DNA of 64,000 bases. Source: Planctomycetota bacterium (GTDB taxonomy: Bacteria; Planctomycetota; JAJSAM01). Position numbers and translations under genes: made by a program. The notes beneath the pieces are model-generated. The model saw only the letters and a program-made list of their open reading frames with translations. It was not told the origin of the DNA and did no database searches. The stretch covers positions 27,880 through 91,879 of the forward strand of contig JAJSAM010000024.1 in assembly GCA_024274785.1 (NCBI GenBank). The letters are read 5' to 3'. How positions within the stretch are numbered: the stretch's first letter is position 1; each line of letters opens with the position of its first letter. Shown here in pieces: positions 1 to 64,000 of this stretch.

Positions 1-465
1 TTCGACGGCACGATCCGGTACTACCTGGCGCGCACGCTCTTCACGCGGGGCAGGTTCGACGAGGCCGGCGGGCAACTCGAAGCGGCCTTTCACCTGGCCC
101 GCGGCAAGGGCGAACTGCTGTTCCGCATCGGCTCGATGGCCTTCCGCATGCAGCTCCCCTTCGCCGCGGATGCCCTGCGGGAGGCCGGTGCGCTCGAACC
201 GAAGCACTTTACCGCCGCGATGAAGGGCCTCCCCGCGGCAATGGTTCCGAAGGTCGTCCCGGAGCGCCCCTTCGCCTACGAGCAACTCGGCAAGTGGCAT
301 CGCACGAGAGGGGAGAACGAGGAGGCGATCTCCGCATTCTGGAAGGCGTTTCTGCTCAGCAGGGGCCGCGCCTCCACCGCCCACCTGGTAAAGCTCTACA
401 AGCAGATGGGCCGGGAGGAGGAGGGCCGGAGGGAGTTCCAGAAACGCGGAGCAAAGTGGCCATGA
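1..465 (+). CDS. TPR-like repeat protein, C-terminal fragment (the 5' end lies outside the window)
   Basis: Frame 1 is open from base 1 to the TGA at 463-465. The translation FDGTIRYYLARTLFTRGRFDEAGGQLEAAFHLARGKGE... is helical-repeat/TPR-like. Confidence 0.4.
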   Translation, partial: FDGTIRYYLARTLFTRGRFDEAGGQLEAAFHLARGKGELLFRIGSMAFRMQLPFAADALREAGALEPKHFTAAMKGLPAAMVPKVVPERPFAYEQLGKWHRTRGENEEAISAFWKAFLLSRGRASTAHLVKLYKQMGREEEGRREFQKRGAKWP

Positions 466-942
466 ACCGTTCGGAGGGTCGGGCATTGTCCCGACCACAC
501 ACACCCGTTCGCTTTCCTCGGGAGTTGCGCCTGTGCCGACTGATCGCCCGCCGAGCCTCCAGCACAAGGTGTGCTCCGGTTCCGTCCCCGAAACGCCAGC
601 GGTACTGGTTCCGTTCCGTGTCGGTCCTCATGAGCTTCTTCAGTCTGGCGGGTTCCTCTTCCGAGAACACCCATCGAGTCTGGCTGAGCAGCCGGAACAC
701 CAGCCGGTCCCGGGCGGCATTCCCCGGTTCGCCCATCCACCCCGCGCGGCCTCTCCGTTCGTGATCGCGACCCTCTCGAACTCAACACCGTACTCTTCGA
801 GCGCGATCCTGCCGGTGACGTATTCCCACGTGGAACACGCGGGCACTCCTCCCACTCGGCTCGGTCATCACCGCGCCGACCTGGCCCGCTTGCTGGGAAT
901 GCACCCCGGCATGGGCTCGAAGCTGCTACATTCCCCCCTTCC

Positions 943-2199
943 ATGCGTGTCCTTCTCTTTGCCTACTACTTTCCGCCCATGGGCGGGATCGGGAGCCTCC
1001 GGGCGCTCGGGTTCGCGCGGCACCTGCCGGCGGCCGGGGTGGAGGTCTCCGTGATCGCGCCGCGAACCGGGAGTTACGGGCTCGATCCGTCGCTCGCGGA
1101 GCCTTCGGGCATCCGCGTCGCGCGCACCGGCAGCCTCGAGCCCTCCATGCTGCTCGGCCGGGGCGGCCGGGCCGGGGCGCCTTCAGGCGGACCATCGGCG
1201 CCGAAGGGAAGTTCCTCGGGGCTCAAGGCCTGCGTTCGTCGGCTCGTGCACCGCGTCCTCTACATCCCCGATGCCAACATCGGCTGGGTTCCGCCCGCCG
1301 TGGCCGCCGGGAGGCGCGAGGCCCGCGAATTTCCCCCGGACATCGTGTTCTCCTCCTCGCCGCCGTTCTCCTGCCACATCGCCGCGTCCATCACTGCGCA
1401 GCGCCTGGGAGTGCCCCACGTCGCCGATTTTCGCGATTTCTTCTCGAGCCAGCGTCTCTTCGGGGGGCTCCGGGAGAAGATCGACCTCCGCATCGAGAAT
1501 CGGGTCCTCCGGCATGTCACGGACTACACCGCGGCCACGCAGGGGGTCCGGGAAGTGGTCCGTTCGCGGGCGAGGGGAACCGGAATGACCCTCCTGAACG
1601 GCTACGACGAGGAGGACTTCGCGGGAGATGCGCTGCCGTTCCGCGAACCGTTCACGCTGGTCCACATCGGCACCACCTACGCCGGGCGGCGCGACCCGCG
1701 GCCGTTCTTCGAGGCGGTTCGCGCGCTGGCCGGGGAGGGATGCGAATTCCGGGTGCGGTTCGTCGGCGCCCCGGATCCGGACCTCGAGGCTCTGGCCGCG
1801 GCAGCGGGCGTCGCCGGCCGGTGCGACTTCGCCGGTTTCACTACCCACGAGGAAGCGGTGGCCGAGATGCGCCGGGCCGGTGCACTGCTCCTCATGCTCT
1901 GGGCAGAGGACGGGCACATTGCCCGGGGGACGGTGGCCGGGAAGACGCTCGAGTACCTGCGGTCCGGCCGCCCGATTCTCTATCTCGGCCCCACGGACGG
2001 CGAGACCCCGGACCTCTTGCGGGAACTCGGTGGATCGCTCTTCGCGAGAAGCGAGGACGTCGCCAAGATGACCTCGGCGCTGCGGGCCCTCATGGATGGC
2101 GAGGCGCCCGCACCGGCCGACCCGGATCGCCTTGCGCCATACTGCCGCCGCGCGCAGGCCGGGCGTCTGGCTGGCCGGTTTCGGGAGGTAGTGGCATGA
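943..2199 (+). CDS. Glycosyltransferase (GT-B fold, GT4-like)
   Basis: ATG at 943. N-terminal MRVLLFAYYFPPMGGIGSLRALGFARHL is typical of GT4 enzymes. The C-terminal half (EYLRSGRPILYLGPTDGETPDL) is Rossmann-like. Its stop overlaps the next start (ATGA). Confidence 0.75.
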   Translation: MRVLLFAYYFPPMGGIGSLRALGFARHLPAAGVEVSVIAPRTGSYGLDPSLAEPSGIRVARTGSLEPSMLLGRGGRAGAPSGGPSAPKGSSSGLKACVRRLVHRVLYIPDANIGWVPPAVAAGRREAREFPPDIVFSSSPPFSCHIAASITAQRLGVPHVADFRDFFSSQRLFGGLREKIDLRIENRVLRHVTDYTAATQGVREVVRSRARGTGMTLLNGYDEEDFAGDALPFREPFTLVHIGTTYAGRRDPRPFFEAVRALAGEGCEFRVRFVGAPDPDLEALAAAAGVAGRCDFAGFTTHEEAVAEMRRAGALLLMLWAEDGHIARGTVAGKTLEYLRSGRPILYLGPTDGETPDLLRELGGSLFARSEDVAKMTSALRALMDGEAPAPADPDRLAPYCRRAQAGRLAGRFREVVA

Positions 2200-3989
2200 G
2201 TCCCGGAACGGTCTCCGCCCTCATCTCCCTCGGCGTCGGCTTCGGCGCCGCGGCGCTGTTCACCCCGGTCAGCATCCGGATCGCGAAGAGAAACGGCGCG
2301 GTGGCCCGCCCGGTCAAGGATCGCTGGAACCGCCGGGAGGTCCCGGTCCTCGGCGGCACCGCCATCTTCGCCGGATTCGTGATCGCCTTCCTCGTCACCG
2401 GTACGCTCGGAACCCACACCATCGGAATCCTCGCCGGGGCGACGCTCCTCTTCCTGCTCGGGCTGGTGGACGACCTTCGGCACCTGCGCCCGGCGACGAA
2501 GCTGGTCGGACAGATCGTGGCCGCCACGATCCTCATCGTCTTCGGCGTGCAGGCCCGCTTCGTCGACAACCAGCTGCTGACGATCCCGGTGACGATCATC
2601 TGGGTGGTCGGGGTCACGAACGCTTTCAACCTGATCGACAACATGGACGGCCTCTGCGCCGGCGTGGGCACGATCGCCGCCGTCGCCCTCGGCGCCTACG
2701 CGCTGCGCTACGATGTCGAGCCCTTCCCGCAGGTGGTGAGCCTGGTCTTCGCCCTGGCGGGGGCGCAGGCCGGGTTCCTGCTCTACAACGTCAATCCCGC
2801 ACGCACCTTCATGGGGGACTCCGGCGCTCTCGTGATCGGCTTCGTCCTTTCCGCGGCGGCGATCCTCGGCACCTTCGAGCACGCCGGCAACCTCTTCATC
2901 ATCCTCTCGGTGCCCGTTTTCGTCCTCGCGGTGCCCATCTTCGACACCACGTTCGTCACCATCGTCCGGAAGTTCCACCACCGCCGGGTCTCGCAGGGCG
3001 GCCGGGACCACCTCTCGCACCGGCTGGTGGCGGTGGGGATGAGCGAGCGCCGCGCGGTACTCGCGCTCTGGTCCATCTGCGCGGTGCTGGCCGGCCTCGG
3101 CGTGGCGGCGAGCTATCTCGACCTCTTCGCCAACCTCGTCCTGATGGGCATTTCGGTGATCTTCGTTGTGATTTTCGCCATCTTCCTCGGCGAGGTGGCG
3201 ATCTACCGCACCGCCGCCGACGAACCGGAAGGCGCGGCGGGGGAGGAGATCCGGAAGACCTTCCTGAACTACGTTCGCGGCACTTCCCTCGTGCTGCTCG
3301 ACCTGGTGTTGATCTGTCTGGCCTACCTCGGGGCCTACCTGATCTTCTTCGATGGGAATATCCCCGACGCGGATCACGCCCGGCTCCTCGAGTCCCTGCC
3401 GGTGCTGATCATCTCCCAGTCGGTGTTCTTCTACGTTTTCCGGCTCTACCAGGGCTTCTGGCGCTACTTCGGGGTGGGCGACCTGCTCGCGGTGCTGAAG
3501 GCGGTGGTCACCGGCTCGGTCGTGGCGGTGCTGCTCGTCGTCGTCTTCTTCCGGTTCCGCTTCTACAGCCGCGCCATCTTCATGATCGATGCGATGCTGC
3601 TCTTCCTGCTGATCAGCGGGACGCGGTTCATGTTCCGGGCGCTCCGGGAATCGCGGGTGCCGTCGGACGGGCGCCGCGTGCTCATCGTGGGCGCCGGAGA
3701 CCGGGGCGAGCTGTCGCTGCGCTCCCTGAAGACCCGCGGGGGAGGCGAATACGTCGCCGTGGGATTCCTCGACGAGGACCGGGCCCTGCGCCGTCGCAAG
3801 ATCCTCGGCGTTCCCGTCCTCGGCACGCTCGGCGATCTGGAACGGGCGGTTGGCGAGTCCGGTGCGGACGAAGTCGTTCTCGCCCTCAGGATCGAAGGGG
3901 AGGAGCTGGCCGATCTGAAGGCCCGCTGCCGGGAACTCGATCTCCCACTCCTGCTCTCCCCGGCCACGCAGGAGTTCGTGGAACTCTGA
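2196..3989 (+). CDS. WecA/MraY-family polyprenyl-phosphate sugar-1-phosphate transferase with an extra C-terminal membrane + Rossmann-like (CapD-N / CoA-binding-like) domain
   Basis: ATG at 2196 overlaps the upstream stop. About 10 TM helices with the MraY/WecA motifs (NAFNLIDNMDGL, DTTFVTIVRK). The C-terminal RRVLIVGAGDRGELSLRSL...VLGTLGDL resembles the N-terminal regulatory domain of WbaP/CapD enzymes. Confidence 0.7.
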   Translation: MSPGTVSALISLGVGFGAAALFTPVSIRIAKRNGAVARPVKDRWNRREVPVLGGTAIFAGFVIAFLVTGTLGTHTIGILAGATLLFLLGLVDDLRHLRPATKLVGQIVAATILIVFGVQARFVDNQLLTIPVTIIWVVGVTNAFNLIDNMDGLCAGVGTIAAVALGAYALRYDVEPFPQVVSLVFALAGAQAGFLLYNVNPARTFMGDSGALVIGFVLSAAAILGTFEHAGNLFIILSVPVFVLAVPIFDTTFVTIVRKFHHRRVSQGGRDHLSHRLVAVGMSERRAVLALWSICAVLAGLGVAASYLDLFANLVLMGISVIFVVIFAIFLGEVAIYRTAADEPEGAAGEEIRKTFLNYVRGTSLVLLDLVLICLAYLGAYLIFFDGNIPDADHARLLESLPVLIISQSVFFYVFRLYQGFWRYFGVGDLLAVLKAVVTGSVVAVLLVVVFFRFRFYSRAIFMIDAMLLFLLISGTRFMFRALRESRVPSDGRRVLIVGAGDRGELSLRSLKTRGGGEYVAVGFLDEDRALRRRKILGVPVLGTLGDLERAVGESGADEVVLALRIEGEELADLKARCRELDLPLLLSPATQEFVEL

Positions 3990-4090
3990 AAACCGGGGAG
4001 CCGACAAAGGAACGGCCCGTCGCTGCCGATAAAGAACTAACATGCGGCCTGGCGTGAGCCGATGTCTGATCCGAGAGTAGCGAGAGTAGG

Positions 4091-4119
4091 TTGACCCCTC
4101 AAGGTGGGGGGGATAGCAT
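4091..4119 (+). promoter_or_regulatory. Sigma70-type promoter candidate (TTGACC-N17-TAGCAT) for the 4157 operon
   Basis: ttgacc at 4091-4096, a 17-nt spacer containing a G7 run, and tagcat at 4114-4119, about 38 nt upstream of the ATG at 4157. The same architecture recurs at 13923 and 25934. Confidence 0.4.
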
Positions 4120-4156
4120 TCTGCGGGCTTATCCGGGGCCTTTGAGGGTTTGCGAC

Positions 4157-5710
4157 ATGGCGGATTTCGGACGGCGGGCTCCTCTTGTCCTCGTCACCGT
4201 TCTGTTCATGGCCCTCCTCTCCGCCCGCCCCGTCTTTTCCGCCGGTCCGAAAGGGAAGGATCTCGAGCGGAACCTCCGGACGAAGATCAAGCTCGTCTTC
4301 CTGTTCGAGAAGGACCTGCCCGACCTGGCGAAGCGGGGACAGGGGATCTCCCAGCTCGAGAACGAGATCCGCGGCGCCCTGGAGGCCGAGCCGGAAGCGT
4401 CCGGGATCCTCGACCTTTTCCACGACCTGCAACTCGCGTGGGCGAAACTCGAGCTGTCGCGGGGCGATGTCGATCAGGCGATCCTGCACTTCGAGGAGAT
4501 CATCCGGAGCGGTCCATCCTCCCGTGGCTATCAGGAAGCGGCGCTGACCACCGCTGATCTCCACGTGTCCCGGGGCGCGGCCTTCGAGGATGCCGGAGAC
4601 GACGGGCAGGCGCTGCTGAAGTATGGCCGGGCGGAGGAACTCTACCGGGCGGCCGGGCGGGAAGATCGCGCCCTGGAGATCGGGCGGAAGAGCGCCACCA
4701 TCGAGGCCAAGGAAGGGCTCAAGGCCTACCGCGTCAAGGACTACGACCTGGCCTTCGGGATCCTCTCGAAACTGGCGGCGCGCAAGCGGCCCGGGTTCGC
4801 CGGCAGCGAGGGCGACCAGGCCCTGGCCTGGATGGTCGAGCAGACCGGTGTGTTGACCGTGACGACCCTGGCCGTGCCGGCGCAGGTGCCCGGCCAGGAC
4901 GTCACCGGACTCGAGATCGCCCTGGAGCGCACGGGCCGGGGGGCGGAGACCAGGCGCCCGTTCGCGGCGAAGTTCCGCTGGGAGGTCGGTGAGTACCGCC
5001 TCGGGCTGTTGGGCCGGGATGGGAAGATGGTCCTCTCGGTCCCCGTCAAGCTGACCCGGGCGGGCGGGACCGCCTCGATCCCCTCGAAGCTCCCCGACGG
5101 CATGGCCTTCATACCGGCGGGGGGCAAGGTCTCGCGCCCCTTCTTCATCGACAAGACCGAGGTGACGGTGCAGGCGTTCACGAAGGTGTTTCCGTCCCAC
5201 CGCTGCCGGTCTTCACGGGCGAATTTTACCGCCTACGGAGTCACCTTCGCCGAGGCGAAGAGCTACGCCTCGAAGGTCGGTAAGAAACTGCCCAGCGAGC
5301 AGCAGTGGCTGCGCGCGGCATTTGGCGACAAGAACGAGAAGTACCCCTGGGGCAACACCGACGCCGGATCGATCAATCGACACTGCAACGTCGGGACTCG
5401 CGGACCGACCGCGGTGGGCAGCTTTCCGTCGGGGCGCAACGATTTCGGCCTCGACGACATGGCCGGGAACGTCTGGGAGTGGCTCGCGGACGAGTACGCC
5501 ATCGGTGGAGGGTTCGGCAGGAGCCGGCTGGCGACAAACCGGGCTCCGGCGGGCTGGACGCACCCCGTGGATTATCTGAGGCACAAGAAGCCAAGCAGCC
5601 GTCTTTACGATACCTTCGAGGATCTGGTCCGGCAGCAGAAGTACGACAAATACCGCGTCACTGACGAGAAGTTGGAAGAGGTGGGTTTCCGATGCGTACT
5701 CGAATTCTGA
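4157..5710 (+). CDS. Secreted TPR-like protein with a C-terminal FGE-sulfatase (SUMF1-like) domain, probably non-catalytic
   Basis: Signal peptide MADFGRRAPLVLVTVLFMALLSARPVFSA. The C-terminal YPWGN...DMAGNVWEWLADEY...GFRC matches the FGE fold, but the CxxxxC catalytic cysteine pair is not evident. Confidence 0.7.
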   Translation: MADFGRRAPLVLVTVLFMALLSARPVFSAGPKGKDLERNLRTKIKLVFLFEKDLPDLAKRGQGISQLENEIRGALEAEPEASGILDLFHDLQLAWAKLELSRGDVDQAILHFEEIIRSGPSSRGYQEAALTTADLHVSRGAAFEDAGDDGQALLKYGRAEELYRAAGREDRALEIGRKSATIEAKEGLKAYRVKDYDLAFGILSKLAARKRPGFAGSEGDQALAWMVEQTGVLTVTTLAVPAQVPGQDVTGLEIALERTGRGAETRRPFAAKFRWEVGEYRLGLLGRDGKMVLSVPVKLTRAGGTASIPSKLPDGMAFIPAGGKVSRPFFIDKTEVTVQAFTKVFPSHRCRSSRANFTAYGVTFAEAKSYASKVGKKLPSEQQWLRAAFGDKNEKYPWGNTDAGSINRHCNVGTRGPTAVGSFPSGRNDFGLDDMAGNVWEWLADEYAIGGGFGRSRLATNRAPAGWTHPVDYLRHKKPSSRLYDTFEDLVRQQKYDKYRVTDEKLEEVGFRCVLEF

Positions 5711-6462
5711 TCACGACCGCAGTTGCGCTGCTGGTTTCGTTCGCCTTCGTCCTTTCCGGCTGCCAGAACGGTTCGCCTCCGAACGGTAAGGGGGGGAGCC
5801 AGCCGGCCGGAAGCGCCGGAGTCAAGGCGCCGGCACCGGGAGCGAAGTTCCTGGGGGGGCAGCTTGTGCTCGAGTCCATCTCGGTTCCCGCCTCGGCCGG
5901 CCAGCCGGTCACCGTGGTCCTGAAGAACGTCGCCGGGCAGGCGCTCGAAGGGCTGACCATTCAGATGATCTTTCTGAGTCCATCCACGGACGGGATGTCC
6001 GAGTTCGACAGCGAGAAAGTCATCGACGAGGTCAACAAGCTCTACAAGAACGAGAGCCACACCCTCTCCGTGAACCGGGGCGGTCGCGGCAAGCTCCTGG
6101 AAGTCAGGCTGAACGTGAGTTCCGGAGAGACCCGGTTCATGCCGACCACGACCCGGGAGGGCGGTGTTCCGGGCAGCCGGCTGCTCGGCGGACTCCTCGA
6201 GGTCGTCGGAGTGGATAACCGGCTGACCTTCGAACCTCCGTCCATCTCCTTCACCGTGGAGAACGTCTCGAACAAGGTGGTCGAGGGCTTCGGGTTCCAG
6301 GTTGTTCTGCGGCAGAGGAACGGGAAGCTCGTGGAGACTCGCTGGCAGGAGGTGGTCGAGAGCCTGCCTCCCGGGGGGAAGCTCACGTTGAGCGCGGATC
6401 TCTCCGGCAATGACGTCGGAGCCGCCGAGTCCGTTCTCAAGATCAGGTGGGAAGACATCTAG
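5692..6462 (+). CDS. Lipoprotein, hypothetical
   Basis: ATG at 5692, overlapping the upstream gene by 19 nt. MRTRILITTAVALLVSFAFVLSGC is a lipobox signal peptide. About 230 aa of predicted beta-rich periplasmic domain follow. Confidence 0.6.
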   Translation: MRTRILITTAVALLVSFAFVLSGCQNGSPPNGKGGSQPAGSAGVKAPAPGAKFLGGQLVLESISVPASAGQPVTVVLKNVAGQALEGLTIQMIFLSPSTDGMSEFDSEKVIDEVNKLYKNESHTLSVNRGGRGKLLEVRLNVSSGETRFMPTTTREGGVPGSRLLGGLLEVVGVDNRLTFEPPSISFTVENVSNKVVEGFGFQVVLRQRNGKLVETRWQEVVESLPPGGKLTLSADLSGNDVGAAESVLKIRWEDI

Positions 6463-6466
6463 CCAG

Positions 6467-9400
6467 ATGGCCGACCTCTCCCTCAATTGCCCGAAGTGCG
6501 GCGGATCCGTCAACGTCCCCATCGAGGAGGACGTCAAGGAGTACGTCTGCACCCACTGCGGGGAGAAGAACGCCCTGCACGACAACCTCGGGCTCATGGG
6601 CGGCCACTACACCGACCCCCTGATCGGCGCGGTGGTCTCCGAGTGGGAGATCCAGGAGAAGGTGGGCGAGGGCGGATTCGGTTCGGTCTACCGCGCCTAC
6701 GACAAGAATCTCCAGCGGGCCGTGGCCATGAAGGTCATGCTCCCCTCGCTGACCTCCAACCTGGAGTTCGTTCAGAAATTCATCCGCGAGGCGATCACCG
6801 CGGCCCAGCTCAACCACCCGAACATCGTCGGGATTCACCGGGTCGGCCGCGACGAGGAGCGCAACCTCCACTTCCTGGTGATGGAGTTCCTGGAAGGGAA
6901 GACGCTCTCCGACATCATCGAGGAGACCGGGGAATTCGCGATCGACGAGGCCATCTCGATCATCTCGCAGTGCTCGGATGCCCTCGCGGTCGCGCACGAC
7001 AAGAACATCATCCACCGGGACATCAAGCCCGAGAACCTGATGATGGACGCGGCCGGTACGGTCAAGATCACGGACTTCGGCCTGGCCAAGACCATGTCGA
7101 CGGACCAGAAGTCCACCAAGGTGATGGGTACGCCCCACTACATGTCCCCCGAGCAGTTCGAGGGGAAGGCGGTGGACGGCCGGACGGACATCTACTCGTT
7201 GGGCGTGACCTTCTACTACATGCTGACGAAGGCCCAGCCCTACGAAGGCACGAACACCGTCCAGATCATCTACTCGATCCTGACGCAGGACCCGAAGCCG
7301 GTCATGGACCTCAACCCGGAGGTTCCCGAGGAGATCTGGCGAATCATCAAGAAGATGATCGCGAAGGACTCCGCCGATCGTTACGAGAACTTCCGCGAGG
7401 TCCGCACCGATCTCAGCAACTTCCAGGACGGGTCCCAGTCGCAGAAGGTGGTCTGCCCGAAGTGCGAGGTCAGCAACGTCCGCGGTCGCCGGTTCTGCCG
7501 GGAGTGCGGGACCAGCCTGCAGATCCGCTGTCCGCACTGCGGCAGCGAAGAGGTCGCGGGAACCAGGCACTGCGGTGAGTGCGGCGCCAACGTCGAGAAC
7601 CTGATCCAGATCCGCGAGAACCTCGGCCGCGGCGAGAAGCTCCGAGCTTTCGGGGATCTGAAGCGGGCTCTCGGCTTCTACCAGGAGGTCCTGCAACTCG
7701 ATCCGGACCACGCGGAGGCCCACGAAGCCACAAAGGCGATCCGGGACGATCTGCTGTCGATCGAGGCCAAGAAGGCCCGGGTGGACGCCCTGGTCGAGGA
7801 GGGCAACGCCGAAGGCGCCCTGGCCGAGGTCGACGGGCTGATGTCCAACTACCCGAAGATCGATGAGGTCAAGACCTACGGGCAGACCGTCCGGCGCTCC
7901 CTGCTGCACCGCGTCGTCGATGCGCACATGCTCCATGCCGAGCAGTGCCTCCAGAAGGGAGAGCTGGAATCCGCGCTCGAGGCCTACCAGAAGGCGCTCG
8001 GGGTGGACCCGGATCGGGCCGACGTGGCCGAGAAGCAGCGCGACCTGAAGACCCGCATGGCCGCGATGGAGCAGACCCTCGCGTCGGCGGAGACCGCCCT
8101 CTCGGACGGTCGGCACGAAGATGCGCTGCGAGCCGCACGCGACGTGCTGAACCTGAAGCCGGACCACCCGCGGGCGAACGAGATTCAGGAAGAGGCGAAA
8201 CGCTTCGTCGACAGTGTCGGGGGGTTCGTCAAGGAAGCGCGCGAACTCATCGAAAGGAGCGACTTCATACAGGCGATCTCGCGCCTGGAGATGGCGGCTG
8301 AGATCAGCCCCGGTGACGGCAGTGTGCAGTCCCTTCTGGCCGAGGCCGTCCGTCGACGTGACGCCTTCGATGAGAAGATCGGCAGCGCGCGACGCCTGCT
8401 GGCGGACGGTTCGCTCGACGAGGCCGAGAGCGAAGTGAAGGAAGCCCTCGCCGAGCGTCCCGACGACGCCGCCGCTCTCGGGCTCAAGCGGGAAGTCGAC
8501 GACCTGCTCGCCTCCCGTGCGAAGCACCTCGAGAACGAAGCCCTCGTCAAGGAGGGCCTCGATGCGGAACACCAGGGGGATCTCGAGCGGGCGAAGAAGT
8601 GCCTGAACCGCGCCTTGACGCGGGACCCGGAGAACGACGCCGCGGTTATCGCCCTCGACCGGCTGAAGAGCAAGATCACCGAGGCGAAGCGACTGCGCAC
8701 GGTCGCTCAGAGCCACAGCGACAAGGGAGAGTTCGGTCTGGCCGCGGCGACGTTGGACGAACTCGCCGAGCTTCTGCCCGGGGATCGCAGTGTCCTCGAG
8801 GAGGCGGAGGCGGCAAAGCAGAAGCAGGATGGTATCGACCAGGCCCTGCAACACGCATCCCAGGCGGTTGCCGCGAAGAACTTCGACGCCGCTCTCGTCG
8901 CCGCGGAGAAGGTCCTCGCCGCTTCGCCGCAGAATCGCCCGGCCCTGAACTTCCAGCGCGAAGCGGTTCGCGGCAAGGCGGCGATCGAGAAACACCTCGA
9001 AGAGGCCCGCGGCCTGATCGAGTCCGAACTCTTCGACGATGCCCTCGCCCTGCTCGAGAAGGCCGGGGAACTCGGCGCCACCGCCGACTCCGTCGAACGC
9101 CTTCGCGATGCGGCGGAGGAGGGCAAGGTCCTCCTGCTCAAGTCCGAGGCGACGCGTGCCTTCGAATTCAAGGACTTCAAGGGTGCGGAGGAGCGCTTCA
9201 GTCAGATCATCGAACTCGGCAAGGATGACCCGGACGCGGTCAAGGGCCTGAAACTCGCCGGGAAGATGATCCGCCGCGGGGAGCGGGAGACGGTGCTGCC
9301 GAAGTTGCTCATGGTGGTGGCGTCGCTGGCCGTTCTCTTCCTGATCCAGTTCAAGGCCCTTCAGGGTGAATCCACCTTCGATCCGGTGGACCCCGTGCAG

Positions 9401-10459
9401 GTCGCCCTGGCGGAAGCCAGCCAGTTGGAGAAAGCCGCGGTTCTGAGTTCCGATCCCGCGAAGTGGACGAAGCTCGGCGTCTTTTTCGGGGAGAAGCTCG
9501 AGCAGGACGGTGACGTCATCGCTTTCCGGGAGGGTCGCGAATTCGCCAAAGCCATGTCGGCGGCGACATCCGTTCCGGAAGGCGATCTGCTGGCCGTCAA
9601 GGCCGCATACGAGGCGGCCCTCGACAAGGTGGGTACCGATACCAACGTCGCCAAGAACCGCACCGAGATGATCAAGGATGCCATCCGCCCCATCGATGGC
9701 GCCTTGCGGGAAAACTTCGAGGGTGAGGTCTCCCGGGCCGAGAACCTGGAGGGGCGGGGCGACTGGCCGGGGGCCTACGGGATCTATGATCAACTGCGCT
9801 CGAGCCAGGCGGCCGGCGCGGTGAAGAGCGACATCGCCAGGGACCTCGAGGTCGGGCGGATGTTCTGCCGGGCGATGATCGACGCCGGGGCGGAGGAGGG
9901 AAGTACCCGGCTGGCGAGCCTGCGGGCCGCGGTGCCTCTGATCGGCGACAGATCACGAATGCGTGGGATCCGGCTCGGGAAGATCAACGAGGCCAAGGCC
10001 GCCACGTTGAAGACGTGGATCGCGGAGATCGGCAGGAACGCCGGGGACGACTGGCGGTTGGCCTCGAGTGAGTATACGAAGGTCCTGGCGGACCCCGCGG
10101 TGAACGAGGATGCGAAGCTCAAGGCGGAGGTGCTTCGGCGGCAGCAGTTCGCCGAGACGTTGACCCAGGCCCAGACCCTCTACGAAAACGGACAATACGA
10201 GAAGGCCGTGCTCTTTCACGAGGACGCCAGGAAGACCCCGGATGCGAGCGCGGGTGACCTCGAGGCCGCCGAGACCGGCCGCCTGGCGGTGATCGCCGCC
10301 TGGAAGAAGAGCGTGAGGACCCGGATCCGGAGCGCCCGTGCGGGGGGGGACATTACCCCCGAGCAGTACTACGTGAAGATCATATCGGAGCTCGCGGACA
10401 TGTCGCGGGTCCTGGGTGTGGATCCGGAAACTCTCTACCGAGAGGTCACTGGAGACTAG
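6467..10459 (+). CDS. Ser/Thr protein kinase with N-terminal and central zinc ribbons, a long TPR region, one TM helix and a C-terminal domain
   Basis: Hanks kinase motifs (VAMKV, HRDIKPEN, DFGLAK, GTPHYMSPE). CxxC pairs at CPKCGG/CTHCGE and CPKCE/CRECG/CPHCG/CGECG. TPR-like helices, then the TM segment LLMVVASLAVLFLIQF. Confidence 0.85.
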   Translation: MADLSLNCPKCGGSVNVPIEEDVKEYVCTHCGEKNALHDNLGLMGGHYTDPLIGAVVSEWEIQEKVGEGGFGSVYRAYDKNLQRAVAMKVMLPSLTSNLEFVQKFIREAITAAQLNHPNIVGIHRVGRDEERNLHFLVMEFLEGKTLSDIIEETGEFAIDEAISIISQCSDALAVAHDKNIIHRDIKPENLMMDAAGTVKITDFGLAKTMSTDQKSTKVMGTPHYMSPEQFEGKAVDGRTDIYSLGVTFYYMLTKAQPYEGTNTVQIIYSILTQDPKPVMDLNPEVPEEIWRIIKKMIAKDSADRYENFREVRTDLSNFQDGSQSQKVVCPKCEVSNVRGRRFCRECGTSLQIRCPHCGSEEVAGTRHCGECGANVENLIQIRENLGRGEKLRAFGDLKRALGFYQEVLQLDPDHAEAHEATKAIRDDLLSIEAKKARVDALVEEGNAEGALAEVDGLMSNYPKIDEVKTYGQTVRRSLLHRVVDAHMLHAEQCLQKGELESALEAYQKALGVDPDRADVAEKQRDLKTRMAAMEQTLASAETALSDGRHEDALRAARDVLNLKPDHPRANEIQEEAKRFVDSVGGFVKEARELIERSDFIQAISRLEMAAEISPGDGSVQSLLAEAVRRRDAFDEKIGSARRLLADGSLDEAESEVKEALAERPDDAAALGLKREVDDLLASRAKHLENEALVKEGLDAEHQGDLERAKKCLNRALTRDPENDAAVIALDRLKSKITEAKRLRTVAQSHSDKGEFGLAAATLDELAELLPGDRSVLEEAEAAKQKQDGIDQALQHASQAVAAKNFDAALVAAEKVLAASPQNRPALNFQREAVRGKAAIEKHLEEARGLIESELFDDALALLEKAGELGATADSVERLRDAAEEGKVLLLKSEATRAFEFKDFKGAEERFSQIIELGKDDPDAVKGLKLAGKMIRRGERETVLPKLLMVVASLAVLFLIQFKALQGESTFDPVDPVQVALAEASQLEKAAVLSSDPAKWTKLGVFFGEKLEQDGDVIAFREGREFAKAMSAATSVPEGDLLAVKAAYEAALDKVGTDTNVAKNRTEMIKDAIRPIDGALRENFEGEVSRAENLEGRGDWPGAYGIYDQLRSSQAAGAVKSDIARDLEVGRMFCRAMIDAGAEEGSTRLASLRAAVPLIGDRSRMRGIRLGKINEAKAATLKTWIAEIGRNAGDDWRLASSEYTKVLADPAVNEDAKLKAEVLRRQQFAETLTQAQTLYENGQYEKAVLFHEDARKTPDASAGDLEAAETGRLAVIAAWKKSVRTRIRSARAGGDITPEQYYVKIISELADMSRVLGVDPETLYREVTGD

Positions 10460-10461
10460 CG

Positions 10462-12444
10462 ATGGCTGATCGAGGATCGATAAAGGTGACCGTCACCGGC
10501 GTCACCGACGTCGGTCGGGTTCGAGACCACAACGAGGATAACCTCCTGGTGGCCGACCTGACCGCGGAGGAGAGGCCGGGGAGTGGTCAGACCATCTCGC
10601 TTCAGTTGGGAGATCGCGGGCTCCTCCTGGCCGTCGCCGACGGCATGGGCGGAGCGGCTTCCGGCGAAATCGCGAGCGAGACGGACGTGGAAATCCTGTT
10701 CGAGACCTTCTCCGCGAAGGAAGTGACGGAGGGCTCCGCGGAGTCGGAGAAGATCAGCGCCGCTCTCGACGACAGCCTCCAGACCGCCAACACCCGGATC
10801 CACAACCGGGGGCTCGAGCAGGCGGAGCATCGGGGCATGGGCACGACCATGACCGCCGCATTCGTCTCGGGAGACTCGGTACACATCGCGCAGGTGGGGG
10901 ACAGCCGGGCCTACCTGCTGCGCAAGAACAAGCTCGTGCAGGTAACCAAAGACCAGTCCCTGATCTCGCAACTCATCGAAGACGGAACCCTGACGGAGGA
11001 GGAGGCGGAGAAGCTCGGGGGCCGGAACATCATCCTGCAGGCGCTGGGTGTGGAAGCGGACGTCAACGTCGAAGTGAAGAGCATGGAAGTGCTCGACGGC
11101 GACCTCCTGATGCTCTGCTCGGACGGACTTTCCGGCATGGTGAAGGACGCCATGATGGAGGAGAACCTGGCTTCGGCGGATGATGTCGGGGCGGCTGCGG
11201 AACGGCTCGTCAGCATGGCGAACGACGCCGGCGGCCGGGATAATATCACCGTCATTCTCGCGCGGTTCGAAGGACCCGGGCTTCGAGCCCCCATGAAGGC
11301 GATCGAGAGCAGGAGAAAAGGCGGAAGTCGCGGTGGACCGGCCCCCGTGGAGCGATTCGTCGCCCCGGAAACGCCCCAGGCAGAGCCGAAGCGGAGCAGG
11401 TCGCGAACTCTGCTCCTCGGCGGGATCGGCGTGATCGGGCTGGCGGTCATCGTGTTTCTCCTTTCCGGTGGCTCGAGCAGTGTGACCCTGGTCTTTCCCG
11501 CTCCCGGAGGGACGGCCACGATGACCCCGGCGGGCGGCGGGGGCGGAGGGCTCGTGATCAAGGCGGGACCCGGGGAAACGACGGTGGAGGTGACCGACCT
11601 CGAGCCGGGGAATTACATTCTCGAAGCTCGACTTGCGCACTACCAGCCCTTGACCGCCCGCCTGATTTCGGTGTCCCAGGGCGCCTCCCGACTGAAGGTT
11701 CCGTTCTCGCCTCTTCCCGGAAGGCTGACGCTCAAGACCGGGACGCCGCACGTGACGGTTGCGATCCTGGAGATCGATCCGTTCGAGCCGGATCATCCCT
11801 ATCGGGAGGTGATCGAGAACCTGGCGGACCTCGCGGACGGAATGACCATCGCGCGGGTTCCGGCCGGCCTCCTCGGGTTGAGCGTCTCCCGGCAGGGCTT
11901 TCGGCCTCGTGAACTCACCGTGACTCTCCCGCCCGAGGGAGACGAGACGGTGACCCTGCCCGAACTCGAACCCATCAACGGGATCCTGGTCGTCCGTTGC
12001 CCGGTGCCCGGGGCGCGCGTAACCGTACTCGACGAATTCGGCGAGGAGATCATCTCGAAGTCGGTGGACAGTGCCGGGAGCGCCCTGGAACTCGAGGTGC
12101 GGGTCGGCACTTCCCGCAACGTGAAAATCACGCACGACGAACACCATCCCTTCGAACAGGTCGTCGAGGAGATCGCCGAGGGCGGCCGCGTCGCGCTCGA
12201 TGTGGAACTGGTGAAGAAGGACGGCGGTGTGACCGTGACCGGCCCCGCGAACGGTATCCTGACCTTCAGGCTGAAAGGGTCGGACCAGGTCGTCCGGCGT
12301 TCGAGGATCGAGCAGTCCGGTTCGGTGATGGTGAGCCTGCCCCCCGGAGAATACGAGGTCGAGATGATCGACGGGGAGACCACCGAGAACCTGGAGGTCG
12401 TCGTTTCGGCTTCGAAGGAAGCCAAGGTGAGGTTCAGCGAATGA
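10462..12444 (+). CDS. PP2C-family Ser/Thr phosphatase with a TM helix and extracytoplasmic PEGA-like beta domains
   Basis: ATG 2 nt after the kinase stop. PP2C motifs (GRVRDHNEDN, LAVADGMGG, DGGRDNITVI). TM segment LLLGGIGVIGLAVIVFLL. C-terminal repeats carry LEPGNY/LPPGEY PEGA-like signatures. Confidence 0.8.
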   Translation: MADRGSIKVTVTGVTDVGRVRDHNEDNLLVADLTAEERPGSGQTISLQLGDRGLLLAVADGMGGAASGEIASETDVEILFETFSAKEVTEGSAESEKISAALDDSLQTANTRIHNRGLEQAEHRGMGTTMTAAFVSGDSVHIAQVGDSRAYLLRKNKLVQVTKDQSLISQLIEDGTLTEEEAEKLGGRNIILQALGVEADVNVEVKSMEVLDGDLLMLCSDGLSGMVKDAMMEENLASADDVGAAAERLVSMANDAGGRDNITVILARFEGPGLRAPMKAIESRRKGGSRGGPAPVERFVAPETPQAEPKRSRSRTLLLGGIGVIGLAVIVFLLSGGSSSVTLVFPAPGGTATMTPAGGGGGGLVIKAGPGETTVEVTDLEPGNYILEARLAHYQPLTARLISVSQGASRLKVPFSPLPGRLTLKTGTPHVTVAILEIDPFEPDHPYREVIENLADLADGMTIARVPAGLLGLSVSRQGFRPRELTVTLPPEGDETVTLPELEPINGILVVRCPVPGARVTVLDEFGEEIISKSVDSAGSALELEVRVGTSRNVKITHDEHHPFEQVVEEIAEGGRVALDVELVKKDGGVTVTGPANGILTFRLKGSDQVVRRSRIEQSGSVMVSLPPGEYEVEMIDGETTENLEVVVSASKEAKVRFSE

Positions 12445-13883
12445 CGGACCCCTTCGTCGGCACCCTGGTTGGCGGCAGGTACCAGATCTCCTCCCGGATC
12501 GGTGAGGGGGGGATGGGGCTCGTGTACTTCGCCGAGGATCAGGTCACTGGAGATCGGGTCGCGGTCAAATTCCTGCATCGCCATCTGCTTCAGAACAAGG
12601 AGTTCGTGGCGCGGTTCCGGCAGGAGGCGAAGTCCGCCGGGAGCTTCACTCATGAGAACGTGGTGCAGGTCCTCTCCGCCGGGGACAGCGATGACGGCGT
12701 CCCGTTCATCGCGATGGACTTCTGCCCCGGCCGGAGTCTTCTGACCTTCATCGAGGAAACCGCTCCGGTACCCTACGACCGGGCCTGTCGCATTGTCGAG
12801 CAGGTGTTGCGCGCCCTCTCCGAGGCGCACCGCAACGGCATCATCCACCGCGACCTCAAGCCGGACAACATCAAGGTGGAGACCCGCGACGACGGTACCG
12901 ACTTCGTGAAGGTCCTCGATTTCGGCGTCGCCAAGTTCATCGGCACCGAGGACATGTCCGAGATGAGCGGTGCGGTGAAGACCAAGACCGGCGTGGTCTT
13001 CGGCACCCCCAAGTACATGGCTCCCGAGCAGATTCTCGGGGATCCCGTGGACGGACGCTCCGACATCTACTCCGTCGGCGCCATCCTGTACGAGATGCTC
13101 TCCGCTCATCCGCCGTTCGAGTCCGATGACGTCATGGAGTTCGTCACCAAGCACCTTACCGAGCCGGTGATGCCCCTCCGGAGGAAGGCTCCGAACGTCT
13201 CCGTACCTCCCGGCCTGGAGCAGGTCGTCCTCGCGATGCTCGACAAGAACCGGGTGGCCAGACCGTCGCGGGCGGCTGAAGTGGCGGACACGCTCCTGCT
13301 CTACTCGCAGCCGGGGGCCGGGGCCGGTGAACGCGGTGCGGGTGCGCCGCGGTTGCAGATCGGACTGCTCCTCTACCTCGTTGCGGGTCTCCTGGGCGGC
13401 GCGGCCGCGTATCTCCTCGCTCCGGAACATGCCTGGCTCGGGGGGCTTACGGGCGTGGGGCTCGGCATCGCGTGCGTCGTGGCGTTCTTCCTGTTTCCCA
13501 AGGTCGGAGAAGGGGCTTTCTGGGTGCGTACCCTGATTGTGGCGCTCCTGCTCGCGGGTACGGGAGCGGCGGCCCACCTCTTCGCGGGGGAAGTGCGGCC
13601 GCTCGTGTACTTCTACCCGGTGTCCGCGTTCCTCGTCTTCGTGCTCTACGCGGTGGGCTGGGGGCGCCGCAAACGCCTCCCCGCGGTGATCCTGGCCGGG
13701 CTTTTGGCGCCGATCCTGATCCTGGTCCTGATGCCGTACCCGGAGGGCAATCGGTTTGTGACTTTCTGGTCCCTCGATGCTTACGATATGCGGTCTCTTA
13801 CCACCGGTCTGGCTCTGGCCGCCATTGCGGTGGTGTTTGCCCTCGTGACGCTCCTGGCTCCTCGTGCCCACCGGGGCTTGTGA
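12441..13883 (+). CDS. Ser/Thr protein kinase with a C-terminal polytopic membrane domain
   Basis: ATG overlaps the upstream stop (ATGA). Kinase motifs (GEGGMGLVYFA, VAVKF, HRDLKPDN, DFGVAK, GTPKYMAPE), followed by 4-5 predicted TM helices. Confidence 0.85.
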   Translation: MTDPFVGTLVGGRYQISSRIGEGGMGLVYFAEDQVTGDRVAVKFLHRHLLQNKEFVARFRQEAKSAGSFTHENVVQVLSAGDSDDGVPFIAMDFCPGRSLLTFIEETAPVPYDRACRIVEQVLRALSEAHRNGIIHRDLKPDNIKVETRDDGTDFVKVLDFGVAKFIGTEDMSEMSGAVKTKTGVVFGTPKYMAPEQILGDPVDGRSDIYSVGAILYEMLSAHPPFESDDVMEFVTKHLTEPVMPLRRKAPNVSVPPGLEQVVLAMLDKNRVARPSRAAEVADTLLLYSQPGAGAGERGAGAPRLQIGLLLYLVAGLLGGAAAYLLAPEHAWLGGLTGVGLGIACVVAFFLFPKVGEGAFWVRTLIVALLLAGTGAAAHLFAGEVRPLVYFYPVSAFLVFVLYAVGWGRRKRLPAVILAGLLAPILILVLMPYPEGNRFVTFWSLDAYDMRSLTTGLALAAIAVVFALVTLLAPRAHRGL

Positions 13884-13922
13884 GCAAAGTGCGATCGACG
13901 GATCCTTGTCTGGCGTAAAGAG

Positions 13923-13951
13923 TTGACCTCGACGATGGCATGGGATAGCTT
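13923..13951 (+). promoter_or_regulatory. Sigma70-type promoter candidate (TTGACC-N17-TAGCTT)
   Basis: ttgacc at 13923-13928 and tagctt at 13946-13951, about 60 nt upstream of the ATG at 14014. Confidence 0.35.
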
Positions 13952-14013
13952 CGGGCGATCCGAAGGAAGTCCCAGGGCCATGGAGTGATGGCTTGAACCC
14001 ATTGGAGGCACCC

Positions 14014-14886
14014 ATGTTCAGGCGTCTCGCATACGTTCCGATGATTCTCTGCCTGATAGCGACTTTCGCCTCTGCGGCGGAACTGACCATGGGGGGTGAA
14101 GGCGCCCTACTGAACGGGGCCGCGGTGGAAACGTATCCCGCGGCGCTCGCGGAAGGGGATCGGGTCGAAGGGCCGGCGACGGTGACGACGACTCTCGGTG
14201 ACACCATCAAGGTGGCGAAGGGCTCCGTTCTGGAGGTCAAGCCGGTGGATGGTGAGACGGAGTTGTTCTTCCTGCTGAAGGGTTTCGCCCGTGGCGAGAT
14301 CGGCAGCAAGACGAGCATCGCCCTCCCCGCGGGATGGCTCACCGGGCCCGCCGACGATACGGCAGCGTTCTACGTCGAGACCATCGACCCAGACCGCGGC
14401 TTCTTCCAGGTCAATGAGGGCAAGGGGCTGGTTTCCTACGGCATCTACCATGTTTTTCTCGGGGCGCGGCAGGCGGTCGAACTCGGCAAGAAGGGCGATC
14501 CCGACACGTTGGAGTTCTATACCCACCAGAGCAACCCCGGCACCGTGAAGATCGTGGCGGCCACCAGGGGGAAACTGGAGCTGACGCTTTCCGTCCCGAA
14601 GTCGACCCGCGGCATGCTCGAGCAGGTCGAGGGTGACGAATGGACGAAGGTTTCGAGCGATGCCTCCTCCTGGCAGGGTGGCAAGATCGGCATCGCCACG
14701 ATGGTGGACGGCGCGCCCGGCCAGGCCGGTTCGCTCGGTCCCGGCACGTTCGCCCGGATCAACAATGGCACCGGTGAAATCGAGTTCGGTTTCGTGGAAA
14801 TCGACTTTGCCATCGTCGAGAGAGCGATCTCTCTGACGAGCGAATTCCAGCTTCTCGCGGTCAGCAACTTCTTCGGCCTCGAGTAA
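14014..14886 (+). CDS. Secreted hypothetical protein
   Basis: ATG at 14014 is preceded by GGAGG. Signal peptide MFRRLAYVPMILCLIATFASA. No recognised catalytic motifs. Confidence 0.55.
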   Translation: MFRRLAYVPMILCLIATFASAAELTMGGEGALLNGAAVETYPAALAEGDRVEGPATVTTTLGDTIKVAKGSVLEVKPVDGETELFFLLKGFARGEIGSKTSIALPAGWLTGPADDTAAFYVETIDPDRGFFQVNEGKGLVSYGIYHVFLGARQAVELGKKGDPDTLEFYTHQSNPGTVKIVAATRGKLELTLSVPKSTRGMLEQVEGDEWTKVSSDASSWQGGKIGIATMVDGAPGQAGSLGPGTFARINNGTGEIEFGFVEIDFAIVERAISLTSEFQLLAVSNFFGLE

Positions 14887-14982
14887 CGATACAGTCCCGC
14901 AGGGCGTCGGACCGGGCTATTGGATACCGGGTTCGGTACTGAGGATGACCGTCAAGGTCCAATGAAGGAGACGGGGGTATTT

Positions 14983-16428
14983 ATGGGGCGGATGCTTGCG
15001 GTTATTACAGCGGCGGTCCTCATGCTGGGCCTCGCCACACCTGCCATGGCGCAGGACGGTGCGGCCCATGCCATCGATGACTTCGTCCAGCGCGGCTCGG
15101 ACTTCTTCGACAACAACCTGATCTTCGGCAAGATCCGGATCAGTCCCCGCCTGGACCAGAGGTTCATCTACGACGACAACATCTGGATGAACGATGCCAG
15201 CGAACCGCAGACCCGCGGTCGCCAGTGGGACTTCATCAGCAGCACCAAGGTCGGACTCTCTTTCGACCTCCCGGTGAACGAGGAGTACACGAAGTTCTTC
15301 AAGCGCTCGAAGGTGCGCCTGCTGACCTACGAAGCCGACTTCATGTGGTACTTCCGGAATACGGAAGTCAGCGACATCAACCATGATATCGGCACGTCCC
15401 TCTTCGCGTTCCTGTCCGACCTGACCAAAGCCAGCGGCGGCAAGCCGTACGGCTTCTTCTTCGACGTCAATGCGAACTATCGCATCATCATGAACCCGCT
15501 CGACCTGATTCAGCGTCCGCTCGGCCCGGCCCTGACCGGGGATCCGACGGGGATCCCGCTTGCTATCGGTGAGACCGATCGGTTGCAGTGGAAGCAGGCC
15601 AACGCCGAGGCCTATGTCGGCTGGAGAGGCAACTGGCTGGACATCCGGGCGGGGTACGAGTTCGAGTGGTACGAGTTCAAGGACGATTTCTACTCGCAGG
15701 CGGACCACCGCGAGCACACCTTCGTCGGTGAGATCGGGTGGAACCCCTGGTTCCACCCGCAGGGACGGATCTTCCTGAAGGGCAAGTACTCCGACCTTGA
15801 ATTCAAGACCGGGCTGCTGAACGGCGCCAACATCTGGGATGTACGCCTCGGTTTCGAGGGGCCGCTCTTCTCCAAGCGCTTCCGCTGGTATCTCGATGGC
15901 GGCGTCAAGGACTGGGAGAACCAGGCCGACGGTGGGTTCGTCTTCCGGAATGCCCAGGGTATCCCCGAGTTCCGGTCGAACCCCGACGACAGCGACTACA
16001 GCGGATTCGTCGGCAAGGGCCGCGTGGCCTTTACGCCCTGGCAGCAGCGCAAGACGATGTTCCAGCTCGAGGTCGCCCGGGACGTCAACTGGTCGGCGAT
16101 CGCGAACTATCGCGAAGACACCTATGTCATGCTGACGATCTTCGATGAGCTGATCCCGAAGAAGCTCGACTTCGACTTCGTCATCTCCTACAGCAAGCAC
16201 GACCCGTCGGATGGGCCCTACCGGCACCTGTTCGAGGTCGGCGCGGGTTTGACCTATCACCTGGTGCCCCAGGTGGACCTGACGATGCGCTATCTTTTCC
16301 GGAACCAGAGAAGCTTCGACGAGGTATCCGTCACCTTTGTCGGCCCGAATGGCGGCACCACGGATCTTGAAACCAACTCGAAGTTTCACCAGAACATCTT
16401 CTCCGTCGGCTTCGTGGTCTGGTGGTGA
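14983..16428 (+). CDS. Outer-membrane beta-barrel protein, candidate OM conduit for polysaccharide export
   Basis: ATG at 14983 is preceded by AAGGAG. Signal peptide ...LGLATPAMA. Alternating amphipathic beta strands. The C-terminus ...FSVGFVVWW has an aromatic OMP signature. Sits immediately upstream of the Wza-like gene. Confidence 0.6.
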   Translation: MGRMLAVITAAVLMLGLATPAMAQDGAAHAIDDFVQRGSDFFDNNLIFGKIRISPRLDQRFIYDDNIWMNDASEPQTRGRQWDFISSTKVGLSFDLPVNEEYTKFFKRSKVRLLTYEADFMWYFRNTEVSDINHDIGTSLFAFLSDLTKASGGKPYGFFFDVNANYRIIMNPLDLIQRPLGPALTGDPTGIPLAIGETDRLQWKQANAEAYVGWRGNWLDIRAGYEFEWYEFKDDFYSQADHREHTFVGEIGWNPWFHPQGRIFLKGKYSDLEFKTGLLNGANIWDVRLGFEGPLFSKRFRWYLDGGVKDWENQADGGFVFRNAQGIPEFRSNPDDSDYSGFVGKGRVAFTPWQQRKTMFQLEVARDVNWSAIANYREDTYVMLTIFDELIPKKLDFDFVISYSKHDPSDGPYRHLFEVGAGLTYHLVPQVDLTMRYLFRNQRSFDEVSVTFVGPNGGTTDLETNSKFHQNIFSVGFVVWW

Positions 16429-16496
16429 TCGGTTCGGTCGAAGGGAAGTAGGACGAACTCCCGGGTTTTTGTCTGCGACCGCACACCGCGGATAGA

Positions 16497-17471
16497 ATGC
16501 TGCCCATGCGATTCCCACTGATCGTTTTGCTCGTCATCACCCTGCTGGCCTCCTGCGGGTCGCCGCCGCCCACTCTTGCGCCGAAGAACGGAGGCATCGA
16601 GGGGCCGGTGTCGAAGGGGCCCACGCCGGAGGAACTCGAGCGTCTGCTCGGCAATGACGAGAAGGACTATCCGCTCTATCCCGGCGATCTCCTCCGGATC
16701 ACGGTCCAGGGCCACGAGGACCTCACGATCGAGCGGAAGATACCCGCGTCCGGCCGGATTCCCCTCTATGGACTGGATACCACCGATGCGGACGGCGGCA
16801 ATCCCCGGGTCACGGAGGTCGATGTCGCCGGACTCCGGCTGCCACAACTGGAGCAGAAACTCGCGACGCTCTACAAGCGGATCGTCAATCCTCCTTACGT
16901 GACGGTGAAGGTCGTGCAGTTCGCGCCGAAGGTGATCTATGTGGCTGGTGCGGTGGGTGGCCCGCGGGACTACCGGCTGCCGGATGAGACCCGGATCTCG
17001 CTGGTGCAGGCGCTGACGATGGCCGGGTGGTTCACCGAGGACGCGGCGAAGGACCGGGTCCGGGTGATCCGCGTGGATCCCCAGACCGGAGACCGGGTCC
17101 ACCTGCCGGCGATCGACGTGACGAAGATCATCTCGAGCGGCGACTCCGCCTGGGACATCCTGCTCCTACCCGGCGACACCATCACCGTCGACTCCCACGA
17201 GAGCAAGACCGTGTCTATCTTCGGACACGTGGAGCGTCCCGGCGAATATCCCTGGTCCCCGGGGATGACCCTGACGCGGCTGATCACCATCTCCGGCGGT
17301 CTCCGCACTTTCGCCAAGATGACGAACATCCGTGTCCTTCGGTCGGGGGTCGGTGGTAAAGAGGAGGATGGGGCCTACCACGTGGATCTGAAGGCCGTCC
17401 TCGACGGTGAAGAGCCGGACTACGAACTGGAGCCCGGCGACCGGATCTGGGTAGACGAGAGGTTCATCTAG
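16497..17471 (+). CDS. Polysaccharide export OPX protein (Wza-like, short form lacking the C-terminal OM-spanning helix)
   Basis: Lipoprotein signal LLVITLLASC. Poly_export motif YPLYPGDLLRITV. SLBB-like repeats. Ends without a C-terminal amphipathic helix. Confidence 0.8.
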   Translation: MLPMRFPLIVLLVITLLASCGSPPPTLAPKNGGIEGPVSKGPTPEELERLLGNDEKDYPLYPGDLLRITVQGHEDLTIERKIPASGRIPLYGLDTTDADGGNPRVTEVDVAGLRLPQLEQKLATLYKRIVNPPYVTVKVVQFAPKVIYVAGAVGGPRDYRLPDETRISLVQALTMAGWFTEDAAKDRVRVIRVDPQTGDRVHLPAIDVTKIISSGDSAWDILLLPGDTITVDSHESKTVSIFGHVERPGEYPWSPGMTLTRLITISGGLRTFAKMTNIRVLRSGVGGKEEDGAYHVDLKAVLDGEEPDYELEPGDRIWVDERFI

Positions 17472-19969
17472 TGAATCGTGGTGCGGTCCTCGCCCACTAT
17501 CTCGGCATCGTCAGGAAGCACTGGCTCCTGATCCTCATCATCGCCGCGGTGGTGCTCGGCTCCGGGTACTACTACCACAGCCGCCAGGTTCCCGTCTTCG
17601 AGGCGAAGGCGAAGCTGAAGATCCTGAAGAAATCGCGCAACCGCACCAGCGGCGACGTACCCCTGTCCTTCGAAGAGGACCAGGTCTTCTACAACACGCA
17701 GTACAACCTTCTGCGGACCCAGCTCGACTGGGCGGACAAGGTCCTCGACCGCGCGGCCTGGCTGATGATCGGTGCCTTCGACGTTCCGTACCAGGATGAC
17801 CCGGAAGGGGCTGGAGCGCTGGTGGCGGAGGCGCTGCCCGCGGCCCTCGAGGCGAGCCTCTTCGATGTGCTCGACAACCACGCGGATGGGGAATTCGACC
17901 TCCTCGAGATCGAACGCGACCCGGTGGCGAGAGCGGCCGTTGCGTCGGTTCGGGCGAAGGCATTCGTCGGAGTCTACAACCTGGATCCGGACACCTTCTT
18001 GGCGGGGGTCAAGGTCAGTCCGGTGCCCGGCACCTATCTCGCGGAACTCAGCTTTCAGGCGAGGGATCGGGGGGTGGCGGTCTTCTTCGCGAACCTCTAC
18101 GCGGAGCTTTATCGGGATGAGTCCAAGGGTGAGCGGGAGGAGATTCTCGAGAAGGAACTCGCCAGGCTGAAGGCGGTCCGGGACCAGCTCGAAGGAGATC
18201 CGAATGACAAGAACGATTTCGGGGATCTGGGCCGGGCCAGGAAGGCTCTCAAGCAGTTTCCGGCCACGGCGAAGAACAAGTCGATTCTGGTCGGGGACCG
18301 GAAGAACGTCTTCCAGGAGGAGGCGGACGTCGTCGCCGGCAAGATCAACAGCCTGGAGACGGAGCTGATCGCGCGCCAGACGGAGGAAGACGGATTGCTC
18401 GAGATTCTCGCCGAGCACGGCGTTTCGCTCGTCAGGAAGGAAGGTGCGGCGGAGGATGGACGAGAGGCCGAAGCGGAGGGTGAGGTCGAAGGGCTGATCA
18501 TCGACGGGGACGATGAGAAGAAGCAGAAGACGCTCCTGTTCCTCGCCGAGACGCAACCGATCCTCCGCCACCCGGTCCTGGGGCGCGACGAGACGGTGGC
18601 CCTCTATCGGGGGCGGGTGCGTGCGGCGGAGCAGGAGTTCCTCGAACTGCCCCGCGATCTCACCGACGAGCATCCTCAACGGCAGAAGGTTCGGGCGAAG
18701 CTCTCTCAGTCGAAGCTTCAACTCGGTGTGCAGGTGGAAGCGAGTATCGTCCGGTACCTCCTGACCGGTCGGGAAATCTCTCAAACGATCGAGATGCTGT
18801 ACGCCCGCCTCGAGAAGAAGCGTCAGGCGGCCGCGGTGTTGAACCGGGAGATCGTCGAACTCCAGCAACTGAATGAGGATGTCGGCACTCTGGTCGAGGA
18901 GAAGGCCGCGCTCGATCGGCGGTGGGACCTTCTGCAGGAGATGAAGAGACAGGCCGCGGATGTCGATGCCGGCAACACCGATATCCAGAACATCCACATG
19001 GTTCGCCGCGCGCGCCTGCGGGATGCCCGCCAGACGCAGCCGAACACCAGCCTGATTCTGGCGATGACCGTCCTCTCCGCGGTCTTCCTCTCCTTCGGGG
19101 CGGCATTCCTGATCGAGTTCCTCGACGACACGATCAAGACCAAGGCCGACTTCGAACGTTTCGTCGACGTGCCCCACCTCGGGTACATCCCCTCCATCAA
19201 CGTGAAGGAGTACCGGAACAAGGACATCGCGGTGCTCGAGAAACCACGATCGGGGGTCGCCGAGGCCTTTCGCTCCATCCGCACCGCCATCCTCTTCTCC
19301 AAGAAGGACCGGGAGATCAAGAGCCTGATGCTCACTTCAGCCGGTCCCGGTGAAGGTAAGACCACCGTGGCGGTGAACATGGCCGTGACCATGGCGCAGG
19401 CTTCCAGCGGGAAGGTGCTGCTCATCGATGCCGACCTGCGAAAGGCCCGGGTGCACAAGGCCCTCGGCCTGGACAACAAGCTCGGCCTGACCAACCTGCT
19501 CATCGGCAGCGTGAGTCTGGATGAGGTCACACAGGCGAGCCTCGTGGATGGTCTCGATGTGATCACCGCCGGTCCGCCGCCTCCGAACCCCGCCGAACTG
19601 CTCGGCGGGGATCGCATGGGGGCGATCCTGGAGGAGGCCAAGGGGCGGTATACCAAGGTGATCATCGACACGCCGCCGTTGGTCGCGGTCACCGATGCCT
19701 GCCTGCTGGCTCCGCTCGTGGAGGGTGTCTTTCTGGTGATCTCCGTCGGCAAGACCTCCTGGCGCCTGATCCAGAGAGGGAAGGAGTCGCTATCCTCGGT
19801 GGGCGTCGAGACAACCGGCGCGGTTCTGAACAACATCCGCATCGGCGGCCCGGGCTATGGCTACGGCTACGGCTATGGTTATGGATACGGGTACGGCTAC
19901 GGCGGCTATCACCATGAAGACGTGGAAGAAGCGGGGGAACCGGACGGCGGCAAAGCAGTGAAGCAGTAA
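17471..19969 (+). CDS. Polysaccharide co-polymerase / BY-family tyrosine autokinase (Wzc/EpsB-like)
   Basis: GTG start overlapping the Wza stop. N-terminal TM helix, long periplasmic coiled coil and a second TM helix. Cytoplasmic Walker A (SAGPGEGKTT), Walker A' (VLLIDADLRK) and B motifs. C-terminal GYGYGYGYGYGYGYGGY tyrosine cluster. Confidence 0.85.
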   Translation: MNRGAVLAHYLGIVRKHWLLILIIAAVVLGSGYYYHSRQVPVFEAKAKLKILKKSRNRTSGDVPLSFEEDQVFYNTQYNLLRTQLDWADKVLDRAAWLMIGAFDVPYQDDPEGAGALVAEALPAALEASLFDVLDNHADGEFDLLEIERDPVARAAVASVRAKAFVGVYNLDPDTFLAGVKVSPVPGTYLAELSFQARDRGVAVFFANLYAELYRDESKGEREEILEKELARLKAVRDQLEGDPNDKNDFGDLGRARKALKQFPATAKNKSILVGDRKNVFQEEADVVAGKINSLETELIARQTEEDGLLEILAEHGVSLVRKEGAAEDGREAEAEGEVEGLIIDGDDEKKQKTLLFLAETQPILRHPVLGRDETVALYRGRVRAAEQEFLELPRDLTDEHPQRQKVRAKLSQSKLQLGVQVEASIVRYLLTGREISQTIEMLYARLEKKRQAAAVLNREIVELQQLNEDVGTLVEEKAALDRRWDLLQEMKRQAADVDAGNTDIQNIHMVRRARLRDARQTQPNTSLILAMTVLSAVFLSFGAAFLIEFLDDTIKTKADFERFVDVPHLGYIPSINVKEYRNKDIAVLEKPRSGVAEAFRSIRTAILFSKKDREIKSLMLTSAGPGEGKTTVAVNMAVTMAQASSGKVLLIDADLRKARVHKALGLDNKLGLTNLLIGSVSLDEVTQASLVDGLDVITAGPPPPNPAELLGGDRMGAILEEAKGRYTKVIIDTPPLVAVTDACLLAPLVEGVFLVISVGKTSWRLIQRGKESLSSVGVETTGAVLNNIRIGGPGYGYGYGYGYGYGYGYGGYHHEDVEEAGEPDGGKAVKQ
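19857..19906 (+). repeat. In-frame (GGCTAY)n microsatellite encoding the Wzc (GY)n tyrosine cluster
   Basis: ggctatggctacggctacggctatggttatggatacgggtacggctacggc. Confidence 0.7.
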
Positions 19970-20072
19970 GGCAGTGAGGCGGGGCGTGGCCGCGCCGCGC
20001 CTCGATCATCCTGAAGGCGGTTGCTCCCGGTGGTGTGCGGTTGGCACGGCGGCCGTTCCGCCTCCGCTTTGC

Positions 20073-21095
20073 CTACTCCCCGAAGAACAGGAAGTACCCC
20101 GCCGCCAGTGCTCCCAGCAGGAGGATCACTCCGAGGATCATCGGCAGATAGTCCGCAAACGACGATTCGTCCCGGGCGGGCCGCCGGGGCTGTTGAGGGG
20201 GGGGCGCTTGTGGGGGCCGGGCCGGTTCGCGGGCGGCGGGTGCGGGTGCCGGTGCTTTTTCCGGCTTCGGCACCTCCCGTTGCGGTGATGGGGTCTTCGG
20301 CTTCGCCCCGGCCTTCAGCGTGTCGAGGTCGAGGCCGAGGTCCGAGAGATTGGTGATCGGCGTGGGCGTGGCGTCCAGGCTGTCCAGCAGGCCTCCTTCG
20401 GGGTCCGTGAACTTGAGCTCGGTGTGACCGACGCAGACCACATCTCCGTCCCGCACCTTCTTCGGCTCCGTCAAGCGTTCGCCGTTCAAAAGGCAGCCGT
20501 TCTTGGATCCCATGTCCACGACGGTGGTCGTTTCGCCGACGCGGCGGATCATGAGGTGCTTCCGGGAGATCGACCAGTGCCGGAGAACGAGATCGCCTTC
20601 TCCGTCGCGGCCGGCGCGATACTCCCGGTCCTCTTCCGTGATGACGAGGGTCTGCCCTTTCTCATCGTCGTTCATCACTTCGAAGACCGGCGGCTCCCGG
20701 GTCTCCGCGAAGGAACCGAGAACCTCCTTGACCATGTTCATGGCCACCATGGAAGTCCGTTCCGAGGTCGATTCGTCGAGCGCCTGCATGGGGCGATCGA
20801 TCTTCAGGCTGTAGCCCGCGATTCTGACTTCGGCGCCCTCCTCGAGACGGGTTCGCGATCCCGGACCCACCTCGCGGTCGTTCACCATCGTGCCCGCGCT
20901 GGAGCCCAGGTCGACGAGGAAAGGCACTTCGTCCTCGACGATGATCCGGGCATGATCCGCCGAAACCTGCATGTCCGGGATCTGGATGTCGTTCCGGGAA
21001 TGGCGGCCAATGGTGATGAGGTCCTGGGTGAACTCCAGGTCCCAGGTTTTCTCCTGGCCCTCGATTTCGCAGTTCATCGTGATTTTCAGGTCCAC
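20073..21095 (-). CDS. Double FHA-domain protein with a Pro-rich linker and a C-terminal TM anchor
   Basis: Two FHA cores (ITIGRHSRNDIQI...GSSAGTMVNDREV and LRHWSISRKHLMI...GSKNGCLLNGERL). Pro-rich PKTPSPQREVPKPEKAPAPAP. TM helix LPMILGVILLLGALAAGYFLFF. The start is probably the GTG 5 nt after GAGGGAG (21095); the alternative ATG is at 21077. Confidence 0.65.
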   Translation of the reverse strand: MDLKITMNCEIEGQEKTWDLEFTQDLITIGRHSRNDIQIPDMQVSADHARIIVEDEVPFLVDLGSSAGTMVNDREVGPGSRTRLEEGAEVRIAGYSLKIDRPMQALDESTSERTSMVAMNMVKEVLGSFAETREPPVFEVMNDDEKGQTLVITEEDREYRAGRDGEGDLVLRHWSISRKHLMIRRVGETTTVVDMGSKNGCLLNGERLTEPKKVRDGDVVCVGHTELKFTDPEGGLLDSLDATPTPITNLSDLGLDLDTLKAGAKPKTPSPQREVPKPEKAPAPAPAAREPARPPQAPPPQQPRRPARDESSFADYLPMILGVILLLGALAAGYFLFFGE

Positions 21096-21478
21096 GGCAA
21101 CTCCCTCGAGGTCGCGACTGAAAAACGGGCAGACCGGGATTCTAGCGGGAGGCGCCCCTGCTGACAACGAACTCGGGCTCAGCCCGCATTTCTCACCAGA
21201 GCGGACGACCGGGGGATGGTCGCGGCGCATCGCCTTCTCGGTCTACCCTGCGGGGCATCCGCGCCGGCCTGCTCTGGTTCACGCTGTCGTGTCCGAAATC
21301 CAACTGGACGCTCCCGGACCGCCAGCACATTCGCCCGGAGGTCGACCCTCCATTGTGCGGCGGGGCCGCGCCGTGAGAAAGGCTGGGCCGGTGCATCGAA
21401 GGTCTGTCCGGGAGAGATGCCGGCAGGCTACAATCCGGCCTTGATCTCGAAATGTCAGACCGCTTCCCGCGAGGTGCC

Positions 21479-22786
21479 ATGCGACTCAAATACCTCTTTC
21501 TCTGGGTAACTCCGCTCGTGCTCGGGTCCATGCTGCTCGGCCTGTTCACGGCTCGCACGATGTACGCCCGGGAGAACCGGACCTACTGGAACGACTCCAT
21601 CGAGGAGAGAGTTCGCCTGCTCGTCGGCGCGAACTATGTGGACGAGATTACCGAGGAGCGCGGTCGCGAACTCTTCTTCACGGCCATGAAGAGCTACGTC
21701 CGGGCGCTGGATCCCTACTGTGCCTTCTATACCCCCGAGGAACGGCGGGCCATGGAAGTGGACACCAAAGGTGAGTTCGGTGGCATCGGGGTGCTCGTGC
21801 GCCGGATCGACGGGGCGGTCACCATCACCGGGGTTCGCCGGGGCGATCCGGCGGAGAAGGCCGGCGTCAGGATCGGCGATCGAATCGTGGCCGTTGACGG
21901 CGCCGAGATGCCCGACAAGGATGTCGTGGAACTGACGCAGTTCATCCGCGGCCGGCCGGGGGAGCCGGTCACGATCACCTTTCTGCGGGATGGCCGGAGA
22001 CTCGACCTCGAGATGGACCGGGAGGAGATCAAGATCGACTCCGTGGTGGGCGTTCGGATGATCGATGCCGAACGGGGCATCGCCTACTTCCGGGTGACCT
22101 CCTTCCAGGAGAACACGGGCGTTCAGGCGAGTGAGGCCATCCGCTACCTGCGGGGGTTCGGTGCGAAGTCCTACATCCTCGACCTTCGACAGAACAGCGG
22201 TGGAGTCCTCGAAGCCGGCGCAGTGGGCCTGGTGGACCTGTTCCTGAGCGACGGGCCGATCGTGCAGACCCGGGGGCGCAGCGAGGACTCGAAGCGGATC
22301 TATCAGGCCACGGCCGAAACGACTCTGCTCCAGGACGAGCCGCTGGTGGTGCTGGTGGACGGTGGCTCGGCCTCCGCGGCGGAGGTGGTGGCGGGAGCAT
22401 TCCAGGACCGGCGCCGCGCGATGCTCATCGGTGAACGAACTTATGGCAAGTTCCTGGTGCAGTCCATCCACCGTCTGCCGGAACTCGAGGTGGCGGTACA
22501 GATCACCACGGCGCGCTACTACACACCGTACGGCCGGTGGTTGCAGCGGGACGATGACCGCAATGTGCGCGGCGGACTGCTGCCCGACGTCATCGTTCCC
22601 CGCACCGATGATCAGACTCTCGTGCTGCTTCGGGACATCATGATGGACCAGCATGGCCTCGACATGCTCGTCGGTGAGGAGACCGTACCGGACCCGGACG
22701 ATGACCCGCAGTTGACCCGGGCGGTGAGCCTGCTCCAGGACTACGCGGGACTCGCCGTCGCCGGCAACCCGGACGAGGATGAGTAG
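21479..22786 (+). CDS. ctpA: C-terminal processing peptidase, S41 family (PDZ-containing)
   Basis: PDZ motif GIGVLVRR...GDPAEKAGVRIGDRIVAVDG. S41 core YILDLRQNSGG...LVDGGSASAAE. The ATG at 21479 has a GAGGTG RBS; the upstream ATG at 21452 is possible. Confidence 0.8.
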   Translation: MRLKYLFLWVTPLVLGSMLLGLFTARTMYARENRTYWNDSIEERVRLLVGANYVDEITEERGRELFFTAMKSYVRALDPYCAFYTPEERRAMEVDTKGEFGGIGVLVRRIDGAVTITGVRRGDPAEKAGVRIGDRIVAVDGAEMPDKDVVELTQFIRGRPGEPVTITFLRDGRRLDLEMDREEIKIDSVVGVRMIDAERGIAYFRVTSFQENTGVQASEAIRYLRGFGAKSYILDLRQNSGGVLEAGAVGLVDLFLSDGPIVQTRGRSEDSKRIYQATAETTLLQDEPLVVLVDGGSASAAEVVAGAFQDRRRAMLIGERTYGKFLVQSIHRLPELEVAVQITTARYYTPYGRWLQRDDDRNVRGGLLPDVIVPRTDDQTLVLLRDIMMDQHGLDMLVGEETVPDPDDDPQLTRAVSLLQDYAGLAVAGNPDEDE

Positions 22787-22845
22787 GCCGCCTTTGGGGT
22801 ATCAAGTCAACCAGGCTCAACTCTGGTCCACGCTCGCATCAAAGG

Positions 22846-22962
22846 CGACCGCCTCCGTTGATGCGCGGACGGCACGGAGGCCGTCCCTCCATTTGGATTC
22901 CGCCCCGGAATGGAGGGACCCGATCGGTCGGGTCCACGAAGGGGTGATGGTGTTTGCCGTTG
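22846..22962 (+). terminator. Cluster of three GC-rich hairpins downstream of ctpA / upstream of tsaD
   Basis: Hairpins ggacggcacggaggccgtcc, ccctccatttggattccgccccggaatggaggg and gacccgatcggtcgggtc. No U-tract follows, so function is uncertain (attenuator, sRNA or terminator). Confidence 0.3.
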
Positions 22963-23011
22963 TTGATACGCCGACGGCACGAGAGTCGAACCGAAAGGCT
23001 GGCTAGCCCGC

Positions 23012-24031
23012 TTGCTCGTTCTCGGGATCGATACCTCCTGCGACGAGACCGCCGCGGCCGTCGTGCGCGATGGCTGCCTTGCGGTTTCGAACGTCGTCTC
23101 CTCCCAGGTGCCTCTGCACCGTCGTTTTGGCGGGGTGGTGCCGGAGATCGCGTGCCGGGCGCACGCCGAGAACATCTCGCGGGTGATCGCCAGGGCGCTC
23201 GATGATGCCGGCACTCCCGCATCGGGCCTCGACGGGGTGGCGGTGACGAATCGTCCGGGTCTGATCGGCGCGCTCCTCGTCGGCGTGTCCGCCGGAAAAG
23301 CGATGGCGCTCGGGAACGATCTTCCGCTGGTCGGCGTCAACCACGTCGAGGCGCACATTTTCGCCAGTGCCCTTTCGGGAAAGGACCCGGTGCTGCCAGC
23401 GGTCGCGCTCGTGGTCTCGGGGGGGCACACCACGCTGTTCCTCGTTAAGGGGGTGGGGGAGTTGGCGGAACTCGGCCGGACCATCGACGACGCCGCCGGA
23501 GAAGCGTTCGACAAGGCTTCGGCCATGCTGGGCCTCGGATACCCCGGCGGCCCCGCCATCGAGGAGGCCGGCAGGGACGGGAATCCCGCCGCGGTTCCCT
23601 TCAAGCGTCCGTACCTGGCTCCCGACTCCCTGGATTTCTCGTTCTCCGGGCTGAAGACCGCCTTGCTCTACCACTCTCGCGGCCAGAGCAAACGAGGCCG
23701 CCGCGGCGACCTGCTCCCCGGGGTCAGCGTGCCCGACGCCGCGGCCTCGTTCCAGGAGACCGTGGTGGACGTGCTGGTCAGAAAGACCTTCCTTGCGGTG
23801 CGGCAGACCGGGGTCCCTCGGGTTATCCTCGGTGGCGGGGTGGCCGCCAACACCAGGTTGCGCGAGAAGATGATCGCCCAGGCGACGAGGCGCGGTGTCT
23901 CGCTTACCATCCCCGACAAGCCGCTTTGCACGGACAATGCGGCCATGGTGGCCGCGGTGGGCTGCCGCCTGCTGGCCGGGGGAGTGCGCGATCCGCTCTC
24001 CCTCGACGCTCATTCGAGGATGACGGGATGA
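23012..24031 (+). CDS. tsaD: tRNA N6-adenosine threonylcarbamoyltransferase
   Basis: TTG start. LVLGIDTSCDETAAAVV and GVVPEIACRAHAE are the Kae1/TsaD signatures. Confidence 0.88.
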   Translation: MLVLGIDTSCDETAAAVVRDGCLAVSNVVSSQVPLHRRFGGVVPEIACRAHAENISRVIARALDDAGTPASGLDGVAVTNRPGLIGALLVGVSAGKAMALGNDLPLVGVNHVEAHIFASALSGKDPVLPAVALVVSGGHTTLFLVKGVGELAELGRTIDDAAGEAFDKASAMLGLGYPGGPAIEEAGRDGNPAAVPFKRPYLAPDSLDFSFSGLKTALLYHSRGQSKRGRRGDLLPGVSVPDAAASFQETVVDVLVRKTFLAVRQTGVPRVILGGGVAANTRLREKMIAQATRRGVSLTIPDKPLCTDNAAMVAAVGCRLLAGGVRDPLSLDAHSRMTG

Positions 24032-24795
24032 AGAAGGAACGGCTGGTGGAGATCCTCAGCGCGGTTCAATCCGGCGACCTGACCGTCGCATCGGCCGCGG
24101 GGGAACTGGCGGACCTGCCGTTCACCGACCTCGGCTTCGCCCGCGTGGACAACCACCGGGCGCTCCGCTGCGGATTTCCGGAAGTGATCTTCTGCCCGGG
24201 CAAGCTCCCGGAGGAGATCGCGGCCATCGCCATGCGCCTTTCCGAAGGCGGAGGGCGACTGCTGGCCACCCGGGCCGACCAGGCCGCCGTGGACGCGATC
24301 CGGTCGGTGCTGCCCGACGCGGTCCATCACGAGCGGGCTCGCGCCATCACCCTGGATCGGGAGCCGGCGGAACCGACCGGACTCGTGATCGTCCTCTGTG
24401 CGGGCACGGCCGATCTGCCGGTGGCGGAGGAGGCCCGGATCACGGCGACGGCGCTCGGCGCCCGGACCGAGACCATCTATGATTGCGGCGTTGCCGGCAT
24501 CCACCGTATCCTCTCTGACCGGGCCCGGCTCTCCTCGGCCAACGCGCTGGTGGTGGTGGCGGGAATGGAAGGTGCCCTCGCTTCGGTTGTCGGCGGACTC
24601 GTTGACCGTCCGGTGATCGCGGTGCCCACCAGCGTCGGCTACGGCGCTTCCTTTTCCGGGCTTGCGCCGCTGCTCACGATGCTGAATTCCTGTGCCGCCG
24701 GAGTGACCGTGGTGAACATCGACAACGGCTTCGGAGGAGGCTATGCCGCGGCCCTGGTGAACCGCCTGGTCTCGGCATCGAAGGAGGTTGAATGA
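24028..24795 (+). CDS. LarB-like / PurE-related AIR-carboxylase-family protein (COG1691)
   Basis: ATGA overlap with tsaD. An N-terminal helical domain is followed by a PurE-like fold (LVIVLCAGTADLPVAEEA...VVVAGMEGALASVVGGL...IAVPTSVGYGAS). Confidence 0.7.
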   Translation: MKKERLVEILSAVQSGDLTVASAAGELADLPFTDLGFARVDNHRALRCGFPEVIFCPGKLPEEIAAIAMRLSEGGGRLLATRADQAAVDAIRSVLPDAVHHERARAITLDREPAEPTGLVIVLCAGTADLPVAEEARITATALGARTETIYDCGVAGIHRILSDRARLSSANALVVVAGMEGALASVVGGLVDRPVIAVPTSVGYGASFSGLAPLLTMLNSCAAGVTVVNIDNGFGGGYAAALVNRLVSASKEVE

Positions 24796-25937
24796 GAGGT
24801 CCCGACGCCTGTCTCGCGCTGGAAGACGGTACGGTCTTCAAGGGGACCGGCTTCGGCGCGGTCGGCGAATGCGACGGCGAGGTGGTCTTTACCACCGCCA
24901 TGTCCGGCTACCAGGAGATCCTCACCGATCCTTCCTTCTGCGGCCAGATCGTCACCATGACCTATCCCCTGATCGGGAACTACGGTGTGGTGGACGCGGA
25001 CCTGGAATCCGACCGGATCTGGGCTCGCGCTCTTGTCGTGCGTGAGCTCTCCCGGGTCCCCTCGAACTTTCGTTCCGAGGGGCGCCTCGACGACTGGCTC
25101 GAGCGCCGGGGAATCATCGGCATCGAGGGCATCGATACGCGCGCGCTGACCCGGCGCCTTCGGGTGGAGGGGGCCATGCGCGGGGTTGTCTCGAGCACCG
25201 GGGAGGATCCGGATACGCTCGTTTCCAAAGCCCGGGCGGCGCCATCCATGGTGGGGCGTGACCTGGTCCTGGAGGTCACCCGGAAGCGGGCCGAGGTCTG
25301 GACGGAGGGCTTTCTGCCTTTCGGAGCCCCCATGGAGTGCGAACTGTCCCCGTTCGAAGGTGACCGCCTGCCCATCGTGGCGATCGACTACGGCGTGAAA
25401 TGGAATATCCTGCGGAACCTGGTGAACGCCGGCTTCGACGTGACCGTCCTGCCGGGGACGGCGACCGCGGAGGAGGTGCTGTCGCACGGCGCCGCCGGAG
25501 TGTTCCTGAGCAACGGGCCCGGAGACCCGGCCGCCGTGACCTACGGCATCGAGTGTGTGAAGGGCCTGCTCGGCGAGGTGCCGCTCTTCGGGATCTGTCT
25601 CGGGCACCAGATGATGGCCCTGGCCATGGGCGCCGAGACCTTCAAGCTGAAGTTCGGGCACCGGGGTGGGAACCAGCCGGTCAAGGACCTGTCGACCGAC
25701 CGCGTGGAGGTTACCGCCCAGAATCACGGTTTCGCGGTCGATCCCGCGGTGTTCCGGAGAGATGACCTCGAACTCACCCATGTCAACCTGAACGACGGCA
25801 CGGTGGAGGGCTTGCGGCACCGGGAGATCCCGGCCTTCTCCGTGCAGTATCACCCGGAAGCCAGTCCGGGACCGCACGATGCCACCTATCTCTTCAAGCG
25901 GTTCCGCGAGATGATCCTGCTTTCCGAAATGGCTTGA
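24792..25937 (+). CDS. carA: Carbamoyl-phosphate synthase small (glutaminase) subunit
   Basis: LALEDGTVFKGTGFGA...EVVFTTAMSGYQEILTDPSF. Class-I amidotransferase triad region (GICLGHQ). AAGGAGG RBS. Confidence 0.9.
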   Translation: MRGPDACLALEDGTVFKGTGFGAVGECDGEVVFTTAMSGYQEILTDPSFCGQIVTMTYPLIGNYGVVDADLESDRIWARALVVRELSRVPSNFRSEGRLDDWLERRGIIGIEGIDTRALTRRLRVEGAMRGVVSSTGEDPDTLVSKARAAPSMVGRDLVLEVTRKRAEVWTEGFLPFGAPMECELSPFEGDRLPIVAIDYGVKWNILRNLVNAGFDVTVLPGTATAEEVLSHGAAGVFLSNGPGDPAAVTYGIECVKGLLGEVPLFGICLGHQMMALAMGAETFKLKFGHRGGNQPVKDLSTDRVEVTAQNHGFAVDPAVFRRDDLELTHVNLNDGTVEGLRHREIPAFSVQYHPEASPGPHDATYLFKRFREMILLSEMA

Positions 25938-25963
25938 CCCTGCCTTGCGTGGGTGGATAGCTT
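25934..25963 (+). promoter_or_regulatory. Sigma70-type promoter candidate (TTGACC-N18-TAGCTT) for purA, overlapping the carA stop
   Basis: ttgacc at 25934-25939 and tagctt at 25958-25963, about 30 nt upstream of the purA ATG at 25994. Confidence 0.35.
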
Positions 25964-25993
25964 GCTGCGTTCGAGTAACCGAGAGGCCTGAGA

Positions 25994-27268
25994 ATGCCCA
26001 ATATCTGCGTGGTCGGAGCACAGTGGGGTGACGAAGGGAAGGCGGGAATCGTCGACCTGATGGCGGAAGACGCCGCCTGGGTCGTTCGATTCCAGGGCGG
26101 TCCCAATGCCGGTCACACCGTGGTGGTGGGGGAGGAGACGTTCAAGCTCCACCTGGTGCCGTCGGGAATCGTGCGGCCGGGCGTGCGCTGCCTCGTCGGG
26201 CAGGGCGTCGTCGTGGATCTCGATGTCCTCTACCAGGAGATCGACATGCTCGAGGGGCGCGGCGTCGGCACGCAGGGGCGTCTGTTCGTTTCGGATCGGT
26301 CCCACCTGATCATGCCTTACCACCGGGTCCTCGACGGCCTGAATGAGTCGAGGGCCAGCCGGAAGATCGGGACGACTCTCAAGGGCATCGGCCCGTGCTA
26401 CGCGGACAAGGTCTCCTACCGCGGCATTCGCGTGGCCGACCTCATGAACCCGACCCTCTTCGAGGAACGGCTGCGGAGTCGCGTGGAGTCGGCGAATCTC
26501 CTGATCGAGAAGATTTACGGTGGCGATCCGCTGGACTTCGACGAGATCCACGAGACCTTCCGCCGTCACCGTGAGCGCTTGGCCCCGCATGTGGCCGACG
26601 GGGTCGAGCTTCTGCACGAGGCCGGACTGAAGGGCGATCATGTACTGTTCGAAGGCGCCCAGGGATTCCTGCTGGACGTGGACGCGGGGACTTATCCCTA
26701 CGTCACCGGCAGCAACGCTTCCACCTTCGGGATGTCCGGTGGCGCCGGCGTACCGCCGAGGGCCCTCGATCGTGCCATCGGGATCGCCAAGGCGTACTGC
26801 ACGCGGGTGGGCGAGGGGCCGTTCCCGACCGAGGATCATGGGCCGCGTGGCGACCTGATCCGGGAGCGCGGCAACGAGTTCGGGACCACCACCGGCCGTC
26901 CCCGGCGCTGTGGCTGGTTTGATGCCGTCGCTGTCCGCTACGCCGCAATGGCATCCGGTTTCGACGACCTCGCGGTCACGAAGCTCGACATCCTTTCCGG
27001 CATCGAGCCCCTGAAGGTCGCGGTGGCCTACACCGTGTCCGGGGAGCGGATCGATCGGTTCCCCGCGGACCTCGACAGCCTGATGAACGCCGAGCCGGTC
27101 TACCGCGAATTTCCGGGGTTCACCGAGGACATCACCGCTGTCACGCGGTTTGAAGACCTGCCGGCGAATGCGCGGGACTACCTGACGGCCCTCGAGGACC
27201 TGGTCGGGGTATCGGTCCGGATCGTCAGCGTTGGTCCCGAGCGGGACCAGGTCATCTTCCGGGACTGA
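25994..27268 (+). CDS. purA: Adenylosuccinate synthetase
   Basis: VVGAQWGDEGKAGIVD, GGPNAGHTV and GIGPCYADK motifs. Confidence 0.92.
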   Translation: MPNICVVGAQWGDEGKAGIVDLMAEDAAWVVRFQGGPNAGHTVVVGEETFKLHLVPSGIVRPGVRCLVGQGVVVDLDVLYQEIDMLEGRGVGTQGRLFVSDRSHLIMPYHRVLDGLNESRASRKIGTTLKGIGPCYADKVSYRGIRVADLMNPTLFEERLRSRVESANLLIEKIYGGDPLDFDEIHETFRRHRERLAPHVADGVELLHEAGLKGDHVLFEGAQGFLLDVDAGTYPYVTGSNASTFGMSGGAGVPPRALDRAIGIAKAYCTRVGEGPFPTEDHGPRGDLIRERGNEFGTTTGRPRRCGWFDAVAVRYAAMASGFDDLAVTKLDILSGIEPLKVAVAYTVSGERIDRFPADLDSLMNAEPVYREFPGFTEDITAVTRFEDLPANARDYLTALEDLVGVSVRIVSVGPERDQVIFRD

Positions 27269-27280
27269 CGGAGAACATGC

Positions 27281-28036
27281 ATGCCCGAGTCGGTCCCGCC
27301 ACTTCAGAAACCTGACCAGCAAGCAGGTGCCCTGCCGAGCCATGTGGCCATCATCATGGACGGCAACGGCCGCTGGGCTCGGCGCCAGGGCCTGAAGCGG
27401 GTTCGTGGTCATCGCGTCGGAAGCGACACCGTGCGCAACGTGACGACGGAGTGCGCGCGCCTCGGCATCGACCGGCTCACCCTCTATGCCTTCTCCAGCG
27501 AGAACTGGAAGCGCCCGAAGCGCGAGATCGATTTCCTGATGCGGCTCCTGAAGGAATTCGTCATCAAGGAACGGCCGACGTTGATGGAGAATCGGATCGT
27601 CTTCAAGACGATCGGTCAACTCGATCGGCTTCCTCTGGCGGTCCGGGAGGAACTCGAGCGGACCACCCGGATGACCGCAAAAAACACCGGACTCATCATG
27701 ACGCTCGCACTTTCCTACGGCGGCCGGGCGGAAATCGCGGATGCGGCGCGCCGGATCGCCAGGGAGGTCCGGGAAGGGACGCTCGACCCGGACGCGGTCG
27801 ACGAAGGCACCGTGGCGGCGAGGCTCTACGACCCCGAACTCACCGACCCGGATCTGCTGATCCGCACCGGCGGTGAGATGCGCATCTCGAACTACCTCTT
27901 GTGGCAGATCGCCTACTCGGAGTTCTGGGTCACCGACGTCTGCTGGCCCGACTTCTCCGTCGATCACCTGCACCGGGCTTTCGCGGAGTATGCTGATCGG
28001 GATCGCCGGTACGGTGGACTGAAGGACGAGAAATGA
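27281..28036 (+). CDS. uppS: Undecaprenyl-diphosphate synthase (cis-prenyltransferase)
   Basis: HVAIIMDGNGRWA, LTLYAFSSENWKRP and RTGGEMRISNYLLWQ motifs. Confidence 0.9.
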   Translation: MPESVPPLQKPDQQAGALPSHVAIIMDGNGRWARRQGLKRVRGHRVGSDTVRNVTTECARLGIDRLTLYAFSSENWKRPKREIDFLMRLLKEFVIKERPTLMENRIVFKTIGQLDRLPLAVREELERTTRMTAKNTGLIMTLALSYGGRAEIADAARRIAREVREGTLDPDAVDEGTVAARLYDPELTDPDLLIRTGGEMRISNYLLWQIAYSEFWVTDVCWPDFSVDHLHRAFAEYADRDRRYGGLKDEK

Positions 28037-28890
28037 CGAAAGAGCGCGTTTTCATCGCCATCACCGGGTTTGCGCTCTTCCTGGCGATCCTCTGGTTCGA
28101 CTATCACTTCGCCACCCATCTCGGGTCCCTGGCCGTCCTGGTCGTGGTCGGCACGCTGGCCCTTTTCGAGTTCTACGGTCTACTGCAGCGGATGGGGCTC
28201 GACCCGGACCCGGTGACCGGAATGGTGGCGGCCATCACCCTCTTCCTGACACGCGGGCTCCTGCAACAGGCCGGTGTTTCGAGTTTGACCGCCCAGGCCG
28301 CTGTCGGTTGCCTGCTCTGCGGCGCCGTGGCCTTCCCCTTTATCCAGGCCATGTTCCGTTACGGGCCGAAGAACCCGGGAGGCCGGGAAGACTTCGACCG
28401 CGCCGGTGCGACGCTGCTTGGCCTGCTGTACGTCTGGCTCTTCCTCTCCTTCCTCATGGAACTTCGATTGCTGGGCGATGAAACGCTGCACAAGGGGCTC
28501 AAGCTCACGGTGATCCTCGTGCTCTCCGTCAAGATCGGCGACTCCACGGCCTACCTGGTGGGGCGGACGATCGGCACCCGCCCGTTGATCTGGGTGAGCC
28601 CCAGGAAGACCTGGGAAGGTGTGGGGGGGAGCTTCGCGGGGTCCATGGTCGTCGCTGCGGCTCTTGGAGCACTCTTCGGTTTTTGCTGGTGGAAGCTCCT
28701 GATCTTCGGCTTCCTGGTCAGCATCGCCGGGCAGTTGGGCGATCTTGTGGAGTCCCTGCTCAAGCGTCGCGCGGGGGTGAAGGACTCCGGTACGATTCTG
28801 AAGGAGATCGGCGGGTTCCTCGATCTCGTGGACAGCGTCCTCTTCGCGGCGCCGGTGGCCTACTTGTCGGTGCTGGCGTTGGGGATATAA
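28033..28890 (+). CDS. cdsA: Phosphatidate cytidylyltransferase (CTP_transf_1 family)
   Basis: ATGA overlap with uppS. Polytopic membrane protein. C-terminal SLLKRRAGVKDSG...DLVDS is related to the CdsA signature, although the HGG element is divergent. Confidence 0.75.
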   Translation: MTKERVFIAITGFALFLAILWFDYHFATHLGSLAVLVVVGTLALFEFYGLLQRMGLDPDPVTGMVAAITLFLTRGLLQQAGVSSLTAQAAVGCLLCGAVAFPFIQAMFRYGPKNPGGREDFDRAGATLLGLLYVWLFLSFLMELRLLGDETLHKGLKLTVILVLSVKIGDSTAYLVGRTIGTRPLIWVSPRKTWEGVGGSFAGSMVVAAALGALFGFCWWKLLIFGFLVSIAGQLGDLVESLLKRRAGVKDSGTILKEIGGFLDLVDSVLFAAPVAYLSVLALGI

Positions 28891-28946
28891 TCCACCGCCC
28901 GTCTTTTTCGGCACCCATTTTCCTGCACCCAGACATCAGGAGGAGC

Positions 28947-29870
28947 ATGCGGGAGGCAATCCGACTGGCCGGTGTCGAGGAAGAGAGAGCTCTTCTCGGT
29001 CCCCGGGACGTCACGATCCGTCGAATTCGCGATGCGTTGGGCGTTCGCGCATTCCTGCGGAGCGGGAATCTGACCGTCGAGGGAGATCCGGACGCGGTTC
29101 GGGAAGCGATCCGGGTTCTTACCCGGCTCCTCGACATCGTGCGCGCCACCGGTGACCTCACCGAGGAGGACGTGGACTCGGTCATCGACCGGTCTCCTGT
29201 CTCGGAGACCGGTGGCCAGGGGATCGTCCGCGCACTCGACGGCAGCTTCATCGCGCCCCGTTCGAAGGGGCAGCGCGTGTACGTCGAGGCGATGCGGAAT
29301 CGCGGCATCACGATGGCGATCGGTCCCGCGGGGACCGGCAAGACCTTCCTCGCGGTAGCCATGGCGGTCTCCTGTCTCCGGCAGGGATTGTTCCGCCGCC
29401 TGGTGCTGGTGCGCCCGGCGGTGGAGGCCGGGGAGAAGCTCGGCTTTCTCCCCGGCGATCTGGCTGAGAAGGTCAATCCCTACCTCCGCCCTCTCTATGA
29501 CGCGCTCGGCGATCTGCTTGAATTCACCCAGATTCAACGGTATCGCGATCAGGACGTGATCGAGATCGTCCCGCTGGCGTTTATGCGTGGGCGGACTCTC
29601 GACAACGCCTTCATCATCCTGGACGAGGCTCAGAACACGACTCCGGAGCAGATGATGATGTTCCTGACGCGGATGGGCCGGAACTCCATGATCGTGGCCA
29701 CCGGGGACATCACGCAGGTGGACCTCGCCGACGACCAGGTCTCCGGCCTGGTCGATGCTCAAAAGGTGCTGGCGGAGATCGAGGGCGTTTCCTTCGTTCG
29801 CCTGAAGATGTCGGACATCGTTCGCCATCCCCTGGTCCAGGAGATCGTCAACGCCTACGAGCATCGCTAG
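28947..29870 (+). CDS. phoH: PhoH-like ATPase (YbeZ)
   Basis: ATG at 28947 is preceded by AGGAGG. Walker A AIGPAGTGKTFLAVA. PhoH motifs LVRPAVEAGEKLGFLPGD and DEAQNTT. The upstream in-frame extension was rejected. Confidence 0.88.
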   Translation: MREAIRLAGVEEERALLGPRDVTIRRIRDALGVRAFLRSGNLTVEGDPDAVREAIRVLTRLLDIVRATGDLTEEDVDSVIDRSPVSETGGQGIVRALDGSFIAPRSKGQRVYVEAMRNRGITMAIGPAGTGKTFLAVAMAVSCLRQGLFRRLVLVRPAVEAGEKLGFLPGDLAEKVNPYLRPLYDALGDLLEFTQIQRYRDQDVIEIVPLAFMRGRTLDNAFIILDEAQNTTPEQMMMFLTRMGRNSMIVATGDITQVDLADDQVSGLVDAQKVLAEIEGVSFVRLKMSDIVRHPLVQEIVNAYEHR

Positions 29871-29893
29871 GAAAGCAACAGTGGGGGATCCTG

Positions 29894-31465
29894 ATGAAGC
29901 CCATGCGGGCGTGGATGGGAGGGTTTCACGGCTCCCGCTCCCTGCGGCAGGCACGGGTCAGCACGACGACCCCGGCGGTCCCCCGGAGCGAGCGCGAACT
30001 CCCGGCTTTCCGCCACCCGCGGACACTCCTGGCGATGGGGATCTGCCTGACGTTGGCGACCGCCGTTTTCCTCCTCGACTGGGCGGAACTCGACGACCGC
30101 CGTCGCGTGGCCGGCGCGCTCCTTCTCGCTGGGATCCTGAACGCCATGTTCGCCATGTACCTGATCGGATTTCGGCGCCAGGTCCTCCGGCGTCGCTCCC
30201 GACTGTCCCTGGTGATGCTCCTGGCGCTGATCGTCCTCGGTTGCGCGGCGCTGGCGGCTTCTCCCCAGGGCGTGTGGCCCTCGTACCTGATCCCGCTGAC
30301 CGCCGCGACGATCGTGCTCGCGGTCGTGTTCGACCGTCGGTTCGCGCTGGAGGCGTCCGGGTTGCTTCTCCTCTACATCGCGGTCATCCTGCTCTCCCGC
30401 GGCGAGGTCGGTGGCCGGGAGATCGTGCGAACCGTAAGCGTCCTCGCCGCCGGTGTGCTCACCGCCGTGCTGACGACCGGTCGGATCCGGACGCGAAGCC
30501 GCATCATTCAGATCGGGGCGCTGATCGGCGTGGTGCACTTCATGACGATCGCGGCATTCTTCCTCCTCTGGACCGATTCCCGGCCGGGGGGAAGCATGGT
30601 CCTTCTCGAGCAGCTTCTGTTCTGGCTCGGACATGGGGTCATGGTGGGCTTCGTGGTCTCCGGATCGCTGCCGCTGCTCGAATACCTGTTCGGGATCTCT
30701 ACCGACATCAGCCTGCTCGAGCTCTCGAACATCGCGCAGCAGACGGTGCTCCGGCGGCTGCTCCTGGCCGCACCCGGGACCTACAACCACTCCTTCATCG
30801 TGGGGATGCTCTCGGAGGAGGCCGCCGAGGCCATCGGGGCAAATCCCCTGCTCGCCCGGGTGGGCGGGTACTACCACGATATCGGCAAGATGATGAAACC
30901 GGAGTACTTCGGAGAGAACGAGGTGGTGCCCGGAGCGCATCACAAGCCTCTGTCGCCGACCATGTCCACCCTGATCATCAAGTCCCACGTGAAAGACGGC
31001 AGCGAATTGGCCCGGCACTACGATCTGCCCCGGCCGATCATCGACATCGTCGAACAACACCACGGCACGACCATGGTGGAGTTCTTCTATCACAAGGCGC
31101 TGAAGCGGGCCGGCGAGGGGGAGCGGGTCGAGGAGTCGACGTTTCGCTACGAGGGACCGAAGCCACGAAGCCGGGAGGCGGGGATTGTCATGCTGGCGGA
31201 CTCCGTCGAGGCGGCGACGCGGTCACTTTCGGATCCGACCTCGGCGAGGATCGAGTCCACCATTCGGAATATCTCCACCCGCAAACTCTCCGATGGGCAG
31301 CTCGACGAATGTGGTCTCAGCCTGCGGGACGTTCGCAGGATCGAGGACTCCTTCATCCGCGTGCTGGCCGGGATCTTCCACAAGCGGCCCCGGTATCCTG
31401 AAATCGTCACGACCAAGCGAGGCCTCCCCGCGCCGGCGACGTTCGGCGGATCCGGTGGGTCGTGA
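29894..31465 (+). CDS. 7TM-receptor with intracellular HD phosphohydrolase domain (YqfF/7TMR-HD family)
   Basis: Seven N-terminal TM helices. HD motifs (HSFIVGML, YYHDIGKM, EQHHGTT). The conserved gene order is phoH / 7TM-HD / ybeY. Confidence 0.8.
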   Translation: MKPMRAWMGGFHGSRSLRQARVSTTTPAVPRSERELPAFRHPRTLLAMGICLTLATAVFLLDWAELDDRRRVAGALLLAGILNAMFAMYLIGFRRQVLRRRSRLSLVMLLALIVLGCAALAASPQGVWPSYLIPLTAATIVLAVVFDRRFALEASGLLLLYIAVILLSRGEVGGREIVRTVSVLAAGVLTAVLTTGRIRTRSRIIQIGALIGVVHFMTIAAFFLLWTDSRPGGSMVLLEQLLFWLGHGVMVGFVVSGSLPLLEYLFGISTDISLLELSNIAQQTVLRRLLLAAPGTYNHSFIVGMLSEEAAEAIGANPLLARVGGYYHDIGKMMKPEYFGENEVVPGAHHKPLSPTMSTLIIKSHVKDGSELARHYDLPRPIIDIVEQHHGTTMVEFFYHKALKRAGEGERVEESTFRYEGPKPRSREAGIVMLADSVEAATRSLSDPTSARIESTIRNISTRKLSDGQLDECGLSLRDVRRIEDSFIRVLAGIFHKRPRYPEIVTTKRGLPAPATFGGSGGS

Positions 31466-31908
31466 GGGTTGTGCTGACCAATGTGCAGGATGCCCTTCCG
31501 ATCGATGAGGACCGCCTGCTCGGTGAGATCGAGTCCCTCGCCCGCGGTGCCGGGTTCTCCGGAGAACTGTCGGTCGCCCTGGTGACCGACGCCGCGATTC
31601 ACGATCTCAATCGAGACTACCTGGGGCACGACTGCGCAACGGACGTCCTCGCCTTTCCGCTCGGTGAGGAGGGTGAGGAGGAAGGCGAGGTCGTGGTCTC
31701 GGTGGAGCGGGCGATCACCGAGGCGGGGGAGCGGGGCGTTCTGGCGGAAGCCGAGCTGATCTTCTACATCGCCCACGGCATCCTGCACCTCACCGGCTAC
31801 GACGATCACGAGCCCGAAGCCGCTCGCCGGATGCACGCCGTTGCGCTCAGGCTCCTGCGGGGCCTCGGTTACCGGAACAGTATCGCCGCGCGGCAAAGGG
31901 GAGAGTAA
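31462..31908 (+). CDS. ybeY: Endoribonuclease YbeY (rRNA maturation factor)
   Basis: GTG start overlapping the upstream stop. HGILHLTGYDDH zinc-binding motif. About 148 aa. Confidence 0.88.
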   Translation: MRVVLTNVQDALPIDEDRLLGEIESLARGAGFSGELSVALVTDAAIHDLNRDYLGHDCATDVLAFPLGEEGEEEGEVVVSVERAITEAGERGVLAEAELIFYIAHGILHLTGYDDHEPEAARRMHAVALRLLRGLGYRNSIAARQRGE

Positions 31909-32150
31909 ACCGCGGGCCGGGTGGCTGAGCGGAAATGGACCTCGGGGGCTGCGAGCTTCATCCGCCGGATCACGGGGAGCCCTTCCGGAGTTCCCTCGGA
32001 TCATGCCCCGGGCCCGAGTTGCGCTACCCGAACAGCGCCCCCGTCTGCTCCGAGAAATCGCCGAGCAGGTCGATCAGGGGGGGGGCGACGGGGGCGGCGA
32101 TCCGGCCTCTCCCGGCCGGGCGAAGCTTGTTTTTCCCGGTCGGTTTCAGG

Positions 32151-33011
32151 TTAATCGTGACGGGCATGGTGTGAGCCTCCACTCTGACGCCAGCGCGTTT
32201 CCGCGAGCCGGCGGTTCTCGGGTGTACTTACGTCGAACCAGATCCCCTGGAAGAAGAACGCGCCCAGTTCGCCCTGCGCCGCGAGCCGGGGGAAGACATC
32301 GGTCTCGAGCCGGGAAGGCTTGTCCTGGTCGATGAGGTCGAGGACCTCGGGCTCCAGGAGGTAAACACCGGTATTCACGATGCTGATGCCGCCGCTGCGG
32401 GAGCGATGGATGAACTCGAGGATCCGATTGCCCTCCAGCACCACCTTTCCGTAGTTTTTCTCCACCTGGCGCGGCTTGACCGCGATGGTGGCCAGGGTGT
32501 TTTCACCGCGGTGGAACCGGATGAAGCCGCTGATGTCGATGTCCGTCAGCACATCGGCGTTAACGGTCAGGAAGGGGCCGGATTCGAGGTGCTTCCGGGC
32601 TCGCCGGACCGCGCCGGCCGTACCCAGCGGGCGGGTCTCCATGACGTATTCGATTTCGACGCCCAGGTGGTGGCCGTCTCCGAGGTGTCCCCTGACCGCA
32701 TCTCCGCGCTTGCCCGCCAGGACGACGAAGCGCCTGATTCCATGGCTGGCGAGGTGCTCCACGGTCCGGGAGATGAGCGGCTTGCCGCCGATGGGAACGA
32801 GGCAGGGGATGTCGCCGCGCCGGGCCGGGCCGCCAGCGAGCAGGACCGCGGTCTCCACCTCCGGAACGATGGACTGCCGCAGGAGCATTTCGATGGCGTG
32901 GGAGCGATTGCGTACGGTCTGCTTGTCGATGAGCCGGTCGACCTTTGCAAGCAGATCGTGGGAAAGGGTGATCGTCAGCCGCGCCTTGCTCCTCATGGCT
33001 GCCCGGGCCAT
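32151..33011 (-). CDS. Ribbon-helix-helix (CopG-like) DNA-binding domain fused to a sugar-1-phosphate nucleotidyltransferase domain
   Basis: N-terminal RLTITLSHDLLAKVDRLIDKQTVRNRSHAIEMLLRQ is RHH. This is followed by the NTP_transferase fold (VLLAGGPARRGD..., GTAGAVR, GIWFDVSTPE). The G-loop is divergent (GGPARR instead of GGxGTRL). Confidence 0.7.
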   Translation of the reverse strand: MARAAMRSKARLTITLSHDLLAKVDRLIDKQTVRNRSHAIEMLLRQSIVPEVETAVLLAGGPARRGDIPCLVPIGGKPLISRTVEHLASHGIRRFVVLAGKRGDAVRGHLGDGHHLGVEIEYVMETRPLGTAGAVRRARKHLESGPFLTVNADVLTDIDISGFIRFHRGENTLATIAVKPRQVEKNYGKVVLEGNRILEFIHRSRSGGISIVNTGVYLLEPEVLDLIDQDKPSRLETDVFPRLAAQGELGAFFFQGIWFDVSTPENRRLAETRWRQSGGSHHARHD

Positions 33012-33012
33012 G

Positions 33013-33031
33013 TGTCATACTTTGTCATACT
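33013..33031 (-). promoter_or_regulatory. Direct repeat TGTCATACT-n1-TGTCATACT abutting the RHH gene start codon (candidate operator)
   Basis: tgtcatact at 33013-33021 and again at 33023-33031 (a 10-nt period), 1-2 nt upstream of the ATG at 33011. Confidence 0.4.
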
Positions 33032-33188
33032 CAAATGATCGTCCGTACCAGTTGTCCTGTCCAGCGGATTTCCATGATGGGGGGCAATTCTTCGGTCACG
33101 GGAGACGGGGGACGGTGGCTTTGCATTCGGCTCGCATTCCCGCTCGCAATACGGTCGGGGGTCGGATATCGTCGAGCGGGGAGGGTGC

Positions 33189-35072
33189 ATGGTTGACCGG
33201 ATCGAGAAGCTGGAGCGGCAAGTGGCCGAATTGGCTTCCGAAGTCGCGGCGCTCAAGGCCAACCTCTGCTCCGGATCCCGGGTGGCGGATCCGAAGGAAA
33301 GGGCCGGCGCGGTATGCAATGCGGCCGAACCGGCCGGTGGCTCTTCTGAAGGCTGGGCCATCAGCAGAGACTTCGAGCGCCTGGTTGCCGAGCATGGCCT
33401 GGTCATCCTGGCCGGTATCGCCAGCCTCGTCCTCGCGGTGGCGGTGGTCCTGCGCCAGGCGACGATCAACTCGGACCTGCCGGTCGCATTCGGAGCGGCG
33501 CTCGGCCTGGCCTACTGCACTCTCCTGATGGCGATCTCCTTCCTTCGCTACCGCAAGGGGGCGGGTCTGCAGGGAGACGTCTTCCTCGTTCTGGCCACCG
33601 CCATCCTGAACGCGATCCTGGTCGAGGTCACCCTTCGGCCGGATGGATTCACCCGAACGGTCTCCTATGCGGTGCTGGCGACGGCCCTGGTGATCCTGGC
33701 GGTCATCTCGCTGCGGAACGGCCGCGCGGTGCCGTTTACCGCCTGCGTGCTGGCCGCACCCATCGCCGGCGCCGCGATCGGTGGGCGGCCTTTTCAGCAC
33801 CCGCTCTTCGCGACGATCCTCGGGATGTCTCTGCTCCTCTCGTGGGTGGGAAGCATTCTCCGGGGGTTCGGGCGAATCCGGTGGTTCACCGGGTTCCTGA
33901 CCCTCTCGTATGTGTTCACGCTCGGTGCACTGGCAAAAACCGCGCTGCGCCCGGACATGGCCCAGCACGCGCTGGCTCGCCCGGTGCCGGCGCTTTCGGT
34001 GCTGGCCGGCCTTCTCCTTATTCTGCTTCTGCCGGCGGTCGTCGCCTCTCTCAAGCGCCACCGCAGTCTCGATGCATTCGAGGTGACGACGGCGGTTGCG
34101 GGGCCGCTCGCGGTGTTGGTCGCGGGGACCGGGATCCTCCTGGCACTGCCTTCCGGGGCGCGCGTGGCCGGCCTCGCCTGCCTCGGCCTCGGAATACTCT
34201 TTTATGTGACCGCTGCCATCGGCTTTATCCGTCACGGCGCGGAGAGCCGCAGCTTCTACGTTCTCAGCATCAACGCCCTCGTCTACGTCCTCGCGGGCTT
34301 CGCGTTTCTGACGGGCGGGGGGGTGGCGTACGGCGTCACGGTGCAGGGAGCGGCCCTGGTGCTCTCGATCTTCGCGCTGAAACTGGGGAAACGGACGCTG
34401 TCCGTGCAGGCCTTCCTGCTCACCTGCCTGGCGTTTCTGGTGAATGCGAAGACCGGCATCGACCTGTCCGCCCCGGGTGACGGTCTCGCCACACGCATCG
34501 GACCCGCGGTGTGGCTGATCATTTCCGGGGTGATGGCCACTTTCGTCTTCGTTTTCCAGCGTGCCTTCCGCTGGGACAGCCAGAGATTCAGCTTGAAGCG
34601 GCTGAACGCTCACGCCACCGCCCTGGTGGTCGCTCTCGCCATCGGCCAGATCCAACTGCTCTCGGGGTTGCTCCCCCTGATCTACGATCTGGTGATCGGG
34701 ATCGTCGGCACCGCTGATCCCGAGACGCTGTCGGACGTGTGGCACACGATCTACACCCTGCTTCTGGTCTCCGGTTCGCTCATGACGCTGGGGCTCGCGG
34801 TGCGGTTGCGCCTCGGTGGGGCGACGGTACTGGCCGCCGTGGTCATGGTTGCCGCGGGGCTCAAGCTCTTCCTGCACGACGCCATGACCGTGCACTGGAC
34901 GCTGCTGGCGTTCTCGGCCAGTGCATTCGGACTCTCCCTGATCGCCGCGTCGCTCCTCTACCGGAGATTCCGGGGGATCAGCGCTTCGCAGCGCCCGCGG
35001 CCGACGCCTTCTCTTCCCGGCCGAAGAACGGAAACGCCCGATCGAACTGCCGAAGCAGGAGGAAGGGGATGA
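33189..35072 (+). CDS. Polytopic membrane protein with an N-terminal coiled coil (DUF2339-like)
   Basis: ATG is preceded by GGGGAGGG. N-terminal coiled coil IEKLERQVAELASEVAALKANL, followed by at least 14 predicted TM helices. The 3' end overlaps the convergent nrfD-like gene by about 95 nt. Confidence 0.55.
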   Translation: MVDRIEKLERQVAELASEVAALKANLCSGSRVADPKERAGAVCNAAEPAGGSSEGWAISRDFERLVAEHGLVILAGIASLVLAVAVVLRQATINSDLPVAFGAALGLAYCTLLMAISFLRYRKGAGLQGDVFLVLATAILNAILVEVTLRPDGFTRTVSYAVLATALVILAVISLRNGRAVPFTACVLAAPIAGAAIGGRPFQHPLFATILGMSLLLSWVGSILRGFGRIRWFTGFLTLSYVFTLGALAKTALRPDMAQHALARPVPALSVLAGLLLILLLPAVVASLKRHRSLDAFEVTTAVAGPLAVLVAGTGILLALPSGARVAGLACLGLGILFYVTAAIGFIRHGAESRSFYVLSINALVYVLAGFAFLTGGGVAYGVTVQGAALVLSIFALKLGKRTLSVQAFLLTCLAFLVNAKTGIDLSAPGDGLATRIGPAVWLIISGVMATFVFVFQRAFRWDSQRFSLKRLNAHATALVVALAIGQIQLLSGLLPLIYDLVIGIVGTADPETLSDVWHTIYTLLLVSGSLMTLGLAVRLRLGGATVLAAVVMVAAGLKLFLHDAMTVHWTLLAFSASAFGLSLIAASLLYRRFRGISASQRPRPTPSLPGRRTETPDRTAEAGGRG

Positions 35073-36150
35073 TGATGATGATCCCGGCGACCAGGATCCC
35101 CTCCTTATCGAAGAGTCCCGGCAGATAGCTGGTGAACCCCCGGTAGCTCTTGGAGAGCAACTGCCCGCCGATGACGACGTTCCACCGCATCAACAGCACC
35201 TGGATCAGGAGCAGCGCGGCGGAGATGAACAGGAACGAGTTGGCCAGCCTTTGGGGGAGGCGCAGCAGGGTCCGGGCCATGAGCAACAGGAACGGGCCGA
35301 GAGAGCAGATGAAGAGCTGGAACACCACGTAGGAAACGAAGAGCTTTCCACCGATGAGTTCCTTCAGAACCGCCCATCGCTCCGTCTGCTCGTAGGCCAC
35401 CGAGAGGACTTCCATCAGTTCGAGGGAGACCGCTCCGATCATGAAGGCCCACAGGAGCCGGCCGAGGGCGTTCAGGGTGCGCTGGCTGACCGGAAGGCGC
35501 TGCCGCCAGGTCACAAACTGGTACAGGAACGTCAGCACCGCGATGCCGGAGACGATCGCCGAAAAGATGAAGATGATGAACATGAGCGGTGTGGACCACC
35601 ATGGGTTCGCCTTGATCGAGCCGAAGAGAAAGCCCACGTAGCCGTGCAGGATGAGCGCGACGGGAATGCCGACGCCGGCGAGCCCCCGCACCATCATCCG
35701 ATCGATGGCATCGGTCCGCTCGTTCCGGTCCGTGGATCCGAGGAGCGACAGCTTGAGCAGCTTCCTCTTGAGCCCGGCGGCCTCCCTCCACTTCTCGACC
35801 ATCATTCCGCGAAAGTGGAACCAGATCTCGAAGAACACGATCACCGCGTAGATCAGGTAGACAAATCCGAATCCGCTCATGGCCGACCTGAAATTCGGCG
35901 TGATCATGATGTTCATCGCCCGCTCCGGACGGCCGAGGTGGTTCAGGAGAGGCAGGGGAGCGAACAGCAGAAAGACGAATGCGGACACGAGAGAGAAGGT
36001 GGCAATCGGCTTGAGCGCCTGAATCCCGAAAAGGTGATAAAGCGAAGAGACGATGAACGCCCCGGCCACGAGACCGGTGATGTAGGGATAAAGGACGATC
36101 ATCACCGTCCAGGTGACGTGGACTTCATTTGGAAAGACGAAGCCCTCCAT
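34978..36150 (-). CDS. NrfD/PsrC-family polytopic membrane quinol-interacting subunit
   Basis: MEGFVFPNEVHVTWTVMIVLYPYITGLVAG is the typical NrfD N-terminus. About 8-10 TM helices. ATGA overlap with the upstream FeS gene. Confidence 0.8.
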   Translation of the reverse strand: MEGFVFPNEVHVTWTVMIVLYPYITGLVAGAFIVSSLYHLFGIQALKPIATFSLVSAFVFLLFAPLPLLNHLGRPERAMNIMITPNFRSAMSGFGFVYLIYAVIVFFEIWFHFRGMMVEKWREAAGLKRKLLKLSLLGSTDRNERTDAIDRMMVRGLAGVGIPVALILHGYVGFLFGSIKANPWWSTPLMFIIFIFSAIVSGIAVLTFLYQFVTWRQRLPVSQRTLNALGRLLWAFMIGAVSLELMEVLSVAYEQTERWAVLKELIGGKLFVSYVVFQLFICSLGPFLLLMARTLLRLPQRLANSFLFISAALLLIQVLLMRWNVVIGGQLLSKSYRGFTSYLPGLFDKEGILVAGIIIIIPFLLLRQFDRAFPFFGREEKASAAGAAKR

Positions 36151-36917
36151 CACTTCACCTCCAGGTCGAGGCCCAGGTAGTAGCACTTCGGATCGGTGCC
36201 CATTTCCGGTTTCAGCAGGCCGTAACGGCGTTGGTCGAGCACCCGCCGGAGCGGGCTGTCCGGGGCTCGCAGGTCACCGCAGATGCGGGCCTGCCTCGGA
36301 CAGGCGGTGGCGCAGGCGGTCGTCAGGTCCCGGTGGAGGCGGTGGTAGCAGAGGGTGCACTTGTCCGCGGTCCCGATGTCGTGGTCGATGTAGCGGCAGC
36401 CGTAAGGACACGCCTGCACGCAGTAGCCGCAGCCCACGCAGCGGCTGCGATCGATCAGGACCACACCGTCCGGCGAGTGGAACGAGGCTCCGACCGGGCA
36501 GACCTGGGTGCAGGCGGACGCGCGGCAGTGGTTACAGAGCTTGGGTACGAAGAAGCCCTTGGCAAGGCGCTGTTTCTCGCACTGATCCGTTTTGAAACTC
36601 TCGATGGCGCCCTGCGGCGAGTCGACGTGGACCTCGTGATCCTTGTCGATCTCGTAGCGCTCCACCCAGGTTCGATAGAAACTGTCGGGGACGTCGTTTT
36701 CCGCGGAACAGGCGCGCACGCAGGATCCGCAGCCGATGCAACGGGTGGTGTCCACGAGGAAGCCCCACTCGAGTTTCGAGAGATCCTGCATGCTCCTCAG
36801 TTCGGGCTTCTCCCCGGGGGCTCCGAAAGCGGTCAGGGTGCCCACGAAGGCCCCCGTGGCTCCTGCGAGGGCCAACTGGATGAACCGCCGTCGGTTCAGG
36901 TCGGTGTTGTCTCCCAT
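36150..36917 (-). CDS. 4Fe-4S ferredoxin-type iron-sulfur subunit (NrfC/PsrB/HybA-like) with a Tat signal
   Basis: ATG at 36917 after GGGGAGG. Twin-arginine motif NRRRFIQLALAGATG. Four Cys clusters (CIGCGSCVRAC, CNHCRASACTQVCP, CVGCGYCVQACP, CTLCYHR...ACATACP). Confidence 0.85.
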   Translation of the reverse strand: MGDNTDLNRRRFIQLALAGATGAFVGTLTAFGAPGEKPELRSMQDLSKLEWGFLVDTTRCIGCGSCVRACSAENDVPDSFYRTWVERYEIDKDHEVHVDSPQGAIESFKTDQCEKQRLAKGFFVPKLCNHCRASACTQVCPVGASFHSPDGVVLIDRSRCVGCGYCVQACPYGCRYIDHDIGTADKCTLCYHRLHRDLTTACATACPRQARICGDLRAPDSPLRRVLDQRRYGLLKPEMGTDPKCYYLGLDLEVK

Positions 36918-36919
36918 GT

Positions 36920-37885
36920 TCACCTCCCCAGGAGCTTCCTGGCGTGGACTTCCTTCAGGTGGCACTTCAGGCAGGCCCGCGGATCGGCCTCCAGTTCCAC
37001 GGGGTCGAGGTCGAGCAGTTCGGCAAACTCGTCGAGGTGGATTTTTGAGTCGATCGCCGGGACCTGCTCCGTGTCCTTGAAGCTCTTCCGCTCGTGGCAG
37101 AGCAGGCAGAAACGGCGATTTCCGTTCTTGAAGATCCTTCCCGCCACCTCGTTCTCGCGATGAAAGAAGTGGCAGGCCGTGCAGTCCATGAAGTTGTGCC
37201 GGCGGCCGGCGAAGTCGCCGACGATCTCCTGGTGACAGTCCGCGCAGGCGAAGATCACGGGGTGGTCGGGTGCTTCATGATGGCTCTTCTGAGGGCGTTT
37301 CTCGTGGCAGGTGACACATTCGTAGATCACCGGGTGCGTCCGGGCCTCCGCCACCCTCGTCAGGAGGAACACCGGTTCGTGCGGATCATGGCACTCGATG
37401 CACCGCGTTTTCGGGTCCGTCACCTTGAGGAATTCGTAGTGTGCGACGGGGTCTATCTGCGGGAAGTCGGCCGGGCGTGAGTTCAGGCGGCGATGGCAGA
37501 AGAGGCAGCCTTCGAGTGTGTACTCTTTCGGCATCAGGCGGGCGGGATCATCCTCCGCGGGCGGCCCCTCCCGATGAGCCCGCACATGCTCGGCGCCGGG
37601 GCCGTGGCAGTCCTCGCACTGCACATCGAAGTGGATGTCCTTCTGGTGAGTCTGGAGAATGCCGGCATGGCACTCTCCGCAGGTCTCCCGGCCCTGATGC
37701 AGGGGTTCCCGCGAGATGATGTCCTCGAGCACGGCCCGTTGATACTCACCGCCATCCCCGTATCCGTCAGGGCGCAAGACGGCCTGAATCACCAGTCCGA
37801 GCACCGTTGCAATTGCCAGGAGGATGACGACTCGAGTTACGTGGGCGTGGTCGTTGCGGTTGTTCCCGGCGGAAGATGCCCACAT
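36920..37885 (-). CDS. Membrane-anchored multiheme cytochrome c (nine CXXCH motifs)
   Basis: ATG at 37885 after AAGGAG; the GTG at 37906 is less likely. TM anchor VVILLAIATVLGLVIQAVL. CXXCH motifs: CGECH, CEDCH, CLFCH, CIECH, CVTCH, CADCH, CTACH, CLLCH, CLKCH. Confidence 0.85.
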   Translation of the reverse strand: MWASSAGNNRNDHAHVTRVVILLAIATVLGLVIQAVLRPDGYGDGGEYQRAVLEDIISREPLHQGRETCGECHAGILQTHQKDIHFDVQCEDCHGPGAEHVRAHREGPPAEDDPARLMPKEYTLEGCLFCHRRLNSRPADFPQIDPVAHYEFLKVTDPKTRCIECHDPHEPVFLLTRVAEARTHPVIYECVTCHEKRPQKSHHEAPDHPVIFACADCHQEIVGDFAGRRHNFMDCTACHFFHRENEVAGRIFKNGNRRFCLLCHERKSFKDTEQVPAIDSKIHLDEFAELLDLDPVELEADPRACLKCHLKEVHARKLLGR

Positions 37886-37970
37886 CTTGCTCTCCTTGAT
37901 GGCCACCCGGAACGGGTGGAGCAGGCAAGCATACGGAATGAAACGTATTGCAAGTGGGTATCACTCATCT

Positions 37971-38024
37971 TTGATCGGATCAATACAAAATGCGCAATTG
38001 TGAGTGTGACGCAACTGCAATGGT
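37971..38024 (-). promoter_or_regulatory. Dyad-symmetry elements in the relatively AT-rich region upstream of the cytochrome c / nrfCD operon
   Basis: Perfect 6-1-6 palindrome TTGATCgGATCAA at 37971-37983, and TGCGcaattgtgagtgtgaCGCA at about 38001-38024. These lie 85-140 nt upstream of the cytochrome start. Confidence 0.35.
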
Positions 38025-38248
38025 TGTCCGGGGCGTTCAGGCAATGCCAGGGCGATGGCGCCGCTCCTGCCGGCGGCATGCCTGGATGCAATGCTTGTCG
38101 TGCCCGGAGGGGAGCCGGTGGCGGTTTCCGCTATCGGAGGGACAACGGGCAATATGAGCTGCGCGAGAGGGGGGGATGATTGCAGCGTCACGCCTGACGG
38201 CGGCGAGCGAACGTTCACCTGAACCCGTCGATTACCGGGGCCTGGTGA

Positions 38249-38479
38249 TCACCGGGGCTTGGTGACCTTGCCGGCCTTCATGCAGCGGGTGCAGACCTTC
38301 ACGCGGCGGACGGAGCCGTTGACCTCGCCGCGGATCTTCTGGATGTTCGGCTTGAACTTGCGCTTGGTCTTGCCGGTGACGCGCTTGCCGACGCCGCCCT
38401 TGGCCTTGGCCAGGCCCCTGCGGGTGATCTGGTTGCCGACTTCGGTTCTCTTTCCGCAGAGCTCACAGACGCGGGCCAT
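38249..38479 (-). CDS. rpmB: 50S ribosomal protein L28
   Basis: MARVCELCGKRTEVGNQITRRG...RKFKPNIQK is the L28 signature. Confidence 0.9.
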   Translation of the reverse strand: MARVCELCGKRTEVGNQITRRGLAKAKGGVGKRVTGKTKRKFKPNIQKIRGEVNGSVRRVKVCTRCMKAGKVTKPR

Positions 38480-38514
38480 GGCGCTTCTCCAGCTGAATCG
38501 GGGTGCAAAAGGCC

Positions 38515-38548
38515 GAGTATTACGGCTCTCGGCGGTGAAGACAAGGAT
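38515..38548 (-). promoter_or_regulatory. Candidate sigma70 promoter for rpmB (CTTGTCT-N16-TAATAC on the minus strand)
   Basis: Reverse complement of 38515-38548 reads cttgtcttcaccgccgagagccgtaatac, about 35 nt upstream of the rpmB ATG. Confidence 0.25.
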
Positions 38549-38584
38549 TTTCAGATAGGATCCCCGCCGCAGCTCATCGGCATT

Positions 38585-38968
38585 TCAGACCGGCCCCTCG
38601 CCGGTGGCCATCGCCATCGCCAGGTCCCGGGTGTGAGTGATGGAGACGAGCACCTGGACCACGCCGAGGGCCCGGGCGCGCTCGCCGGCCACTCCGAGAA
38701 GGTGTACCACCGGCACCCCGTCCGAGTCCTTCAGGACCTCTATGTCGCGAAAGCGGACACCCTTCGCCCATCCGGTCCCCAGAACCTTCATCACCGCTTC
38801 CTTCGCGGCGAAGCGGCCGGCCAGAAACGCATCCGGGGTGGATGAAGCGGCCAGCAACTCCCGCTCGGCGTCCGAGAGCACGCGCCGTTCGAATCGCTCA
38901 CCCAGGCGGGCCCGGCTTCCCCGGATCCGCTCAATCTCCACCGCGTCGATGCCGATGCCCCTGGCCAT
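38585..38968 (-). CDS. acpS: Holo-[acyl-carrier-protein] synthase (4'-phosphopantetheinyl transferase)
   Basis: MARGIGIDAVEIERI...FAAKEAVMKVLGTGWAKGVRFRDIEV matches the AcpS family. The ATG is at 38968 inside a longer artefactual ORF. Confidence 0.8.
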   Translation of the reverse strand: MARGIGIDAVEIERIRGSRARLGERFERRVLSDAERELLAASSTPDAFLAGRFAAKEAVMKVLGTGWAKGVRFRDIEVLKDSDGVPVVHLLGVAGERARALGVVQVLVSITHTRDLAMAMATGEGPV

Positions 38969-39086
38969 GACGGAAGGAAACCCGAGTGAGCGCTTCCTGG
39001 CAAGGAAGATTTCGTGACCACCGGGGTACAATCGTTCAGTCAAGTCGACTTTACACCTGTCGTAAGCGACGGCGCAGAAGGTACCC

Positions 39087-41234
39087 TTGGACGAGCTCCT
39101 GAAAGACGCCACGAAGGCCCAGATCGAAGCCATCACCCATCTCGAGGGCCCTCTGCTCGTCCTCGCCGGACCGGGCAGCGGCAAGACGCGCGTGGTGACC
39201 AGGCGCATCGCGTGGCTCGTGGAGCAGGGGGTGCCGCCCGAGCACATCCTGGCCATCACGTTCACGAACAAGGCCGCGGAGGAGATGCGGGATCGCGTGA
39301 ACGCGCTGCTCGATGCCCCCGGGATGTGGGTTTCCACGTTCCACTCGATGGGGGCCCGGATGCTGCGCCGATCCGCGAACCACATCGGCATGGACCGGTC
39401 GTTCACGATCTACGACGACTCCGATCAAAAGCGCGTCATCCGCGACATCATCAGGGACCTGAATCTCGATTCCACCCAGTTCAAGCCCAACGCCGTCGCC
39501 GGCAGGATCAGCCGCTTGAAGACGGACCTCATCACGCCGGCGAAGGCCGCGGCGGGGGCGCACGACTTTTTCACCGAGGCGGTCTCGAAGATCTACCCGA
39601 GGTACGAAAAGCGGCTCCTCGACAGCAATGGGATGGACTTCGACGATCTCCTGGTCAAGAACCTGAAACTCCTGACCGAGAGCGCGGACGCGCGCGAGTA
39701 CTACCAGCGCCGGTTCCGCTTTGTCCTCGTGGATGAGTACCAGGACACCAACCGCGTGCAGTTCCTCCTCTTGAAGACGCTGGCCGCGCCGCAGCAGAAC
39801 CTCCACGTCACCGGCGATCCGGATCAGTCCATCTATCGCTTTCGCGGCGCCGACATCCGCAACATTCTCGACTTCGAAATGGTCTACAAGGGTGCGCGCA
39901 TCATCCGCCTCCAGGAAAATTTCCGGTCGACGAGTCTCATCCTCAAGGGTGCGGACAGCTTGATCAGGAACAACCGGGAACGGAAGGAGAAGGAACTCGT
40001 CGGTACGCGGGAGGAGGGCCGGAAGATCCGCGTGCACGAATGCGAGGATGAGGAGGAGGAGGGCAACTTCATCGCGGACGAGGTGTTGACCGCTTTCTCC
40101 CGAGGCATCCCCTACTCGGAGATCGCCATCTTCTACCGCGTCCATTCCTTGTCCCGCTCGCTGGAGCGGGCGTTCCTCGACAAGGGCATCCCGTACACCA
40201 TTGTCCGCGGCACCGAGTTCTACCGGCGCGCCGAGGTGCAGGACCTGCTTGCGTACCTCAAGATCGTGGCGAACCCGCGGGATTCCGAGAACCTCCTGCG
40301 TATCCTGAACGTGCCGGCAAGGGGCATCGGGCAGGCCACCCGGGACCGCCTGCTCGCCTTCGCCATGGAGCGGGACGAGCCATTGCTCAAGGCGATCCTG
40401 AACGTGGACGGCGCGACCTCGATCAAGGGGCGGGGCCTTTCCGCCGTTTCGTCGTTGGCCGGGCTCTTCCGGCTGCTGCTCGGGATGGCCGGGAGACCCA
40501 TCGCCGACATCCTCACCGAACTGGTGGGGCGCACGGATTTCAAGGCTCACCTGAAAAGCAAGCACCCCGAGAGCCACGAGGATCGCTGGGAAAACGTCGC
40601 GCAACTGGTCTCGTCCGCAGCCGAATTCGAAGAGAAGCACGAAGGCGCCGGCCTCTCCGCCTATCTCGAGGAGGTTTCGCTCCTTTCCGATGTGGATCGC
40701 TTCGACCCGAAGGCCGCCCGCGTCTCCTTCATGACCCTGCACACCGCCAAGGGCCTGGAGTTCCAGACGGTCTTCGTGGCGGGCATGGAGGATGGGCTGC
40801 TGCCGCACTCCCGTTCCCGGGACTCCCGGCAGGAGATGGAGGAGGAGCGGCGACTGCTCTTCGTGGGCATGACCCGCGCCCGGGAGGAACTCACGTTGAG
40901 CCACGCCCAGCGCCGCTTCCGCTGGGGCGAGCACGGTTACTCCCGGCCGTCGTGCTTCTACGATGAGATCGACCCGGCGGCGGTGCAGCAGGATCTGCCC
41001 CCGATGGAGGACGTGTCGCACTTTTCCGTGGATCGTCTTGTCGAGCCGGAGCCCGATGCCGCCATCCGCACCGGCATGATGGTCCGGCACAGCCACTTCG
41101 GAGTGGGGCGCGTGCTGGATATCTCCGGATCCGGCCCCTCCACCCGCATCACGGTGGATTTCCAGAACCACGGACGGAAGAAGCTCGTCCTGATGTATGC
41201 GAACCTGAGTCCCATCGAGGAGGCTTCGTGGTAG
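39087..41234 (+). CDS. pcrA: ATP-dependent DNA helicase, UvrD/PcrA/Rep family
   Basis: TTG start. Motif I GPGSGKT, motif II DEYQDTN, FRGADI, and a conserved C-terminal region. Confidence 0.88.
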   Translation: MDELLKDATKAQIEAITHLEGPLLVLAGPGSGKTRVVTRRIAWLVEQGVPPEHILAITFTNKAAEEMRDRVNALLDAPGMWVSTFHSMGARMLRRSANHIGMDRSFTIYDDSDQKRVIRDIIRDLNLDSTQFKPNAVAGRISRLKTDLITPAKAAAGAHDFFTEAVSKIYPRYEKRLLDSNGMDFDDLLVKNLKLLTESADAREYYQRRFRFVLVDEYQDTNRVQFLLLKTLAAPQQNLHVTGDPDQSIYRFRGADIRNILDFEMVYKGARIIRLQENFRSTSLILKGADSLIRNNRERKEKELVGTREEGRKIRVHECEDEEEEGNFIADEVLTAFSRGIPYSEIAIFYRVHSLSRSLERAFLDKGIPYTIVRGTEFYRRAEVQDLLAYLKIVANPRDSENLLRILNVPARGIGQATRDRLLAFAMERDEPLLKAILNVDGATSIKGRGLSAVSSLAGLFRLLLGMAGRPIADILTELVGRTDFKAHLKSKHPESHEDRWENVAQLVSSAAEFEEKHEGAGLSAYLEEVSLLSDVDRFDPKAARVSFMTLHTAKGLEFQTVFVAGMEDGLLPHSRSRDSRQEMEEERRLLFVGMTRAREELTLSHAQRRFRWGEHGYSRPSCFYDEIDPAAVQQDLPPMEDVSHFSVDRLVEPEPDAAIRTGMMVRHSHFGVGRVLDISGSGPSTRITVDFQNHGRKKLVLMYANLSPIEEASW

Positions 41235-41259
41235 GCGCAAGCTCCATCGCGGTGATGGG

Positions 41260-43380
<2,121 letters not shown>

Positions 43381-43389
43381 GAAACTCCC

Positions 43390-45891
43390 ATGATTCGAAC
43401 TCCAGCCCTGATGGCCTGCCTGGTGCTCACCGTGGTGGCCTGCGACGCCGGCGTCGCCCCGCCCGCGCCGCCGTCGCCGGCCGTCGCATTTTCGCCCGAC
43501 CTGATTCGTACGAAAGAGTGGGAGATCTATCACCAGTGGGCCGGTCGCATCGCCGAGGTCGTCGCCGAGGTCGTCGATGAAGACGGTCAACCGTACGCCG
43601 GGGCGACCGTCTCCGTGATCATCCTTCCCCGGATGGAGGTTCTTCCGCCTCTGGTGATCGCCGTTCAAGTCAGCGACGAGAAGGGCGAGGTCCGCTTCGA
43701 GGATGTCCCCGGGAATGCCTTCCTCCGGATGGAGGCGGATGGGTTCGCGGGTGGCATGTTGGACCTGCAGTTCGCGATGAATCCGGACTTCGGATCACCG
43801 AAGATGCCCTTGCGCCGGGGCTCAGAGGTTTCGGGGCGGGTTCTCCTTCCGGATGGGACACCGGCCCCCGGCGTTCGGGTGATCGGCATGAGTTCGGTTC
43901 GCGACTGGTACGAGCTGGCGACGGCCGATGAGGATGGGCGGTATCGGTTGTACCCGGTTCCCGCGGGACAGATCATGCTGATGGCCATCCCCGGTGGGCC
44001 GATCGGTCAGTTGCCGCCGTTCGATGTCCCCACGGGCCTTGACGTCACCAGAGACTTGTCGGTCCGTGCGCTCTCGCCCATTCACGGGCGCGTGCTCGAT
44101 GCGAACACGGGAAAGCCGGTGGCCGGTGCGATCGCGCGGTCCTTTGTCGATCGGGATGTGCTCGTGGTGGCCGATGATGAGGGACGGTTCACCCTCGAAA
44201 ACGTCTACGGGCGGATGATCGACATCCTCGCTCCGGGCTATGCGGAACGCTCCGTTCCCGTCGATGCGATGCGGGCGGATGCCATCGATGTCGAGGTGAA
44301 GCTCGCCCCCGGTGTAACGGCCCGGGGGGTGGTGGTCGACGAAGAGGGCGCTCCGCGCGCCGGCGCGAGGGTCTTCGCGGTGGTGGATGTCGAGGGCGTC
44401 GGTCGCTATGTGCTTGGGCCGTTGACGGATGAGCTGGGACGGTTTGTCTGGAGTTGGATCGAACCCGCCCGGACCGGCGGGAAGATCGTCTTCGGCGCGG
44501 AGGGGGCGGGTCTGCTGCCGGTAGTCGGCTCGATCCATCCGCTCGTGCCGGGGATTTCGATCGACGACATTGTCCTGACCCTTCCGGAACCGTCCCGGCT
44601 TCGCTTTCGGTTGATCGATGAGCAGGGGGAACCCCTCGTCGATGCCGTCTGCCTGGCTGAGCCCGATCTGGAGGCCGTGCCGTCCGGGGTCAGGCCGATG
44701 GTCAACACCGGGGGGACGGCGGTCACCGCTGAAGATGGGAGCGCGCTGATGGCGGGGCTCCGGCGGGGCCCCCACTTCCTGAGCATCCTGCTCGGTCATC
44801 GCATCCCCTTCTCCACCGGGATCAATGTCGGCCCGGGGATGAACGACCTCGGCGACATCACGGTGCCGGACCTCCTGGCGATCGCGGGGCAGGTGCTCAG
44901 CACCGGCGGCGAGTTGCCGGATATGGTCAAGGCTTTCCTGTCGATCCCCGGTGAGAGCTTCCAGGCGGAGGTTCGTATCGGCAAGGATGGGAAGTTCCGG
45001 ATTTCCGGGCTGGCGGATCGGCAGTACGTGCTGCAACTGGCGGCGTCGGACCACCGGACCGTGACGAAGCGGTATGCCGCCGGCACCGAAGACATCCAGG
45101 TCCGGTTGACCCTCCTCGGGAAGCTCTCCGTTACCCCGCTGCTCGAAGGAGACGACCAGCCCGAGGGGCGGATCGAGATGGTGAGGGTGGGCGGTGCGGA
45201 AGCGCCGGTGATGCGGTTCTTCAACCGCCCGGGAGAGGCTGTCATGGCCAATCGGATGACGCCTGGAGACTGGTTCGTCCGCGTGAAGGCCGGTGAGTAC
45301 TATGGAGCGGCGAAGGTCACCGTCATCGGGGGGAAGTCGGAATCCGTTCAGGTTCAGCTTCACCCCGGCGGTACGATCCACGGGTTCGTCAGGAAGCCCG
45401 ACGGCACGCCCGCAAAGCGAATTGGAGTGCAGTACGACGGCGGCGAGGCCTGGGGCGTACACGGTGTTCCCGTGGGCGACGACGGGCAGTATCGATTGGT
45501 GGGCGTCCCCGCCGGCGAGGTCGAGTTGTTGACCCACCCGCGAGGGTTCGTTCCGTTTCGCAAGACGATCGTGGTGATCAACGGAGAGGAAACCCGGCAG
45601 GACATCGAACTCGATGCCGGGGGACGGTTCGAATTGCGCGTCACTGATCCGGACGGAAAACCCCTCTCCGCCGTGAAGGTCGGCCTGGCCGATGACCAGG
45701 GTGTGCCGGCCCGCTACTGGATCAGTGGGCAGGATCGAGCCCGGACCGATGAGGACGGCGTGCTGACCCTGACGGGAGTTCCACCGGGCAGCTATCGATT
45801 GAGCCTGCACATCAAGGACCAGCTTTGGGAATCGAGACAGGTGGACATTCCGGCGGGGGAGAGCAAGCTGGTCATCGAAATCGATCGGTAG
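43390..45891 (+). CDS. Large lipoprotein with about 8 tandem CarboxypepD_reg-like beta-sandwich domains
   Basis: Signal/lipobox LMACLVLTVVAC. Recurring about 80-aa modules with G(R/F)V.D..G.P..GA.V signatures (e.g. VSGRVLLPDGTPAPGVRV, IHGRVLDANTGKPVAGA, IHGFVRKPDGTPAKRIGV). Confidence 0.6.
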   Translation: MIRTPALMACLVLTVVACDAGVAPPAPPSPAVAFSPDLIRTKEWEIYHQWAGRIAEVVAEVVDEDGQPYAGATVSVIILPRMEVLPPLVIAVQVSDEKGEVRFEDVPGNAFLRMEADGFAGGMLDLQFAMNPDFGSPKMPLRRGSEVSGRVLLPDGTPAPGVRVIGMSSVRDWYELATADEDGRYRLYPVPAGQIMLMAIPGGPIGQLPPFDVPTGLDVTRDLSVRALSPIHGRVLDANTGKPVAGAIARSFVDRDVLVVADDEGRFTLENVYGRMIDILAPGYAERSVPVDAMRADAIDVEVKLAPGVTARGVVVDEEGAPRAGARVFAVVDVEGVGRYVLGPLTDELGRFVWSWIEPARTGGKIVFGAEGAGLLPVVGSIHPLVPGISIDDIVLTLPEPSRLRFRLIDEQGEPLVDAVCLAEPDLEAVPSGVRPMVNTGGTAVTAEDGSALMAGLRRGPHFLSILLGHRIPFSTGINVGPGMNDLGDITVPDLLAIAGQVLSTGGELPDMVKAFLSIPGESFQAEVRIGKDGKFRISGLADRQYVLQLAASDHRTVTKRYAAGTEDIQVRLTLLGKLSVTPLLEGDDQPEGRIEMVRVGGAEAPVMRFFNRPGEAVMANRMTPGDWFVRVKAGEYYGAAKVTVIGGKSESVQVQLHPGGTIHGFVRKPDGTPAKRIGVQYDGGEAWGVHGVPVGDDGQYRLVGVPAGEVELLTHPRGFVPFRKTIVVINGEETRQDIELDAGGRFELRVTDPDGKPLSAVKVGLADDQGVPARYWISGQDRARTDEDGVLTLTGVPPGSYRLSLHIKDQLWESRQVDIPAGESKLVIEIDR

Positions 45892-45943
45892 CTGGATCCG
45901 GCGGTCGAAGTTCCGGTTGGGGTGATATCGAGGAGGCATCGTC

Positions 45944-48589
45944 ATGTTGAACTTGAGGATCGACGATGAAAGCGGCTCGCGCAGTGTGCCGCTGCCCGGG
46001 GGGCCGGTGATCGTGGGGCGAGGCGAGAGTGCCGCGATCCGCCTGACCGAGGTCAAGGCCTCTCGAGAGCACCTCGAAATCCGGCCCCTCGGCAACGGCG
46101 TGGTGGTGCGGGATCTCGGATCGACCAACGGGACGTTCACGGAGGACCGGCGGATCCTGAAGGCCCGGCTCGGCTCCGGGGATGCCTTCCGCATCGGCGA
46201 CACGTGGATCACTCTGGAAGCGGAGCCGTCGCGCTCGGAACGTCAGCCGCGCAAGACTCCCGTCCCCGCGATCCTGCTTACGCTGCTGGCCCCCGCCCTG
46301 GTGCTGCTCATTCTCGGCGAGTTGGGAGTCTCCGCGATCGCATCGGCGCGGCAGGAGAAGATTGACTCAGCGATGCTTCGGATCGAACGCGTCGAGTTCG
46401 AGATGGCCGGTCGGGAGTCCGACCCGGAAAAGGCCGTGGCCGCCCTCGCTCGCTTCACCAGGCGGTATCCGCGCTCCCGGTACGCGCCGGAGGCTGATCG
46501 CCGCCAGGCGGAGATTCTGCCGACGGTGCGGCGGATGCAGATCGCCCGTCAGGAACTCGCCGAACTCGAAGCCGGGACGGAGCGGTACGCTTTCGAGGAA
46601 CTCTACTATCGGTACGAGAAGCTCTACGAGAGCTATCGTAGCCTGCCGGAGATCGCCGCCCGGATCGGCAGCCGGCTGGCCGACCTCGACCGGACGCATC
46701 GCGAGAAACTCGTGGCGATGGTCGATGCGGTTCGCGAAGAGGCGACGTCCCTTGCGGCGAAAGGGGAGTATGGTCGGGCGGTTTCGGCCCTGACCTCCTT
46801 CACCGTTCGGACGCCGGCGGCGGCGGCGAGTTTCAGGGAGGAGATCCGCTCGGCCGAGGCCGAGCTGATGCGGCGCGCGGAGAAGGCCTACCGCGAGTTG
46901 ACCGCCAATGCCGAAGGACTCGCCAGAGATGGCAAGACCGCGGAGGCGGCCGCATTGCTTCGTCGGGAAGCCCCGCGTTTCCTCGGGATCCGTTTCAGCG
47001 CTTTCCTCCGCCTGAGGGCCGATGACTTCGATAGTCGGGGCCGGCCCCGCAGTGCGAGGAAGGAAACCGTCGATCAGCTCACCCTGAGGCGCAGCTACTA
47101 CCTTCTGGCGCAGGAGGCCGAGGAACTCGCCGCCGCCGGGCTCTTCACCCGGGCCGCCGGGAAGTATCGCGGGATCCTCGAGTCGATCGCGCTGCCGGAG
47201 GTCCGGAAGGAGTTCTCGGAGCGTTCGGACGAGCTGTTCCGGCTCTCCGCGCTCATCGCCGACGTTCGCGGGAAGATCAAAGAACGCGGTTCGAAGTTCG
47301 GGTCGGTGAACTTCTCCGGCACGAGGGTCCGGGTCAAGGGCATCGTCGGCGACACGCTGCAACTCGAGATTGCAAAGCAACCGATCACCCGCCAGTGGGA
47401 CTCGCTCGAACCGCGGGAACTGCTGGCTCTGTTCCGCCGGGCACGGCTCACGAAAGAGCAGCGGCTCGATGTGGCGGTGTACTGTTTCGACATGAACCTG
47501 GCCGGGGCGTTCGAGGAGGAGATCCTGGCTGCGCTCGGCGAGGAGAGCCTGAAGGAGAAGGCCGGCCGGCTCTATGCCCACAAGCGGGGTGTTCGTTACC
47601 CCGAGGGCGGCTTTGTGGCCTACAAGGGCCGCATCCTGACCGGGGCGCAGTACGCCGAAGAGGTTCACAAGGAGCAGGTCGTGAAACTCCGGGTTCGCCA
47701 GGTGGAACTCCTGGAGCGGATCCAGGAGCAGCCGGTGATGAAGAAGCTCGCCCGGATGCGCGAACTCCGTCTGAAGCTCGACAAGGCCCGGAAGGTCGCG
47801 CTGGCCCTCATCTTCGACGAGCAGACCTACTTCTACCCCTATCGGGATCGCATGGCCGAGTACATCCCGGTACAGAAAGAGGTGAGCGAGCGCGTCGCCG
47901 TGGTGCGGGACATCTGGGACAACCCACTGAAGATCAGCACGAAGTCGGACCGGTCGGTGTCCTCGCTGCTCGACGAAGCGGACGAGTCCGTCAGGGCCCT
48001 CCGTGATCTGGGCATCGACCCCACCGCCTTCGCCGACCGCGTGGCGGCGATCCGGCTGTACCTGGGGCGGACCTTCACGATCAGGAACTACTTTCACGAC
48101 CAGGCCGAACTGGACCTCTTCACCTACAACGACCACGTTCTGGCTTATAACAAGACCGTCGAGTCGGTGGCGAAGAAGCTCGAGCGGAGACAGGTCGCCG
48201 TCACGAACGCATACCGCCTGATGATGGGACGCAACGCCCTGGTGCTCCACGACCTGCTCGTCCGGACCGCGCGGGGACACAGCGACGAGATGAACAAGCT
48301 CGGCTACTTCAGCCACTTCTCACCGACCGAGGAGCGGCGGACGCCGAACATGCGGGCGAAACTCGAGGGCTACAAGGCCACGGCGCTCTCCGAGAACATC
48401 CACCGCGGCTCCGGAACTCCGGAGGGGGCGCATGACAGTTGGATCCATTCGAGCGGCCACCACCGGAACATCCTGCAGAAGTTCTGGACGGAGATGGGCA
48501 CCGGTCAAGTCGGGAAATTCTGGACGCAGAACTTCGGTCGATCCCGGTTCAAACAGTTCGATCAGGAAGACAAGAACGAGAAGAAGTAG
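45944..48589 (+). CDS. FHA-domain / single-pass TM protein with a long periplasmic helical region and a C-terminal CAP (SCP/PR-1-like) domain
   Basis: AGGAGG RBS. FHA (VIVGRGESAAIRL...GSTNGTFTEDRRI). TM helix VPAILLTLLAPALVLLILGEL. C-terminal HSSGHHRNIL...WTEMGTGQVGKFWTQNFG is CAP-like. Confidence 0.7.
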   Translation: MLNLRIDDESGSRSVPLPGGPVIVGRGESAAIRLTEVKASREHLEIRPLGNGVVVRDLGSTNGTFTEDRRILKARLGSGDAFRIGDTWITLEAEPSRSERQPRKTPVPAILLTLLAPALVLLILGELGVSAIASARQEKIDSAMLRIERVEFEMAGRESDPEKAVAALARFTRRYPRSRYAPEADRRQAEILPTVRRMQIARQELAELEAGTERYAFEELYYRYEKLYESYRSLPEIAARIGSRLADLDRTHREKLVAMVDAVREEATSLAAKGEYGRAVSALTSFTVRTPAAAASFREEIRSAEAELMRRAEKAYRELTANAEGLARDGKTAEAAALLRREAPRFLGIRFSAFLRLRADDFDSRGRPRSARKETVDQLTLRRSYYLLAQEAEELAAAGLFTRAAGKYRGILESIALPEVRKEFSERSDELFRLSALIADVRGKIKERGSKFGSVNFSGTRVRVKGIVGDTLQLEIAKQPITRQWDSLEPRELLALFRRARLTKEQRLDVAVYCFDMNLAGAFEEEILAALGEESLKEKAGRLYAHKRGVRYPEGGFVAYKGRILTGAQYAEEVHKEQVVKLRVRQVELLERIQEQPVMKKLARMRELRLKLDKARKVALALIFDEQTYFYPYRDRMAEYIPVQKEVSERVAVVRDIWDNPLKISTKSDRSVSSLLDEADESVRALRDLGIDPTAFADRVAAIRLYLGRTFTIRNYFHDQAELDLFTYNDHVLAYNKTVESVAKKLERRQVAVTNAYRLMMGRNALVLHDLLVRTARGHSDEMNKLGYFSHFSPTEERRTPNMRAKLEGYKATALSENIHRGSGTPEGAHDSWIHSSGHHRNILQKFWTEMGTGQVGKFWTQNFGRSRFKQFDQEDKNEKK

Positions 48590-48648
48590 CTCCGGGGATT
48601 CCCGGAAGGTCAGGCAGCGCAGGAAGCCACAGCAGGAAGTCACGATCC

Positions 48649-49953
48649 ATGTCCAAGCTGACTATTCACGAGAACGAGCGCGCAACCGTCTACGAGATCC
48701 TCGAGGATTCCCTCACGATCGGGTCCCGGCAGGGCTGCGGGATCAGAGTGAGCGATCCGGTGGTCTCCTCCGAGCATTGCCAGATCACGCTGGTGCCCGG
48801 GGTGGGCTACAAGCTGATCGATCTCGAGAGCCGGGACGGAACGAAGGTCAATGGCGCCTACGTCAACCAGCACCTGCTCCGGGAGGGTGACGTTATCCAG
48901 ATCGGCGCCGTCCGGATCAGCTTCACCGGCGGAGCGCCCGCAACTTCGGCTCCCGGGCCCGCTGCCGCCCCGGTCGCCGCCAGTCCCGCGGTTCCGGCCG
49001 CCCCGGCGCGTCCCGTTCCCGCGGCCGCCCCGGTCCGGCCCGCGCGCCCGTCCGCCCGGCCGAAGTACGCCGGCTATCCCTCGGAGCCGCCGCGTGAGTA
49101 CCGCCAGCCAAGGCGAGGCCGTGGGGGGGACAGCAGCGCCATCATCCTGATGGGAGTGGCCGTCGGTCTGTTGCTCGTGGTGGTCATCGTCATTGCCGTC
49201 GTCAGTTCCGGATCCGGAGCTACCGGCAACGAGAGGATCCTCCTGGAGATGGAGCAGCTGATGTCCAACCATCGGTACCAGGAAGCCATCGACCTCGCCG
49301 GGCAGGCCGACCCCACCGGTGATCCGAGCACCCTGGCCAAGATCGAGTTGAACAAGCAGGGTGCCGCGAACCTGAAGGCAAGGAAGGGCGGGATCAACGC
49401 GGAGAATGCCGCCCTGGTTGCCTACCAGAGAGTCGAGAGTTGGATCCAGAAGCATCGGCAGGACATCCCCGGCTCCATCAAGCAGTGGGAAACCATGGCC
49501 CGCGACCACGCCGGCACCCACTGGGCCTTCAAGGCAAAGCGGAACATGGACGCCCTCCTTTCCGGCGGCCGGAACCCCGAGGGGATTACGCTCTACCCCG
49601 GTGGTGCGGCCACCATCGACCGAGCCTTCACCGAGGTCCAGACGAACGCGAAGGCTCTGGAGGAACAGGAGAAGTTCCAGGCCGTCATCACCTCCTTCTT
49701 CGACTTCTGGGAGGAATACAAGCTCAAGACCACCGACCTGGCGACCTGGGAGAAACGGGTCCAGGACGAGGTCAAGGCCGTCGAGCGTCGAGCCGAATCC
49801 CGCTGGGAGAGTCTGGACTCCCTCGCGAAGCAGTATGTGAAGAACGGTGAGTACGACGCCGCAAAGCGGATGTACCGGAAGGTCACGGACAATTTCGGAA
49901 TCGAGAAGTACGTGGTGCAGGCCGAGGCGGCGCTGAAGAAGATCGGGCGTTAG
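48649..49953 (+). CDS. FHA-domain protein with a Pro/Ala-rich linker, a TM helix and a periplasmic domain
   Basis: FHA (LTIGSRQGCGIRV...ESRDGTKVNGAYV). Linker PAAAPVAASPAVPAAPARPVPAAAPVRP. TM helix AIILMGVAVGLLLVVVIVIAVV. About 230 aa lie outside the membrane. Confidence 0.7.
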   Translation: MSKLTIHENERATVYEILEDSLTIGSRQGCGIRVSDPVVSSEHCQITLVPGVGYKLIDLESRDGTKVNGAYVNQHLLREGDVIQIGAVRISFTGGAPATSAPGPAAAPVAASPAVPAAPARPVPAAAPVRPARPSARPKYAGYPSEPPREYRQPRRGRGGDSSAIILMGVAVGLLLVVVIVIAVVSSGSGATGNERILLEMEQLMSNHRYQEAIDLAGQADPTGDPSTLAKIELNKQGAANLKARKGGINAENAALVAYQRVESWIQKHRQDIPGSIKQWETMARDHAGTHWAFKAKRNMDALLSGGRNPEGITLYPGGAATIDRAFTEVQTNAKALEEQEKFQAVITSFFDFWEEYKLKTTDLATWEKRVQDEVKAVERRAESRWESLDSLAKQYVKNGEYDAAKRMYRKVTDNFGIEKYVVQAEAALKKIGR

Positions 49954-50047
49954 GGGACGCGCAAGAATAACCACGGGATTCGAGGGTCGCCGCTGCATCC
50001 CGCCCGGCTGCGTGCTCGTCGGTTGAGACCGGCCAGGCTTCGCTCCG

Positions 50048-51154
50048 CTACTCCTCGTCCCGCCCGCCTTTCCGGCGCTCCACCAACTCTTCGATCCTGT
50101 GCTCGAGTGCGGCGATCCGGTCGAGGAGGATCTCGTTGGTCTTGTCGATCTGCTCGTTCCGCATTTCGAGGTGCTGGGCGAAACGTTCCATGTGCATCGC
50201 CATCTCCTCGAATCGTCGCTCCATCTCTTCGATGCGCCGGTCCGTCTCCTCGAAGCGCCGGTCCGTCTCCTCGAAGCGCTCGTCCGTCTCCTCGAAGCGC
50301 CGGTCCGTCTCCTCGAAGCGCCGGTCCGTCTCCTCGAAGCGCTCGTCCGTCTCCTCGAAGCGCCGGTCCGTCTCCTCGAAGCGCCGGTCCGTCTCCTCGA
50401 AGCGCCGGTCCGTCTCCTCGAAGCGCTCGTCCGTCTCCTCGAAGCGCCGGTTGACGTTCCGCTCCCGTTCCCGCTCGTCGTCGACTTCAGGACGCCGACG
50501 GTCCTTCCGGTGAGCCCGAAGGAACCGCTCCGCCTCTTCACCGGGGATCCCAAGCCGCTCGGCCAGGTGGATGAACTCGCGGCGAAGCTCGCGCGTCTCG
50601 TCCTCACGGCGTTCCTCACGGAACGGCCGCGCTCGCTCGGTCCGTTCGCGGGTTCCGGCGGATCGCCGTTCGAGTTCGAGTCGTCTCTTCCCCCGACGGA
50701 ATGCCTCTTCCAGTTCCTCACCCCGAAGCCCCTGCGCCTTGAGCTCCCGCTCCAGTTCCTCGAGTCGTTCCGCCCGTTCCCGCTCTTCCCCGCCCCGGAC
50801 CGGCCGCGGTTCAACGCGATCCGCGAGGATCCGCTCGAGCTGCTCCGCCCGATTGAGGAGCTTCTCCCAGCCCTCGTAGCGCTCCGCAATGGCGCCGAGC
50901 TGCTCTCGGGAAGCATCGAATCGCCCGGCGTCGATCAGCGTCTCGACCAGGAGCAGGTGAGACCGGGGTGTGAAGACGGCGTCGTCCGGCCACTCCCGAA
51001 TGACGAGCCGGAAGGCGTCGATCGCCTCCTCCAGCTTCCCCTGTTCCTTCAGAGCGCAGGCGCGTTCCAGGTGCGTGGCGATCTCGCCTTCCGCCAGGAG
51101 GTTGCCCGACAGGGCGACAAGCAGGGTGAGGGCGATCATGACCCGGATGTACAT
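50048..51154 (-). CDS. Secreted Arg/Glu-rich protein with an N-terminal TPR-like region and a heptad tandem-repeat region (RRFEETD)n
   Basis: ATG at 51154 after AAGGAGACG. Signal peptide MYIRVMIALTLLVALSGNLLAEG. Ten perfect plus two degenerate RRFEETD/ERFEETD heptads. Confidence 0.65.
   Translation of the reverse strand: MYIRVMIALTLLVALSGNLLAEGEIATHLERACALKEQGKLEEAIDAFRLVIREWPDDAVFTPRSHLLLVETLIDAGRFDASREQLGAIAERYEGWEKLLNRAEQLERILADRVEPRPVRGGEERERAERLEELERELKAQGLRGEELEEAFRRGKRRLELERRSAGTRERTERARPFREERREDETRELRREFIHLAERLGIPGEEAERFLRAHRKDRRRPEVDDERERERNVNRRFEETDERFEETDRRFEETDRRFEETDRRFEETDERFEETDRRFEETDRRFEETDERFEETDRRFEETDRRIEEMERRFEEMAMHMERFAQHLEMRNEQIDKTNEILLDRIAALEHRIEELVERRKGGRDEE
50203..50457 (-). 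repeat. 21-bp in-frame tandem repeat, about 12 copies, two alternating variants
   Basis: Plus-strand units gcgccggtccgtctcctcgaa and gcgctcgtccgtctcctcgaa repeated head-to-tail. They encode RRFEETD / ERFEETD on the minus strand. Confidence 0.85.
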
Positions 51155-51222
51155 GGCAACGTCTCCTTGCGCGATTGTCCGATGTACCAGCATAACCGCG
51201 AGTCGGCGAAGGTCGAATGAGA

Positions 51223-51822
51223 TCACCGCAAGAGGCGCGCGAGGACGACACCGGCGAGCTCCATCGGCGGTTCATCCCCACGTACGACCAGGTCCGCTCG
51301 CGTGCGTTCGGGTTCAACGAATTCGGAGAACATCACGGCCACTGAGGTCGACCATTGGATCCGGACGGATTCTTCGGTGCGCCCTCGCTCCCGCGTATCC
51401 CGCTCGATGCGGCGCGCCAGCCGGACCGAATCCTCGAGGTCGACGAAGACCATGCCGTCGAGGAGCGCCCTCAGCCCCGGGTACGCGCCGATCAGCGTGC
51501 CCTCGATCAGGACCACCTCACGAGGCTCGACCCGGATCGGTTTCGGGGTACGTGTGTGCGTGGTCATGTCGTAGACCGGTCGTGGAATCGCTCGTCCGTC
51601 TTCGAGCGCTCGAACGTGTGCAGCGAGCAGGTCGAATTCGATGGCGTCCGGGTGATCGAAGTTCCTCGTGGCGCGAGCTTCAGGCTCGAGATGCGCGAGG
51701 TCGCGGTAGTAGTCATCCTGGCGCAGGATGGAGGTTGATTCCTTACCGAGGAGGGTGGCGACCGCACCAAGCAGCGTCGACTTGCCGGATCCCGATCCTC
51801 CCGTGATGCCGAGAACTCTCAA
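51223..51822 (-). CDS. udk: Uridine kinase
   Basis: TTG start at 51822 after GGAGGAG. P-loop GITGGSGSGKST. PRK/uridine-kinase motifs (QDDYY, DHPDAIEFDL). Confidence 0.75.
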   Translation of the reverse strand: MRVLGITGGSGSGKSTLLGAVATLLGKESTSILRQDDYYRDLAHLEPEARATRNFDHPDAIEFDLLAAHVRALEDGRAIPRPVYDMTTHTRTPKPIRVEPREVVLIEGTLIGAYPGLRALLDGMVFVDLEDSVRLARRIERDTRERGRTEESVRIQWSTSVAVMFSEFVEPERTRADLVVRGDEPPMELAGVVLARLLR

Positions 51823-51930
51823 GGCCTCTCCTCCGGGGAGAGCACCGTGCGATCCGCCGCGGCATCGAAGGCCGTGCGTTCGATCGGGGGAGGACCGACG
51901 GCGGGAGTTTCCGTCGGAAGGACGCAACCA

Positions 51931-52998
51931 CTACGTGGACGATACGATGTCACGATAGAGCGTCTCCAGGATCGTGGCGGGTCCCGCCATGCCCATCTTC
52001 TCAGCCGCCCTCCGCCCCGCGGCGCCGCAGGCCACGGCTCGATCAGGCGCCTCGATCAGGCCTGCGATCCGTGCCGCCAGGAGTTCCGGGTCTCCGGTGG
52101 GAACCAGGAAGCCGGTCTCGCCCTCCCTGACCAGGGATAGCGCCGGCCCGTTGCCCTCGGCGACGACCGGGCGCCCCGAGGCCATCGCCATCAGCAGCGC
52201 CCTCCCGAAACCTCCCGGTCGCGCCGCGCGGAGATAGATGTCCGTGGCGGCGAACACCCGTTCGAGATCGAGGGGCAGCCCGGTGACGGTGATGTCCCGG
52301 GACAACCCTTCGTCGCGGATCCTCCCACGCAGCCCGAGATCCCCCGGCCCGTGTCCGGCGATGACGAGGTGCACACCCAATTCGCGCTTCCGGAGGATCT
52401 TCACGGCTCTGAGCAGTGGCTCCATTCCCGGGGCTTTCGGCAGGGGGGCGACGGTGGTGAGGATCGGTCGACCTCCGGCGAACGGCACCGCCGGGACGGG
52501 AAACCGGGAGAGGTCGATTCCCGGTGGCATCACCCGCACCGCCTCGGCCGGGGCCCGCCCCCGGAGGACCAGTTCGTCCCGAATGGACCGTGCGGGGACC
52601 AGGATGCCGCGCAGGAGGCCGTAGCGGGCGGCGACGGCCTTTCCCGGCGTCGAATCCAGGGAGAGGAGGAGGGGGGTGCCCGACGCGCGGGACACGGCCG
52701 ATCCGTGGCGGAACAGTGTCTGGTCGATGATATGGATCAGGTGGGGCTCGAGCGTGGCGACGGCTCGTTTCAGGGCGGGTAACCGGGGGAGATCTTCCAG
52801 GTATCTCCCCGCGAGTTCGACCATCACCACCGGCACGTCGTCGTCTCGATACCGTTGCTCGAGTTCTCCCGGCCCGGCCACCACCGTGACGTGGATCCCC
52901 CGGCAAAGGAGTGCGCGGGCGAGGTCGAGCGTCCGTAGATTCGTCGCCGTTACCTCAAGGGGCCCGGTGAGCAGAACGGCCCGGATCGGGGTGCTCAT
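51931..52998 (-). CDS. Glycosyltransferase, GT-B fold (GT4-like)
   Basis: ATG after GGGAGGGGGAGGA. The C-terminal half has the EX7E-type motif region (GFGRALLMAMASGRPVVAE...). Stop/start overlap with msbA. Confidence 0.75.
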   Translation of the reverse strand: MSTPIRAVLLTGPLEVTATNLRTLDLARALLCRGIHVTVVAGPGELEQRYRDDDVPVVMVELAGRYLEDLPRLPALKRAVATLEPHLIHIIDQTLFRHGSAVSRASGTPLLLSLDSTPGKAVAARYGLLRGILVPARSIRDELVLRGRAPAEAVRVMPPGIDLSRFPVPAVPFAGGRPILTTVAPLPKAPGMEPLLRAVKILRKRELGVHLVIAGHGPGDLGLRGRIRDEGLSRDITVTGLPLDLERVFAATDIYLRAARPGGFGRALLMAMASGRPVVAEGNGPALSLVREGETGFLVPTGDPELLAARIAGLIEAPDRAVACGAAGRRAAEKMGMAGPATILETLYRDIVSST

Positions 52999-54815
52999 TC
53001 CTCCCCCTCCCGGGCGGCCCGGAGGTGCGCGCGATAGGCCTCGCTCTCCCTTTCGAGGGTGTGGTGGTCGCCAACCGCATCGATCTTCCCGCCGATGATG
53101 TTCACCACCAGGTCGGAGCGCCGCAGTGCCCGTTGCCGGTGGGTAATGGCGATGGTCGTCCGGCCCTCGCGGGTTCGAAACAGCGTGTCCATGATCAGGC
53201 GGGCGCTTTCGTCATCCACGTGGGAAGTCGCTTCGTCGAGGATCAGGACGCTCGGCTTCGCCAGGAGCGCCCGGGCGATCGAGATTCGTTGGCGCTGGCC
53301 GCCGGACAGCGCGGCTCCCCGCTCTCCCACTCGTGTGTCGAGGCCAAGAGGCTGTTGGCTTGCGAACTCCATGACGTGGGCCTGTTCCGCGGCTTCCGTC
53401 ACCTCCGCCTCCGTCGCCTCCGGCCGTGCGAATGCGATGTTGGCCCGCATCGTGTCGTTCATCAGGACCGTCTCCTGCGGCACGAGGGCGATCTGTCCCC
53501 GGAGGGAGGAGAGGGTGGCCTGCCGGATATCGGTACCGTCGAACAGGACCGCGCCATCCGTGGGATCGTAAAAGCGAGGCAGGAGTCCGGCCAGCGTGGA
53601 CTTGCCGCTGCCGGATGGTCCCACCATGGACACGAAGCTGCCGGCCGGGATTTCGAGATCGATCCCCCGGAGTGCGTGGCCCCGATCTCCGTAGCGCACG
53701 CGCACGCCGCGCAATTCGATCGACTGTGCAAGCCGGGGCAGGTCGACGGCGTCCGGGGCGTCCCGGATCTCCGGCATCCGGTCCATGTAGGCGAACATCC
53801 GCGTCGCGCCGGCGAGGCCCGCCTGGATCCGGGGAATCGCCGAGGCGATCTTGCGCACCGGTTCGTAGAGGGCGCCGACCGCCACGTAGAGTGTCACCAG
53901 GCGGCTCGCGGCCAGCTCTCCCCGGATCGCCATGGCGCCACCGAGCAGGAGCGCGCTTCCGACCCCGAGGACGATGAGCACTTCCATGGACGGGGAAGTG
54001 ATCGCATCGATCCGGACGAGCCTGGCGGCCCGGTCGCAGAGCTTCTGGTTCTCGGCCATGAAGCGGCCGGTGTCCCGCTCTTCGCTGCGGAAAGCCTGCA
54101 CCACCCGGATGCCGAAGAACGACTCCTGCAGGATGGAGAGGAGCCGGCTCCGGTGTCCGAGGACCCGCTTGCTGATGCGTTTGGCCACGCGTCCCACTTT
54201 GCGGATCAGGAGACCGATCACCGGGAAGATGACGAGTGCGGTCAGAGTCAGGATGGGGGAGATCCAGATGGCGAGCGCGAGGAGGAAGATGAACTGGAGC
54301 GGTTCCCGGAACATCGTCCCGGTGAATGTCTTCAGGGCGCGGATGACCGCATCCCCGTCCGCGGTGAACCGGCTTGCCACGTCGCCGACGCCTTCCCTTT
54401 CGAAGAAGAGCACCGGCTGGCGGATCAGGCTCGAGAAGAGTTCGTTCTGGACGTCGCGGCTCGAGAGGAGGGCGACGGTGCCCACGAGGTACTCATTCAT
54501 GAACCGGAACACGCCCTTCACGACGGTGATCGCGAAGACCAGGCCGATCAGGGAGACGAGCGCGGTCATACGGCTCGTGAAGAAGGTGTCGGCGAGAAAA
54601 TCGGCAAAGTCCACACTGACGACGCCCATCGTGATCCGGACGCCATCCCGGAAGCTCGCGAGTCCTCCGACTTCGAAAAGTGTCTCGAGAATCGGAATCA
54701 GCGTGGAGAGTGAGAGGGAGGTCAACCCGGCCACCATGAAGGAGCACAGAATGGCGAGCGCCACTCTCGACCGGTACGGCCCGAGGTATGAAAGGAGTCT
54801 TCGCAAGGGGCCCAT
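52995..54815 (-). CDS. msbA: ABC transporter permease/ATPase, MsbA-like lipid exporter
   Basis: Six TM helices, then an NBD with Walker A GPSGSGKST, the ABC signature LSGGQRQR and Walker B ILILDEATS. Confidence 0.85.
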   Translation of the reverse strand: MGPLRRLLSYLGPYRSRVALAILCSFMVAGLTSLSLSTLIPILETLFEVGGLASFRDGVRITMGVVSVDFADFLADTFFTSRMTALVSLIGLVFAITVVKGVFRFMNEYLVGTVALLSSRDVQNELFSSLIRQPVLFFEREGVGDVASRFTADGDAVIRALKTFTGTMFREPLQFIFLLALAIWISPILTLTALVIFPVIGLLIRKVGRVAKRISKRVLGHRSRLLSILQESFFGIRVVQAFRSEERDTGRFMAENQKLCDRAARLVRIDAITSPSMEVLIVLGVGSALLLGGAMAIRGELAASRLVTLYVAVGALYEPVRKIASAIPRIQAGLAGATRMFAYMDRMPEIRDAPDAVDLPRLAQSIELRGVRVRYGDRGHALRGIDLEIPAGSFVSMVGPSGSGKSTLAGLLPRFYDPTDGAVLFDGTDIRQATLSSLRGQIALVPQETVLMNDTMRANIAFARPEATEAEVTEAAEQAHVMEFASQQPLGLDTRVGERGAALSGGQRQRISIARALLAKPSVLILDEATSHVDDESARLIMDTLFRTREGRTTIAITHRQRALRRSDLVVNIIGGKIDAVGDHHTLERESEAYRAHLRAAREGEE

Positions 54816-54888
54816 CTAACCGTGGCTCCGTTCCCCCTGCAACGCGATTCGTGCCGCAATTGCCGAGATCGGGCCTTATGCTGAGGGC

Positions 54889-55995
54889 TTGCGACTTCAG
54901 AGATACATCTTCGGCATCCTCCTCAAGAACTTCCTGCTGATCCTGGTGGTGGTCACGGGACTCTCGTTCCTGGGAGCCATGGGGCAGAACCTCGGCCGGT
55001 ACGCGGAGGTCAGCCTCGGACAGCTCCTCGGCAGATTCCCCTTTCTGCTGCCGGTGTCGCTCAGCATTTCCATGCCGTTGGCCATGCTGGTCTCGACCCT
55101 GATCACCTACGGACGGCTCTCGGCGGACAACGAGATCACCGCCATCCGGATGGGTGGGATCCATCCGTTTCACGCCATCTCCCCGGCCCTCGTCCTCGGT
55201 CTCCTGGTCACCTGTATCGCGCTGATCATGAGCGCCGGGATTGCCCCTTATGCCGCGCGGAGAGCCCGGGCGGTCACCGCCGACGATCTGACGAACTTCC
55301 TCGACAACCTGGAAGAGCAGCGGGTGACGAGGTTCTGGACGCGGAACGTCTGGATGAGCTGGCATGAGGTCGACGAGGATGGCTGGCTCAAGGGGTTCTT
55401 CTTCAAGGTCCTGCCCCTCGGCAAGGTGCCGGTGGTCGGCGAGGCGGAGCGGGCCCGCGTGACCCGGGATCCCGGGATGACACGGCTGACCTTCGAACTC
55501 GAAGACGCCACCATCATCCAGGGGGATGTCGAAAACCGGATCAGCACCGACCAGACCAGGCTCTCCTACGAGGTCGAGGAACTGTTCGACAAGGCCAATC
55601 GCTCGCACCGCCGCCCGCTGATTTCCAGCTTCGAGCTTCGCTACGAGATTCACCGGGACCAGGCGTTGAGAAGAGTGCTGGTGGGAACACGGGCCAACGT
55701 CTCCGATCTGGTGAAGCACAACGTGGAGTTCTGGGGGCGGCTCGCCCTGAGTTCTGCCTGTTTCGTGTTTGTGCTCGTGGGGGCGCCGCTCGGCATCCTG
55801 TTTCGGAAGGGATCCTTCGTCGGCGCCGCGTTCGTCGCCCTGGTCCTCGCCTTCGTCGTCTACTATCCGCTTCATGAAGTGGGGCAGGGTCTGGCATCGG
55901 AAGGTGTGGTGTCTCCCGCGGTCGGGCTGCTGGCTCCGGGCGCGCTGCTCTCTGCCCTCGGCGTATTCCTGCTCTACAAGGTCATGACGCGGTGA
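54889..55995 (+). CDS. lptF: LPS export ABC permease LptF (YjgP/YjgQ family)
   Basis: TTG start. N-terminal LRLQRYIFGILLK. Six TM helices with a large periplasmic beta-jellyroll between TM3 and TM4. Confidence 0.78.
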   Translation: MRLQRYIFGILLKNFLLILVVVTGLSFLGAMGQNLGRYAEVSLGQLLGRFPFLLPVSLSISMPLAMLVSTLITYGRLSADNEITAIRMGGIHPFHAISPALVLGLLVTCIALIMSAGIAPYAARRARAVTADDLTNFLDNLEEQRVTRFWTRNVWMSWHEVDEDGWLKGFFFKVLPLGKVPVVGEAERARVTRDPGMTRLTFELEDATIIQGDVENRISTDQTRLSYEVEELFDKANRSHRRPLISSFELRYEIHRDQALRRVLVGTRANVSDLVKHNVEFWGRLALSSACFVFVLVGAPLGILFRKGSFVGAAFVALVLAFVVYYPLHEVGQGLASEGVVSPAVGLLAPGALLSALGVFLLYKVMTR

Positions 55996-56002
55996 GGCGC
56001 CC

Positions 56003-57115
56003 GTGAAGATTCTGGACCGCTATGTGACTCTCACGTTTCTGAGCACCTTCGGGCTCGTGAGCTTGTTCATGCTGGGGGTGTTCGTCGTCCTGAACGTCTT
56101 TTCGGAGATGGACGATCTGCTCGATGCCCGGGTGGAACTCGCCGCGGCCGGGCGTACGGTGCCGGGAGTGCTGCTCGAGTACTATGCGGTGTCGATCCCA
56201 TTCTTTCTGCTTCGGCTCCTGCCCTTCATCACCCTGATCTCCGCGACGATCGCCCTCATCCGGTTGATGAGGGGGAACGAAATCACGCCCATGATCGTGG
56301 CCGGCCGCAGCCCGTTCCGCGTCGTGCTCCCGATCTTCATTACCGCGGGACTGGTCACCCTCGGCATGATCGCGATGCAGGAGTGGGCCGTCCCGGGCAT
56401 GGCCAAGTCGCGGACCGGCCTGACTCTCCTCGTGAAGGGCAACCTCGAAGGCGAGTTGGACGACGTGCCGCCGCTCATCGACGGGAGCGGCAACACGTGG
56501 TCTTCCGATCTCTACTATCCAGTGAAGAAGATGATGCGGAACGTCGTCGTCCTGCGTTATCACGATCCCGCCTCGGGGCGCCATCTCGGCACCCTGGTCG
56601 CCGAAACCGCGACCTGGCGGGACGACGGCCCGGGCGGCGCGGGCTGGTATCCGGAGAATGGGAAGCTCTACCCCGTTGAAGGTTCCGCCGACTTCGGCCG
56701 GATCATCGACCTCGATCCCACGGAGCCCTTGCGGACGGATATCACCGCAAAGGAGCTCGAACTCGAGATTCAGCGGGACTCCCGCGACGCCGGGATGATG
56801 CAGTCGATCTCCGAGGCGGCCCGGATGGTCGAGCTGTATCCCGAGCTGCCCCGCCAGAGTGTGGCCTTCCACAGCCTGTTCACCTGGCCGCTGGCCAACC
56901 TTCTGCTGATCATGCTGGGAATGCCCCTCCTCTTCAGGATGGGGGAGCGGAACATGTTTGCCGGCGTCGGGCTCTCCATGGGCATCTGCGCGCTCTACTT
57001 CGCGGTCGATCGCATGTTCCTGGATCTGGGGGGGCGTGGAGCCATGAATCCCGCTTTCGCCGCCTGGATCCCGATCGTGTTGTCGGTGAGCATCATCGTC
57101 ACCTTGCGCGAGTAG
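56003..57115 (+). CDS. lptG: LPS export ABC permease LptG (YjgP/YjgQ family)
   Basis: GTG start. KILDRYVTLTFLSTF is the LptG N-terminal signature. Paired with lptF. Confidence 0.78.
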   Translation: MKILDRYVTLTFLSTFGLVSLFMLGVFVVLNVFSEMDDLLDARVELAAAGRTVPGVLLEYYAVSIPFFLLRLLPFITLISATIALIRLMRGNEITPMIVAGRSPFRVVLPIFITAGLVTLGMIAMQEWAVPGMAKSRTGLTLLVKGNLEGELDDVPPLIDGSGNTWSSDLYYPVKKMMRNVVVLRYHDPASGRHLGTLVAETATWRDDGPGGAGWYPENGKLYPVEGSADFGRIIDLDPTEPLRTDITAKELELEIQRDSRDAGMMQSISEAARMVELYPELPRQSVAFHSLFTWPLANLLLIMLGMPLLFRMGERNMFAGVGLSMGICALYFAVDRMFLDLGGRGAMNPAFAAWIPIVLSVSIIVTLRE

Positions 57116-57435
57116 CCCGACGGACCGCCCTCCCCCCGCATTCTCACCAGGGCCCTCGATCTGAGGGGCGGTCGCGGGCCATCGCAGCCTCAGGCCGCTT
57201 CCGAGATGGGAAGGTGTCACGTCGTCGGTCTTTCTCGCGCTGCAATCACCCCCGCCTCCTTGGATACGCCTGGTTGTGGCTCGGGCCGGCCCGGATGCAA
57301 TACGTCCTCTTCAGGTTTCCATCGTTTCCAAAACGCGGCGCGCGCCATGGCGAAAAAAGCGGGCTAAACCTCACCCCCCGGCCTGGCCGATAGAGATACG
57401 CGCGGGGACTGCGATTCGCGCAGGATCGGAACTCC

Positions 57436-59400
57436 ATGCACATAGATCAAGAGACAGACGGCCCGTTCTTCTGGATTCTCGCCGGAGTGGTGATGCTCCT
57501 GCTCATCGCCGGTCTGGCGCTCCGGGTCAACCCTTCCATTCCCGATCAGCTCGGGCTCGACCTCGAGCGCAGCCTGATCCCCGTGTCCTACCTCGATCTC
57601 GTGGGGCTCGGGCTCTTCCTTCTGGTGCTCTACGCGGCGACGAAGCGACGACTGGCGCTGCGGTTGGCGTTGTCGCTTCGAAAACTGAAACGGGAGCTTC
57701 GGGAACGGAAGATCGAATTCGATGAACTGGATGCGGTTTTCGAAGTCTCGTCGCGAATCAACTCCTTCAGCAGCATGGAGGACGCGCTCGAGTTCATCGC
57801 CCGCCGCTCCATGGAGTGTTTCGGCGGTGATCGCTCCTCGGTACTGCTCGTGGACGGCGACATGCTGGTGCTGAGAGCGGCCGCGGGCCGGAAGCTGGGG
57901 CTGCTCCGCGGCGTGCGCATGCCGATCGGCGGGGGAATCGCGGGTTGGGTGGCCCAGCACCATCGTCCGCTCCTCCTGAACAGTCCCGACGACGTGGAGG
58001 AGTTTCTGCCCGAGCGGCATCCCGATCGGAACATATCCTCCGCGATCTGCGTGCCGCTTCTCTACAAAGGGGATGCGCTCGGGGTGCTGAACGTCACCCG
58101 GCTCGGTGGAGGACGCGAAAGACGATTCGAAGACCGCCACCTGCGGCTCCTGACGATCTATGCGGACTACGCTTCGAGTGCGCTCAAGAACATCCGAATG
58201 TATCGGGCGGTGACCAGCGCCCACTCCCGGCTCGAACGCTCCTTCCGGGATCTGAAGATGGTGCAGGACCAGCTGATCCAGGCGGAGAAGATGTCAGCGG
58301 TGGGGCAGCTGATCTCCGAGGTCAGCCATGAACTGAACAATCCCCTCACGACCGTCCTCGGATACGCGCAGCTCGTGGCGAAGGTCAACCGGGACTCGGA
58401 CATCGCCGAGTATCTGGGGACGATCCGGGACGAAGGGCTGCGGTGTCAGGCGATCATCCGGAATCTGCTCGATTTCGCCCGGAAGCACAAGGGGGAACGC
58501 GTCCCGGTCGAAGTGAACGATGTGATGGAGCACACGCTGAATCTGAGGCGATACCAGCTCGGGATCGACGGCATCGAGGTCGAGATCGCGCACACGCCGG
58601 ATCTGTCGACCATACTCGCCGATCCCACCAGCTTGCAGCAGGTTCTTCTGAACCTGCTGAACAATGCCCATCACGCGGTGCGCGGCGGCGAGAAGCCCGG
58701 GTGGATCCGGTTCAGCTCCAGCCTGGAAGAGGGCGACGGCGGAGTCACGATCGAGATCGAGGACAACGGACCCGGCATCCCCGATGAGTATCTGGAGCGC
58801 GTGTTCGATCCCTTCTACACCACGAAGGACAAGGGGGAGGGCACCGGCCTCGGCCTGTCGGTCTGTCGTGGAATCATCGATGAACTGGGAGGCCGGATCG
58901 TTGCGACCCGCGGCGGGCAGGGAGGCGCCCTGTTCCGCGTTCTGCTTCCGGTGGGCGCGCAGCAGCACGAGATCATCCCCGATGCCCTCGAGGAGTGTCC
59001 GGAAGGGGTGAGTGGAAAGCGAATCCTCATCGTGGACGACGACGCGAAAATCCGCGAGATGCTCGATCGGGCACTTCGGCTCGATGACCACCGGGTCCGG
59101 GCGGTGGAGAGCGGCGACAAGGCCCTCGACGCGCTCGACCACGGGGAGTTCGACCTGGTTCTCTCCGACCTGATGATGCCCGGAATGACCGGTTTCGAAC
59201 TCTTCGAGAAGGTCCGCGAGACGCACGAGGAACTGGCGGACAGATTCATCTTCCTGACCGGCGCCGCGCTGCCCGAGGAGCGTCGCGTGTTCTTGCGGAA
59301 GAGCGGCCGGCCGGTCATTCAGAAACCGTTCCGCCTGGATGAACTGCGCCGCGCGATCCGGGCTTCGTTCCTGGTCGCGGACCTGGAGAGACCTCAGTAG
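57436..59400 (+). CDS. Hybrid sensor histidine kinase (TM - GAF - HisKA - HATPase - REC)
   Basis: H-box EVSHELNNPLTTV. N, G1 and G2 boxes (NLLNNAHHA, DNGPGIP, GTGLGLS). C-terminal receiver KRILIVDDD...DLVLSDLMMPGMTG. Confidence 0.85.
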   Translation: MHIDQETDGPFFWILAGVVMLLLIAGLALRVNPSIPDQLGLDLERSLIPVSYLDLVGLGLFLLVLYAATKRRLALRLALSLRKLKRELRERKIEFDELDAVFEVSSRINSFSSMEDALEFIARRSMECFGGDRSSVLLVDGDMLVLRAAAGRKLGLLRGVRMPIGGGIAGWVAQHHRPLLLNSPDDVEEFLPERHPDRNISSAICVPLLYKGDALGVLNVTRLGGGRERRFEDRHLRLLTIYADYASSALKNIRMYRAVTSAHSRLERSFRDLKMVQDQLIQAEKMSAVGQLISEVSHELNNPLTTVLGYAQLVAKVNRDSDIAEYLGTIRDEGLRCQAIIRNLLDFARKHKGERVPVEVNDVMEHTLNLRRYQLGIDGIEVEIAHTPDLSTILADPTSLQQVLLNLLNNAHHAVRGGEKPGWIRFSSSLEEGDGGVTIEIEDNGPGIPDEYLERVFDPFYTTKDKGEGTGLGLSVCRGIIDELGGRIVATRGGQGGALFRVLLPVGAQQHEIIPDALEECPEGVSGKRILIVDDDAKIREMLDRALRLDDHRVRAVESGDKALDALDHGEFDLVLSDLMMPGMTGFELFEKVRETHEELADRFIFLTGAALPEERRVFLRKSGRPVIQKPFRLDELRRAIRASFLVADLERPQ

Positions 59401-60359
59401 TTCGACTCGTTCTCCGTCCACCAGTCCTTCCAGGCCCGCAGCGCCTCTTCCTGGTCCGCCTCGGAGAGGTCGATGGCGTATTCGTTCTCGACCCCGGTGA
59501 GCTTCGCGAGCGCCTCGGTGATGTCGAGCAGGATGCGACCCATGTCCTCATCTTCGAGGGCGTTCATCAGTGCGGGCACAGCTTTTCTGTTCTTCAGCAC
59601 GCCGAGGAGCTGGGCGGCCTCGCTTCGGACCGACTCGTTGCGATCCTCCAGGGCCTCGACCACCGCATCGAAACAGCGGGCCGGTTTCAGGGTTTTCAAC
59701 GAACTCAGCGCGGAAACCCGGACGGCCTCGTTGAAGTCCTCCTGCAACGCCTTGATGAGGGGGTCGACACCGAGTCCGGATCCGGTTGCGCCGAGCAGCG
59801 CTGCGGCCTGGGCGCGCACATTGGCGTCCTCGTCGCCGCCAAGTGCCCGGATCAGATCGGGTACCGCCGCCTTGCCGACGAGATCGACCAGGCTCTTCAG
59901 GCACTTGCTGCGGACGAGGGGGTCCGGGTCGGTGCCCGCGACGTTCTTCAGGATGGGCGTGCCGCCCGGGAACTTGCCCATGCCGATCGCCTCGGCGGCC
60001 AGCGCACGGACGTCTTCGCTCTCATCGGACATCAACTGGATCAGCACTTCGCCGCCAAAGGCCTTGTCGCTGTCCTCCAGCACCATCTCGATGGCCCCCA
60101 TGCGCTCCTCGGGGTCCACGGACTTCTGCTTTCGCCGGACGGTCTGCATGTACTCCTGCCGGGGGTCCACGGGAACCTCGACGGGGGGCGCGGACTTGCT
60201 GTCCGCGCCGGGCTCCACGGAGATCGGCGCGACGCCCCCCGCACCGGGCTGGTCCTCGGCGGCGCTCTTGCCGGAGGAATCAGCGGGCGGCGAGTCGCCA
60301 CTGCCGCATGCGGCGAAAAGGAAGGAGACGATCAGCAGGACAGTGAGGTTACGGAGCAT
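59394..60359 (-). CDS. HEAT-repeat (PBS-lyase-like) lipoprotein
   Basis: ATG at 60359 after GGGGAGGTG. Lipobox LLIVSFLFAAC. Repeated ...VR..AA.ALG... HEAT units. Confidence 0.65.
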   Translation of the reverse strand: MLRNLTVLLIVSFLFAACGSGDSPPADSSGKSAAEDQPGAGGVAPISVEPGADSKSAPPVEVPVDPRQEYMQTVRRKQKSVDPEERMGAIEMVLEDSDKAFGGEVLIQLMSDESEDVRALAAEAIGMGKFPGGTPILKNVAGTDPDPLVRSKCLKSLVDLVGKAAVPDLIRALGGDEDANVRAQAAALLGATGSGLGVDPLIKALQEDFNEAVRVSALSSLKTLKPARCFDAVVEALEDRNESVRSEAAQLLGVLKNRKAVPALMNALEDEDMGRILLDITEALAKLTGVENEYAIDLSEADQEEALRAWKDWWTENESNY

Positions 60360-60640
60360 CGGAACACCTCCCCGAGTGTGGTTCATGAAGTCGCCATGCT
60401 AGCCTGCATCCCAAACGATTGCACACGATCCGGGGGGGGCGGGATCGCGTCGCCGCCGCACTGGACCCAGCGCGGCCCGGCCGCAATGGAGGGGCGACCC
60501 CCGGGCGACCGTACTGGCGGTCCGGGAGTGTTACGCAGAATCTGTGTGCGCCGCGAAGATTCTGAACGTCAGCAGGACAGGGCGTTCGGCTTTCGTGAGG
60601 TGCGACGAGACGGCCTTCGTCCCGCCGAAGCGGCCGCGAG

Positions 60641-61609
60641 CTACCGGGGCTCGCCCCGGCGCAAGGCCGCCAGCGCCGTCTCCATGTCCTCCGGCAACGG
60701 GGCCTCGATCCGCATCTCTTCCTTCGTGACCGGGTGGGTGAAGCGCAGCATCGAGGAGTGCAGGGGATAGCGCTCGAGCACCGCCTTTCCGTCGACGACC
60801 AGCGGCGCGTCGTCACCGTACATGAAGTCGGTAACCAACGGAGTTCCGATGTAGCGCAGGTGCACCCGGATCTGATGCGTTCGCCCCGAGTACGGATGGA
60901 GGCGCAGGAAAGCGTGTTTGGCAAACGTCTCGACGGTTTCGTACCTCGTCAGCGAGGGTTCGCCATCGTCGCGGATCACCATGGGCAGCCTGGATCCGTC
61001 GAGCGGAATGCCGATAGGGGCTTCGATGTCCCCGGACGGGGGGGCGGGGATACCCGCGACGATCGCCAGGTAGCGCTTCGATACCTCCCGACAGGCGAAC
61101 TGACGGCCCAACTCGGCGCGCACATCATCGCGTTTGGCCACGAGCAGGACGCCGGAAGTGTACTGGTCCAGACGATGGGCGAGCTTGGGGACGATGTCGT
61201 TCCCGGGATCATCCGGACGGCGATACTTCAGGTGCAGCGCGTTGATGATCGTGTCCATCTGGTGCCGGCCGACCGGATGCACGACGAAGCCGGCGGGCTT
61301 GTTCAGCGCCACCAGGAACTCGTCCTCGAAGATCACGGGCAGGGGGATGTCGGCCGGATCGAAGGGATCGCCGATTCTCAGCAGGGAGACGAAGACCTCG
61401 TCCCGCTCCCTGACGGTCTGGGCAGCCTTCACCCTTCTGTCGTTCAGGAGCACCTCGCCGTTCCTGATGCGCTCTTTCAGGTGCTCACGCGACCGCCAGC
61501 GCACCCGTTTCCGGAGGAAGACGTCCAGACGGAGGCCCTCTTCATCGCCGGTGACGATGTAGATCTGCTCCGTCCGGGGTTTGCTGAGATCGGGAGTGGG
61601 GCGGCCCAT
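60641..61609 (-). CDS. RluA-family 23S rRNA pseudouridine synthase (RluD/RluC-like) with an S4 domain
   Basis: S4 domain RLDVFLRKRV...NGEVLLNDRRV. Catalytic HRLDQYTSGVLLVAK motif. The start is uncertain: only 8 bp separates it from the divergent ATG at 61618. Confidence 0.8.
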   Translation of the reverse strand: MGRPTPDLSKPRTEQIYIVTGDEEGLRLDVFLRKRVRWRSREHLKERIRNGEVLLNDRRVKAAQTVRERDEVFVSLLRIGDPFDPADIPLPVIFEDEFLVALNKPAGFVVHPVGRHQMDTIINALHLKYRRPDDPGNDIVPKLAHRLDQYTSGVLLVAKRDDVRAELGRQFACREVSKRYLAIVAGIPAPPSGDIEAPIGIPLDGSRLPMVIRDDGEPSLTRYETVETFAKHAFLRLHPYSGRTHQIRVHLRYIGTPLVTDFMYGDDAPLVVDGKAVLERYPLHSSMLRFTHPVTKEEMRIEAPLPEDMETALAALRRGEPR

Positions 61610-61635
61610 CGTGCGAGATGGTATATCATCCCCTG

Positions 61636-62424
61636 ATGCTCAGCCGGGCCAGAAGAAAGCTCCTGGTTTCCCTTGGCCGCCGCGAAGGCCGCACCCGGGA
61701 AGATCTGTACCTCCTCGAAGGGCCGCGGTGCATCGCGGAAGCACTGAAGTTCGGTGCGCCGGTGCGCGAACTTCTCCTGACCCACGCCCTCGCCGACGCG
61801 GCGATCGGACGGAACCTCGCCCAGGCGGCCGAGCGCGCCGACGCCACGGTGATCACCATCTCCGAGAACGATTGCCGGCTCATTGCGGACACCCGTACTC
61901 CCCAGGGCGCGCTGGCGGTCCTGGCCCGGAGCGCGAGTGGCGTCGAACTGCTGCACGGAGAAGGGGTGATTCTCGCTCTGGATCAGGTCGCGGATCCGGG
62001 GAACGTGGGAACCCTGATCCGGTCCGCGGATGCGTTCGGCTGCCGCGCTGTCGTGACCGGCTCCGGCAGCGCGGACTTCGAGAATCAGAAGGTGCTGCGG
62101 GCGGCGATGGGATCCAACTTCCACCTTCCACTGGTGACGGTCACCGACCTGGCCGCGACCCTTTGGGATCTTTCGAACGCCGGAAGCGACATCTTTGCCG
62201 CGACTCTTTCCGGCGCGGATGCGTATCAGACGGCGGAGTCGGCCGGACCGCGCTCGTGCCTGGTGCTCGGGAACGAGGCCCGCGGCGTCTCGCCCGAGGT
62301 GGCCGGGGCGGTGTCCCGGGAGGTGACGGTGCCCTGTCCCGGCCGCGCGGAATCGTTGAATGTGGCCATGGCCGGGACGGTGTTGCTGTCCATCTTCACC
62401 AGGCGATCGGGAGGAGTCAGTTGA
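61636..62424 (+). CDS. TrmH/SpoU-family RNA 2'-O-methyltransferase
   Basis: SPOUT motifs LDQVADPGNVGTLIRSADAFG, LVLGNEARGVS and ESLNVAMAG. An ATG at 61636 or 61618 is possible. Confidence 0.78.
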   Translation: MLSRARRKLLVSLGRREGRTREDLYLLEGPRCIAEALKFGAPVRELLLTHALADAAIGRNLAQAAERADATVITISENDCRLIADTRTPQGALAVLARSASGVELLHGEGVILALDQVADPGNVGTLIRSADAFGCRAVVTGSGSADFENQKVLRAAMGSNFHLPLVTVTDLAATLWDLSNAGSDIFAATLSGADAYQTAESAGPRSCLVLGNEARGVSPEVAGAVSREVTVPCPGRAESLNVAMAGTVLLSIFTRRSGGVS

Positions 62425-63221
62425 GCGTTGCGGAAAACCACCCCGAGGAATACTCCGTGGAGATCGAGGGCCTGACCCGGATCTTCGGAGGAACGAAGGC
62501 GGCCATCGAGAACCTGTCACTCACCGTGAGAAAGGGCGAGTTCTTCGGCTTTCTCGGCCCCAACGGCGCCGGCAAGTCCACGACGATCAAGATCCTCTGC
62601 GGTCTGCTCCGGCCGACCATGGGGCGGGTCCGGGTTCTCGGCCTCGATGTGATCGCCGAGCCCCTGCTGGTGAAGCAGCGTATCGGACTGCTGCCGGAAG
62701 AGGTCAACACCTTCGAGCGCCTCACCGGGCGGGAGCTGCTGGTGTTCACCGGCCGCATGTACGGACTCTCCAAGCTGGAGGCGACGGCGCGGGCGAAGGA
62801 GCTGCTCGAGTTCATGGAGATCGCCGACGTCGATCGGGACAAGCTGATCATCGACTACTCGATGGGCATGAAGAAGAAGGCGGTGCTCGCCGCCGCGCTG
62901 ATTCACGGTCCGGACGTGCTCTTTCTCGATGAGCCCTTCAACGGCATCGACGCCGTGACCGGTCGCGCCATCCGGGAGGTGCTCGGCCGGGCCGTCGCGG
63001 ATGGCGTCACCGTCTTCTTCTCCTCCCACGTCATGGAGGTGGTGGAGAAGCTCTGCACCCGGGTCGCCATCATCGATCAGGGCCGCCTGCGGGCGATGGG
63101 CGATCTCGATGAGCTTCGGGCCGCCACGGGGAAGGGACCCGAAGCAACCCTGGAGGAGATCTTCGTGGATCTCGTGGGCGGTGATTCGGAGCGGGGCGAC
63201 CTGTCCTGGATCAGGGGATGA
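62421..63221 (+). CDS. ABC transporter ATP-binding protein
   Basis: TTG start after GGGAGGAG. Walker A GPNGAGKST, signature SMGMKKK, Walker B LFLDEPF. Confidence 0.8.
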   Translation: MSVAENHPEEYSVEIEGLTRIFGGTKAAIENLSLTVRKGEFFGFLGPNGAGKSTTIKILCGLLRPTMGRVRVLGLDVIAEPLLVKQRIGLLPEEVNTFERLTGRELLVFTGRMYGLSKLEATARAKELLEFMEIADVDRDKLIIDYSMGMKKKAVLAAALIHGPDVLFLDEPFNGIDAVTGRAIREVLGRAVADGVTVFFSSHVMEVVEKLCTRVAIIDQGRLRAMGDLDELRAATGKGPEATLEEIFVDLVGGDSERGDLSWIRG

Positions 63222-64000
63222 TGCGGACCGTCGGGATCCTGCTATGGCTGCGGTACCGGACGATGTTTCGCGGCGGACGAAGCGGCCGGCAGGTTTTCGC
63301 GGTCGTCATGGGGCTGATGGTCCTGACCCCCCTCTCCCTGCTCTTCGGCGCGTTCAGTCTCATGACGACCCTGCACGTCGCCGGAAACATGGGGTCGGAG
63401 GCGCTGCTCCTCTGGGTCCGCATCGCATTCTTTCTCGTCTTCGCGATGCTCCTGGCGATGCCGATCATCAGCTTCGCCTCCACCGACTTCTATGACATCA
63501 CGAAGCTCTTCCACCTGCCGGTCTCGCACCGTCCCGTCTTCGTGGCCCAGATCATCGGAATGATGTTCGGCGGAACCACGATCTTCTTCCTGCCGGCCAT
63601 GCTCGGCGTGGTCATCGGGGCGAGCGGTGGTGCGGCGCGAGCGGTGGTCTCGATCCCTCTGCTTCTCCTCTTCCTCTTCCAGACCGTGGCCGTCGCCCGA
63701 CTGCTGCAGTTGCTCCTGCTGAACACCCTGCGCTCCCGGCGGTTTCGTGATCTCGCCGCAATCGGGGCAGCGTGCCTCTCCGCCGGCATCTTCGTCCTCT
63801 TTCGGCTGACCTTCAATTCCGACCATCCGACCCGGAACATCGCCGCCTTCCTCGAGGAGTTGCTGATCTCCGGTGCCGCCGACTGGATCGGCGCGATCCC
63901 GAGCAGTTGGATCGCGACGCTCATGGTTCCGGGCGCCGGGCTGAACTCGATCCTCCTCGTCCTGCTGGTGGCCCTGCCCCTGACCGCGCTCCTGGTGAGG
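63218..64000 (+). CDS. ABC-2-type transporter permease, N-terminal fragment (continues past the window end)
   Basis: ATGA overlap with the ATPase gene. Multiple hydrophobic TM segments. No stop before position 64000. Confidence 0.6.
   Translation, partial: MMRTVGILLWLRYRTMFRGGRSGRQVFAVVMGLMVLTPLSLLFGAFSLMTTLHVAGNMGSEALLLWVRIAFFLVFAMLLAMPIISFASTDFYDITKLFHLPVSHRPVFVAQIIGMMFGGTTIFFLPAMLGVVIGASGGAARAVVSIPLLLLFLFQTVAVARLLQLLLLNTLRSRRFRDLAAIGAACLSAGIFVLFRLTFNSDHPTRNIAAFLEELLISGAADWIGAIPSSWIATLMVPGAGLNSILLVLLVALPLTALLVR

What the first reader, a model, noticed from the sequence alone, without database searches (positions are those of the whole stretch)
47900..48589. CAP/SCP/PR-1 domain placed at the periplasmic C-terminus of an FHA-TM protein
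CAP domains are mostly eukaryotic secreted proteins; bacterial examples are usually stand-alone secreted proteins. Here a CAP-like domain (HSSGHHRNIL...GKFWTQNFG) sits at the end of an 881-aa protein whose cytoplasmic N-terminus is an FHA domain. This architecture would couple a periplasmic ligand-binding or sterol/lipid-binding fold to phospho-Thr signalling.
Basis: partly seen in the sequence, partly recalled or inferred. Interest (0 to 1): 0.5.

Follow-up and report, generated by a model that had tools for sequence, protein, structure and literature searches.

The report
Membrane-anchored FHA protein with periplasmic CAP head
The gene really does encode a single-pass membrane protein with a phospho-threonine-reading FHA domain inside the cell and a CAP/YkwD-type domain on a long helical stalk outside. 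It belongs to a large, uncharacterised family found in Planctomycetota, encoded next to two other FHA proteins, so it is a new domain combination of known parts rather than a new kind of system.

Summary
ORF 45944-48589 (+) encodes 881 aa: an FHA domain (aa 1-93, canonical pThr-binding residues), one transmembrane helix (aa ~105-132), a TPR-like helical stalk (133-555), an unannotated helical bundle (556-744) and a YkwD-type CAP domain (745-866).

- **Active site:** the His/Glu tetrad is only partly kept. H791, E817 and H839 are conserved; the second Glu is replaced. H779, R804 and H840 are extra near-invariant residues.
- **Family size:** the architecture is not a one-off. There are 1146 50%-identity clusters at E<=1e-30, and 124 of the best 150 carry FHA plus CAP. 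Of 35 genomic loci, 33 are labelled Planctomycetota or a lineage within it.
- **Gene cluster:** the gene sits between an FHA-GAF-sigma54 activator and a shorter FHA-TM paralogue.
- **Topology:** relatives with signal peptides in place of FHA-TM support a periplasmic head.

My best reading is a kinase-recruited envelope scaffold whose CAP head binds or processes cell-wall or periplasmic material. DalA and PrgA are the precedents. The mechanism is inferred, not shown. Sterol binding is unsupported.

The parts
45944..48589 (+). Whole gene: 881-aa bitopic FHA-TM-stalk-CAP protein
   Evidence: ORF. SD GAGGAGG at 45930-45936. GC3 0.85. Identical protein P0001 and six homologues of 44-70% identity with the same Pfam architecture.
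45944..46222 (+). Cytoplasmic FHA domain (aa 1-93) with G25-R26, S40-x-x-H43 and N62-G63-T64
46256..46339 (+). Single transmembrane helix (aa ~105-132)
   Evidence: The only 19-aa window with Kyte-Doolittle hydropathy above 1.6 in the protein. The same feature follows FHA in 123 of 124 FHA+CAP representatives.
46340..47608 (+). Periplasmic all-alpha TPR-like stalk (MID1, aa 133-555) with a small beta insert at aa 453-484
47609..48175 (+). Family-specific helical bundle (MID2, aa 556-744) with invariant LIFDExKYFYPY...EY motif. No Pfam family and no PDB match.
   Evidence: Invariant R616 A619 L622 I623 D625 Y629 Y631 P632 Y640 W658 across 33 loci. Modelled as one rigid unit with CAP (pLDDT 96, pTM 0.90). 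No structural match outside CAP. Found together with CAP in 147 of 150 top representatives and never alone.
48176..48541 (+). YkwD-type CAP/SCP domain (aa 745-866)
48649..49953 (+). Downstream partner: 434-aa FHA, Pro/Ala-rich linker, TM, helical periplasmic domain. A paralogue of the first ~360 aa of the FHA-CAP protein.
   Evidence: Pfam FHA E 7e-15. TM at aa ~160-185. Immediately downstream in most loci. hhalign A1 vs A5 E 9e-32, periplasmic parts alone E 4.6e-8.
41260..43380 (+). Upstream FHA-GAF-sigma54 enhancer-binding protein (706 aa), conserved neighbour
   Evidence: Pfam FHA, GAF, Sigma54_activat, HTH_8. Upstream of the CAP gene in 25 of the 35 genome-scan loci L007-L041, including members without FHA-TM. 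The gene-call contexts agree where the contig reaches that far.
43390..45891 (+). Lipoprotein with 7 CarboxypepD_reg beta-sandwich repeats (833 aa). Present between the activator and the CAP gene only in the closer relatives.
   Evidence: Pfam CarboxypepD_reg, 7 stretches, E 1e-48. N-terminus MIRTPALMACLVLTVVAC reads as a lipobox. Present in L001-L016-type loci and absent from the more distant ones.

Best explanation
The gene encodes a bitopic inner-membrane protein. Its N-terminal FHA domain faces the cytoplasm. A ~420-residue TPR-like helical stalk projects a rigid 'head' into the periplasm. The head is a helical bundle fused to a YkwD-type CAP domain.

I propose that it works inside-out:
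1. A Hanks-type Ser/Thr kinase phosphorylates a membrane-proximal target, or itself.
2. The FHA domains of this protein and of its shorter co-encoded paralogue dock on the pThr sites. This assembles or positions a heteromeric stalk complex.
3. The CAP head then binds, or possibly trims, peptidoglycan or another periplasmic polymer or protein through its invariant His/Glu/Ser/Arg, probably Zn-binding, site.
4. The co-encoded FHA-GAF-sigma54 activator reads the same kinase input and adjusts transcription.

What is shown: the domain architecture, the folds, conservation of the site residues, the family size, the Planctomycetota labelling of 33 of 35 loci, the conserved gene cluster, and the paralogy of the two membrane proteins.

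What is inferred: the topology (strongly), pThr binding, heteromer formation, the ligand of the CAP head, and the direction of signalling.
For: - **Architecture and folds:**
- **Periplasmic head:** signal-peptide or lipobox variants of the same MID2+CAP module exist. 39 of 56 long non-FHA members have a hydrophobic N-terminus.
- **CAP site under strong selection:** H779, H791, R804 and H839 are 259/259, E817 is 257/259. H791 and H839 align with GAPR-1 H54 and H103, which form the proposed Zn site (PMC7554809).
- **Conserved cluster:** ACPS-UvrD-[FHA-sigma54 EBP]-[CpDreg]-FHA-CAP-FHA-TM-...-LptF/G across 35 MAG loci. This points to a core envelope-related role.
- **Paralogy of the two membrane proteins:**
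- **Candidate writers and eraser:** an STK-PP2C-STK cluster lies in the same window at 6410-13883.
Against: - There is no experimental data for any family member, and all sequences come from MAGs or metagenomes.
- No kinase is conserved inside the cluster. STK motifs lie at variable distances in only some loci.
- About a third of family members have substitutions at the FHA pThr-contact Arg or Ser (R26 in 87/130, S40 in 89/130). pThr reading may therefore not be universal in the family.
- Charge distribution around the TM helix is symmetric (4 K/R on each side). Topology therefore rests on domain logic and on the signal-peptide variants.
- I could not inspect model coordinates. The spatial clustering of the invariant residues, and any contact of the YFYPY loop with the CAP groove, are untested.
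- The DalA model hits at only 23.5 bits. Peptidoglycan binding is an analogy, not homology-based transfer.
Confidence: 0.45

Rival explanations
1. Outside-in sensor. The CAP head binds a periplasmic ligand, such as a muropeptide, a metal or a lipid. Ligand binding changes the oligomeric state or accessibility of the cytoplasmic FHA domain. That in turn sequesters or releases a pThr-bearing partner and so controls the neighbouring FHA-sigma54 activator.
For:
- The FHA-sigma54 activator lies next to the CAP gene in 25 of the 35 genome-scan loci.
- The activator carries FHA and GAF regulatory domains.
- The CAP site is strictly conserved, as expected of a ligand site.
Against: - FHA domains are readers with no catalytic output. 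Characterised bacterial FHA proteins receive kinase signals (established knowledge for FhaA, GarA, Rv1747, EmbR and Fha1; these appear as structural neighbours).
- Signal-peptide variants of the stalk-head protein have no cytoplasmic part, yet still sit next to the activator (L028, L032, L040). The head evidently functions without transmitting through its own TM helix.
- No sigma54-type promoter was detected above chance in the window.
Confidence: 0.2
2. The CAP head is an enzyme. It would be a metal-regulated Ser/His hydrolase, PrgA-like, held on a stalk. It would process a periplasmic or outer-membrane protein, for example the co-encoded CarboxypepD_reg-repeat lipoprotein, or cleave cell-wall peptides. 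FHA docking would control where and when it acts.
For: - S836 is invariant close to H839, alongside H791 and E817. This resembles the S476/H477/H412 site proposed for the PrgA CAP domain, which coordinates Zn and whose S476A mutant loses self-degradation and surface exclusion (bioRxiv 10.1101/2020.06.18.156562).
- A beta-sandwich repeat lipoprotein is encoded immediately upstream in the closer relatives. This parallels PrgA and its substrate PrgB.
Against: - Protease activity of CAP domains is contested. PrgA did not cleave PrgB or BSA in vitro (same preprint).
- Here the Ser is two to three residues before the His, not adjacent to it.
- The lipoprotein gene is missing from about two thirds of the loci.
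- Geometry was not checked because no coordinates were available.
Confidence: 0.15
3. A purely structural subunit of a trans-envelope machine, built like YscD/EscD or GltG. The FHA domain would serve as a phospho-independent protein-protein module, and the paralogous pair would form an inner-membrane platform.
For: - The GltG model hits the FHA region.
- About a third of family members have degenerate pThr-contact residues.
- The protein is one of a paralogous pair of FHA-TM proteins.
Against: - No secretion-system or gliding genes were found among the neighbouring genes I scanned or in the four gene-called relative loci. The wider loci were checked only for window homologues.
- The periplasmic part is all-alpha TPR-like, not made of ring-building motifs.
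- This protein keeps every canonical pThr-binding residue.
- The GltG and YscD hits cover the FHA region only.
Confidence: 0.12
4. A sterol- or lipid-binding CAP domain, as in yeast Pry1 or tablysin-15, linking membrane-lipid status to signalling.
For: - Eukaryotic CAP proteins bind sterols and fatty acids (PMC5442454 cites this for the family).
- Some Planctomycetes make sterols (my own knowledge, not tested here).
Against: - The domain is a minimal ~120-aa YkwD type.
- The long loop between the Trp and the Gly-His motif of eukaryotic CAPs is reduced here to W833-x-H-S-S-G-H839. To my knowledge that loop region carries the sterol-binding motif; I did not test this here.
- I did not see sterol-synthesis genes among the window ORFs I annotated, which covers only part of the window.
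- The nearest bacterial structures have no reported lipid function.
Confidence: 0.05

Closest known systems
Bacterial YkwD-type CAP/SCP proteins: B. anthracis 4IFA, Borrelia BB0689 (4D53), S. aureus SAV1118 (4H0A)
   Different: Those are secreted proteins or lipoproteins. Here CAP is the C-terminal tip of an 881-aa bitopic protein, fused to a family-specific helical bundle, with a cytoplasmic FHA domain. Family-specific residues are H840 (Arg in 4IFA) and S837 (Glu in 4IFA).
DalA (RSP_1200) of Rhodobacter sphaeroides, a divisome-associated YkwD/CAP lipoprotein
   Same: A CAP-domain protein in the periplasm of a diderm bacterium. The NCBIfam DalA model aligns to aa 738-858 (E 4e-5). DalA binds peptidoglycan non-covalently and affects division and envelope integrity (PMC10470522, PMC5442454).
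   Different: DalA is a ~170-aa outer-membrane lipoprotein without FHA, TM helix or stalk. The score of 23.5 bits is far below the 200-bit cut-off, so this protein is not an orthologue.
Enterococcal PrgA (6Z9L/6Z9K)
   Different: PrgA is plasmid-encoded and Gram-positive, with an LPXTG anchor. Its CAP domain is inserted in the middle of a two-helix coiled coil, and it has no cytoplasmic domain. There is no detectable sequence relationship beyond the fold.
Mycobacterial FhaA (Rv0020c) and FhaB/FipA (Rv0019c) in the PknB cell-wall pathway
   Different: To my knowledge, no CAP domain or long periplasmic stalk is described for FhaA or FipA. The NCBIfam score of 47.6 is below the 125 cut-off. The kinase genes are not in the same operon here.
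YscD/EscD (T3SS) and GltG/GltJ (Myxococcus gliding): FHA-TM-periplasmic scaffold proteins
   Same: The same overall plan: cytoplasmic FHA, a single TM helix, a large periplasmic region, and in Glt a paralogous pair. Pfam PF16697 scores above its cut-off.
   Different: To my knowledge, the periplasmic parts of YscD and GltG are built on other, non-TPR folds. The matches here cover the FHA region only. No secretion or motility genes were seen among the neighbouring genes scanned.

Membership tests
CAP/SCP/PR-1 superfamily (Pfam PF00188) | Profile-HMM match above the curated threshold | tested here: met
   34.6 bits against GA 21.1, E 4e-8, aa 752-854. A family profile against 4IFA gives E 6e-20.
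CAP/SCP/PR-1 superfamily (Pfam PF00188) | Alpha-beta-alpha sandwich fold | tested here: met
CAP/SCP/PR-1 superfamily (Pfam PF00188) | His-Glu-Glu-His tetrad in the central cavity | tested here: inconclusive
   H791 and H839 align to GAPR-1 H54 and H103. E817 lies in the SEN motif, which I equate with the conserved GEN motif. The HMMER alignment does not itself pair the two motifs. All three residues are invariant or nearly so. The second Glu position is occupied by S836/S837. Spatial geometry was not checked because no coordinates were available.
CAP/SCP/PR-1 superfamily (Pfam PF00188) | Extracytoplasmic location | tested here: met
   This is prediction only: a single TM helix after a cytoplasmic FHA domain, and homologous heads carried behind Sec signal peptides or lipoboxes.
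CAP/SCP/PR-1 superfamily (Pfam PF00188) | Cysteine-rich with disulfides (eukaryotic members) | tested here: not met
   There is one Cys in the whole protein (C514) and none in the CAP domain. From my own knowledge, low cysteine content is usual for bacterial YkwD-type members, so I do not treat this as disqualifying.
YkwD family (TIGR02909) | Score above the NCBIfam cut-off | tested here: not met
   67.2 bits against a cut-off of 171. The protein is related to YkwD but is not a member of the spore-associated YkwD subfamily.
FHA domain (PF00498) | HMM match, beta-sandwich fold, and the conserved Gly-Arg, Ser-x-x-His and Asn-Gly-Thr pThr-binding residues | tested here: met
FHA domain (PF00498) | Binding of phospho-threonine peptides | not testable with these tools
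   Needs ITC or peptide arrays. R26 and S40 are substituted in about a third of the wider family.
DalA (NF052539) | Equivalog score; small outer-membrane lipoprotein | tested here: not met
   23.5 bits against a cut-off of 200. This is an 881-aa TM-anchored protein without a lipobox.
FhaB/FipA (NF049868), GltG (NF033760), TagH (TIGR03354) | Equivalog score over the full length | tested here: not met
   47.6 against 125, 39.1 against 650, and 19.1 against 120. All matches are confined to the FHA region.
YscD/EscD T3SS inner-ring protein (PF16697 cytoplasmic domain) | FHA-like cytoplasmic domain, periplasmic ring-building motifs, and a T3SS gene context | tested here: not met
   The PF16697 hit of 44.1 bits overlaps the stronger FHA hit. 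The periplasmic region is all-alpha. No T3SS genes were seen among the neighbouring genes scanned or in the gene-called relative loci.
Known anti-phage defence systems (PADLOC) | Any PADLOC model hit | tested here: not met
   No hit for the FHA-CAP protein, its partner or the lipoprotein. The only hit is the generic AAA+/HTH match of the sigma54 activator.

The most novel reading that the evidence does not exclude
The paralogous FHA-TM pair with its CAP head, together with the FHA-sigma54 activator, could be the core of an uncharacterised cell-envelope growth or division control system in Planctomycetota. Hanks kinases would recruit a peptidoglycan-binding stalk complex to sites of wall synthesis. 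It would be a functional counterpart of the mycobacterial PknB-FhaA/FipA pathway combined with a DalA-like wall binder, in a phylum whose division machinery is, to my knowledge, still poorly understood.
Probability: 0.12. Interest if true: 0.75.

Novelty: new variant of a known kind. Interest (0 to 1): 0.45.

Why it matters
Bacterial CAP (YkwD) domains are widespread but biochemically almost unknown. The domains I found described are secreted or lipid- or wall-anchored, with no cytoplasmic link.

This family hard-wires a strictly conserved CAP site to a cytoplasmic phospho-threonine reader. It places it in a conserved operon with two further FHA proteins, one of them a sigma54 transcription activator.

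That gives three things:
- a tractable handle on what bacterial CAP domains do;
- an example of a multi-reader Ser/Thr phospho-signalling module spanning the envelope;
- a candidate core envelope system in uncultured Planctomycetota, encoded beside housekeeping genes (UvrD, ACPS, LptF/G).

It also defines an unannotated helical domain (aa 556-744, LIFDExKYFYPY motif) that was always found with this CAP subtype.

Tried and rejected
- **Sigma54 promoter scan.** TGGCACG-N4-TTGCW with up to 2 mismatches gave 4 hits against 6.5 expected, none near the cluster. No regulatory inference is possible.
- **Sigma70 promoter and terminator scan of 38500-50300.** At or below chance. Operon structure rests only on the short gaps of 9-59 bp.
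- **Rfam and tRNA scans of the window.** Nothing found, so there is no taxonomic marker.
- **PADLOC.** No defence-system match.
- **AFDB Foldseek.** The library was not available.
- **Exact look-up of P0001's contig.** Not on record. Cluster-member look-ups gave only generic names.
- **Literature.** Searches for FHA+CAP, YkwD and Planctomycetes+FHA+sigma-54 found no description of this architecture. I read only the result tables of these searches. The YkwD list appeared to be mostly Bacillus secretion and expression studies.
- **Full-length AF2 with 7 sequences.** The CAP region came out at pLDDT 30-50. This was solved by a deeper 85-sequence alignment of the C-terminal module.
- **Conserved kinase in the cluster.** STK motifs occur only in some loci and at variable distance, so this idea was rejected.
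- **Long antisense ORFs overlapping the gene** (43822-46212, 796 aa, untested; 46367-48316, 649 aa, untested). I take these to be shadow ORFs typical of 65% GC DNA. They were passed over by the GC3-based gene selection. Two other long antisense ORFs in the cluster (41149-43131 and 39051-41279) had no Pfam hit.
- **L036/L037 'fusion' of the sigma54 AAA+ domain to the CAP protein.** The sequence downstream of the AAA+ motifs looks frameshifted, and the called protein on the L037 contig is 550 aa. I did not pursue it as a real architecture.
Full report
**1. The observation**

The + strand ORF 45944-48589 encodes 881 aa. A GAGGAGG ribosome-binding site lies 8 nt upstream. GC3 is 0.85 against GC2 0.44, the coding signature.

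Pfam finds FHA at aa 22-85 (E 1.2e-13). It finds CAP PF00188 at aa 752-854 (E 4e-8, 34.6 bits against a gathering score of 21.1). NCBIfam gives its best hit to the YkwD model (aa 745-864, E 1.3e-18) and a weak one to DalA (E 4e-5). The C-terminal 199 aa hit the B. anthracis SCP-domain structure 4IFA at E 6e-11.

Hydropathy shows exactly one TM-grade segment, at aa ~105-132. The protein has a single cysteine. The only correction is that the stated coordinates (aa 653-881) are wider than the CAP domain (aa 745-866, nt 48176-48541).

**2. Structure**

A full-length AF2 model from 7 sequences was confident for the FHA domain and for a long all-helical region, but poor for CAP. I then collected more relatives and modelled aa 553-881 with an 85-sequence alignment. 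That model reached pLDDT 96.2 and pTM 0.90.

- **Helical bundle before CAP (aa 556-744, 'MID2').** It has no Pfam family and no PDB match. The pTM of 0.90 indicates that it and CAP form one rigid unit.

**3. Active-site residues**

A profile alignment to GAPR-1 pairs H791 with H54 and H839 with H103. These are the two histidines proposed to bind Zn in GAPR-1 (PMC7554809). The corresponding pair was seen holding Zn in PrgA.

I equate E817, in the SEN motif, with the Glu of the conserved GEN motif. The HMMER alignment does not itself pair the two motifs. The second tetrad Glu has no counterpart here; its position is S836/S837.

Across 259 family CAP domains, H779, H791, R804 and H839 are 100% invariant. 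E817 and S836 are 257/259 and H840 is 255/259. The site is therefore under very strong selection, but it is a variant of the canonical tetrad. I had no access to coordinates, so its geometry is untested.

**4. The family**

A word-indexed search with the full protein found only 7 clusters with the FHA+CAP architecture.

The exhaustive profile search found 1146 50%-identity representatives at E<=1e-30. I built my own sub-HMMs for FHA, MID1, MID2 and CAP. With them, 124 of the best 150 representatives carry FHA plus MID2 plus CAP. Of these, 123 have a hydrophobic segment after FHA. The rest are N-terminally truncated fragments or signal-peptide or lipoprotein forms.

A scan of species-representative genomes gave 35 loci. 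Thirty-three are labelled Planctomycetota or a lineage within it, two are labelled 'uncultured bacterium', and all are MAGs.

A second architectural class of 550-600 aa lacks FHA-TM and starts with a Sec-type signal peptide or lipobox. 39 of 56 long members have such an N-terminus. This is independent support for a periplasmic head.

MID2 and this CAP subtype always occur together. MID2 carries an invariant LIFDExKYFYPY...EY motif.

**5. Gene context**

In the window and in relatives the order is: ACPS(-), UvrD, FHA-GAF-sigma54 activator, [7x CarboxypepD_reg lipoprotein in the closer relatives], FHA-TM-CAP, FHA-TM-helical protein, and a few kb on (MsbA) LptF LptG. Gaps are 9-59 bp.

The activator lies upstream of the CAP gene in 25 of the 35 genome-scan loci. 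These include distant members that lack FHA-TM (L028, L032, L040).

The downstream 434-aa protein is a paralogue of the first ~360 aa of the FHA-CAP protein. hhalign gives E 9e-32 overall. With FHA and TM removed it still gives Prob 94.9% and E 4.6e-8 over 95 columns. The cluster thus encodes three FHA readers and no kinase.

An STK (1349 aa, with TPR), a PP2C phosphatase and a second STK lie 32 kb upstream in the same window (6410-13883). Kinase linkage is not conserved across loci.

No sigma54 promoter, sigma70 promoter or terminator signal exceeded chance. There is no PADLOC hit for the membrane proteins.

**6. How it most likely works**

*Shown:* the architecture, the folds, the conserved site, the family, the context and the paralogy.

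*Inferred:*
- N-in/C-out topology. This is a strong inference.
- The FHA domain binds pThr. All canonical contact residues are present in this protein. R26 and S40 are substituted in about a third of the wider family.

In the characterised bacterial FHA proteins I know of, the FHA domain receives the kinase signal. The stalk-head protein also still occurs without any cytoplasmic part. I therefore favour an inside-out model.

In that model, Hanks-kinase phosphorylation recruits or clusters the two paralogous FHA-TM proteins. This positions the periplasmic CAP head, which binds or trims a wall or periplasmic component. The FHA-sigma54 activator reads the same input.

There are two functional precedents for the head. 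DalA is a YkwD/CAP lipoprotein that binds peptidoglycan and localises to the divisome (PMC5442454, PMC10470522). PrgA is a stalk-mounted, Zn-binding CAP head proposed to be a protease (bioRxiv 10.1101/2020.06.18.156562).

The rivals are an outside-in sensor, a hydrolase head, a phospho-independent structural scaffold of the YscD/GltG type, and sterol or lipid binding. Each is listed with evidence and refutation tests. Sterol binding is the least supported.

**7. Comparison and novelty**

The protein is a member of the CAP superfamily (YkwD-like) and of the FHA family by profile and by fold. It is not a member of DalA, spore YkwD, FhaB/FipA, GltG, TagH or YscD, because the curated cut-offs or defining features are not met.

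I found no paper describing the FHA-TM-stalk-CAP architecture. Databases name these proteins only 'FHA domain-containing protein', 'CAP domain-containing protein' or 'YkwD'.

It is a new domain combination, with a new accessory domain, inside a known design class: FHA-anchored bitopic envelope proteins. I rate it a new variant of a known kind and of moderate interest.

**8. Caveats**

- All sequences are metagenomic and there are no experimental data.
- Topology and pThr binding are predicted.
- The count of 1146 includes fragments.
- My sub-HMMs were built from 7 sequences.
- The residue mapping to the tetrad rests on a weak (E 0.05) but structurally consistent profile alignment.

Noticed in passing
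window 6410-13883 (+): A Ser/Thr signalling cluster: a 1349-aa Hanks kinase with double zinc ribbon and TPR repeats (6410-10459), a 660-aa PP2C phosphatase with a CarboxypepD_reg domain (10462-12444), and a second kinase (within 11997-13883). These are possible writers and eraser for the three FHA readers 32 kb downstream. The layout is reminiscent of the mycobacterial pstP-pknA-pknB arrangement.
   Followed up: partly
window 50048-51226 (-), repeat at 50203-50451: A 392-aa protein with an N-terminal TPR followed by a 21-bp tandem repeat (11.9 copies, 91% match) that encodes RRFEETD heptads. This gene and the adjacent uridine kinase (51223-51927) are absent from the 70%-identical relative L001. 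There the FHA-TM partner is followed directly by the glycosyltransferase.
   Followed up: partly
window 41260-43380 (+): A sigma54 enhancer-binding protein with an N-terminal FHA domain and a GAF domain, so it is apparently a phospho-threonine-regulated activator. It is conserved next to the CAP gene in 25 of the 35 genome-scan loci. No sigma54-type promoter was found above chance in the window.
   Followed up: partly
window 43390-45891 (+): An 833-aa predicted lipoprotein (lipobox VVAC) made of seven CarboxypepD_reg beta-sandwich repeats, with a weak hit to the anammox Kustd1514 S-layer glycoprotein model. It is present in the cluster only in the closer relatives.
   Followed up: partly
window 47609-48175 (aa 556-744 of the FHA-CAP protein): A helical domain with no Pfam family and no PDB structural match, carrying an invariant LIFDExKYFYPY...EY motif. 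It was always found fused to this CAP subtype and is a candidate new domain family.
   Followed up: yes
L036 8417-10909 and L037 8405-10963: Long ORFs that appear to fuse the sigma54 AAA+ domain to the CAP protein. The sequence downstream of the AAA+ motifs looks frameshifted, and the called protein on the L037 contig is 550 aa. These are probably assembly indels rather than a real fusion.
   Followed up: partly
window 36920-37906 (-) and 57436-59400 (+): A multi-haem cytochrome c (paired CXXCH, cytochrome c7/c3 models) and a hybrid GAF-HisKA-HATPase-receiver histidine kinase. The kinase is conserved downstream of LptF/G in L001 as well.
   Followed up: no
window 43822-46212 (-), 46367-48316 (-), 48640-50916 (-): Very long antisense ORFs (796, 649 and 758 aa) overlapping the real genes. 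They were not selected by the GC3-based gene picking and were not scanned against Pfam. I read them as shadow ORFs typical of 65% GC DNA rather than genes.
   Followed up: partly

What the first reader, a model, noticed from the sequence alone, without database searches (positions are those of the whole stretch)
50203..50457. 21-bp in-frame tandem array encoding an (R/E)RFEETD heptad repeat in a secreted Arg/Glu-rich protein
There are about 10 perfect and 2 degenerate copies with only two alternating unit variants (CGCCGG vs CGCTCG), which implies recent expansion. The encoded heptads are extremely charged, and the whole C-terminal half of the protein is R/E-rich coiled-coil-like, while the N-terminus has a signal peptide and TPR-like helices. 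The array is a strong candidate for copy-number variation (a length-variable surface or periplasmic protein). The gene is convergent with the last gene of the FHA operon.
Basis: seen in the sequence. Interest (0 to 1): 0.5.

Follow-up and report, generated by a model that had tools for sequence, protein, structure and literature searches.

The report
Heptad repeat expansion in exported protein
A 21-base unit repeated about twelve times, in frame, lengthens the rod-like helical tail of an exported protein of unknown function in an uncultured planctomycete; the repeat is real and evolutionarily young, but it is an ordinary kind of repeat expansion and whether its length varies between strains could not be tested.

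Summary
A 21-bp tandem array (50201-50452, minus strand) lies in frame in a 368-aa gene (50048-51154). It has 10 near-identical units (6 DRRFEET, 3 DERFEET, 1 NRRFEET) followed by 2 degenerate units.

The protein has a Sec-type signal peptide, a roughly 90-aa TPR module, a charged helical middle with an invariant REFxHLAERLGIP motif, and a C-terminal helix that AlphaFold2 predicts as one 142-residue rod.

Ten orthologues were found, with conserved udk / gene / convergent FHA-protein synteny. None carries the array, but they keep the founder heptad (EKRFEEL, EERFEMR). The array is therefore a lineage-specific, in-situ and recent expansion that adds about 10 heptads (roughly 10 nm).

More than 100 other database hits match only the array. 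They are DUF3782 / PD-(D/E)XK nuclease stalks built from FxETD heptads, which I read as convergence, not homology. Close relatives in those families differ by whole heptads.

Copy-number variation of this gene could not be tested because no second copy of the locus is in any collection. "Coiled coil" is uncertain: there is only one hydrophobic residue per heptad, so a charged single alpha-helix is equally possible.

Verdict: ordinary kind, low-to-moderate interest.

The parts
50048..51154 (-). Gene for a 368-aa exported TPR and charged-helix protein (start ATG 51152-51154, stop 50048-50050)
   Evidence: - ORF.
- The start is fixed by the N-terminal alignment with 10 orthologues.
- GC3 is 0.84, like neighbouring genes.
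- The antisense ORF 50099-51220 is a shadow frame.
51163..51168 (-). Shine-Dalgarno-like AAGGAG, 8 nt upstream of the ATG
   Evidence: Read from the upstream sequence printed.
51089..51154 (-). Signal peptide, residues 1-22 (MYIRVMIALTLLVALSGNLLA|EG)
   Evidence: - Hydrophobic core with Kyte-Doolittle values of 2-3 over residues 1-12.
- It aligns with the ALA|DE, LRA|QE and LAA|QE sites of orthologues.
- There is no Cys, so no lipobox.
- No SignalP-type predictor was available.
50813..51088 (-). TPR module, residues 23-114 (five helices)
   Evidence: - Pfam TPR_19: 25.4 bits against a cutoff of 25; 10 of 11 family members match.
- Profile hits to TPR and PPR structures in the PDB, E = 2e-8 to 4e-14.
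- AlphaFold2 helices with pLDDT around 90.
- Foldseek matches only TPR domains, for example LpoP with a target-normalised TM-score of 0.79.
50453..50812 (-). Charged helical middle region, residues 115-234 (30% R+K, 29% D+E)
   Evidence: - Composition; AlphaFold2 helices.
- It is shorter than in the orthologues, which carry extra G(V/L)xxEE(I/L) modules.
50510..50584 (-). Family signature motif RREFIHLAERLGIPGEEAERFLRAH, residues 191-215
   Evidence: It holds most of the invariant and nearly invariant columns of the 11-member alignment A2. No Pfam or NCBIfam family covers it.
50243..50452 (-). Ten near-identical 21-bp units (residues 235-304): N/D-(R/E)-R-F-E-E-T
50201..50242 (-). Two degenerate units (DRRIEEM, ERRFEEM; residues 305-318), which are the ancestral founder heptads
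   Evidence: - Unit sequences.
- The same heptads are conserved in array-less orthologues: P0115 RRLEVMEKRFEELAMHMERF and P0001 RRLAEMEERFEMR.
- ERRFEEM differs from the expanded unit by ATG to ACG and GAG to GAC.
50051..50200 (-). Remaining C-terminal heptad-periodic helix, residues 319-368
   Evidence: AlphaFold2 predicts one helix over residues 226-367 with pLDDT above 90. Position a is hydrophobic in 90% of 20 heptads.
51223..51927 (-). Upstream co-directional uridine kinase (PRK family) gene; conserved neighbour
   Evidence: Pfam PRK, E = 1e-35. The same udk-then-gene order is seen in L003. No terminator-like site lies between the two genes.
48649..49953 (+). Convergent gene for an FHA, transmembrane and periplasmic helical protein; conserved neighbour
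   Evidence: Pfam FHA. It is 34% identical over its full length to the convergent neighbour of orthologue P0064 in L003.

Best explanation
**What it is**
- The array is a young, lineage-specific, in-frame minisatellite. It arose in situ by replication slippage or unequal recombination of a single heptad of a pre-existing heptad-periodic C-terminal helix.
- The founder heptad ERRFEEM became DRRFEET through two point changes. It was then amplified, partly as three-unit (63-bp) blocks after an R-to-E change in one unit.

**What it does to the protein**
- Because the unit is exactly seven codons, the helical phase is preserved.
- The only effect is to lengthen a rigid, very acidic, salt-bridge-rich alpha-helical rod by about 10 heptads, roughly 70 residues or 10 nm.
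- This gives a predicted continuous helix of about 142 residues (about 21 nm).

**How the protein probably works (inferred, not shown)**
- It belongs to an uncharacterised family of a deep Planctomycetota lineage.
- It is exported by the Sec pathway to the periplasm.
- Its N-terminal TPR module is the partner-binding head, and its helical tail acts as a spacer or oligomerisation stalk.
- It may act with the adjacent FHA-transmembrane protein, whose periplasmic domain is also helical.

**Shown:** the array, its frame, its youth, its absence from orthologues, the founder heptad, the TPR module, the predicted helix and the synteny.

**Inferred:** export, the spacer role, the partnership with the FHA protein, and any copy-number variability.
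For: **Array and gene**
- Array anatomy and its improbability by chance.
- Coding strand and start codon: orthologue alignment, GC3 and the Shine-Dalgarno-like site.

**Comparison with orthologues**
- Ten orthologues were found. All lack the array.
- They retain the founder heptads and have C-terminal helices of variable length.
- P0127 has independently expanded an 11-residue unit in the same helix.

**Structure**
- AlphaFold2 predicts a single helix over residues 226-367 with pLDDT above 90.
- Position a is 90% hydrophobic over 20 heptads.
- The array has 28 (i,i+4) and 29 (i,i+3) opposite-charge pairs in 84 residues and a net charge of -17.
- TPR head.

**Context**
- The order udk, gene, then convergent FHA protein is conserved at about 30% protein identity.

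**Analogous arrays elsewhere**
- Analogous FxETD and ERFEKID heptad arrays differ by whole heptads between proteins that are at least 90% identical: P0010 (241 aa) against P0272 (227 aa), and P0031 and its relatives at 267, 260, 274 and 239 aa.
- Arrays of this kind therefore do expand and contract in nature.
Against: - Only one copy of this locus exists in the available data, so the recency of the expansion is inferred from identity at synonymous sites alone. Copy number and variability are unverified.
- If the contig comes from short reads, a 250-bp array of 21-bp units could be mis-counted.
- Export rests on inspection and alignment, not on a predictor or an experiment.
- The AlphaFold2 model is a monomer built from a 4-sequence alignment (pTM 0.32) and says nothing about oligomeric state.
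- With T at position d, the array is a poor canonical coiled coil.
- No functional data exist for any family member. The synteny could reflect shared ancestry and not a shared function.
Confidence: 0.7

Rival explanations
1. The array is a contingency-type, copy-number-variable locus. Unit number changes at high frequency within the population and is selected to vary the length, or the antigenic or phage-exposed surface, of an envelope protein.
For: - Nine units are identical at the DNA level, which makes an ideal slippage substrate.
- Analogous heptad arrays in DUF3782-type proteins differ by 1-4 heptads among sequences that are at least 90% identical.
- The C-terminal helix length varies across the family.
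Against: - No second allele of this gene could be found.
- The nearest orthologue cluster (P0001 and 3 other members) is invariant at 343 aa and has no array.
- Nothing indicates surface exposure.
- In-frame units change length only and do not switch expression, so classical phase variation does not apply.
Confidence: 0.25
2. The array forms a charged single alpha-helix (an ER/K-type SAH) and not a coiled coil. It would be a monomeric, semi-rigid spacer or spring.
For: - The array has one hydrophobic residue (F) per heptad, T at position d and D at position e.
- It has dense i/i+3 and i/i+4 opposite-charge pairs: 57 in 84 residues.
- The FEETDRR pattern resembles the designed SAH heptad AEEEXXX, where X is K or R (abstract of PMC5347031).
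- AlphaFold2 predicts a straight helix for the monomer at pLDDT above 90.
Against: - A phenylalanine at every seventh residue forms a continuous stripe, which is unusual for SAHs.
- The net charge of -17 is far from the near-neutral SAH norm.
- The similar FxETD stalks of PD-(D/E)XK nucleases are treated as coiled coils (PMC4786415).
- The flanking heptads have proper hydrophobic core residues: I/M, F/M and M/F.
Confidence: 0.4
3. The array was acquired by recombination from a DUF3782 / PD-(D/E)XK nuclease stalk gene, and so is homologous to those arrays, not convergent with them.
For: - 88 of the 114 hits carry F[EKQDR]ETD heptads, and about 40 carry the exact hexapeptide RFEETD.
- E-values go down to 3e-26.
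Against: - The hits cover only 10-35% of the query, that is, the array alone.
- Their E-values are inflated by the repetition.
- The Pfam DUF3782 model does not hit the window protein at E <= 1.
- No nuclease domain is present.
- The founder heptad ERRFEEM sits at the array border. It is conserved in array-less orthologues and is two point mutations from the unit.
Confidence: 0.05
4. The array, or its exact copy number, is an assembly artefact.
For: - The perfect part (210 bp) exceeds typical short-read k-mers.
- The closest relative's contig (L004) ends 177 bp past the FHA gene, at the expected position of this gene.
- The L001 contig diverges from its near-identical relative L002 exactly at the founder heptad CGCTTCG.
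Against: - The array is in frame and in helical phase.
- It is flanked by degenerate units that grade into the conserved sequence.
- The R/E variant order is not periodic, unlike a collapsed or looped graph path.
- The window is a 64-kb contiguous sequence.
- The L004 tail shows no recognisable gene end, so it is uninformative.
Confidence: 0.1

Closest known systems
Heptad-repeat stalks of DUF3782 / PD-(D/E)XK (PDDEXK_10, NERD-like) prokaryotic nuclease-family proteins (Hartmann et al. 2016, PMC4786415)
   Same: - They have the same heptad chemistry: F at position a, T at position d, acidic residues at b, c and e, and basic residues at f and g. Examples are ARRFEETDRKFQETD in P0005 and P0003.
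- They are tandem arrays of 1-10 heptads.
- Copy number differs among close relatives.
   Different: - Their arrays are N-terminal and cytoplasmic, and are followed by a nuclease-like domain.
- The window array is C-terminal in a signal-peptide and TPR protein with no nuclease domain.
- The Pfam DUF3782 model does not match.
- The window array grew from a local founder heptad.
CpoB/YbgF (Tol-Pal associated periplasmic coiled-coil plus TPR protein) and LpoP-type periplasmic TPR proteins
   Same: - Both have a signal peptide, a small TPR module and an elongated region in the periplasm.
- A family profile weakly hits the CpoB TPR (6g5s, E about 1e-3).
- The LpoP TPR is the best structural superposition (target-normalised TM-score 0.79).
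   Different: - The domain order is reversed: here the TPR comes first and the helix last.
- TIGR02795 scores 14.9 bits against a cutoff of 90.1.
- There is no Tol-Pal context.
- The REFxHLAERLGIP motif is absent from CpoB.
Length-defining periplasmic coiled coils such as Braun's lipoprotein Lpp, where adding heptads widens the periplasm (Asmar et al. 2017, PMC5736177)
   Same: Inserting a whole number of heptads lengthens a periplasmic helical rod without disturbing its register.
   Different: - The protein has no lipid anchor or peptidoglycan-linking residue.
- Its function is unknown.
- The comparison is an analogy for what a length change could do, not a family relationship.
In-frame minisatellites (VNTRs) in bacterial coiled-coil or fibrillar envelope proteins
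   Same: Short DNA-identical units that are a multiple of 3 lie within a structural repeat, and they expand by slippage.
   Different: Polymorphism, the defining feature of a VNTR, has not been demonstrated for this locus.

Membership tests
TPR repeat proteins (Pfam clan, TPR_19 PF14559) | A match to a TPR profile above the gathering score | tested here: met
   - TPR_19 scores 25.4 bits against a cutoff of 25 at residues 37-93. This is marginal for the window protein.
- 10 of 11 family members match, with a best E-value of 8e-7.
- A family profile against the PDB gives TPR and PPR hits with E-values down to 4e-14.
TPR repeat proteins | A fold of paired antiparallel helices | tested here: met
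   AlphaFold2 predicts helices at 23-37, 41-54, 61-75, 79-92 and 97-114 with pLDDT around 90. Foldseek's best superpositions are all TPR domains.
DUF3782 (PF12644) / PD-(D/E)XK nuclease stalk proteins | A match to the DUF3782 profile | tested here: not met
   DUF3782 is not among the Pfam hits at E <= 1 for the window protein. P0005 and P0004 do hit it.
DUF3782 / PD-(D/E)XK nuclease stalk proteins | A C-terminal PD-(D/E)XK or NERD-like domain after an N-terminal stalk | tested here: not met
   The protein ends 50 residues after the array and has no nuclease domain hit. Here the array is C-terminal.
DUF3782 / PD-(D/E)XK nuclease stalk proteins | An FxETD-type heptad array | tested here: met
   The window has 10 RFEETD heptads. 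88 of the 114 hits carry F[EKQDR]ETD.
CpoB/YbgF (TIGR02795) | A score above the NCBIfam cutoff, with an N-terminal coiled coil and a C-terminal TPR | tested here: not met
   The score is 14.9 bits against a cutoff of 90.1, and the domain order is reversed.
Sec-exported (SPase I) proteins | An n-region, an h-region and a c-region with small residues at -1 and -3 | tested here: inconclusive
   - The sequence M-Y-I-R plus a hydrophobic stretch of about 13 residues plus NLLA|EG is compatible.
- -3 is Leu in the window, but orthologues have A-L-A|D.
- No signal-peptide predictor was available.
Canonical alpha-helical coiled coil | Heptad periodicity with hydrophobic residues at both a and d | tested here: inconclusive
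   Position a is 90% hydrophobic, but d is Thr throughout the array and only 19% hydrophobic overall. The oligomeric state cannot be tested with a monomer model.
Charged single alpha-helix (SAH, ER/K type) | Dense i/i+4 Glu-Arg/Lys pairs, few hydrophobic residues, a monomeric stable helix | tested here: inconclusive
   There are 28 i/i+4 and 29 i/i+3 opposite-charge pairs in 84 residues. However, there is one Phe per heptad and the net charge is -17. Monomer stability cannot be tested here.
VNTR / contingency locus | DNA-identical tandem units in frame | tested here: met
VNTR / contingency locus | Unit-number polymorphism among strains or reads | not testable with these tools
   - The window protein is absent from the protein collection.
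- There is no orthologous locus in the genome collection.
- There is one distant locus, without an array, in the metagenome collection.
- No reads are available.

The most novel reading that the evidence does not exclude
The protein is a length-tunable periplasmic ruler or spacer that works with the adjacent FHA-transmembrane signalling protein. In this reading the heptad number, and in P0127 the 11-residue unit number, is adjusted between lineages or strains to match envelope geometry in Planctomycetota. Separately, the exact RFEETD heptad has arisen here independently of the nuclease-stalk arrays. That would mark FxETD-(R/K)(R/K) as a privileged, expansion-prone helical building block.
Probability: 0.12. 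Interest if true: 0.55.

Novelty: new member of a known kind. Interest (0 to 1): 0.27.

Why it matters
- **The locus itself.** It is a clean natural example of how a helical rod grows: one heptad, two point mutations, then slippage in one-unit and three-unit steps, with the helical phase kept. If unit number proves polymorphic, the locus would be a convenient strain marker for an uncultured Planctomycetota lineage. It would also give a handle on the function of an uncharacterised exported protein family (TPR module plus the REFxHLAERLGIP motif).
- **The heptad chemistry.** The convergence on the same F/T-core, EE-D-RR heptad used by DUF3782 nuclease stalks suggests this heptad is a favoured, easily amplified structural module. 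That is of some interest to coiled-coil and single-alpha-helix biophysics and design.
- **Overall.** None of this is unexpected for in-frame tandem repeats in helical proteins.

Tried and rejected
- **Other alleles or orthologous loci.**
  - A genome-contig scan with the family alignment found no relative.
  - A metagenome-contig scan found only L001, a 1.6-kb array-less contig.
  - Exact look-up of the window protein with two alternative starts found nothing in the collection.
- **Closest genome.** L004 (Planctomycetota MAG Prado167, UvrD 63% identical) is syntenic from UvrD to the FHA-transmembrane gene. Its contig ends 177 bp later and its tail has no recognisable gene end, so it is uninformative.
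- **Function by family.** Pfam, NCBIfam, sequence and profile searches of the PDB, and Foldseek gave only TPR matches. The rest were generic coiled-coil noise such as SMC, Rad50, tropomyosin and MCPsignal, all far below their cutoffs.
- **Plus-strand and other-frame ORFs across the array** (for example 50099-51220, and 50023-50454). I rejected these as shadow frames: the orthologues align to the minus-strand frame, and codon-position GC fits that frame.
- **Non-coding readings.** CRISPR or another non-coding array is rejected because the units are contiguous with no spacers and are in frame. The promoter and terminator scan found nothing relevant; the one terminator-like site lies inside the gene at chance level.
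- Searches used segment boundaries from the 392-aa ORF numbering. One search gives the correct boundaries for the 368-aa protein. As a result, the query for included the first 3.4 heptads, but the listed orthologues match through the N-terminal region.

Full report
**1. The observation**

Tandem Repeats Finder reports one strong array in the whole window: 50203-50451, period 21, 11.9 copies, 91% matches, score 414.

I read the array in the codon register of the minus-strand ORF. It has twelve 21-bp units at 50201-50452:
- one boundary unit, AACCGG... (NRRFEET, 1 mismatch);
- six exact copies of GACCGGCGCTTCGAGGAGACG (DRRFEET);
- three exact copies of GACGAGCGCTTCGAGGAGACG (DERFEET);
- two degenerate units, DRRIEEM and ERRFEEM, with 3 and 4 mismatches.

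The 21-mer with up to 3 mismatches occurs 11 times in 64 kb, all inside the array, against 0.01 expected from shuffles.

The variants are ordered R E R R R E R R E R R R. This is not a strict alternation. DNA self-identity peaks at period 63 (0.966, against 0.931 at period 21), which suggests three-unit block duplications after a single CGG-to-GAG change.

All synonymous positions are identical among the nine perfect units. The expansion, or its homogenisation, is therefore recent.

**2. The gene**

The coding frame is the minus strand, 50048-51154 (368 aa). Three lines of evidence support this:
- The start ATG is preceded by AAGGAG 8 nt upstream.
- It aligns residue for residue with the N-termini of ten orthologues.
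- Codon-position GC (0.77 / 0.40 / 0.84) resembles neighbouring genes.

ORFs on the plus strand or in other frames across the array are shadows.

**3. The protein (368-aa numbering)**

- **Residues 1-22: Sec-type signal peptide.** The sequence is MYIRVMIALTLLVALSGNLLA|EG. It aligns to the ALA|DE sites of orthologues and has no lipobox. This rests on inspection, not on a predictor.
- **Residues 23-114: small TPR module.**
  - TPR_19 scores 25.4 bits against a cutoff of 25.
  - 10 of 11 family members match.
  - Family-profile hits to TPR and PPR structures have E-values down to 4e-14, and to CpoB about 1e-3.
  - AlphaFold2 pLDDT is around 90.
  - Foldseek finds only TPR domains, for example LpoP with a target-normalised TM-score of 0.79.
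- **Residues 115-234: R/E-rich helices.** These include the family's invariant motif RREFIHLAERLGIPGEEAERFLRAH (residues 191-215), which no Pfam or NCBIfam model covers.
- **Residues 235-318: the array.**
- **Residues 319-368: further heptads.**

AlphaFold2 predicts residues 226-367 as one uninterrupted helix with pLDDT above 90. This is a monomer model from a 4-sequence alignment, with mean pLDDT 83 and pTM 0.32.

**4. Relatives and origin**

The window comes from a deep Planctomycetota lineage. Its UvrD is 63% identical to that of MAG Prado167, and the next-best hits are about 45% identical and come from Phycisphaerae or Planctomycetota.

The protein itself is not in the protein collection. 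Ten orthologues were recovered: P0001, P0002, P0064, P0115, P0127, P0131, P0139, P0148, P0176, P0223 and P0234, where P0002 appears truncated or frameshifted.

All share the signal peptide, the TPR module, the charged modules, the REFxHLAERLGIP motif and a C-terminal helix. None has the array.

They do retain the founder region:
- P0115 has RRLEVMEKRFEELAMHMERF.
- P0001 has RRLAEMEERFEMR.
- The window has RRIEEMERRFEEMAMHMERF.

The expanded unit DRRFEET differs from the adjacent ERRFEEM by ATG to ACG and GAG to GAC. The array therefore arose in situ.

The C-terminal helix is generally plastic in this family. P0127 carries about six copies of an 11-residue unit (GLEREVAERLE-like) at the same place.

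Synteny is conserved at about 30% identity. P0064 lies between udk and a convergent FHA-transmembrane protein that is 34% identical to the window's FHA-transmembrane protein, and the FHA-CAP gene also follows it.

**5. The other 100-plus hits**

These match only the array, covering 10-35% of the query.
- They are proteins of 200-320 aa with an N-terminal run of F-x-E-T-D-x-x heptads, followed by a DUF3782, PDDEXK_10 or NERD-like domain.
- 88 of the 114 hits have at least one F[EKQDR]ETD heptad, and about 40 have the exact hexapeptide RFEETD.
- Hartmann et al. (PMC4786415) describe these as coiled-coil stalks of a prokaryotic PD-(D/E)XK endonuclease family, grouped in Pfam as DUF3782.
- The window protein does not hit the DUF3782 model at E <= 1 and has no nuclease domain. 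Given the local founder heptad, I read the resemblance as convergence on the same heptad chemistry.

Within clusters of at least 90% identity, these families differ by whole heptads:
- P0010 (241 aa) against P0272 and P0276 (227 aa), a difference of two heptads.
- P0031, P0292, P0293 and P0294 at 267, 260, 274 and 239 aa.

In each case the indels lie exactly in the arrays. Heptad arrays of this type are thus demonstrably length-polymorphic in nature. In contrast, the array-less P0001 cluster (4 members) is fixed at 343 aa.

**6. Structure of the array**

- **Register.** It runs F = a, E, E, T = d, D, R/E, R. Position a is 90% hydrophobic over 20 heptads, but d is Thr and e is Asp in the array. 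There is thus a single Phe stripe.
- **Charge.** The array is 45% acidic and 25% basic, with a net charge of -17. It has 28 i/i+4 and 29 i/i+3 opposite-charge pairs in 84 residues.
- **Two possible folds.** This fits either a polar-core coiled coil, as assumed for the nuclease stalks, or a charged single alpha-helix. Designed AEEEXXX heptads form single alpha-helices (PMC5347031). The two cannot be separated here.
- **Length.** Either way, ten extra heptads add about 70 residues, roughly 10 nm at 1.5 Å per residue.

**7. Function**

No family member has a known function. My best inference has three parts:
- The protein is an exported, periplasmic TPR adaptor on a rigid helical spacer.
- It may partner the adjacent FHA-transmembrane protein, whose periplasmic part is also helical or TPR-like.
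- The array changes only the reach of the protein.

The Lpp precedent shows that adding heptads to a periplasmic coiled coil can have physiological consequences (PMC5736177). That is an analogy only.

**8. Limits**

- Copy-number variation of this locus, the exact unit number if the assembly is from short reads, export, oligomeric state and partner are all untested.
- L004 ends 177 bp beyond the FHA gene and is uninformative.

**9. Verdict**

This is a new example of a known kind: an in-frame heptad minisatellite that lengthens a helical stalk, in an uncharacterised protein family. Interest is low to moderate.

Noticed in passing
window 41260-49953 (+): A run of co-directional genes with three FHA-domain proteins: an FHA-GAF-sigma54 activator (41260-43380), a protein with multiple CarboxypepD_reg domains (43390-45891), an FHA protein with a CAP/SCP domain (45944-48589), and an FHA-transmembrane-helical protein (48649-49953). 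The whole block, from UvrD onward, is syntenic in Planctomycetota MAG Prado167 (L004).
   Followed up: partly
P0127 (orthologue), C-terminal about 70 residues: An independent expansion in the same C-terminal helix, but with an 11-residue unit: GLDRELGEAHE, GVERELGESHE, RLEREIADRME, GLEREVAERLE, GLEREIGGFLE. The stalk of this family therefore seems prone to repeat growth with different periodicities.
   Followed up: no
L001 1449-1571 against L002 2199-2359: Metagenome contig L001 is 96.8% identical to the P0001 locus up to ...GAAGAGCGCTTCG, which lies in the founder heptad ERF. It then diverges completely to the contig end. This is either a chimeric contig end or a structural variant at exactly the place where the window's array sits.
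   Followed up: partly
L004 19315-19491: The contig of the closest available genome ends 177 bp after the FHA-transmembrane gene, where the convergent orthologue would be expected. The tail has no recognisable gene end. The break could be due to a repeat, but this is unproven.
   Followed up: partly
window 19853-19903 (+): A hexanucleotide repeat (GGCTAC) x 8.5 that encodes a Gly-Tyr dipeptide run (GPGYGYGYGYGYGYGYGYGGYH) near the end of the 17471-19969 ORF.
   Followed up: no
window 6410-10459 (+): A 1349-aa Ser/Thr protein kinase with a double zinc ribbon and many TPR repeats. Together with the FHA proteins, it suggests extensive phospho-Thr signalling in this genome region.
   Followed up: no
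Family alignment A2, columns about 200-340: The middle region of the family consists of a variable number of modules of about 30 residues, each starting G(L/V)(S/P)xEE(L/I). The window protein has the fewest: a block of about 55 residues present in P0001 is missing. P0148 and P0234 have extra, proline-rich inserts.
   Followed up: no
DUF3782-type clusters (P0010, P0031, P0090 and members): Proteins that are at least 90% identical differ by 7, 14 or 28 residues within their FxETD or ERFEKID arrays. This indicates widespread heptad copy-number polymorphism in nuclease-stalk proteins. Some members are annotated by their sources as "Holliday junction resolvase" or "archaellum component FlaC".
   Followed up: partly
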